From assembly GCA_032718475.1 (NCBI GenBank), contig JAUCBJ010009080.1:1-50092 (forward strand): a stretch of DNA of 50,092 bases, in the 5' to 3' direction. Numbering within the stretch: position 1 is the first letter of the stretch; every line of letters begins with the position of its first letter. The translations under genes were made by a program, and so were the position numbers. The notes beneath the pieces are model-generated. The model made no database searches. It saw nothing but the letters and a program-made list of their open reading frames with translations, and had not been told where the DNA came from. The DNA comes from Nemertoderma westbladi. Taxonomy: Eukaryota; Animalia; Xenacoelomorpha. Of the stretch, positions 1-50,092 are shown piece by piece.

Positions 1-1074
1 ATCTGCAAAGATTATACAATGAATTCAGCACCACGAGAATTAAAACAAAGGAAAACAAAAAAATTATCGGCAAGAAAACTTCCATTACTAATATAAAAAC
101 TATAATAAATAAAAAACACCAAAGTAATCATCAGACGCAATAGCTACATTATTTGAAGTCCCAATAACTTTATATAGATCCTCATGACTCTCAAGGCTAG
201 AGTTACATGAGACTTTTAATTATAGATTTGGCCTGACCAACGCACCTTAACCCAAAAACAACCAAAAAACTATTTTATTTTGTATAATTTGTTAGAATTA
301 TTGCCAATGTATATTGTAGTACCAGCTGCCTTTAGGTATAGTACCAATAGAATTGATAGGCGATTAATGCTACGGTCCCTAATGCCTTGTCATCATGTAC
401 TGTATATAGTAGGCCTACTAAGGTGATGTGTACAACACATGAAATAAAATGAGAAAATATAATTATAACCTATCAACACGCCAGTTCGCACCGAGAATAA
501 TGTAAATATTTTTGTTTTTTTGAACTCGCAATGGTAGTGCTTTTAATCACCTTTGACTTGTGCAGTGTACAGAAATAAAAATGACAGATAAACGACAAAA
601 GGCAGCGCAGGACATACTTTCATAAATAGACAGGTGTGCACTTTTAGGGCTTATCGGCTTGAAGCTATAGTATGTAATTGCTGCTACCCGTCGGTTGAGG
701 TTGTTCTTTTAAGATTTAGTTGTTAAAACTACAGTATGAGATTAATTAATTTTATAATTAATAATTACTTGACTTATATAATTTATCTAATATTCAATCC
801 CATGAGGATATCTCTGTCCTATCAAATTAATATTATGAGCGCAATTTTCAAAAACCGTTGGCAGTACGCCATATAAGTTTTGTTTAACGTATATATGAAT
901 TCTTATAGTCGGATTCCTATCTATAGTAAGTGTTGCTTCCATTAAATACTATTTCGTGCGGTGCGGACTTTTCCAGGAATATTCAGTCAGGGAATACGAG
1001 GGAAAACTAAAAAAACTTTCACAATAACTAAATTTCTTAGCATATCCATCGTGTCACATACTTTTATTGACAAA

Positions 1075-1363
1075 GGCTACTGACCGAACCCATTGCTCAA
1101 TTGACCGGATCCGTTGACGGGACGCATTTACCATACCCATTGACCGGACCCATTGCCATTTAAAACAGCAGGTTTGTAATTAGCAGATTACAGAGGCGTG
1201 TTGGGGGAACCAAAACAATAAACGAAAGTTAACATATTACAAGATTATGGATATTACTTAATTGTGGTAATTAGGGTCCGGTCAATAATACACAAGTAAA
1301 ATATATATCAAATATAAAGCTTCAATACGGTATTTAGACGGTCCGGTTAATAGGTCAGAAGCC
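1075..1363. mobile_element. Degenerate MITE-like element with terminal and subterminal inverted repeats
   Basis: GGCTACTGACC (1075-1085) matches the reverse complement of GGTCAGAAGCC (1353-1363) at 10/11. TTGACCGGACCC-like motifs repeat at ~1081-1151 and appear inverted (GGGTCCGGTCAA) at 1274-1285 and ~1339-1350. No target-site duplication is visible. Confidence 0.45.
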
Positions 1364-3873
1364 ACTTCTACTTTTGTTTACTTAATAACGGCCACAACAA
1401 TAACACTGAATAAAATATCTTTGTCAAACTATGTGTCCTATATTTCTCATACATTAGTGTTTTGATTAGAGACAAAAAAAAAACGCAGCCATCTGTCATC
1501 ATACATTTTGTTAGAAATCAAAAGAAACGGGTATGGGTATAATTCTACGCATTCTACGGAAATGGGTATAATTTATATATTAATTTTATATAAGGTGTAT
1601 TATTTAATTGTATCCAATAAATATGGCGTGCCCTGTTGAACCCCGCTGATTCAATCGCTCCTAAGCGGTATTGCGGCAAAGAACAAAACAACATGGCAGG
1701 AATGCAAAGTATCTGGTCGGCTCTGGATCAAATAACTTTAGTAATGTTATTGACAGCTCAAACCACGGGAGGCCATTTCCAAAACCCAGTTTTCCAGACT
1801 TCACGGCACACTACTTTCCTTTGTCGGTGTTTCAGGGAATTAGTGTGGACTGAAAAGTGGACAAGCAATGTGATTGGTTGCCATCCTTGGTAGCCAATGG
1901 TGCGTCTCCTTTAAGGATTGCTATTGGCTATTTAGTTTTTAAGACTTAGCAATGACATAAAGGTATTATTCCTTTCCAGCGTTTTATATTAACATTCAAA
2001 GTCTCTCAGTTTCAATTGCGTTGTATTTATTAAGCTATTTCGTCTAATAAGTGTTTAGTTTTATTATCGAAATTGTTCACTTTTGTTATTGTTTAATTAT
2101 ATTTCCTTGTTTTTGTCATTTTGATATTTTTATCATTGCTATTCCTCGATTATCTCCTGATTCAACTCAAAGTCAAACGAAATGCAAAAGGCAGAAAGGT
2201 TAGTTATCGTTTCCATTACCATGTCAGGTATTTGTACTGTACCGTAGTTGATCTACTTAAGGCGCAATTTGGGTCGAAATTAGAATTAACTTTAAATCAG
2301 CATGATATAGATAGACCTAATGGGAATATTTAGTTTCAATATAGCAATTCAATATAGTGAATCTACTATTTCAATTAACAACAATTTTATTCATTTTATT
2401 AAATTTAGAATTTAGATTCAATTTTTATTAGGCCTATGTTTTGTAAATATATATTTTGTATATAAATTTACATTTAAAGCAATCTAGGCCTAATGTTTCC
2501 ACTGTTAATAAGTGATTGTGACAGACATCGCTAGGTCTTGTTTCATTGGGAGGGGTGCTTTTATATAATCAGCATGGGGCGCACGCGCACCTATACATTT
2601 ATATGCCACGCACAAGCATAGACAAGTGTTTTGCGCTTATATTAGCCTATGCCTAATGGCTAACATTAGTAATCTTATAGGCCTATAGGCCTACAGTAAG
2701 AGAGAGTAATTATATAATAATAATATTTGTATAAATTGGCGGCACGATATGCCTACCCTGCAGCTTGGAAGTTTCACGGAAACCTTATTCTGTTATTCGT
2801 CCCCATCATTTTCAAACAACCTAAATGACAAAATTGACTTTTCCTGTAAAACGGCATTTTTGATTCTAATTTTGTTTTAAAGTAATATTCCAGGATTTTG
2901 GTCTTATTTACTTTTAAATCCATTAAAGTAACGATTTTAAACAGAAACAGTTATGGTATTCGAATTACGTAACATATTATTAGGTAGGAAACAATGTATA
3001 GGGATATAGGTTGTTTTAAAAAAAGTATTACATTTTTTACAATGATTAACTGATTAATGGTTTTATAGGCCTAACGATAAATATCTCAGTTATACGTGGG
3101 AGTATGGCCTTCTAAGTGAGTTTATCGGATTCAGAATACATTTTAACATAAAGAAATGCAGCAATCTCCATTTCGGCAAAAATGGCATATAGGTGGTTTC
3201 AAAATGAAAGGGACTATATAGCAAACTTTAAATTAAACTGAATAACTGAAAGTTTATCCAAAATAAATTCCAGGGTGCAGGGTAGCAGTATTTAAGTATT
3301 GCCTGATTACAGGGTTTTATCATTTTAAATTTTTTATATATAAATATATATTTTTTTGTATCAAATTTTAAGTTAGTGATGTAATGGAATGGACGGTAAC
3401 TTAAAAGTGCGTGGGACTACAGGACAGTGTTTTTGGGGCTCTACAGCTCTAACTTTCAACATGTAAAATTTAAAAGGTTCAAACGTAGATGAAATATTTT
3501 GTCAATGTAGGCCTACCTATCACCATTATTGTATTGTTGCGCACTCTGTACTTTTACCACCTGTTAGTTGTAGTTGATACTTTGAAACATTATTAAAACA
3601 CATTCACGCATTACTGTATGTAAAATTAACAGGGTATTTTTGCCAATATTATTTAAAGTTTCTGATATCTAAAATGTCTGCTGAAATTTATAGTTAGTTT
3701 CTGCCGCATTTTATTTGAATGTAATTTTGACAATAAACCTACTCCTAAATATCACCTACGTATTCGTAGTTTGCATTATTATTGCAGACTTTATTTATGA
3801 TGAACCCCATATTTAGTTTACTGATATCATGTCACAATTATTGTTATCTATGCAATGTTTTATTACATGGTGC

Positions 3874-3939
3874 CATGGAATACTAAATATAGATTCTAGA
3901 AAATAATAGACTAAATAATTATATATTTAGTATTCCATG
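3874..3939. mobile_element. 66-bp miniature inverted-repeat element (18-bp perfect TIRs, 7-bp TSD)
   Basis: CATGGAATACTAAATATA (3874-3891) and its exact reverse complement TATATTTAGTATTCCATG (3922-3939), flanked on both sides by the direct repeat ATGGTGC (3867-3873 and 3940-3946). Confidence 0.85.
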
Positions 3940-4009
3940 ATGGTGCTTAAAAATGGTTATACGACAAGGAATGTTGTACTACGGTAGTGGGTCTACTACT
4001 TGGTAGGCC

Positions 4010-7000
4010 TACTCAGTGGGTGTTATAGAGATGTCGGAACCTAATAGGAGTTTGGGACTTGGTACTCAGTGGGCATTATAGAGATGTTGTAACTCAAAAG
4101 GTTGTATAGGGGCGTGGTACTCAGTGGGCGTTATAGAGATGTTGTAACTCAAAAGGATGTATAGGGGCGTGGTACTCAGTGGGCGTTATAGAGATGTTGT
4201 AACTCAAAAGGATGTATAGGGGCGTGGTACTCAGTGGGCGTTATAGAGATGTTGTAACTCAAAAGGGTGTATAGGAGCGTGGTATTCAGTGGGCGTTATA
4301 GAGATGTTGTAACTCAAAAGGATGTATAGGGGCGTGGTACTCAGTGGGCGTTATAGAGATGTTGTAACTCAAAAGGATGTATAGGGCGTGGTACTCAGTG
4401 GGCGTTATAGAGATGTTGTAACTCAAAAGGATGTATAGGGGCGTGGTACTCAGTGGGCGTTATAGAGATGTTGTAACTCAAAAGGATGTATAGGGGCGTG
4501 GTACTCAGTGGGCGTTATAGAGATGTTGTAACTCAAAAGGATGTATAGGGGCGTGGTACTCAGTGGGCGTTATATAGATGTTGGAACCCAATAGGGGTTT
4601 GGGACTTGGTATTCAGTGGGCGTTATAGAGATGTTGTAACTCAAAAGGATGTATAGGGGCGTGGTACTCAGTGGGCGTTATAGAGATGTTGTAACTCAAA
4701 AGGATGTATAGGGGCGTGGTACTCAGTGGGCGTTATAGAGATGTTGTAACTCAAAAGGATGTATAGGGGCGTGGTACTCAGTGGGCGTTATAGAGATGTT
4801 GTAACTCAAAAGGATGTATTGGGCGTGGTACTCAGTGGGCGTTATAGAGATGTTGTAACTCAAAAGGATGTATAGGGGCGTGGTACTCAGTGGGCGTTAT
4901 AGAGATGTTGTAACTCTAAAGGATGTATAGTGGGCGTGGTACTCAGTGGGCGTTATAGAGATGTTGTAACTCAAAAGGATGTATATGGGCGTGGTACTCA
5001 GTGGGCGTTATAGAGATGTTGTAACTCAAAAGGATGTATATGGGCGTGGTACTCAGTGGGCGTTATAGAGATGTTGTAACTCAAAAGGATGTATAGGGGC
5101 GTGGTACTCAGTGGGCGTTATAGAGATGTTGTAACTCAAAAGGATGTATAGGAGCGTGGTACTCAGTGGGCGTTATAGAGATGTTGTAACTCAAAAGGAT
5201 GTATAGGGGCGTGGTACTCAGTGGGCGTTATAGAGATGTTGTAACTCAAAAGGATGTATAGGGGCGTGGTACTCAGTGGGCGTTATAGAGATGTTGTAAC
5301 TCAAAAGGATGTATAGGGGCGTGGTACTCAGTGGGTGTTGTAGAGATGTTGTAACTCAAAAGGATGTATAGGAGCGTGGTACTCAGTGGGCGTTATAGAG
5401 ATGTTGTAACTCAAAAGGATGTATATGGGCGTGGTACTCAGTGGGCGTTATAGAGATGTTGTAACTCAAAAGGATGTATAGGAACGTATGGTACTCAGTG
5501 GGCGTTATAGAGATGTTGTAACTCAAAAGGATGTATAGGGGCGTGGTACTCAGTGGGCGTTATAGAGATGTTGTAACTCAAAAGGATATATAGGGGCGTG
5601 GTACTCAGTGGGCGTTATGGAGATGTTGTAACTCAAAAGGATGTATAGGGGCGTGGTACTCAGTGGGCGTTATAGAGATGTTGGAACCAAATAGGAGTTT
5701 GGGACTTGGTATTCAGTGGGCGTTATAGAGATGTTGTAACTCAAAAGGATGAATAGGGGCGTGGTACTCAGTGGGCGTTATAGAGATGTTGGAACCCAAT
5801 AGGGGTTTGGGACTTGGTATTCAGTGGGCGTTATAGAGATGTTGTAACTCAAAACGATGTATAGGGGCGTGGTACTAAGTGGGCGTTATAGAGATGTTGT
5901 AACTCAAAAGGATGTATAGGGGCGTGGTACTCAGTGGGCGTTATAGAGATGTTGTAACTCAAAAGGTTGTATAGGGGCGTGGTACTCAGTGGGCGTTATA
6001 GAGATGTTGTAACTCAAAAGGATGTATAGGGGCGTGGTACTCAGTGGGCGTTATAGAGATGTTGTAACTCAAAAGGATGTATAGGGGCGTGGTACTCAGT
6101 GGGCGTTATAGAGATGTTGTAACTCAAAAGGTTGTATAGGGGCGTGGTACTCAGTGGGCGTTATAGAGATGTTGTAACTTAAAAGGATGTATAGGGGCGT
6201 GGTACTCAGTGGGCGTTATAGAGATGTTGTAACTCAAAAGGATGTATAGGGGCGTGGTACTCAGTGGGCGTTATAGAGATGTTGGAACCCAATAGGGGTT
6301 TGGGACTTGGTATTCAGTGGGCGTTATAGAGATGTTGTAACTCAAAAGGATGTATATGGGCGTGGTACTCAGTGGGAGTTATAGAGACGTTGTAACTCAA
6401 AAGGATGTATAGGGGCGTATGGTACTCAGTGGGCGTTATAGAGATGTTGTAACTCAAAAGGATGTATAGGACGCGTTATAGAGATGTTGTAACTCAAAAG
6501 GATGTATATGGGCGTGGTACTCAGTGGTAGTTATAGAGATGTTGTAACTCAAAAGGATGTATAGGGGCGTATGGTACTCAGTGGGCGTTATATAGATGTT
6601 GTAACTCAAAAGGATGTATAGGGGCGTGGTACTCAGTGGGCGTTATAGAGATGTTGTAACTCAAAAGGATGTATAGGGGCGTGGTACTCAGTGGGCGTTA
6701 TAGAGATGTTGTAACTCAAAAGGATGTATAGGGGCGTGGTACTCAGTGGGCGTTATAGAGATGTTGTAACTCTAAAGGATGTATAGGGGCGTGGTACTCA
6801 GTGGGCGTTATAGAGATGTTGTAACTCAAAAGGATGTATAGGAGCGTGGTACTCAGTGGGCGTTATAGAGATGTTGTAACTCAAAAGGATGTATATTGGC
6901 GTGGTACTCAGTGGGCGTTATAGAGATGTTGTAACTCAAAAGGATGTATAGGAGCGTGGTACTCAGGGGGCGTTATAGAGATGTTGGAACTCAAAAGGAT

Positions 7001-10000
7001 GTATATGGGCGTGGTACTCAGTGGGCGTTATAGAGATGTTGTAACTCAAAAGGATGTATAGGGGCGTATGGTACTCAGTGGGCGTTATATAGATGTTGTA
7101 ACTCAAAAGGATGTATAGGAGCGTGGTACTCAGTGGGCGTTATAGAGATGTTGTAACTCAAAAGGATGTATATGGGCGTGGTACTCAGTGGGCGTTATAG
7201 AGATGTTGTAACTCAAAAGGATGTATAGGAGCGTGGTACTCAGTGAGCGTTATAGAGATGTTGTAACTCAAAAGGATGTATAGGGGCGTGGTACTCAGTG
7301 GGTGTTGTAGAGATGTTGTAACTCAAAAGGATGTATAGGAGCGTGGTACTCAGTGGGCGTTATAGAGATGTTGTAACTCAAAAGGATGTATATGGGCGTG
7401 GTACTCAGTGGGCGTTATAGAGATGTTGTAACTCAAAAGGATGTATAGGAACGTATGGTACTCAGTGGGCGTTATAGAGATGTTGTAACTCAAAAGGATG
7501 TATAGGGGCGTGGTACTCAGTGGGCGTTATAGAGATGTTGTAACTCAAAAGGATATATAGGGGCGTGGTACTCAGTGGGCGTTATGGAGATGTTGTAACT
7601 CAAAAGGATGTATAGGGGCGTGGTACTCAGTGGGCGTTATAGAGATGTTGGAACCAAATAGGAGTTTGGGACTTGGTATTCAGTGGGCGTTATAGAGATG
7701 TTGTAACTCAAAAGGATGAATAGGGGCGTGGTACTCAGTGGGCGTTATAGAGATGTTGGAACCCAATAGGGGTTTGGGACTTGGTATTCAGTGGGCGTTA
7801 TAGAGATGTTGTAACTCAAAAGGATGAATAGGGGCGTATGGTACTCAGTGGGCGTTATAGAGATGTTGGAACCCAATAGGGGTTTGGGACTTGGTATTCA
7901 GTGGGCGTTATAGAGATGTTGTAACTCAAAAGGATGTATAGGGGCGTGGTACTAAGTGGGCGTTATAGAGATGTTGTAACTCAAAAGGATGTATAGGGGC
8001 GTGGTACTCAGTGGGCGTTATAGAGATGTTGTAACTCAAAAGGTTGTATAGGGGCGTGGTACTCAGTGGGCGTTATAGAGATGTTGTAACTCAAAAGGAT
8101 GTATAGGGGCGTGGTACTCAGTGGGCGTTATAGAGATGTTGTAACTCAAAAGGATGTATAGGGGCGTGGTACTCAGTGGGCGTTATAGAGATGTTGTAAC
8201 TCAAAAGGTTGTATAGGGGCGTGGTACTCAGTGGGCGTTATAGAGATGTTGTAACTTAAAAGGATGTATAGGGGCGTGGTACTCAGTGGGCGTTATAGAG
8301 ATGTTGTAACTCAAAAGGATGTATAGGGGCGTGGTACTCAGTGGGCGTTATAGAGATGTTGGAACCCAATAGGGGTTTGGGACTTGGTATTCAGTGGGCG
8401 TTATAGAGATGTTGTAACTCAAAAGGATGTATATGGGCGTGGTACTCAGTGGGAGTTATAGAGACGTTGTAACTCAAAAGGATGTATAGGGGCGTATGGT
8501 ACTCAGTGGGCGTTATAGAGATGTTGTAACTCAAAAGGATGTATAGGACGCGTTATAGAGATGTTGTAACTCAAAAGGATGTATATGGGCGTGGTACTCA
8601 GTGGTAGTTATAGAGATGTTGTAACTCAAAAGGATGTATAGGGGCGTATGGTACTCAGTGGGCGTTATATAGATGTTGTAACTCAAAAGGATGTATAGGG
8701 GCGTGGTACTCAGTGGGCGTTATAGAGATGTTGTAACTCAAAAGGATGTATAGGGGCGTGGTACTCAGTGGGCGTTATAGAGATGTTGTAACTCAAAAGG
8801 ATGTATAGGGGCGTGGTACTCAGTGGGCGTTATAGAGATGTTGTAACTCTAAAGGATGTATAGGGGCGTGGTACTCAGTGGGCGTTATAGAGATGTTGTA
8901 ACTCAAAAGGATGTATAGGAGCGTGGTACTCAGTGGGCGTTATAGAGATGTTGTAACTCAAAAGGATGTATATTGGCGTGGTACTCAGTGGGCGTTATAG
9001 AGATGTTGTAACTCAAAAGGATGTATAGGAGCGTGGTACTCAGGGGGCGTTATAGAGATGTTGGAACTCAAAAGGATGTATATGGGCGTGGTACTCAGTG
9101 GGCGTTATAGAGATGTTGTAACTCAAAAGGATGTATAGGGGCGTATGGTACTCAGTGGGCGTTATATAGATGTTGTAACTCAAAAGGATGTATAGGAGCG
9201 TGGTACTCAGTGGGCGTTATAGAGATGTTGTAACTCAAAAGGATGTATATGGGCGTGGTACTCAGTGGGCGTTATAGAGATGTTGTAACTCAAAAGGATG
9301 TATAGGAGCGTGGTACTCAGTGAGCGTTATAGAGATGTTGTAACTCAAAAGGATGTATAGGGGCGTGGTACTCAGTGGGTGTTGTAGAGATGTTGTAACT
9401 CAAAAGGATGTATAGGAGCGTGGTACTCAGTGGGCGTTATAGAGATGTTGTAACTCAAAAGGATGTATATGGGCGTGGTACTCAGTGGGCGTTATAGAGA
9501 TGTTGTAACTCAAAAGGATGTATAGGAACGTATGGTACTCAGTGGGCGTTATAGAGATGTTGTAACTCAAAAGGATGTATAGGGGCGTGGTACTCAGTGG
9601 GCGTTATAGAGATGTTGTAACTCAAAAGGATATATAGGGGCGTGGTACTCAGTGGGCGTTATGGAGATGTTGTAACTCAAAAGGATGTATAGGGGCGTGG
9701 TACTCAGTGGGCGTTATAGAGATGTTGGAACCAAATAGGAGTTTGGGACTTGGTATTCAGTGGGCGTTATAGAGATGTTGTAACTCAAAAGGATGAATAG
9801 GGGCGTGGTACTCAGTGGGCGTTATAGAGATGTTGGAACCCAATAGGGGTTTGGGACTTGGTATTCAGTGGGCGTTATAGAGATGTTGTAACTCAAAAGG
9901 ATGAATAGGGGCGTATGGTACTCAGTGGGCGTTATAGAGATGTTGGAACCCAATAGGGGTTTGGGACTTGGTATTCAGTGGGCGTTATAGAGATGTTGTA

Positions 10001-13000
10001 ACTCAAAAGGATGTATAGGGGCGTGGTACTAAGTGGGCGTTATAGAGATGTTGTAACTCAAAAGGATGTATAGGGGCGTGGTACTCAGTGGGCGTTATAG
10101 AGATGTTGTAACTCAAAAGGTTGTATAGGGGCGTGGTACTCAGTGGGCGTTATAGAGATGTTGTAACTCAAAAGGATGTATAGGGGCGTGGTACTCAGTG
10201 GGCGTTATAGAGATGTTGTAACTCAAAAGGATGTATAGGGGCGTGGTACTCAGTGGGCGTTATAGAGATGTTGTAACTCAAAAGGTTGTATAGGGGCGTG
10301 GTACTCAGTGGGCGTTATAGAGATGTTGTAACTTAAAAGGATGTATAGGGGCGTGGTACTCAGTGGGCGTTATAGAGATGTTGTAACTCAAAAGGATGTA
10401 TAGGGGCGTGGTACTCAGTGGGCGTTATAGAGATGTTGGAACCCAATAGGGGTTTGGGACTTGGTATTCAGTGGGCGTTATAGAGATGTTGTAACTCAAA
10501 AGGATGTATATGGGCGTGGTACTCAGTGGGAGTTATAGAGACGTTGTAACTCAAAAGGATGTATAGGGGCGTATGGTACTCAGTGGGCGTTATAGAGATG
10601 TTGTAACTCAAAAGGATGTATAGGACGCGTTATAGAGATGTTGTAACTCAAAAGGATGTATATGGGCGTGGTACTCAGTGGTAGTTATAGAGATGTTGTA
10701 ACTCAAAAGGATGTATAGGGGCGTATGGTACTCAGTGGGCGTTATATAGATGTTGTAACTCAAAAGGATGTATAGGGGCGTGGTACTCAGTGGGCGTTAT
10801 AGAGATGTTGTAACTCAAAAGGATGTATAGGGGCGTGGTACTCAGTGGGCGTTATAGAGATGTTGTAACTCAAAAGGATGTATAGGGGCGTGGTACTCAG
10901 TGGGCGTTATAGAGATGTTGTAACTCAAAAGGATGTATAGGGACGTGGTACTCAGGGGGCGTTATAGAGATGTTGGAACCCAATAGGGTTTGGGACTTGG
11001 TATTCAGTGGGCGTTATAGAGATGTTGGAACTCAAAAGGATGTATAGGGGCGTGGTACTCAGTGGGCGTTATAGAGATGTTGTAACTCAAAAGGATGTAT
11101 AGGGGCGTGGTACTCAGTGGGCGTTATAGAGATGTTGTAACTCAAAAGGATGTATAGGAGCGTGGTACTCAGGGGGCGTTATAGAGATGTTGGAACTCAA
11201 AAGGATGTATATGGGCGTGGTACTCAGTGGGCGTTATAGAGATGTTGTAACTCAAAAGGATGTATAGGGGCGTGGTACTCAGTGGGCGTTATAGAGATGT
11301 TGTAACTCAAAAGGATGTATAGGGGCGTGGTACTCAGTGGGCGTTATAGAGATGTTGTAACTCAAAAGGATGTATAGGGGCGTGGTACTCAGTGGGCGTT
11401 ATAGAGATGTTGTAACTCAAAAGGATGTATAGGGGCGTGGTACTCAGTGGGCGTTATAGAGATGTTGTAACTCAAAAGGATGTATAGGGGCGTGGTACTC
11501 AGTGGGCGTTATAGAGATGTTGTAACTCAAAAGGATGTATAGGGGCGTGGTACTCAGTGGGCGTTATAGAGATGTTGTAACTCAAAAGGATGTATAGGGG
11601 CGTGGTACTCAGTGGGCGTTATAGAGATGTTGTAACTCAAAAGGATGTATAGGGGCGTGGTACTCAGTGGGCGTTATAGAGATGTTGGAACCCAATAGGG
11701 GTTTGGGACTTGGTATTCAGTGGGCGTTATAGAGATGTTGTAACTCAAAAGGATGTATATGGGCGTGGTACTCAGTGGGAGTTATAGAGACGTTGTAACT
11801 CAAAAGGATGTATAGGGGCGTATGGTACTCAGTGGGCGTTATAGAGATGTTGTAACTCAAAAGGATGTATAGGACGCGTTATAGAGATGTTGTAACTCAA
11901 AAGGATGTATATGGGCGTGGTACTCAGTGGTAGTTATAGAGATGTTGTAACTCAAAAGGATGTATAGGGGCGTATGGTACTCAGTGGGCGTTATAGAGAT
12001 GTTGTAACTCAAAAGGATGTATAGGGGCGTGGTACTCAGTGGGCGTTATAGAGATGTTGTAACTCAAAAGGATGTATAGGGGCGTGGTACTCAGTGGGCG
12101 TTATAGAGATGTTGTAACTCAAAAGGATGTATAGGGGCGTGGTACTCAGTGGGCGTTATAGAGATGTTGTAACTCAAAAGGATGTATAGGGACGTGGTAC
12201 TCAGGGGGCGTTATAGAGATGTTGGAACCCAATAGGGTTTGGGACTTGGTATTCAGTGGGCGTTATAGAGATGTTGTAACTCAAAAGGATGTATAGGGGC
12301 GTGGTACTCAGTGGGCGTTATAGAGATGTTGTAACTCAAAAGGATGTATAGGGGCGTGGTACTCAGTGGGCGTTATAGAGATGTTGTAACTCAAAAGGAT
12401 GTATAGGAGCGTGGTACTCAGGGGGCGTTATAGAGATGTTGGAACTCAAAAGGATGTATATGGGCGTGGTACTCAGTGGGCGTTATAGAGATGTTGGAAC
12501 TCAAAAGGATGTATAGGGGCGTGGTACTCAGTGGGCGTTATAGAGATTTTGTAACTCAAAAGGATGTATAAGGGCGTGGTACTCAGTGGGCGTTATAGAG
12601 ATGTTGTAACTCAAAAGGATGTATAGGCATAGGGGCGTGGTACTCAGTGGGCGTTATAGAGATGTTGTAACTCAAAAGGATGTATAGGAGCGTGGTACTC
12701 AGGGGGCGTTATAGAGATGTTGGAACTCAAAAGGATGTATATGGGCGTGGTACTCAGTGGGCGTTATAGAGATGTTGGAACTCAAAAGGATGTATAGGAG
12801 CGTATGGTACTCAGTGGGCGTTATAGAGATATTGTAGCTCAAAAGGATGTATATGGGCGTGGTACTCAGGGGGCGTTATAGAGATGTTGGAACTCAAAAG
12901 GATGTATAGGGGCGTGGTACTCAGTGGGCGTTATAGAGATGTTGTAACTCAAAAGGATGTATAGGGGCGTGGTACTCAGTGGGCGTTATAGAGATGTTGT

Positions 13001-16000
13001 AACTCAAAAGGATGTATAGGGACGTGGTACTCAGGGGGCGTTATAGAGATGTTGGAACCCAATAGGGTTTGGGACTTGGTATTCAGTGGGCGTTATAGAG
13101 ATGTTGTAACTCAAAAGGATGTATAGTATAGGAGCGTGGTACTCAGTGGGCGTTATAGAGATGTTGTAACTCAAAAGGATGTATATGGGCGTGGTACTCA
13201 GAGGGCGTTATAGAGATGTTGTAACTCAAAAGGATGTATATGGGCGTGGTACTCAGTGGTAGTTATAGAGATGTTGTAACTCAAAAGGATGTATAGGGGC
13301 GTATGGTACTCAGTGGGCGTTATATAGATGTTGTAACTCAAAAGGATGTATAGTATAGGAGCGTGGTACTCAGTGGGCGTTATAGAGATGTTGTAACTCA
13401 AAAGGATGTATAGGACGCGTTATAGAGATGTTGTAACTCAAAAGGATGTATATGGGCGTGGTACTCAGTGGGCGTTATAGAGATGTTGTAACTCAAAAGG
13501 ATGTATATGGGCGTGGTACTCAGTGGTAGTTATAGAGATGTTGTAACTCAAAAGGATGTATAGGGGCGTATGGTACTCAGTGGGCGTTATATAGATGTTG
13601 TAACTCAAAAGGATGTATAGGGGCGTGGTACTCAGTGGGCGTTATAGAGATGTTGTAACTCAAAAGGATGTATAGGAGCGTGGTACTCAGTGGGCGTTAT
13701 ATAGATGTTGTAACTCAAAAGGATGTATATGGGCGTGGTACTCAGTGGGCGATATAGAGATGTTGTAACTCAAAAGGATGTATAGGAGCGTGGTACTCAG
13801 GGGGCGTTATAGAGATGTTGGAACTCAAAAGGATGTATAGGAACGTATGGTACTCAGTGGGCGTTATAGAGATGTTGTAACTCAAAAGGATGTATAGGGG
13901 CGTGGTACTCAGTGGGCGTTATAGAGATGTTGTAACTCAAAAGGATATATAGGGGCGTGGTACTCAGTGGGCGTTATAGAGATGTTGTAACTCAAAAGGA
14001 TGTATAGGGGCGTGGTACTCAGTGGGCGTTATAGAGATGTTGGAACCCAATAGGGGTTTGGGACTTGGTATTCAGTGGGCGTTATAGAGATGTTGTAACT
14101 CAAAAGGATGAATAGGGGCGTGGTACTCAGTGGGCGTTATAGAGATGTTGGAACCCAATAGGGGTTTGGGACTTGGTATTCAGTGGGCGTTATAGAGATG
14201 TTGTAACTCAAAAGGATGAATAGGGGCGTATGGTACTCAGTGGGCGTTATAGAGATGTTGGAACCCAATAGGGGTTTGGGACTTGGTATTCAGTGGGCGT
14301 TATAGAGATGTTGTAACTCAAAAGGATGTATAGGGCGTGGTACTCAGTGGGCGTTATAGAGATGTAACTCAAAAGGATGTATAGGGGCGTGGTACTCAGT
14401 GGGCGTTATAGAGATGTTGTAACTCAAAAGGTTGTATAGGGGCGTGGTACTCAGTGGGCGTTATAGAGATGTTGTAACTCAAAAGGATGTATAGGGGCGT
14501 GGTACTCAGTGGGCGTTATAGAGATGTTGTAACTCAAAAGGATGTATAGGGGCGTGGTACTCAGTGGGCGTTATAGAGATGTTGGAACCCAATAGGGTTT
14601 GGGACTTGGTATTCAGTGGGCGTTATAGAGATGTTGTAACTCAAAAGGATGTATATGGGCGTGGTACTCAGTGGGAGTTATAGAGACGTTGTAAGTCAAA
14701 AGGATGTATAGGGGCGTATGGTACTCAGTGGGCGTTATAGAGATGTTGTAACTCAAAAGGATGTATAGGGGCGTGGTACTCAGTGGGCGTTATAGAGATG
14801 TTGTAACTCAAAAGGATGTATAGGAGCGTGGTACTCAGTGGGCGTTATAGAGATGTTGTAACTCAAAAGGATGTATATGGGCGTGGTACTCAGTGGGCGT
14901 TATAGGGATGTTGTAACTCAAAAGGATGTATAGGAGCGTGGTACTCAGGGGGCGTTATAGAGATGTTGGAACTCAAAAGGATGTATATGGGCGTGGTACT
15001 CAGTGGGCGTTATAGAGATATTGGAACTCAAAAGGATGTATAGGAGCGTATGGTACTCAGTGGGCGTTATAGAGATATTGTAACTCAAAAGGATGTATAT
15101 GGGCGTGGTACTCAGGGGGCGTTATAGAGATGTTGGAACTCAAAAGGATGTATAGGGGCGTGGTACTCAGTGGGCGTTATAGAGATGTTGTAACTCAAAA
15201 GGATGTATAGGGGCGTGGTACTCAGTGGGCGTTATAGAGATGTTGTAACTCAAAAGGATGTATAGGGGCGTGGTACTCAGTGGGCGTTATAGAGATGTTG
15301 TAACTCAAAAGGATGTATAGGGGCGTGGTACTCAGTGGGCGTTATAGAGATGTTGGAACCCAATAGGGTTTGGGACTTGGTATTCAGTGGGCGTTATAGA
15401 GATGTTGTAACTCAAAAGGATGTATATGGGCGTGGTACTCAGTGGGAGTTATAGAGACGTTGTAAGTCAAAAGGATGTATAGGGGCGTATGGTACTCAGT
15501 GGGCGTTATAGAGATGTTGTAACTCAAAAGGATGTATAGGGGCGTGGTACTCAGTGGGCGTTATAGAGATGTTGTAACTCAAAAGGATGTATAGGAGCGT
15601 GGTACTCAGTGGGCGTTATAGAGATGTTGTAACTCAAAAGGATGTATATGGGCGTGGTACTCAGTGGGCGTTATAGGGATGTTGTAACTCAAAAGGATGT
15701 ATATGGGCGTGGTACTCAGTGGGCGTTATAGGGATGTTGGAACTCAAAAGGATGTATATGGGCGTGGTACTCAGTGGGCGTTATAGAGATATTGGAACTC
15801 AAAAGGATGTATAGGAGCGTATGGTACTCAGTGGGCGTTATAGAGATATTGTAACTCAAAAGGATGTATATGGGCGTGGTACTCAGGGGGCGTTATAGAG
15901 ATGTTGGAACTCAAAAGGATGTATAGGGGCGTGGTACTCAGTGGGCGTTATAGAGATGTTGTAACTCAAAAGGATGTATAGGGGCGTGGTACTCAGTGGG

Positions 16001-16299
16001 CGTTATAGAGATGTTGTAACTCAAAAGGATGTATAGGGGCGTGGTACTCAGTGGGCGTTATAGAGATGTTGTAACTCAAAAGGATGTATAGGGGCGTGGT
16101 ACTCAGTGGGCGTTATAGAGATGTTGTAACTCAAAAGGTTGTATATGGGCGTGGTACTCAGGGGGCGTTATAGAGATGTTGTAACTCAAAAGGATGTATA
16201 GGGGCGTGGTACTCAGTGGGCGTTATAGAGATGTTGTAACTCAAAAGGATGTATAGGGGCGTGGTACTCAGTGGGCGTTATAGAGATGTTGGAACTCAA
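4010..16299. repeat. Satellite A: 55-bp tandem array, ~12.3 kb, roughly 220 copies, with a 53-bp variant monomer and a 2077-bp higher-order repeat
   Basis: Monomer GGTACTCAGTGGGCGTTATAGAGATGTTGTAACTCAAAAGGATGTATAGGGGCGT starts at 4061 and 4116 (period 55). The variant monomer ends ...GTTGGAACCCAATAGGGGTTTGGGACTT. The copy number is estimated as length divided by period. Confidence 0.98.
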
Positions 16300-16665
16300 T
16301 GGTTGTGAACATTATCGGCATGTGAATCATTCATATAGTAGATAATTAAGAGGTTTGGAATTGAAGCTGTTTATAATGCTATGAAAATATGTTTCGTTTT
16401 ATAATTATTTGTACAAGATTTTTTAACAAACTAATCATATTTTACAGAATGAAAATGTTACATGTATTGAGATGAGCTTTACTATGTTGAATAAATAGTG
16501 AGTTACCAACTTACATCCAATTAACACTGAATAGGAATTTCAGCGTAATTATCAGGTATGTATAATTTAATTTAACTATTACTATGTTCTATTAAGTGGT
16601 AATTCACGAAAAAACCCAGTTCGTAATTCATAAACAAATACTACAATATATCATTGAGTAGTAAA

Positions 16666-19600
16666 ATGGCTAAAAGAAAACAAAAGTGTAGTAAGTGCGG
16701 AAGCTCAAAACATAATATTAGAACATGTTCTATGTGGAAGGACATAAAAGTTCCTCTAATGGAACAAGTGGAACTGGTTGAGCAACCTCAAGGAGAGAAA
16801 GAGCAATGGATGGAACAGATGGAACATAGGGAGGAACAGCAACAGGATGAACAGATGAATAATGGGGAGGAACTGCAACAGGAGCAACAGATGGAGAATG
16901 GGGAGGAACAGATGGAGAATGGGGAGGAACAGGTAGATAATGTGGAGGAACAGCAACAGGAGGAACAGGTATATAATGCAGAGGAACAGCATCATGAAGA
17001 ACATATGGAGAATGGGGAGGAACAGGTAGAGAAGGCGGAGGAACAGCAACAGGAGGAACAGGTAGAGAATGCGGGGGAACAGCAACAGGAAGAACAGATG
17101 GAGAATGGGGAGGAACAGCAACAGGAGCAACAGATGGAGAATGGGGAGGAACAGATGGGGAATGGGGAGGAACAGGTAGATAATGTGGAGGAACAGCAAC
17201 AGGAGGAACAGGTAGAGAATGCGGAGGAACAGCATCAGGAAGAACAGATGGAGAATGGGGAGGAACAGGTAGAGAATGCGGAGGAACAGCAACAGGAAGA
17301 ACAGATGGAGAATGGGGAGGAACAGCAGCAGGAGCAACAGATGGAGAATGGGGAGGAACAGCAACAGGAGCAACAGATGGAGAATGGAGAGGAACAGATT
17401 GAGAATGGGGAGGAACAGGTAGAGAATGTGGAGGAACAGCAACAGGAGGAACAGGTAGAGAATGCAGGGGAACAGCAACAGGAGGAACAGATAGAGAATG
17501 CAGAGGAACAGCAACAGGAGGAACAGGTAGAGAATGCAGATGAACAGCAACAGGAAGAACAGTCGGAGAATCGGAAGGAACAGCAACAGGAGCAACAGAT
17601 GGAGAATGGGGAGGAACAGCAACAGGATGAACAGATGGAACACGGGGAGGGACATCAAGGGGATGAGCAGGGAGATTGGGAGGAGGTACATCGAAGAGGA
17701 AGAAAAAGGGGCCAGGATAGCCAAGGAGGTCAACGAAGGAGAAGAAGAGAAGGAACACCTCCTGAATTTCACGCAGAGCCAGGGACGCAACATAAAGATA
17801 CAGCCAGTGAGGGGGGGCAGTACCAGAGTAGGACAGGGCCATCGAGAACGCAATTTATTGTGCTGCAAGGCTCCAATAATTGTCCTCCACAGGAATGGCT
17901 TGATATCACATGCCAGTTAAATGGTCTACATATACAACCCAATCGAGGTGGTGGGGATTGTTTGTACTATTCAATTTTACAAGGTTTAGACATGCATGAT
18001 TTTAACCGGCATTACACCGTAGCATCACTACGCAAGCTTTCGGCAGATGAGATGGAGAGAAATCCCCTCCCTTATGCTAACCGGTTTATTCCACCTACTC
18101 CTGATGAGATAGCTGGTATGCATCCCCGACCTGCCAGTAACTTTCATAATTTTGTCTCATCAACACGACGGTCAGAATGGGGAACAGAATTAAATTTAAT
18201 ATCACTGGCAAATTGCCTGCCAGTAAGTATCTGTTTGCTATCAACAGAATCTCGAGGGGTCCTACATTTCGGCGATAGCCCAGGTGTTATTTATGTTGCT
18301 CACTGGCCAGGACATTTTGCAGCACTCCAGCCTGGAACATACAGTGGGTGTAATTCCATTCCACATACTAGGCATCATCAGAATTTGCCGACAGATAATC
18401 AACCATCAGCATCAGGAGTAGGTTCCAATACTTCAGACACTACAAACCACCATCCAACACCAAGTGATCAACCAACAACATTCGGAAACCTTCCACATAG
18501 AACACCACAACAACCAGCAGCCACCATTCCGAATCACAGAGGACATCCCATCAGACCACCTCAGCCACTACACAGCTCTCAAGCACCACCAATTATAACT
18601 ACAGAACCTCATAATTTCGAAGTGCCACCAACCACAGCTGCAGAACCTCAAAATAGATCCGCAGCCACACCAACTGCAGCTGAAGAATCTCGAAATAGAT
18701 GTACAGCAACACCAACTAACAACCCGATGGCACAAATTTCTTCGGATCTCCCTTCAAATGAGTCATCACTTTGTGACTGTTGCCAACGTCATTCCACTCA
18801 TATATATGACCTTCAAATCATTTCACGAGACCCCTGTAAAGGGAAGAAATATGGCCGTCTTATACAGCGAAGACCTTACCTACTTCCTGTATGCTGCATG
18901 CAGTGCAATACCTACCTAAACCAAGACAATACTCATATACGTAGTAATTGGAACATAATGTGGCCTGCTGTTTTATATACATGCCTTTCATCTGAGACAT
19001 TAATGCCACAAACTAAACATACTGAATTATGGCACCAAATTCCCCCATCAATACAAGAAATGTGGTCCTCACTTCCATTAGTTCCATCATTTGTAACAAG
19101 ATTTAAAGATTTTACACCACAAATTCGAGAATTTCAACACAATATTTCTGCCAATACATTGGGAAGCCTTAGAAAGGCCCTGAACAGGGAATGTTTTCCA
19201 GAAGTTAAGTGTCCCCTTGGTTGTTGGCAGTGGATTGATAAATGCAAAAATGTGTCTTTTCTGGACTACCTAGCATATGCAAACATTGTGACACTCCCTC
19301 AATCAAACAGAGAAAACTTCCGTTCAGCCAGATCAGACTGGCCACAATGTCCACGTCAGTATCTTTTAAAGTGGAACATCACCCCTGGCATTGTTGTAGA
19401 TAAGAAAGAGGGACTTTCTGTGTTGGTCTGCGAAGACCATAAATCAATGAAACAACAAGTCATTCATTTACAAACAAATCCATTTTATGAAGATGGTGCT
19501 GTTCAATCAGTTGAAGTGTTTGCTCCTGCAACTTTGACTCCAAATGTTGTCAGACAGGGCAGACTCAACAAGTGGAACAGCTCTAACTATGTCATCAACT

Positions 19601-22600
19601 GCATTGGTGGTTATCATGGTTTGTCGACATTTACTCTTGGTGCTTCTGAATTGGATTCTCCCCCAATTGGACAGCAGCAGATACTAAGAGAGGGTTTATG
19701 TCTGAAATATAGAGATGACATACGGGAGACATATCTCAATAGCACATGGGGAGGTGCTAGTAATATAGTAAGATCGAAACTAAGTGGTCTAGAGAACAGC
19801 AGAATGACACCTGTTGGTGACGATCTTAAGAAATGTCTTGATGGTGGATCTTACCTATCCATAGGTGATTCTTTTCACATCTGGAAAATATGTCGACTAC
19901 AATATGAAAAACAGGAGACTCAAAGTACCAATGTCAAATATCTGTTTCAGGCAGAAAGCTTAACATTATCTATTGTTCATCCAATGAATGATGTTGGGGC
20001 TTACCCATTTAGAGTAAATATTTCTTCTATCTATGATTCTCTTGGAACTGCCATTACCACTATTCTTCTTTACAACCGAAGGATCCATCAGCTTTGTCTT
20101 GAAAAGTATATATCAGATAATGATAATTTCTTGGGTTGGGTACTTGCTACAGTGGCTACATTATCAGGATTAAACTGGCCATCAAAATCCTGCAACAAAA
20201 ATATTGTCTTTGACAAAATCGCCAAGGATCCGTGCGTATTATCAAATTCAGATGCTCCATATATAGACAAAGTTATTAAATTACTGCTTCGGTTATCTAA
20301 TACTTCAGCACTACGAACAATTGACGAGATAATAAGCCGTTCGGAGACTCGTCCTGATTTATATGAATTAGTAATATGCCAGAACACTGCCTCTCCAGGG
20401 ATTCAACCAAAAACACGTATTGGAGAGTTTAGCCTGATGTTGGTATTAACAGAGGACAAAGAGGACTCTATTATTTTCCGCTGGGAGCCGACTATGCGGT
20501 TTTGGTGTATTGGGAAAGGAGGCAATAGAGTAGCGACTACAGCTTGCAACAAAACATCCTGGTTCCATACTTGGCGACTGGCCTTATACATCAATACCAA
20601 TACCAATGAACATCGAGATGATATCATTAAAAGATCTCTAGGTGGCCAACGGCGGATAACCTGTGGAAAGCATGGTCTACATCTAATAAATGAGCCCAGA
20701 GTTTCCAATGTCAAATGTGCAGTTGAGAAATGTCGCAAACCTGCAAACCATCGCTGTCCTTATGGAATATTATCATACCATTGCCTTGTTGCTGTATGCC
20801 TGAAGCATTTCCGAATATATTCCATTAGTGATGCCTCAATAATCACAATCAGGTATCACCAAACTCCGCTATTTGACAACCAACCAATAGATCTCAATCA
20901 AGGCGAAATAGATTCTGATGCAGAATTGGAGGAACTCTTACTTGATGTCAACATTGATAACGGACATCAAAGCGATGAAGTACATGACAATTCTGGAATA
21001 GTGATTCCTGAAAATCCAGAGGAAGACTCAGATTGGGAGTATTTGGAAGATCTTCAGAACTTCTTGACAGATGAAAACACTCTCCCATCAGGAGATATAC
21101 CATCTTCTGCAAATAGCAGAAAACAACTGTTCCCTGTTACTGGAGCTCATCATTTTCCGAGCCACTGTCTTCTTAATGATGTTTATGGAATACTTCACCG
21201 AGAACATTCGAAGCATCCAAGTGCTAAGAAAGCACAGCTACTGAACGAAATTGTAGCCAAGAATTCTGCCCCATCAACTTCTTTATTATACCCAGAAGGA
21301 AACATATTTCCCACAACCTTCTGGTTTAACCATAGTGGATCCATTATAGGTGCAATACCTCATCATATATTTAGCTCAAAGAAAGAGGCAACATATAATA
21401 AAAAATCATGCCACAATGTGTCATCTAACAAAGATATGTTAATGATTAGATTGCGAGATGGTGATTTATCGACCTCCCATGATTTGAACTACCTACACTG
21501 GGTTGCAGATATGCGCATGAATATAAAGTTAAATAACCGCCCATCTTCTGTCTTTTTTAATCGAGGTTTAGAATTCCTTGATGAATCACGTGCAACAAAA
21601 GTTAATATTCATGATACACCACTAGAATTTGAAGAATCTAATAGTAGTAGAGTTGTGAAAGAACTGGCAGCTCTCATAAATAAATATCCATGGTCGTATT
21701 TTTTCACTATAACAGCTAATGAAAGTTCGACTATGGGACTTGCACCAATCATTCAGTCAATGAAAGATTTTTGTGAAGAAACTGATTCGGAGTATAGCAA
21801 CATTTATGATGCCAATGTGGTACTCATTTGTAGGGCATGGGAACGAGTGGCACAGTATATGTTGGACTATATTGAAACCAGTCCTGAAGAAAGGCTCGGT
21901 CCAGTCCACCATATGTTTGCCCGTGCAGAGTTTCAGGATCAGGGAGCCAGAGGAAACAAGTGCCATTTCCATGGAGGCATTTCCCTATTACCAGAACCAA
22001 TCCAGACCACCATGGGCCGTGTGACATGTGATCCTGACCGTCTGCCTTTTGGACCGGAGGATTTCCACAACTTGCTGGATGCTGGAATTGTAGATTCATG
22101 GGAGGATTTTCATCAAGCTAAAAGTATAGTAGAAATGGTAACAATACATAACTGTAAAGCAGCTTCTGAAAGATGTCACAAACGAAAGGACAAAGACGGT
22201 AATAAAATCTGCAGGGTACCATCACATCCAACAAGTTCCTCTAATTGGTTTCAAGTAAAGAAAGATCTTTATTCAAAAGAAATCTATACAATTCTGGAGG
22301 AGATTGGACTTGCACAGAGAGTTCTAAACAAAGAATATCAGCTGGAATGGGAACTGGCTCCTAATCTAACTGCAGGGCGTTATCATTATTCAACAAGGAG
22401 CCCTCCAACATATTTACCAACCATTGCCGAAATCGCCTTAGCTCTGAGGAGCTCTTTTAATTGTCAGGTCACTGACCGTAAATTTTCCAGCTCTTATTTG
22501 TGTAAATATATAGGAGGTAAGGAAGAGAGGAGGCAAATAAAGGTGTTTGGTACAAAGAACCCTGATGTAGTAAGGACAGAAGTTGGGGAGCAAGAAAACA

Positions 22601-25600
22601 TTAAAATATCAGGGGTTAAAATAAACCAAACCATTGAGAAAGAGAAAGCAACAAATTCTCGTGAGATTGGAATACCAGAGCTAGCCAGATTTGCGCTTGG
22701 GTATCCATACACACGATGTACCGCAGACTTCGTTCATATAAGCACTCTTCCCCCTGAGTATCGATCAGCTGTTTCTGCAAATAAATCTAACGAACAAATT
22801 GAGGGTTCATATGGTACCTACATCGCCAGCATTGAAACTAGGATCAATCTTCCTCAATGGCGTCACTTCTCTCACAGCCAACAAAGGCTTATACGTGAGT
22901 ATGTCTCATCAAATTATAAACTTGGTAACACTGAGCGGTTTAATATACGCCCTCCAGAAATTTCCATAGTAAATAAGCTAATTGACTATCATGAAATATT
23001 TGTCATCAAGAGTAAATTGCCATCGCATTTTGTAAATGATGATATTCACCAGCAGCAATGGATAGATGGCCTCAACAACCAAGTTAAAATACGCAGCTGT
23101 GCAATTACCAGGGCCATCAACTACATACAAAGTCAGCCAGAGAAAGAGGGGAAGAATGACATTTTGATTCTTCTTAATGATATTCAAGTCGAAGATATTG
23201 ATGGCAATCTCCACAAACGTTTTGTAGTTTATAGCAAGGAAACCATTGCTGTAATACCAAACATAGGTGCAAGTCATCGTATTAAATTTCTGTACCATAT
23301 CATATTAACTCTCGGCCAATTCATAACAGAACTAGATATAATGGAAGTCGCATCATTTCCAAAGGCATTCCAGAATGCAGGCCTAATCATTGACCACAAT
23401 AATCCAACACAGGATGAGGCAAACAATATACTCAGAAGATATGTTGACGAGCAACTCCAGACATATTGCTTTGGTGCAAAACAGTTTGAGCAATACTTGA
23501 ACAATGCTAAATCTGCTATAGACGAAATCCTTTTGTCAGATGGACGTATATCTTGTGATGTCCCTTCGGTATCATATATAGCTCTTCGTGAAGAAACATC
23601 AGAGCGTATCTATACAATCGAAAGATCGCGGAAATTGTATCTGGTGGAAACAAACCATAGCGATCTTGTCACAAAGATGCACCTCCCAACCACTGAAGCT
23701 TTTATGGAGGCCACATTCGATGATCCCTTAAATTGGGATCCAGAATTGCCAGTAGCCGCACACCAATCAATGGCTTCCCAAACTGAACAAAACAATGCAC
23801 TGCAAACCATAAAACAATTGGTCCACAAATTTTTAAATCCATCCACTGATCAATTACCCAAGTTTTTACTGATAACTGGACCACCAGGTTGTGGAAAGAC
23901 TTTGCTCATACAAATTGCGACCTTGTATGTCATATCACTGGGTCTCAATACTGCACTTCTTTCACTGACAAGTGAACGTTCAAGAACACTTGGTGGATTC
24001 CACATACATATTGCATTTCCCGTACCAAGTAAGAGTTTGAAACATGCACATCCCCATATTCTAGCAAAGCAATGTATACAAAGTCTTAAAAAAGACCCAA
24101 TGAAACTAATCTTATTGAAACGTACTAATGTCTTTATATTGGAAGAGGTAGGGCTAATCTCGGCGGAATTTTATGGTATTCTAGATACCACAATGAAGAA
24201 TATCATGAATAATGATCTACCATTTGGTGGTAAACTGCTTATAATGAATGGGGACCAACATCAACTGCCTCCTATTGATGGTCGGCCCATATTTATGTCA
24301 ACAAACCTTATAACTTCCTTCCAGGTAATTCAGCTAAAACATTATGTACGTGCAGCCTCCGATATGAATCTCCAAAATTGCTTGGAATCAATGAGGCAGA
24401 CAGTAATTCCACCATTACAACAAAATGAGATTCTAAACACCATAATGGCAAAAGCCAAATTTGTTAATACATGGAGTGATGTACCCCAAGAAGCAATGCG
24501 AATAGTAGGATCACGAAAGGCAGAAGCAAAAGTGGTTAAAGAATTCCTACAAAGAAAGACCTCAGATAGGAATACTCGTACTGTTGTATCTAAATCAAAA
24601 GATGAAGTACAACACCACTATGATTGGGCTCCAGCTAGTACATATGTAACGCAGCAGTTGAACCGTCATTGTTTGGAGCCGGAAGAGTTGGTACTGTTCG
24701 AAGGTGCCATCACAAGGTTGACCCGCAACCACCAGCAGGGGAACACCCAATACTCCCAAGGTCAAGTTGCCGTTGTGCAGAACATCCCTGAAGAGTTTAA
24801 TGAAGATGCCCTGGTAACTGTAGCACTGGTTCCACCAGGGGTACGGAATTTATTGCCAGTTTTAGCTTCATGGCAACGTGTTTCATTGGGGCGTACTACG
24901 ACCATACCATCAATAGTTGGGGTTCAACTTCTTCAAGGTCGAAGAACTCAATATCCACTTCGATACTTTATTGCAAATACAATACATCGAATAATGGGTG
25001 AAACTTGCCCTATAGCTGCAACTCAAATTTCATCAGCAGAACGGATATTTAGGCTCTGGGAGAGAGAGCAGCTTTTAGTTCTAATTTCACGAGTACCTGC
25101 ATTCCAGTATTTATATTTTGTTGGACCCAGAGCAGAGACACGTCAGGCATTGGCTGAAACATTATCACGTACATCAATGTGGGCTGGTCCTATTGAAGAA
25201 CGTTTAACAGCTCTTGATATCCATAACACTAACCCACAACGTGTTATTACTGATGTTCAACACCCTCTACGGCCATTTTACAGAGAAATTCCTGAATCGG
25301 AGACTGGTTATGTGTATATGCTAATATCAACTGCGCACCCATCCATAAGCTATATAGGTCAAACTGGTAGGAGTATGTTGACTAGACTACGCGAACACAA
25401 CAGTGGAAATGGCTCCATATTCACCAACCGAACCGAGTTCCATCCGTGGGCAATCTTTGCCTACATATGTCAATTTCCTTCGGAGGCTGAAGAAGAAAGA
25501 ACTGCACGACGAATGGATGTAGAGAGATTCGTCCATAGAAATATTCGCCGAAACAGCGGTCCTCAATACGTTCTAAATCAATTAATTCGAATTGTTGCAG

Positions 25601-25710
25601 AATATAATAGACTGCATCGTACCTCTTTAGTTGTCCACCAGTGCGGATCTCTCTCAAATCCAGCGCGATCAGGAAATGTTGAGTTTGAAGATGACGCACC
25701 TGGTGGATAA
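16666..25710 (+). CDS. Helitron/Helentron-like RepHel polyprotein: zinc knuckle, E/Q repeats, OTU protease, HUH Rep, PIF1-like helicase, GIY-YIG nuclease (3014 aa)
   Basis: Uninterrupted 9045-nt frame. The ORF track starts at a TTG (16654), but the first ATG is 16666 in a good Kozak context (AAAATGG). Motifs in order: CSKCGSSKHNIRTC; GGGDCLYYS..WGTE..HF; FFTITAN; RAEFQ..HFH; YLCKY; GPPGCGKT; PFGG..GDQHQLPP; QYPL..TIH; ISRV; GYVY..YIGQT..RLREHN. Confidence 0.93.
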   Translation: MAKRKQKCSKCGSSKHNIRTCSMWKDIKVPLMEQVELVEQPQGEKEQWMEQMEHREEQQQDEQMNNGEELQQEQQMENGEEQMENGEEQVDNVEEQQQEEQVYNAEEQHHEEHMENGEEQVEKAEEQQQEEQVENAGEQQQEEQMENGEEQQQEQQMENGEEQMGNGEEQVDNVEEQQQEEQVENAEEQHQEEQMENGEEQVENAEEQQQEEQMENGEEQQQEQQMENGEEQQQEQQMENGEEQIENGEEQVENVEEQQQEEQVENAGEQQQEEQIENAEEQQQEEQVENADEQQQEEQSENRKEQQQEQQMENGEEQQQDEQMEHGEGHQGDEQGDWEEVHRRGRKRGQDSQGGQRRRRREGTPPEFHAEPGTQHKDTASEGGQYQSRTGPSRTQFIVLQGSNNCPPQEWLDITCQLNGLHIQPNRGGGDCLYYSILQGLDMHDFNRHYTVASLRKLSADEMERNPLPYANRFIPPTPDEIAGMHPRPASNFHNFVSSTRRSEWGTELNLISLANCLPVSICLLSTESRGVLHFGDSPGVIYVAHWPGHFAALQPGTYSGCNSIPHTRHHQNLPTDNQPSASGVGSNTSDTTNHHPTPSDQPTTFGNLPHRTPQQPAATIPNHRGHPIRPPQPLHSSQAPPIITTEPHNFEVPPTTAAEPQNRSAATPTAAEESRNRCTATPTNNPMAQISSDLPSNESSLCDCCQRHSTHIYDLQIISRDPCKGKKYGRLIQRRPYLLPVCCMQCNTYLNQDNTHIRSNWNIMWPAVLYTCLSSETLMPQTKHTELWHQIPPSIQEMWSSLPLVPSFVTRFKDFTPQIREFQHNISANTLGSLRKALNRECFPEVKCPLGCWQWIDKCKNVSFLDYLAYANIVTLPQSNRENFRSARSDWPQCPRQYLLKWNITPGIVVDKKEGLSVLVCEDHKSMKQQVIHLQTNPFYEDGAVQSVEVFAPATLTPNVVRQGRLNKWNSSNYVINCIGGYHGLSTFTLGASELDSPPIGQQQILREGLCLKYRDDIRETYLNSTWGGASNIVRSKLSGLENSRMTPVGDDLKKCLDGGSYLSIGDSFHIWKICRLQYEKQETQSTNVKYLFQAESLTLSIVHPMNDVGAYPFRVNISSIYDSLGTAITTILLYNRRIHQLCLEKYISDNDNFLGWVLATVATLSGLNWPSKSCNKNIVFDKIAKDPCVLSNSDAPYIDKVIKLLLRLSNTSALRTIDEIISRSETRPDLYELVICQNTASPGIQPKTRIGEFSLMLVLTEDKEDSIIFRWEPTMRFWCIGKGGNRVATTACNKTSWFHTWRLALYINTNTNEHRDDIIKRSLGGQRRITCGKHGLHLINEPRVSNVKCAVEKCRKPANHRCPYGILSYHCLVAVCLKHFRIYSISDASIITIRYHQTPLFDNQPIDLNQGEIDSDAELEELLLDVNIDNGHQSDEVHDNSGIVIPENPEEDSDWEYLEDLQNFLTDENTLPSGDIPSSANSRKQLFPVTGAHHFPSHCLLNDVYGILHREHSKHPSAKKAQLLNEIVAKNSAPSTSLLYPEGNIFPTTFWFNHSGSIIGAIPHHIFSSKKEATYNKKSCHNVSSNKDMLMIRLRDGDLSTSHDLNYLHWVADMRMNIKLNNRPSSVFFNRGLEFLDESRATKVNIHDTPLEFEESNSSRVVKELAALINKYPWSYFFTITANESSTMGLAPIIQSMKDFCEETDSEYSNIYDANVVLICRAWERVAQYMLDYIETSPEERLGPVHHMFARAEFQDQGARGNKCHFHGGISLLPEPIQTTMGRVTCDPDRLPFGPEDFHNLLDAGIVDSWEDFHQAKSIVEMVTIHNCKAASERCHKRKDKDGNKICRVPSHPTSSSNWFQVKKDLYSKEIYTILEEIGLAQRVLNKEYQLEWELAPNLTAGRYHYSTRSPPTYLPTIAEIALALRSSFNCQVTDRKFSSSYLCKYIGGKEERRQIKVFGTKNPDVVRTEVGEQENIKISGVKINQTIEKEKATNSREIGIPELARFALGYPYTRCTADFVHISTLPPEYRSAVSANKSNEQIEGSYGTYIASIETRINLPQWRHFSHSQQRLIREYVSSNYKLGNTERFNIRPPEISIVNKLIDYHEIFVIKSKLPSHFVNDDIHQQQWIDGLNNQVKIRSCAITRAINYIQSQPEKEGKNDILILLNDIQVEDIDGNLHKRFVVYSKETIAVIPNIGASHRIKFLYHIILTLGQFITELDIMEVASFPKAFQNAGLIIDHNNPTQDEANNILRRYVDEQLQTYCFGAKQFEQYLNNAKSAIDEILLSDGRISCDVPSVSYIALREETSERIYTIERSRKLYLVETNHSDLVTKMHLPTTEAFMEATFDDPLNWDPELPVAAHQSMASQTEQNNALQTIKQLVHKFLNPSTDQLPKFLLITGPPGCGKTLLIQIATLYVISLGLNTALLSLTSERSRTLGGFHIHIAFPVPSKSLKHAHPHILAKQCIQSLKKDPMKLILLKRTNVFILEEVGLISAEFYGILDTTMKNIMNNDLPFGGKLLIMNGDQHQLPPIDGRPIFMSTNLITSFQVIQLKHYVRAASDMNLQNCLESMRQTVIPPLQQNEILNTIMAKAKFVNTWSDVPQEAMRIVGSRKAEAKVVKEFLQRKTSDRNTRTVVSKSKDEVQHHYDWAPASTYVTQQLNRHCLEPEELVLFEGAITRLTRNHQQGNTQYSQGQVAVVQNIPEEFNEDALVTVALVPPGVRNLLPVLASWQRVSLGRTTTIPSIVGVQLLQGRRTQYPLRYFIANTIHRIMGETCPIAATQISSAERIFRLWEREQLLVLISRVPAFQYLYFVGPRAETRQALAETLSRTSMWAGPIEERLTALDIHNTNPQRVITDVQHPLRPFYREIPESETGYVYMLISTAHPSISYIGQTGRSMLTRLREHNSGNGSIFTNRTEFHPWAIFAYICQFPSEAEEERTARRMDVERFVHRNIRRNSGPQYVLNQLIRIVAEYNRLHRTSLVVHQCGSLSNPARSGNVEFEDDAPGG
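16687..16728 (+). other. CCHC zinc knuckle (C-X2-C-X4-H-X4-C) at the RepHel N-terminus
   Basis: Translates to CSKCGSSKHNIRTC, with exact knuckle spacing, preceded by the basic stretch KRKQK. Confidence 0.8.
16800..17670 (+). repeat. Coding minisatellite (36-bp and 21-bp units) encoding an acidic Glu/Gln tract
   Basis: Units such as GAGAATGGGGAGGAACAGCAACAGGAGCAACAGATG (ENGEEQQQEQQM) and GAGAATGGGGAGGAACAGATG (ENGEEQM). All unit lengths are multiples of 3. Confidence 0.95.
17930..18330 (+). other. OTU-family cysteine protease (deubiquitinase-like) domain
   Basis: Catalytic Cys motif GGGDCLYYSI (Cys codon at 17959), helix VASLRKLSADEM, WGTELNLISLAN (18178) and catalytic His in GHF (18313). 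This order and spacing match OTU domains, which are known cargo of Helentrons. Confidence 0.85.
21650..22770 (+). other. HUH-Y2 rolling-circle Rep (transposase) domain, Helentron/Helitron2-like
   Basis: Motif I FFTITAN (21700-21720); motif II RAEFQ-x9-HFH (HUH at 21964-21972); H-x-C..C..CR zinc-binding-like segment (~22147-22215); motif III YLCKY (22495-22509) preceded by FNCQV. The downstream REIGIPE..LGYP..FVHISTLPPEYR resembles the Helentron RE-x-SAQEA..FINT-x-PP-x-ER block. Confidence 0.85.
23780..25120 (+). other. PIF1/RecD-like superfamily 1B helicase domain
   Basis: Walker A GPPGCGKT (23878-23901); Walker B FILEEVGL (EE at 24142-24147); PFGG (24220) and motif III GDQHQLPPI (24250); motif IV LKHYVRA; motif V QYPLRYFIANTIHRIMGET (24949); motif VI QLLVLISRV (25069-25095). 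Confidence 0.9.
25306..25650 (+). other. GIY-YIG endonuclease domain, SLX1-like
   Basis: GYVYMLIS-x7-YIGQT-x6-RLREHNSGNGSIFT-x6-PWAIFAYICQFPS, then a candidate catalytic Glu in MDVER (25522). This parallels SLX1 VYLL..YVGFT..RRVQQHNGG..GA-x2-T..PWEMVLVVHGFPS..E. Confidence 0.85.
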
Positions 25711-25761
25711 ATTGAATTAATAATATCTCCAAAAATTTATCTTTATGTTAACCCGTACGTA

Positions 25762-27760
25762 CATGAGTGTATGTTTGCCCGTACTTGTGTAGAAGAATGC
25801 TTTGCTAATTCATACCACAATCTATTTTGCTCCACTTACTTTCATATTTTGCCAAGTATGAGGTGAGTGTATGTTTGCCCGTACTTGTGTAGAAGAATGC
25901 TTTGCTAATTCATACCACAATCAATTTTGCTCCACTTTCATATTTTGCCATGTATGAGGTGAGTGTATGTTTGCCCGGACTTGTGTAGAAGAATGCTTTG
26001 CCAATTCATACCACAATCCATTTTGCTCCACTTTCATATTTTGCCAAGTATGAGGTGAGTGTATGTTTGCCCGTACTTGTGTAGAAGAATGCTTTGCTAA
26101 TTCATACCACAATCAATTTTGCTCCACTTTCATATTTTGCCATGTATGAGGTGAGTGTATGTTTGCCCGGACTTGTGTAGAAGAATGCTTTGCCAATTCA
26201 TACCACAATCCATTTTGCTCCACTTTCATATTTTGTCATGTATGAGGTGAGTGTATGTTTGCCCGTACTTGTGTAGAAGAATGCTTTGCCAATTCATACC
26301 ACAATCAATTTTGCTCCACTTTCATATTTTGCCATGTATGAGGTGAGTGTATGTTTGCCCTTACTTGTGTAGAAGAATGCTTTGCCAATTCATACCACAA
26401 TCTATTTTGCTCCACTTTCATATTTTGCCATGTATGAGGTGAGTGTATGTTTGCCCGTACTTGTGTAGAAGAATGCTTTGCCAATTCTTACCTCAATCAA
26501 TTTGGCTCCACTTTCATATTTTGCCAAGGATGAGGTGAGTGTATGTTTGCCCGTACTTGTGTAGAATGCTTTGCTAATTCATACCACAATCCATTTTGAT
26601 CCATATTAATATTTTGTCATGTATGAGGTGAGTGTATGTTTGCCCGTACTTGTGTAGAAGAATGCTTTGCCAATTCTTACCACGATCCATTTTGCTCCAC
26701 TTTCATATTTTGCCAAGGATGCGGTGAGTGTGTGTTTGCCCGTACTTGTGTAGAATGCTTTACCAATTATACCACAATCCATTTTGATCCAATTAATATT
26801 TTGCCCAAGTATGAGGTGAGTGTGTGTTTGCCCGTACTTGTGTAGAATGCTTTGCTAATTCATACCACAATCCATTTTGATCCATATTAATATTTTGTCA
26901 TGTATGAGGTGAGTGTATGTTTGCCCGTACTTGTATAGAAGAATGCTTTGCCAATTTATACCACAATCCATTTTGCTGCACTTTCATATTTTGCCATGTA
27001 TGAGGTGAGTGTAGGTTTGGCCGTACTTGTGTAGAAGAATGCTTTGCCAATTCATACCACAATCCATTTTGCTCCACTTTCATATTTTGCCAAGGATGCG
27101 GTGAGTGTATGTTTGCCCGTACTTGTGTAGAATGCTTTACCAATTATACCACAATCCATTTTGCTCCTCTTTCATATTTTGCCAAGGATGCGGTGAGTGT
27201 GTGTTTGCCCGTACTTGTATAGAAGAATGCTTTGCCAATTCATACCACAATCCATTTTGCTGCACTTTCATATTTTGCCATGTATGAGGTGAGTGTATGT
27301 TTGGCCGTACTTGTGTAGAAGAATGCTTTGCCAATTCATACCACAATCCATTTTGCTCCACTTTCACATTTTGCCAAGTATGAGGTGAGTGTATGTTTGC
27401 CCGTACTTGTATAGAAGAATGCTTTGCCAATTCGTACCACAATCCATTTTGCTGCACTTTCATATTTTGCCAAGTATGAGGTGAGTGTGTGTTTGCCCGT
27501 ACTTGTGTAGAATGCTTTACCAATTATACCACAATCCATTTTGCTCCACTTTCATATTTTGCCAAGTAAGAGGTGAGTGTATGTTTGCCCTTACTTGTGT
27601 AGAAGAATGCTTTGCCAATTCATACCACAATCAATTTTGCTCCACTTACTTTAATATTTTGTCCAAGTATGAGGTGAGTGTATGTTTGCCCGTACTTGTG
27701 TAGAATGCTTTGCCAAATCATACCACAATACATTTGCTCCACTTTAAAGTTTTGCCTTAG
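25762..27760. repeat. Satellite B, block 1: 96-bp tandem array (~21 copies; 93-100 bp variants)
   Basis: Monomer TATGAGGTGAGTGTATGTTTGCCCGTACTTGTGTAGAAGAATGCTTTGCCAATTCATACCACAATCCATTTTGCTCCACTTTCATATTTTGCCAAG. AGGTGAG occurs at 25861 and 25957 (period 96). Confidence 0.97.
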
Positions 27761-30461
27761 TTCATTCATATAATTACTAATTTGATTCTATTAACTATAT
27801 TAAATAAACACATTATCCATTATTCAATTATTATATATCTTAATAGTTATAGCATCTTTGTCATACATTATTACGAAATATATAACTATATATAATACAT
27901 AATTACATTAAATCTTTTATATATATTATAATTAATTTTTATAAATAATTTTAAGGAAAAAAGAAGATACCAAAAATAAAGTCATTTGCATTGCTTACAC
28001 TTACTACTAGTACAATATGGCAATGATGATTGATATCTGGTAATGACAATATATATAATGGAAACAATAATGTCTATTACTATCACTGTCATCTATTACG
28101 GTCATATGAAGATTATTTATTCTGAGCCATATTGATTACTAACTATTTACACATTAAATTTCTTAATGTAGTTATAAATTATTTTTGAGCGCAATATCAA
28201 TGTGTTGGTACAACTTCCTGTTATTTTGCAATTCAATTACCATATATGCAGTATTCCTGTTTACGTTTCTTATGTCTTATATTTCCATACTCGCATTGGC
28301 CCAATGTTTCATAATACTTCCAATACAACCATAATCATTTGTAGTCCTACTACTTGTCAGTATGTAATTTGTGATGTAATTATTGTTCAATTTATGCGTA
28401 TATGATATATTAATTATCCTAGTAAAAATATTAAAAATTCAAAAAAATACATATAATAAATAATATTAAAAATATTAAAATAATTACATTTCAAAATAAA
28501 TTAATTAGTATTAAGCATAGATATATTATTAGGTTTACAGCGTTATGATAGTATTTCTATTTATTTCACCACATTTCATAAACATACATATTATAGAAAA
28601 TATATTTTACTTATTACAATAATATACTTATTAAATTACTATTATAATTTTTGAATATAAAATTAACCGAATCATAATAATTTTTCTGTATAAATCGTGT
28701 ATCCTAATTAAAATAAAAAATAATGAATACGTATAATGTAGATTGCATGGATTGCATGGAAATTAAAAACATACATATGTATAATTTTCCATTTATTTTT
28801 TAATTTTATGGTACATATGACCATGACCGACCACCTCAAAGTGTTCTGTAATCACATATGGTATTACACTTTCATATAATGTCGTCATATTTCTTGGAAT
28901 CAGTATATCACTGTATGCTTTCCCATTGGGGTAACGGCAATATTTTTTACGTTTTTGTAATGAACATTATTGTAAATTCTACTTTATGCTGCCTCTTTTT
29001 TTGTGGCAAAATATTATATTAAAAATCAGTAATATATCATTCATAACTACTTTATAGATTGCTTATTTCTAGTTCTTGACTAAATCAGTACACTAACTAA
29101 TCATCCTTTTTAATATAGTAATTAACTTAATTATAGCTCTATGATATTATAAATGATTGGAAATATTTTTGTTATATACATATTATATATACTGCCTATA
29201 TTAACCACCTGTATTAAATAAAGATAACTTTATTATATCTATTATAGCGCAGCTCTTTATATCAATAACGATTTGTAATTTATATTTTCATCACATTAAT
29301 TCAGATACCCTTTTCAAGCAAGAACTCTAAAATGATAATGTAACTTCAGATTTTAGTGAAACTACAATTGCTATGGCCGAATATAAAATTACCCATTTAT
29401 ATTTCATGTTATGCTATATAAATAGCAAAAAATATTCAAATTTATACTTTACGGTGTTGATAACATACATGACCGTATGCTGTTTAATTAAATATATTAT
29501 CAGTTGTTTTCACATTATAATATGTGGAATGTATTATTATAAAAAAAACAAGGAAAGTAATATATTATAATATTGGGGTGCACCTATTGGTGGTCAGGGT
29601 GCACTTTGCAATATGCAGGGTTTTCATTGGGGTGCATTGTCGTGGTTGTAACATTCATTTCATTTCATTTCTTGTTACTGGTGGTTGGGGGGTGGGGTGG
29701 TTGATGGGGTGGCAATGCACCTAGCAATGTTAACCTTGTGAGATCGTGGCAAGTCATATTATATGTCAGAATATACGACATACTGGATGCTCTCCATGTT
29801 ATTAAACATAGAGCTTTTACTCAAAATCCATTTCTGATAGGGCCTTCCTTTCTAGATACTGGATTAAAACATACTGGATTCATACTGGATATTAACTTGA
29901 ATTACACATTTAAATGTCTCGATTTGCCAATTATTCAGATAAAGCAATATAATATATAATTTCCCTGAAATGTGAAATTATATTCATTATTTTATAGTTC
30001 TTGCTTGAAACGGGTATCGGAATTGGTATGATAAATATATGAATGGCAAATAGTATTATTAATATATTTAGCTGCACTACAATAGTTATAATAAATTATC
30101 TTTATTTTCCACAGTTGGTTATTATAGCCGATAATTATAATATGTGTATAACAAAAAGATTATCAGTCATTAAAATATCAGTTAAACTATATTTCAGTTA
30201 ATTGTTATATTAATAATTTCGATTATTAGTTTTACTACTGTTGGCTAATTTAGTTAAGAACTCGAAATAAGGTATCTCTGAAATAGTTATTAATGATATA
30301 TAAATGTTTATTAATATATTGTCTTATAACTTATTCAAAAGTTCCACTTTAATTTCCTGCTATGTCAGCTTTGTATATGACTAATTTTTTTGCCAGTCTG
30401 AAATAAACATTGTAAACAGATTGTGCAATGGGGTACCTTACCTCTCAGGTTTGTTCAGCTG

Positions 30462-30608
30462 TATCACCCGGGCATGAGGTCACGCTGTTTACCTGGGCAC
30501 GGAGTCACGCTGTTCACCTATCTCACCCGGACGCCGGGTCACACTTTTCACCTGTCTTACCCGGACGCAGGGTCACGATTATTATTAGGATTCACGATCT
30601 AGTCACGA
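30462..30608. repeat. Short GC-rich degenerate tandem repeat (34-bp unit) containing a hairpin
   Basis: GTCAC recurs at 30479, 30504, 30538 and 30572. Hairpin ACCCGG-ACG-CCGGGT at 30525-30539. TCACGAT occurs three times in 30573-30609. Confidence 0.6.
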
Positions 30609-31037
30609 TATAGGACAAATTATAATAAAAAACAAATAAATAGATAAATTAAAATAAACAAAACATAATAGAAAACAAAGTAAAAAACACTAATAATAAA
30701 ACCAACATGTGATTTGTATGCCGGTTCGTCAAGTTGTAAAAGTAATACAAACTGCGGTTTGTGTCCGGCTATTAATGATATATCCTCTTCTAGCATGCTG
30801 CACCACAATAAACAAATCATAATTTATCATGATAAATTTCACCACTTATCTTTTCAAATTTTGTTCTGTAAGTTTAATATTTTTATACTGTTAATTAATA
30901 TTTAGGACTACTTATATAAATATAAATATTCGAATTACTTTATTAATTATCAATATTTATGTATATAAATAAATATCATCGAAATATAAAAAAAATAATT
31001 AATAAACATTAACAAAAAAGAGAAAAAAAAGTAAATA

Positions 31038-34000
31038 TGCCCAAGTATGAGTTGAGTGTATGTTTGCCCGTACTTGTGTAGAATGCTTTGCTAATTCATA
31101 CCACAATCCATGTTGCCCCACGTTCATATTTTGCCCAAGTATGAGGTGAGTGTATGTTTGCCCGCACTTGTGTAGAATGCTTTGCTAATTCATACCACAA
31201 TCCATTTTGATCCATATTAATATTTTGCCCAAGTATGAGGTGAGTGTATGTTTGCCCACTCGTATTTGTGTAGAATGCTTTGCTAATTCATACCACAATC
31301 CATTTTGATCCATATTAATATTTTGCCCAAGTATGAGGTGAGTGTATGTTTGCCCGTACTTGAGTAGAATGCATTGCTAATTCATACCACAATCCATGTT
31401 GCTCCACTTTCATATTTTGCCCAAGAATGGGGTGAGTGTATGTTTGCCCGCACTTGTGTAGAATGCTTTGCTAATTCATACCACAATCCATTTTGATCCA
31501 TATTAATATTTTGCCCAAGTATGAGGTGAGTGTATGTTTGCCCACTCGTATTTGTGTAGAATGCTTTGCTAATTCATACCACAATCCATTTTGATCCATA
31601 TTAATATTTTGCCCAAGTATGAGGTGAGTGTATGTTTGCCCGTACTTGAGTAGAATGCATTGCTAATTCATACCACAATCCATTTTGATCCACTTTCATA
31701 TTTTGCCCAAGTATGAGTTCAGTGTATGTTTGCCCGTACTTGTGTAGAGCGCTTTGCTAATTCTTACCACAATCCATTTTGATCCATATTAATATTTTGC
31801 CCAAGTATGAGGTGAGTGTATGTTTGCCCGTATTTGTGTAGAATGCTTTGCTAATTCATGCCACTATCCATTTTGAACCATATTAATAATTTGTTAAGTA
31901 TGGGTGAGTGTATGTTTGCCCGTACTTGAGTAGAATGCATTGCTAATTCATACCACAATCCATGTTGCTCCACTTTCATATTTTGCCCAAGAATGGGGTG
32001 AGTGTATGTTTGCCCGCACTTGTGTAGAATGCTTTGCTAATTCATACCACAATCCATGTTGCTCCACTTTCATATTTTGCCCAAGAATGGGGTGAGTGTA
32101 TGTTTGCCCGCACTTGTGTAGAATGCTTTGCTAATTCATACCACAATCGATTTTCATCCATATTAATATTTTGCCCAAGTATGACGTGAGTGTATGTTTC
32201 CCGCACTTGCGTAGAATGCTTTGCTATTTCATACCACAATCCATTTTGATCCATATAAAAATTTTGCCAAAGTATGAGGTGAGTGTATGTTTGCTCATAT
32301 TTGTGTAGAATGCTTTACCAATTATACCGCAATACATTTGCTCCACTAAATATTTTGCCAAGTATGACGTGAGTGTATGTTTGCCCGTACTTGTGTAGAA
32401 TGCTTTTCTAATTCTTACCACAATCCATTTTGATCCAATTAATATTTTGCCCAAGAATGAGGTGAGTGTATGTTTGCCCGTATTTGTGTAGAATGCTTTG
32501 CTAATTCATACCACAATCCATTTAGATCCATATTAATATTTTGTCCAAGTATCAGATGAGTGTATGTTTGCCCGTACTTGTAGAGTGCTTTGCTAATTCA
32601 TACCACAATACATTTTGATCCATATTAATATTTTGCCCAAGTATGAGGTGAGTGTATGTTTGCCCGCACTTGTGTAGAATGCTTTGCTAATTCATACCAC
32701 AATCCATGTTGCTCCACTTTCATATTTTGCCCAAGAATGGGGTGAGTGTATGTTTGCCCGCACTTGTGTAGAATGCTTTGCTAATTCATACCACAATCCA
32801 TGTTGCTCCACTTTCATATTTTGCCCAAGAATGGGGTGAGTGTATGTTTGCCCGCACTTGCGTAGAATGCTTTGCTAATTCATACCACAATCCATGTTGC
32901 TCCACTTTCATATTTTGCCCAAGAATGGGGTGAGTGTATGTTTGCCCGCACTTGTGTAGAATGCTTTGCTAATTCATACCACAATCGATTTTCATCCATA
33001 TTAATATTTTGCCCAAGTATGACGTGAGTGTATGTTTCCCGCACTTGCGTAGAATGCTTTGCTATTTCATACCACAATCCATTTTGATCCATATAAAAAT
33101 TTTGCCCAAGTATGAGGTGAGTGTATGTTTGCTCATATTTGTGTAGAATGCTTTACCAATTATACCGCAATACATTTGCTCCACTAAATATTTTGCCAAG
33201 TATGACGTGAGTGTATGTTTGCCCGTAGTTGTGTAGAATGCTTTTCTAATTCTTACCACAATCCATTTTGATCCAATTAATATTTTGCCCAAGAATGAGG
33301 TGAGTGTATGTTTGCCCGTATTTGTGTAGAATGCTTTGCTAATTCATACCACAATCCATTTAGATCCATATTAATATTTTGTCCAAGTATGAGGTGAGTG
33401 TATGTTTGCCCGTACTTGTAGAGTGCTTTGCTAATTCATACCACAATACATTTTGATCCATATTAATATTTTGTCCAAGTATGAGGTGAGTGTTTGTTTG
33501 CCCGTATTTGTGTAGAATGCTTTGCTAATTCATACCACAATCCATTTGATCCATATTAAATTTTTGCCCAAGTATGAGGTGAGTGTATGTTTGCTCATAT
33601 TTGTGTAGAATGCTTTACCAATTATACCGCAATACATTTGCTCCACTAAATATTTTGCCAAGTATGACGTGAGTGTATGTTTGCCCGTACTTGTGTAGAA
33701 TGCTTTACTAATTCATACCACAATCCATGTTGCCCCACTTTCATATTTTGCCCAAGTATGAGGTGAGTGTATGTTTGCCCGCACTTGTGTTGAATGCTTT
33801 GCTAATTCATACCACAATCCATGTTGCTCCAATTTCATATTTTGCCCAAGTATGAGGTGAGTGTATGTTTGCCCGTATATGTGTAGAATGCTTTGCTAAT
33901 TCATACCACAATCCATTTTGATCCACTTTCATATTTTGCCCAAGTATGAGGTGAGTGTATGTTTGCCCGTATTTATGTAGAATGCTTTGCTAATTCATAC

Positions 34001-35112
34001 CACAATTCATTTTAATCCAATTAATATTTTGCCCAAGTATGAGGTGAGTGTATGTTTGCCCGTATTTATGTAGAATGCTTTGCTAATTCATACCACAATT
34101 CATTTTAATCCAATTAATATTTTGCCCAAGTGTGAGGTGAGTGTATGTTTGCCCGTATATGTGTAGAATGCTTTGCTAATTCATACCACAATCCATTTTG
34201 ATCCACTTTCATATTTTGCCCAAGTATGAGGTGAGTGTGTGTTTGCCCGTATTTATGTAGAATGCTTTGCTAATTCATACCACAATTCATTTTAATCCAA
34301 TTAATATTTTGCCCAAGTATGAGGTGAGTGTATGTTTGCCCGTATTTATGTAGAATGCTTTGCTAATTCATACCACAATTCATTTTAATCCAATTAATAT
34401 TTTGCCCAAGTATGAGGTGAGTGTGTGTTTGCCCGTATTTATGTAGAATGCTTTGCTAATTCATACCACAATTCATTTTAATCCAATTAATATTTTGCCC
34501 AAGTATGAGGTGAGTGTATGTTTGCCCGTATTTATGTAGAATGCTTTGCTAATTCATACCACAATTCATTTTAATCCAATTAATATTTTGCCCAAGTATA
34601 AGGTGAGTGTATGTTTGCCCACACTTGCGTAGAATGCTTTGCTAATTCATACCACTATCCATTTTGATCCATATTAATATTTTGCCTAAGTATGAGGTGA
34701 GTGTATGTTTGCCCGTATTTGTGTAGAATGCTTTGCTAATTCATACCACAATTCATTTTGATCCAATTAATATTTTGCCCAAGTATAAGGTGAGTGTATG
34801 TTTGCCCGTATTTGTGTAGAATGCTTTGCTAATTCATACCACAATTCATTTTGATCCAATTAATATTTTGCCCAAGAATGAGGTGAGTGTATGTTTGCCC
34901 GTATTTGTGTAGAATGCTTTGCTAATTCATACCACAATTCATTTTGATCCAATTAATATTTTGCCCAAGTATAAGGTGAGTGTATGTTTGCCCGTATTTG
35001 TGTAGAATGCTTTGCTAATTCATACCACAATTCATTTTGATCCACTTTCATATTTTGCCCAAGTATGAGGTGAGTGTATGTTTGCCCGTATTTGTGTAGA
35101 ATGCTTTGCTAA
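31038..35112. repeat. Satellite B, block 2: 94-bp tandem array (~43 copies) with an internal 838-bp duplication
   Basis: Same family as block 1 but lacking the GAA triplet. AGGTGAG occurs at 31144 and 31238 (period 94). Identical spurious ORFs at 32042 and 32880 mark the 838-bp duplication. Confidence 0.97.
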
Positions 35113-36829
35113 TACAATCCACCAATTAATATTGTTTCCTCTTTCAAGACCAGTGCACTTATGGTTGTGTATGCTGTGCCACTTGTGTTCTGGAATATTT
35201 AATCATCCTTTAATCGAACCACCAATTAATGATATATCCTCTTTTACTGTAGACCAGTCTGCTCGTGGTTGCTGTGTATGCTGCGCCACTTGTGTTCTGG
35301 AATATTTAATCATCCTCATACAATCCACCAATTAATAATGTTTCAGTCCACTTGTGGTTATTGTGTATGTTGTGCCAATTGTGTTCTGGAATATTTTATC
35401 CTCTTCTATAAAATCCACAAATTAATACATGTTTCCTCTTTCAAGACCAGTCCACTTAGTGGTTATTGTGTATGCTGTGCCACTTGTGTTCCGGAATATT
35501 TTGTCATCTTCCAAACAATCTACCATTAATAATGTTTCCCCTTTCAAGACCAGTCCACTTGTAAAATATTTTATACTCCTCATAAAATCTACCAATTAAT
35601 AAATGTCTCCTCTTTCAAGACCAGTTCACTTGTGGTTATTGTGTATGCTGTGCCACTTGTGTTCTGGAATATTTTATCCTCTTTTCTACAATCCACTAAT
35701 TAATAAATGTTTCCTCTTTCAAACAAGACCAGTCCACTTGTGGTTATTGTGTATGCTGTGCCACTTGTGTTCTGGAATATTTTATCCTCTTCTATACAAT
35801 CTACCAATTAATAAATGTCTCCTCTTTTAAGACCAGTTCACTTGTGGTTATTGTGTATGCTGTGCCACTTGTGTTCTGGAATATTTTATCCTCTTCTATA
35901 CAATCTACCAATTAATAAATGTCTCCTCTTTCAAGACCAGTTCACTTGTGGTTATTATGTATGCTGTGCCAATTGTGTTCTGGAATATTTTATCCTCTTC
36001 TATACAATCTACCAATTAATAAATGTCTCCTCTTTCAAGACCAGTTCACTTGTGGTTATTGTGTATGCTGTGCCACTTGTGTTCTGGAATATTTTATCCT
36101 CTTCTATACAATCTACCAATTAATAAATGTCTCCTCTTTCAAGACCAGTTCACTTGTGGTTATTATGTATGCTGTGCCAATTGTGTTCTGGAATATTTTA
36201 TCCTCTTCTATACAATCTACCAATTAATAAATGTCTCCTCTTTCAAGACCAGTTAACTTGTGGTTATTGTGTATGCTGTGCCACTTGTGTTCTGGAATAT
36301 TTTATCCTCTTCTATACAATCTACCAATTAATAAATGTCTCCTCTTTCAAGACCAGTTCACTTGTGGTTATTGTGTATGCTGTGCCAATTGTGTTCTGGA
36401 ATATTTTATCCTCTTTTCTACAATCCACTAATTAATAAATGTTTCCTCTTTCAAACAAGACCAGTCCACTTGTGGTTATTGTGTATGCTGTGCCACTTGT
36501 GTTCTGGAATATTTTATCCTCTTCTATACAATCTACCAATTAATAAATGTCTCCTCTTTCAAGACCAGTTCACTTGTGGTTATTGTGTATGCTGTGCCAC
36601 TTGTGTTCTGGAATATTTTATCCTCTTCTATACAATCTACCAATTAATAAATGTCTCCTCTTTCAAGACCAGTTCACTTGTGGTTATTGTGTATGCTATG
36701 CCACTGGTGTTCTGGAATATTTTATCCTCCTCATACAATCCACCAATTAATAAATGTTTCCTCTTTCAAACAAGAACAGTTCACTTGTGGTTATTGTGTA
36801 TGCTGTGCCACTTGTGTTCTGGAATATTT
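35113..36829. repeat. Satellite C: 104-bp tandem array (~16 units, degenerate at the left edge)
   Basis: Monomer ATGTCTCCTCTTTCAAGACCAGTTCACTTGTGGTTATTGTGTATGCTGTGCCACTTGTGTTCTGGAATATTTTATCCTCTTCTATACAATCTACCAATTAATAA. The repeat-derived ORF starts at 35815, 35919, 36023 and 36127 give period 104. Confidence 0.95.
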
Positions 36830-39800
36830 AATCATCCTTTAATCGAACCACCAATTAATGATATATCCTCTTTTACTGTAGACCAGTCTGCTCGTGGTTG
36901 CTGTGTATGCTGTGCCACTTGTGTTCTGGAATATTTAATCATCCTTTAATCGAACCACCAATTAATGATATATCCTCTTTTATTGTAGACCAGTCTGCTT
37001 GTGGTCGCTGTGTATGCTGCGCCACTTGTGTTCTGGAATATTTAATCATCCTTTAATCGAACCACCAATTAATGATCTATCCTCTTTTATTGTAGACCAG
37101 TCTGCTTGTGGTTGTTGTGTATGCTGCGCCACTTGTGTTCTGGAATATTTAATCATCCTTTAATCGAACCACCAATTATGATATATCCTCTTTTACTGTA
37201 GACCAGTCTGCTCGTGGTTGTTGTCTATGCTGCGCCACTTGTGTTCTGGAATATTTAATCATCCTTTAATCGAACCACCAATTAATGATATATCCTCTTT
37301 TATTGTAGACCAGTCTGCTTAGTGGTTGTTGTGTATGCTGCACCACTTGTGTTCTGGAATATTTAATCATCCTTTAATCGAACCACCAATTAATGATCTA
37401 TCCTCTTTTACTGTATACCAGTCTGCTCGTGGTTGTTGTGTATGCTGCGCCACTTGTGTTCTGGAATATTTAATCATCCTTTAATCGAACCACCAATTAA
37501 TGATCTATCCTCTTTTATGGTAGACCAGTCTGCTCGTGGTTGCTGTGTATGCTGCGCCACTTGTGTTCTGGAATATTTAATCATCCTTTAATCGAACCAC
37601 CAATTATGATCTATCCTCTTTTACTGTAGACCAGTCTGCTCGTGGTTGTTGTGTATGCTGCGCCACTTGTGTTCTGGAATATTTAATCATCCTTTAATCG
37701 AACCACCAATTATGATCTATCCTCTTTTACTGTAGACCAGTCTGCTCGTGGTTGTTGTGTATGCTGCGCCACTTGTGTTCTGGAATATTTAATCATCCTT
37801 TAATCGAACCACCAATTATGATCTATCCTCTTTTACTCTAGACCAGTCTGCTCGTGGTTGTTGTGTATGCTGCGCCACTTGTGTTCTGGAATATTTAATC
37901 ATCCTTTAATCGAACCCCAATTATGATCTATCCTCTTTTACTCTAGACCAGTCTGCTCGTGGTTGTTGTGTATGCTGCGCCACTTGTGTTCTGGAATATT
38001 TAATCATCCTTTAATCGAACCACCAATTATGATCTATCCTCTTTTACTCTAGACCAGTCTGCTCATGGTTGTTGTGTATGCTGCGCCTCTTGTGTTCTGG
38101 AATATTTAATCATCCTTTAATCGAACCACCAATTATGATCTATCCTCTTTTACTGTAGACCAGTCTGCTCGTGGTTGTTGTGTATGCTGCGCCACTTGTG
38201 TTCTGGAATATTTAATCATCCTTTAATCGAACCACCAATTATGATCTATCCTCTTTTACTGTATACCAGTCGGCTTGTGGTTGTTGTGAGTACTGCGCCA
38301 CTTGTGTTCTGGAATATTTTATCTTCTTTTAATCAAACCACCAATTATGATCTATCCTCTTTTACTGTATACCAGTCGGCTCGTGGTTGTTGTGTATGCT
38401 GCGCCACATGTGTTCTGGAATATTTAATCATCCTTTAATCGAACCACCAATTATGATCTATCCTCTTTTACTGTAGACCAGTCGGCTTGTGGTTGTTGTG
38501 AGTACTGCGCCACTTGTGTTCTGGAATATTTTATCTTCTTTTAATCAAACCACCAATTATGATCTATCCTCTTTTACTGTATACCAGTCGNNNNNNNNNN
38601 NNNNNNNNNNNNNNNNNNNNNNNNNNNNNNNNNNNNNNNNNNNNNNNNNNNNNNNNNNNNNNNNNNNNNNNNNNNNNNNNNNNNNNNNNNTGGAATATTT
38701 AATCATCCTTTAATCGAACCACCAATTAATGATCTATCCTCTTTTATTGTAGACCAGTCTGCTCGTGGTTGTTGTGTATGCTGCGCCACTTGTGTTCTGG
38801 AATATTTAATCATCCTTTAATCGAACCACCAATTATGATCTATCCTCTTTTACTGTAGACCAGTCTGCTCGTGGTTGTTGTGTATGCTGCGCCACTTGTG
38901 TTCTGGAATATTTAATCATCCTTTAATCGAACCACCAATTATGATCTATCCTCTTTTACTGTAGACCGGTCTGCTCGTGGTTGCTGTGTATGCTGCGCCA
39001 CTTGTGTTCTGGAATATTTTATCCTCTTTTAATCGAACCACCAATTATGATCTATCCTCTTTTACTGTAGACCAGTCTGCTCGTGGTTGTTGTGTATGCT
39101 GCGCCACTTGTGTTCTGGAATATTTAATCATCCTTTAATCGAACCACCAATTATGATCTATCTTCTTTTACTCTAGACCAGTCTGCTCGTGGTTGTTGTG
39201 TATGCTGCGCCTCTTGTGTTCTGGAATATTTTATCTTCTTTTAATCAAACCACCAATTATGATCTATCCTATTTTACTGTATACCAGTCGGCTCGTGGTT
39301 GTTGTTTATGCTGCGCCACTTGTGTTCTGGAATATTTAATCATCCTTTAATCGAACCACCAATTATGATCTATCTTCTTTTACTGTATACCAGTCGGCTT
39401 GTGGTTGTTGTGAGTACTGCGCCACTTGTGTTCTGGAATATTTTATCTTCTTTTAATCAAACCACCAATTATGATCTATCCTATTTTACTGTATACCAGT
39501 CGGCTCGTGGTTGTTGTTTATGCTGCGCCACTTGTGTTCTGGAATATTTTATCTTCTTTTAATCAAACCACCAATTATGATCTATCCTATTTTACTGTAT
39601 ACCAGTCGGCTCGTGGTTGTTGTTTATGCTGCGCCACTTGTGTTCTGGAATATTTAATCATCCTTTAATCGAACCACCAATTATGATCTATCTTCTTTTA
39701 CTGTATACCAGTCGGCTTGTGGTTGTTGTGAGTACTGCGCCACTTGTGTTCTGGAATATTTTATCTTCTTTTAATCAAACCACCAATTATGATCTATCCT

Positions 39801-42800
39801 ATTTTACTGTATACCAGTCGGCTCGTGGTTGTTGTTTATGCTGCGCCACTTGTGTTCTGGAATATTTAATCATCCTTTAATCGAACCACCAATTATGATC
39901 TATCTTCTTTTACTCTAGACCAGTCTGCTCGTGGTTGTTGTGTATGCTGCGCCTCTTGTGTTCTGGAATATTTAATCATCCTTTACTCGAACCACCAATT
40001 ATGATCTATCCTCTTTTACTGTAGACCAGTCTGCTCGTGGTTGTTGTGTATGCTGCGCCACTTGTGTTCTGGAATATTTAATCATCCTTTAATCGAACCA
40101 CCAATTATGATCTATCCTCTTTTACTGTAGACCAGTCTGCTCGTGGTTGCTGTGTATGCTGCGCCACTTGTGTTCTGGAATATTTAATCATCCTTTAATC
40201 GAACCACCAATTATGATCTATCCTCTTTTACTGTAGACCATTCTGCTCGTGGTTGTTGTGTATGCTGCGCCACTTGTGTTCTGGAATATTTAATCATCCT
40301 TTAATCGAACCACCAATTAATGATCTATCCTCTTTTACTGTAGACCAGTCTGCTCGTGGTTGCTGTGTATGCTGCGCCACTTGTGTTCTGGAATATTTAA
40401 TCATCCTTTAATCGAACCACCAATTATGATCTATCCTCTTTTACTGTAGACCATTCTGCTCGTGGTTGTTGTGTATGCTGCGCCACTTGTGTTCTGGAAT
40501 ATTTAATCATCCTTTAATCGAACCACCAATTAATGATCTATCCTCTTTTATTGTAGACCAGTCTGCTTAGTGGTTGTTGTGTATGCTGCACCACTTGTGT
40601 TCTGGAATATTTAATCATCCTTTAATCGAACCACCAATTATGATCTATCCTCTTTTACTCTAGACCAGTCTGCTCATGGTTGTTGTGTATGCTGCGCCTC
40701 TTGTGTTCTGGAATATTTAATCATCCTTTAATCGAACCACCAATTATGATCTATCCTCTTTTACTGTAGACCAGTCTGCTCGTGGTTGTTGTGAGTACTG
40801 CGCCACTTGTGTTCTGGAATATTTTATCTTCTTTTAATCAAACCACCAATTATGATATATCCTATTTTACTGTATACCAGTCGGCTCGTGGTTGTTGTGT
40901 ATGCTGCGCCACTTGTGTTCTGGAATATTTAATCATCCTTTAATCGAACCACCAATTATGATCTATCCTCTTTTACTGTATACCAGTCGGCTTGTGGTTG
41001 TTGTGAGTACTGCGCCACTTGTGTTCTGGAATATTTTATCTTCTTTTAATCAAACCACCAATTATGATATATCCTCTTTTACTGTATACCAGTCGGCTCG
41101 TGGTTGTTGTGTATGCTGCGCCACTTGTGTTCTGGAATATTTAATCATCCTTTAATCGAACCACCAATTATGATCTATCCTCTTTTACTGTATACCAGTC
41201 GGCTTGTGGTTGTTGTGAGTACTGCGCCACTTGTGTTCTGGAATATTTTATCTTCTTTTAATCAAACCACCAATTATGATATATCCTCTTTTACTGTATA
41301 CCAGTCGGCTCGTGGTTGTTGTGTATGCTGCGCCACTTGTGTTCTGGAATATTTAATCATCCTTTAATCGAACCACCAATTATGATCTATCCTCTTTTAC
41401 TCTAGACCAGTCTGCTCGTGGTTGTTGTGTATGCTGCGCCTCTTGTGTTCTGGAATATTTAATCATCCTTTAATCGAACCACCAATTATGATCTATCCTC
41501 TTTTACTGTAGACCAGTCTGCTCGTGGTTGTTGTGTATGCTGCGCCACTTGTGTTCTGGAATATTTAATCATTCTTTAATCGAACCACCAATTATGATCT
41601 ATCCTCTTTTACTGTAGACCAGTCTGCTCGTGGTTGCTGTGTATGCTGCGCCACTTGTGTTCTGGAATATTTAATCATCCTTTAATCGAACCACCAATTA
41701 TGATCTATCCTCTTTTATTGTAGACCAGTCTGCTCGTGGTTGCTGTGTATGCTGCGCCACTTGTGTTCTGGAATATTTAATCATCCTTTAATCGAACCAC
41801 CAATTATGATCTATCCTCTTTTACTGTAGACCAGTCTGCTCGTGGTTGTTGTGTATGCTGCGCCACTTGTGTTCTGGAATATTTAATCATTCTTTAATCG
41901 AACCACCAATTATGATCTATCCTCTTTTACTGTAGACCAGTCTGCTCGTGGTTGCTGTGTATGCTGCGCCACTTGTGTTCTGGAATATTTAATCATCCTT
42001 TAATCGAACCACCAATTATGATCTATCCTCTTTTATTGTAGACCAGTCTGCTCGTGGTTGCTGTGTATGCTGCGCCACTTGTGTTCTGGAATATTTAATC
42101 ATCCTTTAATCGAACCACCAATTATGATCTATCCTCTTTTATTGTAGACCAGTCTGCTCGTGGTTGTTGTGTATGCTGCGCCACTTGTGTTCTGGAATAT
42201 TTAATCATCCTTTAATCGAACCACCAATTATGATCTATCCTCTTTTACTGTAGACCAGTCTGCTCGTGGTTGTTGTGTATGCTGCGCCACTTGTGTTCTG
42301 GAATATTTAATCATCCTTTAATCGAACCACCAATTAATGATCTATCCTCTTTTACTGTAGACCAGTCTGCTCGTGGTTGTTGTGTATGCTGCGCCACTTG
42401 TGTTCTGGAATATTTAATCATCCTTTAATCGAACCACCAATTAATGATCTATCCTCTTTTATTGTAGACCAGTCTGCTCGTGGTTGTTGTGTATGCTGCG
42501 CCACTTGTGTTCTGGAATATTTAATCATCCTTTAATCGAACCACCAATTATGATCTATCCTCTTTTACTGTAGACCAGTCTGCTCGTGGTTGTTGTGTAT
42601 GCTGCGCCACTTGTGTTCTGGAATATTTAATCATCCTTTAATCGAACCACCAATTATGATCTATCCTCTTTTACTGTAGACCAGTCTGCTCGTGGTTGTT
42701 GTGTATGCTGCGCCACTTGTGTTCTGGAATATTTAATCATCCTTTAATCGAACCACCAATTATGATCTATCCTCTTTTACTCTAGACCAGTCTGCTCGTG

Positions 42801-45800
42801 GTTGCTGTGTATGCTGCACCACTTGTGTTCTGGAATATTTAATCATCCTTTAATCGAACCACCAATTAATGATCTATCCTCTTTTATTGTAGACCAGTCT
42901 GCTTGTGGTTGTTGTGTATGCTGCGCCACTTGTGTTCTGGAATATTTAATCATCCTTTAATCGAACCACCAATTAATGATCTATCCTCTTTTATTGTAGA
43001 CCAGTCTGCTTGTGGTTGTTGTGTATGCTGCGCCACTTGTGTTCTGGAATATTTAATCACCCTTTAATCGAACCACCAATTAATGATCTATCCTCTTTTA
43101 TTGTAGACCAGTCTGCTCGTGGTTGTTGTGTATGCTGCGCCACTTGTGTTCTGGAATATTTAATCATCCTTTAATCGAACCACCAATTATGATCTATCCT
43201 CTTTTACTGTAGACCAGTCTGCTCGTGGTTGTTGTGTATGCTGCGCCACTTGTGTTCTGGAATATTTAATCATCCTTTAATCGAACCACCAATTATGATC
43301 TATCCTCTTTTACTGTAGACCAGTCTGCTCGTGGTTGTTGTGTATGCTGCGCCACTTGTGTTCTGGAATATTTAATCATCCTTTAATCGAACCACCAATT
43401 AATGATCTATCCTCTTTTACTGTAGACCAGTCTGCTCGTGGTTGTTGTGTATGCTGCGCCACTTGTGTTCTGGAATATTTAATCATCCTTTAATCGAACC
43501 ACCAATTATGATCTATCCTCTTTTACTGTAGACCAGTCTGCTCGTGGTTGTTGTGTATGCTGCGCCACTTGTGTTCTGGAATATTTAATCATCCTTTAAT
43601 CGAACCACCAATTAATTATATATCCTCTTTTACTGTAGACCAGTCTGCTCGTGGTTGTTGTGTATGCTGCGCCACTTGTGTTCTGGAATATTTAATCATC
43701 CTTTAATCGAACCACCAATTAATGATCTATCCTCTTTTACTGTAGACCAGTCTGCTCGTGGTTGTTGTGTATGCTGCGCCACTTGTGTTCTGGAATATTT
43801 AATCATCCTTTAATCGAACCACCAATTAATGATCTATCTTCTTTTATTGTAGACCAGTCTGCTCGTGGTTGTTGTGTATGCTGCGCCACTTGTGTTCTGG
43901 AATATTTAATCATCCTTTAATCGAACCACCAATTATGATCTATCCTCTTTTACTGTAGACCAGTCTGCTCGTGGTTGTTGTGTATGCTGCGCCACTTGTG
44001 TTCTGGAATATTTAATCATCCTTTAATCGAACCACCAATTATGATCTATCCTCTTTTACTGTAGACCAGTCTGCTCGTGGTTGTTGTGTATGCTGCGCCA
44101 CTTGTGTTCTGGAATATTTAATCATCCTTTAATCGAACCACCAATTATGATCTATCCTCTTTTACTCTAGACCAGTCTGCTCGTGGTTGCTGTGTATGCT
44201 GCACCACTTGTGTTCTGGAATATTTAATCATCCTTTAATCGAACCACCAATTAATGATCTATCCTCTTTTATTGTAGACCAGTCTGCTTGTGGTTGTTGT
44301 GTATGCTGCGCCACTTGTGTTCTGGAATATTTAATCATCCTTTAATCGAACCACCAATTAATGATCTATCCTCTTTTATTGTAGACCAGTCTGCTTGTGG
44401 TTGTTGTGTATGCTGCGCCACTTGTGTTCTGGAATATTTAATCATCCTTTAATCGAACCACCAATTAATGATCTATCCTCTTTTATTGTAGACCAGTCTG
44501 CTCGTGGTTGTTGTGTATGCTGCGCCACTTGTGTTCTGGAATATTTAATCATCCTTTAATCGAACCACCAATTATGATCTATCCTCTTTTACTGTAGACC
44601 AGTCTGCTCGTGGTTGTTGTGTATGCTGCGCCACTTGTGTTCTGGAATATTTAATCATCCTTTAATCGAACCACCAATTATGATCTATCCTCTTTTACTG
44701 TAGACCAGTCTGCTCGTGGTTGTTGTGTATGCTGCGCCACTTGTGTTCTGGAATATTTAATCATCCTTTAATCGAACCACCAATTAATGATCTATCCTCT
44801 TTTACTGTAGACCAGTCTGCTCGTGGTTGTTGTGTATGCTGCGCCACTTGTGTTCTGGAATATTTAATCATCCTTTAATCGAACCACCAATTATGATCTA
44901 TCCTCTTTTACTGTAGACCAGTCTGCTCGTGGTTGTTGTGTATGCTGCGCCACTTGTGTTCTGGAATATTTAATCATCCTTTAATCGAACCACCAATTAA
45001 TTATATATCCTCTTTTACTGTAGACCAGTCTGCTCGTGGTTGTTGTGTATGCTGCGCCACTTGTGTTCTGGAATATTTAATCATCCTTTAATCGAACCAC
45101 CAATTAATGATCTATCCTCTTTTACTGTAGACCAGTCTGCTCGTGGTTGTTGTGTATGCTGCGCCACTTGTGTTCTGGAATATTTAATCATCCTTTAATC
45201 GAACCACCAATTAATGATCTATCTTCTTTTATTGTAGACCAGTCTGCTCGTGGTTGTTGTGTATGCTGCGCCACTTGTGTTCTGGAATATTTAATCATCC
45301 TTTAATCGAACCACCAATTATGATCTATCCTCTTTTACTGTAGACCAGTCTGCTCGTGGTTGTTGTGTATGCTGCGCCACTTGTGTTCTGGAATATTTAA
45401 TCATCCTTTAATCGAACCACCAATTATGATCTATCCTCTTTTACTGTAGACCAGTCTGCTCGTGGTTGTTGTGTATGCTGCGCCACTTGTGTTCTGGAAT
45501 ATTTAATCATCCTTTAATCGAACCACCAATTATGATCTATCCTCTTTTACTCTAGACCAGTCTGCTCGTGGTTGCTGTGTATGCTGCACCACTTGTGTTC
45601 TGGAATATTTAATCATCCTTTAATCGAACCACCAATTAATGATCTATCCTCTTTTATTGTAGACCAGTCTGCTTGTGGTTGTTGTGTATGCTGCGCCACT
45701 TGTGTTCTGGAATATTTAATCATCCTTTAATCGAACCACCAATTAATGATCTATCCTCTTTTATTGTAGACCAGTCTGCTTGTGGTTGTTGTGTATGCTG

Positions 45801-47110
45801 CGCCACTTGTGTTCTGGAATATTTAATCATCCTTTAATCGAACCACCAATTAATGATCTATCCTCTTTTATTGTAGACCAGTCTGCTCGTGGTTGTTGTG
45901 TATGCTGCGCCACTTGTGTTCTGGAATATTTAATCATCCTTTAATCGAACCACCAATTATGATCTATCCTCTTTTACTGTAGACCAGTCTGCTCGTGGTT
46001 GTTGTGTATGCTGCGCCACTTGTGTTCTGGAATATTTAATCATCCTTTAATCGAACCACCAATTAATGATCTATCCTCTTTTATTGTAGACCAGTCTGCT
46101 TGTGGTTGTTGTGTATGCTGCACCACTTGTGTTCTGGAATATTTAATCATCCTTTAATCGAACCACCAATTATGATCTATCCTCTTTTACTGTAGACCAG
46201 TCTGCTCGTGGTTGTTGTGTATGCTGCGCCACTTGTGTTCTGGAATATTTAATCATCCTTTAATCGAACCACCAATTATGATCTATCCTCTTTTACTGTA
46301 GACCAGTCTGCTCGTGGTTGTTGTGTATGCTGCGCCACTTGTGTTCTGGAATATTTAATCATCCTTTAATCGAACCACCAATTAATGATCTATCCTCTTT
46401 TATTGTAGACCAGTCTGCTCGTGGTTGTTGTGTATGCTGCGCCACTTGTGTTCTGGAATATTTAATCATCCTTTAATCGAACCACCAATTATGATCTATC
46501 CTCTTTTACTGTAGACCACTCTACTCATGGTTGTTGTGTATGCTGCACCTCTTGTATTCTGGAATATTTTATCCTCCTTTAATCGAACCACCAATTAATG
46601 ATCTATCCCCTTTTACTGTAGACCAGTCTGGGCGTGGTTGTTGTGTATGCTGCGCCTCTTATGTTCTGGAATATTTTATCCTCCTTTAATCGAACCACCA
46701 ATTAATGATCTATCCTCTTTTACTGTAGACCAGTCTGGGCGTGGTTGTTGTGTATGCTGCGCCTCTTGTGTTCTGGAATATTTTATCCTCCTTTAATCAA
46801 ACCACCAATTATGATCTATCCCCTTTGAGTGCAGTCTAGTCGGCTCGCGGTTGTTGTGTATGCTGCACCTCTTGCGTTCTGGAATATTTAATCCTCTTTT
46901 AATCAAACCACCAATTATGATCTGATCTATCCTCTTTTACTGTATACCAGTCGGCTTGTGGTTGTTGTGTATGCTGAGCCACTTGTGTTCTGGAATATTT
47001 TATCATCCTTTAATCGAACCACCAATTAATGATCTATCCTCTTTTACTGTAGACCAGTCTGGGCGTGGTTGTTGTGTATGCCGCGCCACTTGTTTTCTGG
47101 AATATTTTAT
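36830..47110. repeat. Satellite D: 106/107-bp tandem array (~95 assembled copies, spans a gap) with a 1385-bp (13-mer) higher-order repeat
   Basis: Monomer AATCATCCTTTAATCGAACCACCAATTA(A)TGATCTATCCTCTTTTACTGTAGACCAGTCTGCTCGTGGTTGTTGTGTATGCTGCGCCACTTGTGTTCTGGAATATTT. GAACC occurs at 37594 and 37700 (period 106). Confidence 0.98.
38591..38690. other. Assembly gap (100 N) inside satellite D
   Basis: Run of exactly 100 N, typical of a scaffold join of unknown size. Confidence 0.99.
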
Positions 47111-47150
47111 AGGTAGGTAGGTAGGCAGGTAGGTAGGTAGGTAGGTAGGT
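47111..47150. repeat. (AGGT)10 microsatellite terminating satellite D
   Basis: Ten AGGT units (one AGGC variant) directly abut the last satellite D monomer. Confidence 0.95.
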
Positions 47151-48697
47151 GGATGGCAATGATGATCTTATAGTTAAATAAAGCCATAAAGTATCATCTA
47201 TTCTAATATTGAATATATTCATATTAACCTATTCGATATTAACTATTCTGAGCCATCGGTAGATGGGGGGTAGCGTAGGGTCTCATTTTGCAAATTCGAA
47301 TTATTCAGTGTGGAACATTGGTTGATTGTCCAAAAGCTTTTCTTTAATAAATTTAAAGGGATGTGATTGGATGGTTAATTATCAATCTGCAACTGCTGCA
47401 AACTTATCCTGTTATTATTTTAAAGAATCATTTTCCCATACAAACAACAGTTTACGACAAAACAAAACAAAAAAAAAGTATAATAAAGATAACTAAATTG
47501 ATTATTATATTGCCCATTATTATATTACAAAAAACACGTTATTTAAAAGTTAAACAACACAATCATAATAGAAAGGATCATTATAGAATGCACACACCGA
47601 CACAAAGAAAATAGTGTATATATACCTTTTAATTTGTATTATCCATATACTGAAGGAAAAAAGGCCTGCTAACTATGGTAGGTCGAATTAACGTGAGCGA
47701 GGTTCCTGATTTAACGAGCGCGGTCCATAAAACACCAAAAATAATAATAAAAGCAAATACAGAAATACCCAAATTAACAAAAAAACACAAAAAAAGTTAT
47801 ATTTCATAAAACATTTCTATTGAACTATTAAATATATAGTAATAGTTAAATATATAGATAGTATAATATATTACGTGCTGTGTTTTGTTTTGCGTTTTTT
47901 TAATGGGTCGCGCTCTGCTTGTGTACAATATTACCGGTGCTGTAGATATGGAAGTAATATCCCTATGTCCCTATGATATAATTGTCTGGTTTAAATAAAT
48001 AAATTATAAACATTAATTGTTGTTACAAAGTCATACCAACACAACAGTTACAACATAACACGGCCCAGTGAAATTAACTTAGCAAACTATATACAGGACT
48101 AACTGTCAAATAATTTCCGGATTTCAATTCTAGTTACGCACAACCTCTCAAGCAGCCTTGCATCACAATATTATTTCTGTAATAATATTATTATTTAAAA
48201 TCAATAATAAAGAACAAAATCATAATAAAACTAAAACTAATAAAAAAAACAACTGTAATCCATTTAACTAATTAGTTCTAATTTTACTACTCGGGTTATT
48301 CATACCGGTATATAACTGAATACGGGCATGAAAAGACTGTTAAAAATATGGCAGTGGGGCGTGCATTCATTCATGCATTACAGTAAAAGCGTACAATAGA
48401 GATATGGTACGGCTGGCGGGAGGGACTGGTACCGGTACTATTGTAATGCAATAGCTTAGTGCCCGGCTGCCCATTCCACAATAATACTGTAAGGCAATAC
48501 CGGTACTGATAGTAAATTACTATATACATGAAACGAAATTGAAATTTCTTTCGTTTCGTTTCGTTAGGCCAACCCTGCTAATATATATATATAATATGTA
48601 TATGTATATGATATTTTATACAAAATTGTTTGGAATTACAAAATAATGAGTGGCGTCGTGCAAGAAATCCCTATTACTTAAATACAAATGCAGGCGT

Positions 48698-49153
48698 TGC
48701 AAAGGTGTAAACGTTAGGCCGACAACCAACAACCATTATTAGCACTAATTAATGGTAATTATAAATGAGTGTAAATGAACAGGTTACAGCGGAAGGTCAT
48801 TTTAACCAAAACAATAAACGAGAGTCATTAGCACAGGTTTCAGTTTCAAATTCAGCTGTGGTTGTTGGATAACGGCGTGGCATTTGCCACTTTGCATTAA
48901 TTAAAACTGTTTTATAACAAAAAAATTAAAATGAATGGATATCGCCCTGTTGTAATACAAAACTGCAAAATTAAAGGGTGTAAAAACGCCGACAATTGAC
49001 AACCAACGCCGACAACCATTGTTAAAACAAATTAATCGGATCGGGTTACAGTGGAAGGTTATTCTAACCAAAACAATAAACAAGAGTCGCGAACTCAGGA
49101 TACATTTTCATACTTCCCATTGTTAGCAGTGGTTGTCGGCGTAGCGTTTACAC
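48698..49153. mobile_element. Two degenerate head-to-tail copies of a ~180-bp inverted-repeat (MITE-like) element
   Basis: GTGTAAACGTTAGGCCGACAACC (48705-48727) matches the reverse complement of 49131-49153 at 21/23. The internal block GGTTACAG(C/T)GGAAGGT(C/T)ATT(T/C)TAACCAAAACAATAAAC is present at 48782 and 49044. Degenerate inner ends lie at ~48860-48896 and ~48978-49000. Confidence 0.6.
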
Positions 49154-49530
49154 ACAAAATTAAATGAACAATTATATATATACCGGTAATAATAAATTAC
49201 CAAAAAATCTTTGTAAACAATACCAATAAAAAAAAAACCAATGCATATATCCAGCGGGGTTGATAAGCACATAATTGTGTTTCTTATTTAACTTTAGTAG
49301 TTATATCTCGGTAAGAGGTTGAACTAAGAAGTAAATTGAGATTAATTGGTATTTATTACAATAAATTATACATTACAGTACTAGAAATTTAATTTAAATT
49401 TGTTAAAATTACAAAACGTAAATTACGTAAATTGCAAAAATTATTACTATATATTAATTTATTGCATTAGTGGCCGAGGATAATATTTCATTCGTAAAGT
49501 TGTCCCAGCAATAAAATTCGTAGGCGCAGT

Positions 49531-50030
49531 CAATAATTTGTACGTGTCGTGTAGTCGATGCAGTGGTTAAACTCATTTCCACGATCAATAATTCGTACGC
49601 GGCGTCGTCGCAGCGGTTAAACTCATTTCCACGATCAATAATTCGTATGCGGCGTCGTCGCAGTGGTTAAACTCATTGCCACGATCAATAATTTAAACGC
49701 GGCGTCGTCGCAGCGGTTAAACTCATTGTCGCGGAGGATAGTTTGTACGCGGTGTCGTCGCAGTGGTTAAACTCATTTTCACGGAGGATAATTTGTACGC
49801 GGCGTCGACGCAGGGGTTAAACTCATTTACACGGAGGATAATTCGTACACGGCATCGACGCAGCGGTTAAACTCATTTCCACGGAGGATAATTCGTACGC
49901 GGCGTCGATGCAGCGGTTAAACTCATTGACACGGAGGATAATTCGTACGCTGAGTTGACGCAGTGGTTAAACTCATTGCCATGCTCGATAATTCGTATGC
50001 AGAGTCGATGCACCAGTTAAACTCATCGTC
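49531..50030. repeat. CpG-rich 50-bp minisatellite (~10 copies)
   Basis: CAG(T/C)GGTTAAACTCATT recurs at 49561, 49611, 49661 and onward to ~50011. Monomer is approximately CAGCGGTTAAACTCATTTCCACGGAGGATAATTCGTACGCGGCGTCGTCG. Confidence 0.93.
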
Positions 50031-50092
50031 ACAGCTATGAAACATCATCAGTGAGTTGGGGCATCATCCAGAGAATATTCCTAGCCTTCAAA

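Follow-up and report, generated by a model that had tools for sequence, protein, structure and literature searches.

The 50,092-nt window from Nemertoderma westbladi (the whole stretch of DNA that was analysed, to which all coordinates refer) has a single long open reading frame, 16627-25710, which lies on the + strand, as do all domains described below. From the ORF list and the translation, the first ATG is at 16666 and the stop codon at 25708-25710, and this intronless single ORF (16666..25710) encodes a complete transposase polyprotein of 3014 aa with the domain order zinc knuckle, OTU, predicted USP-fold, HUH-Y2 Rep, Pif1 helicase and C-terminal GIY-YIG. The sequence-only reading of this DNA had placed Rep motifs I-III, a PIF1 helicase and a C-terminal GIY-YIG domain in one frame, and the motifs were found where claimed: Rep motif I at 21694, HUH at 21958-21975, Y2 at 22495-22515, Walker A at 23878 and the GIY/YIG strands at 25306 and 25351, while in the translation the candidate catalytic codons are Arg2907 (25384) and Glu2953 (25522). 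The gene start had been put at 21650, which is in fact the start of the Rep core; the ORF is about twice the length first reported, and the N-terminal half omitted earlier contains a CCHC knuckle, Glu/Gln repeats, an OTU domain and ~950 family-conserved residues.

This N-terminal half begins with a CX2CX4HX4C motif read from the translation (16687..16728), which we take to be a zinc knuckle, followed by Glu/Gln-rich low-complexity repeats with periods of 36-243 bp (16762..17676, translation and repeat scan) and an OTU cysteine-protease domain with both the Cys and His motifs (17923..18345; Pfam PF02338, 37.3 bits with a sub-stretch of the polyprotein, cut-off 23.3). Next is a Cys/His/Trp-rich region conserved in the family by profile alignment (18763..19845). 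Residues 698-1400 were modelled (pLDDT 75); residues 698-1100 gave no fold match, the match lists being filled mostly by the neighbouring USP-like part. That part (19969..20613, residues 1102-1316) is a predicted USP/UCH-fold domain, identified by structural match of the model to USP46 (VIA-align Z 9.8, rmsd 4.6, 192 aligned) with almost all 50 rows being USP folds, while Foldseek returned only E 0.03-0.2 and nothing at E 0.001. The conserved Cys of the USP/UCH Cys box was not found at the helix start in the 33 aligned family rows of this domain. A Z near 10 counts as moderate for the USP fold, and the domain, the function of which we infer, is likely a pseudo-deubiquitinase. It is followed by a near-invariant Cys/His zinc-finger-like module from C1333 to H1381 (20662..20808, 30-33 of 33 rows). 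DUF6570 had no Pfam match at E 1 in the polyprotein, and a profile of the Helentron DUF6570 region found no full match in 158 family proteins (hhalign prob 3; a remote homology is possible).

The pre-Rep region and HUH-Y2 Rep nuclease (21163..22530) were delimited by alignment columns and hhalign, and the catalytic residues are almost invariant among the 83 rows with at least 80% profile cover (E1755 83/83, H1767 83/83, H1769 82/83, Y1944 82/83 and Y1948 81/83). In hhalign the Rep matched that of a Helentron (prob 97.3); a sub-stretch matched Pfam Helitron_like_N under the cut-off (23.8 bits, E 5.7e-5, cut-off 28.9), and the Rep profile had no match at E 10 in the PDB, including Helraiser (7lcc). 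A family-conserved linker (22531..23775), collinear with Helentron RepHel in profile comparison, leads to a Pif1-family SF1B helicase (23812..25155), which was recognised with the whole protein by Pfam PF05970 (53.9 bits, cut-off 25.9) and by PDB matches to Pif1 and Helraiser (7lcc, E 3.5e-7). Profile comparison aligned the family with a Helentron in collinear order across 1082 columns, from the pre-Rep region to the helicase (prob 99.9), which identifies the family as Helitron-like RepHel. The arrangement that defines the Helitron-like superfamily was present, with an HUH-Y2 Rep preceding a Pif1 helicase within a single RepHel-homologous protein.

The C-terminal domain (25291..25635), delimited by Pfam, alignment and model, has a GIY-YIG fold of the SLX1 type, as proposed from the sequence. 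Pfam scored it at 30.5 bits with the whole protein and 35.7 with the tail alone (cut-off 22.6), and the tail model (pLDDT 88.5, 51 rows) matched SLX1 and At-HIGLE exclusively in the Foldseek top 10 (E 9e-6 to 2e-3). These were also the top 8 VIA rows (Z 8.8-10.6, vs Z 4.9 for I-TevI), the best structural match having Z 10.6, rmsd 2.9 and 114 aligned. Fungal Slx1 depends on Slx4 and carries a RING domain, and neither Slx4 nor RING is present at the C-terminus of the polyprotein. The likeness to SLX1/At-HIGLE consists of the fold and the positions of the catalytic Tyr, Arg and Glu, whereas identity is only ~20-24%, the domain is fused to a transposase, the tail has no C-terminal RING, and its activity is predicted. 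The best PDB sequence match of the tail was Slx1 (E 0.0013), with R2907 aligned to Cg-Slx1 Arg36, an active-site residue of an enzyme that, in the available portion of PMC4407285, cleaves branched but not duplex or nicked DNA, and the tail has the features of the SLX1 lineage as defined in the accessible part of PMC9071465. Among 137 rows with at least 60% cover, conservation was high for Y2884 (128/137), Y2896 (113/137), G2898 (125/137), H2911 (117/137) and N2912 (130/137), and the two residues singled out beforehand, R2907 and E2953, occupy conserved columns with 111/137 each. All four core catalytic residues were found in 107/137 and all seven in 100/137 at a median identity of ~30%, which requires selection on catalysis. 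The copy in the window has itself drifted at SLX1 hallmark positions, with H2926, Q2936 and V2956 where the majority have R, G and W.

In a word-seeded search, residues 1640-3014 matched 9 of 3920 candidates (28-46% identical), the named hosts being the tunicate Styela clava, with two divergent members, and the ostracod Cyprideis torosa; Pfam GIY-YIG was above cut-off in 6 of the 9, weak in 2 and absent from 1 ending inside the domain. A HMMER search using the last 835 residues yielded 315 clusters at 50% identity with E no higher than 1e-30, the best 150 of which were listed, with a slight bias toward proteins carrying GIY-YIG since the query included it. The family sample comprised 158 proteins including the query, and domain profiles were made from the first 10 family proteins. 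GIY-YIG was present in 141/158, and in 89/98 of the subset in which Rep and helicase both occur. Of the 17 proteins without it, 13 terminate at most 71 residues past the helicase, and 3 of the other 4 show degenerate remnants by eye. The domain is therefore kept by homologues, and both a one-off fusion and a chance reading of a fused architecture are rejected by this retention together with the conserved catalytic columns. The two top Atlas matches were PIF1+GIY-YIG clusters (0.98 and 0.93), the second of which has diatoms as the commonest phylum among the 4 members with a record and serves as a lead only. The same domain order was seen at 22 metagenome loci, 8 of which are broken by stops or frameshifts. 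Directly downstream of one family member (locus L005), 134-bp inverted repeats (5781-5914 and 12731-12864, 97% alike) surround 7 kb of ORFs without clear Pfam matches. Helicase and GIY-YIG distances co-vary across 129 proteins (rho 0.41, 0/300 permutations as high), and the nearest GIY neighbour is within the three nearest helicases for 87/129, consistent with a single old capture inherited with the element.

The ORF is flanked by two tandem arrays found by repeat scan, both putative parts of the element: a 55-bp array (4010..16299) ending 366 bp ahead of the ATG, and a 96-bp array (25764..27756) starting 54 bp past the stop, of which a related 94-bp array at 31038-35113 is the resumption. The two are split in phase by a 3.3-kb AT-rich stretch (27757-31037) with TGCC on both sides, a possible 4-bp duplication, and with a 360-bp inverted pair inside (29015-29364 and 29957-30318, 77% alike). 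Without spacer from the 94-bp array, a 12-kb array of 106-bp units (35113-47150) follows and ends in a TAGG microsatellite, a layout that we take to be reminiscent of non-autonomous Helentron derivatives. Duplications of 140-240 bp just 3' of the ORF were found at 2/9 related loci examined, and tandem repeats are described within some Helentron-derived elements in the part of PMC4067079 available. Elsewhere in the window there is a 50-bp tandem array of 9.5 copies (49554-50026), a short interspersed repeat of very high depth that includes 13-bp tandem units (1089-1350, 4/4 runs aligned), and an 868-bp segment (2650-3517) holding a high-depth repeat, which is missing from contigs joining 2649 to 3518 in three runs and is likely a polymorphic insertion.

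HLE2 ends have subterminal inverted repeats, a terminal stem-loop and a TT target, while HLE1 ends have a 5' TC, a 3' hairpin and CTRR, and an AT target. Helitron-like elements in general are recognised by dispersed copies that have defined ends and lack a target duplication. Self-comparison of the window and contig alignments revealed neither element ends nor a target site or an empty site. With regard to subterminal repeats, window self-comparison and exact 10-mers between candidate ends gave no shared 10-mer of note, and there was no strong hairpin between the stop codon and the 96-bp array; a likeness between 28000-28130 and 47150-47240 was discarded (score 66, shuffles up to 85). Contigs aligned over 1-4070 show a drop in summed depth after ~3808 in three runs, and 3945-4070 has little or no cover in runs X2 and X3, both of which include the ORF. 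A variable junction near 3813 could produce such a pattern, but gaps and contig depth are no proof, and no end is claimed. Nor is one claimed from loci L003 and L004, a single pair sharing 9.5 kb and differing upstream of L003:197 and L004:1414. A perfect 18-bp inverted repeat with a 30-nt loop (3874-3939) lies 70 bp ahead of the 55-bp array and is a candidate terminal hairpin.

Three DNA runs from two studies contain variants 90-99% alike that span the whole ORF. Among the 40 best-supported differences listed (584 others), 25 are synonymous vs 22% expected, and 0/40 make stops; none of the listed sequencing runs containing the ORF is RNA. The 90% cluster of one relative has 165 whole and partial members, the 15 listed being 363-2686 aa on separate contigs. 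The near-identical and divergent variants, synonymous excess, broken loci and large cluster amount to transposon-like behaviour.

For placement against Helentrons (HLE2) and canonical Helitrons (HLE1), the references were 120 Helentrons and putative HLE1 ORFs on MAG contigs of apparent eukaryotic origin, the latter picked by their match to a canonical Helitron Rep motif. Most of the 36 canonical Helitron Rep-motif matches in prokaryote assemblies (L023-L058) are Helitron-like ORFs, 11 loci being in one MAG, and they are likely eukaryotic contamination of species-representative genomes. No AP/EEP endonuclease follows the helicase in any of the 158 family proteins, compared with 101/120 Helentrons, and the family GIY-YIG was found in 0/120 Helentrons. 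The two domains are mutually exclusive in this sample, bearing out the proposal of a distinct lineage with GIY-YIG in place of the AP endonuclease. Rep and helicase trees, which the sequence-only reading had suggested as a check, were quick LG+G4 trees with SH-aLRT only, of 31 of the 158 family proteins, 10-11 HLE2, 7-13 HLE1 and 13 bacterial Pif1 rows; the single fungal HLE2-type helicase was too short for the Rep tree, and HLE2 subgroups a, c and d and proto-Helentron were left out. In both trees the family forms one clade (support 100, stem lengths 0.99 and 1.2 changes per column) outside the sampled Helentrons and HLE1 references. At the deeper level a family+HLE1 grouping had support 93, but AU rejected neither family+HLE2 (p 0.455) nor HLE1+HLE2 (p 0.443). 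On the helicase profile, family members score 337-582 bits and all others at most 102, with bacterial Pif1s ranking above the two HLE2-type proteins listed (86 and 78).

The family resembles Helentrons (HLE2b; Thomas et al. 2014, PMC4067079, as far as that text was accessible) in the large ORF with OTU, HUH-Y2 Rep, Pif1 and a C-terminal fused endonuclease, but theirs is AP/EEP and that of the window SLX1-type GIY-YIG. An AP/EEP endonuclease fused after the helicase, which characterises HLE2b, is absent, and DUF6570 upstream of Rep, proposed as HLE2 marker in the available sections of PMC11417382, was not found. It shares HUH-Y2 Rep and Pif1 with canonical Helitrons (HLE1, Helraiser, PDB 7lcc), which are without a C-terminal nuclease and from which its Rep has diverged (cross-score medians 0-22 bits); relative to the HLE1 references chosen by Rep motif, it neither nests within HLE1 nor ends at the helicase. 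The boldest reading, with somewhat less than an even chance, is that of a third major Helitron-like group of the same depth as HLE1 and HLE2. It would be defined by an SLX1-type nuclease and a pseudo-USP module, captured long ago and since inherited vertically, would span hundreds of 50%-identity clusters in marine animals and protists, and would have been missed because standard Rep profiles score it below threshold. Compatible with either mechanism discussed below, a fast-evolving HLE2 sublineage is also a serious candidate, if one that falls short of an even chance, and may correspond to HelenSM92 or one of the unclassified clusters of HELIANO. The family scores better on HLE2 than on HLE1 profiles (median 20 vs 0 for Rep, 68 vs 37 for helicase), so a best-score classifier would assign it to HLE2; the AU result for family+HLE2 and the occurrence of OTU and USP-like domains in HLE2 point the same way. 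This is opposed by the missing DUF6570-region and AP-endonuclease matches, by the long-stemmed, fully supported clade outside the sampled Helentrons, and by Rep cross-scores that are higher between HLE1 and HLE2 (65-75) than between the family and HLE2 (20-46).

The literature on Helitrons or Helentrons with GIY-YIG or SLX1, as far as accessible and with Repbase, Dfam and most subscription journals outside the search, had one direct precedent: the available sections of the HELIANO paper (PMC11417382) report GIY-YIG captured by the moss HLE2 family HelenSM92 of Sphagnum magellanicum. Like the present family, this is an HLE with RepHel and a captured GIY-YIG, and it may be a member of the lineage in the window; unlike it, HelenSM92 is a single family given one sentence there, and was compared by description only, with domain position and type not stated in those sections. 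Those sections do not name GIY-YIG among the stably captured domains, none of the four variants listed in the accessible part of Heringer and Kuhn has GIY-YIG, and the fusion is not described in the portions available of PMC6431247, PMC3627910, PMC12910113 and PMC10294476. The novelty suggested by the sequence-only reading is thus incomplete: the clade-wide fusion is otherwise undescribed in these sources, but GIY-YIG capture as such is already represented by HelenSM92. The family is a real, widespread and barely described branch of Helitron-like elements.

The ORF very probably encodes a rolling-circle transposase, and on balance we lean toward its being that of an autonomous rolling-circle element in which the fused SLX1-type nuclease cuts branched transposition DNA; the GIY-YIG nuclease is probably active and used in transposition, with branch processing somewhat preferred over target nicking. 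The nuclease step is suggested by the SLX1-type fold and the substrate range of Slx1 (PMC4407285 and PMC9071465, in the parts available), a fold alone giving no substrate. As in the accessible account of Helraiser (PMC5876387), the HUH-Y2 Rep would nick and transfer one strand and Pif1 would unwind, with circular intermediates as donors. Strand transfer would leave a flap or fork at the donor or target, and the tethered GIY-YIG may then nick near the branch point in an SLX1-like manner, such that the element would resolve the branch itself and not depend on host repair. The link to RepHel may substitute for SLX4, and the OTU and USP-fold domains likely act on ubiquitinated host proteins or in self-processing. 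Counting against this explanation, canonical Helitrons transpose without such a nuclease domain.

The main alternative to branch cutting, though an unlikely one, is that the GIY-YIG nicks the target duplex, opens the insertion site and sets target preference, as has been proposed for the Helentron AP endonuclease. The two nucleases take the same C-terminal place and exclude each other, and target nicking was hypothesised for the Helentron endonuclease by Thomas et al. (PMC4067079, available part), whereas the fold is nearer to structure-selective SLX1/HIGLE than to I-TevI (among compared rows without a Penelope GIY-YIG structure) and Cg-Slx1 leaves duplex DNA uncut (PMC4407285, available part). 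More improbable still is a domain kept chiefly as a structural or DNA-junction-binding appendage with optional catalysis: at least one core catalytic residue is missing in 30/137 relatives (about a fifth), and a subclade near the protein of the window retains degenerate GIY-YIG domains (P0028, P0037, P0044 and P0099), which suggests that cutting is dispensable in some sublineages, but the joint conservation of four and of seven residues at such low identity speaks against this for the family at large. A domesticated host gene or viral replication gene would agree with an intact ORF under purifying selection and ends that were not found, but is very improbable given the several divergent variants within the same runs, the relatives with broken copies or large mixed clusters, the intronless 9-kb ORF, the two divergent Styela clava members, and viral contigs with no relative (0/7 pattern matches confirmed) and no match to two Rep-motif patterns.

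According to the accessible part of PMC8788227, what the accessory endonuclease of Helentrons does has yet to be determined. The present clade opens this question to testing, as it carries an unrelated structure-selective nuclease in the corresponding place and includes both active and degenerate natural forms, and it hints at the step that limits rolling-circle integration. A further consequence is that many eukaryotic transposons, a sizeable group, are overlooked or wrongly labelled by repeat-annotation profiles; the window offers an intact copy suited to reconstitution. If the family is indeed a third major group, it would mark the second time that RepHel independently acquired a nuclease at this place, and rolling-circle transposition would include a branch-resolution step that elements have been selected to perform for themselves.
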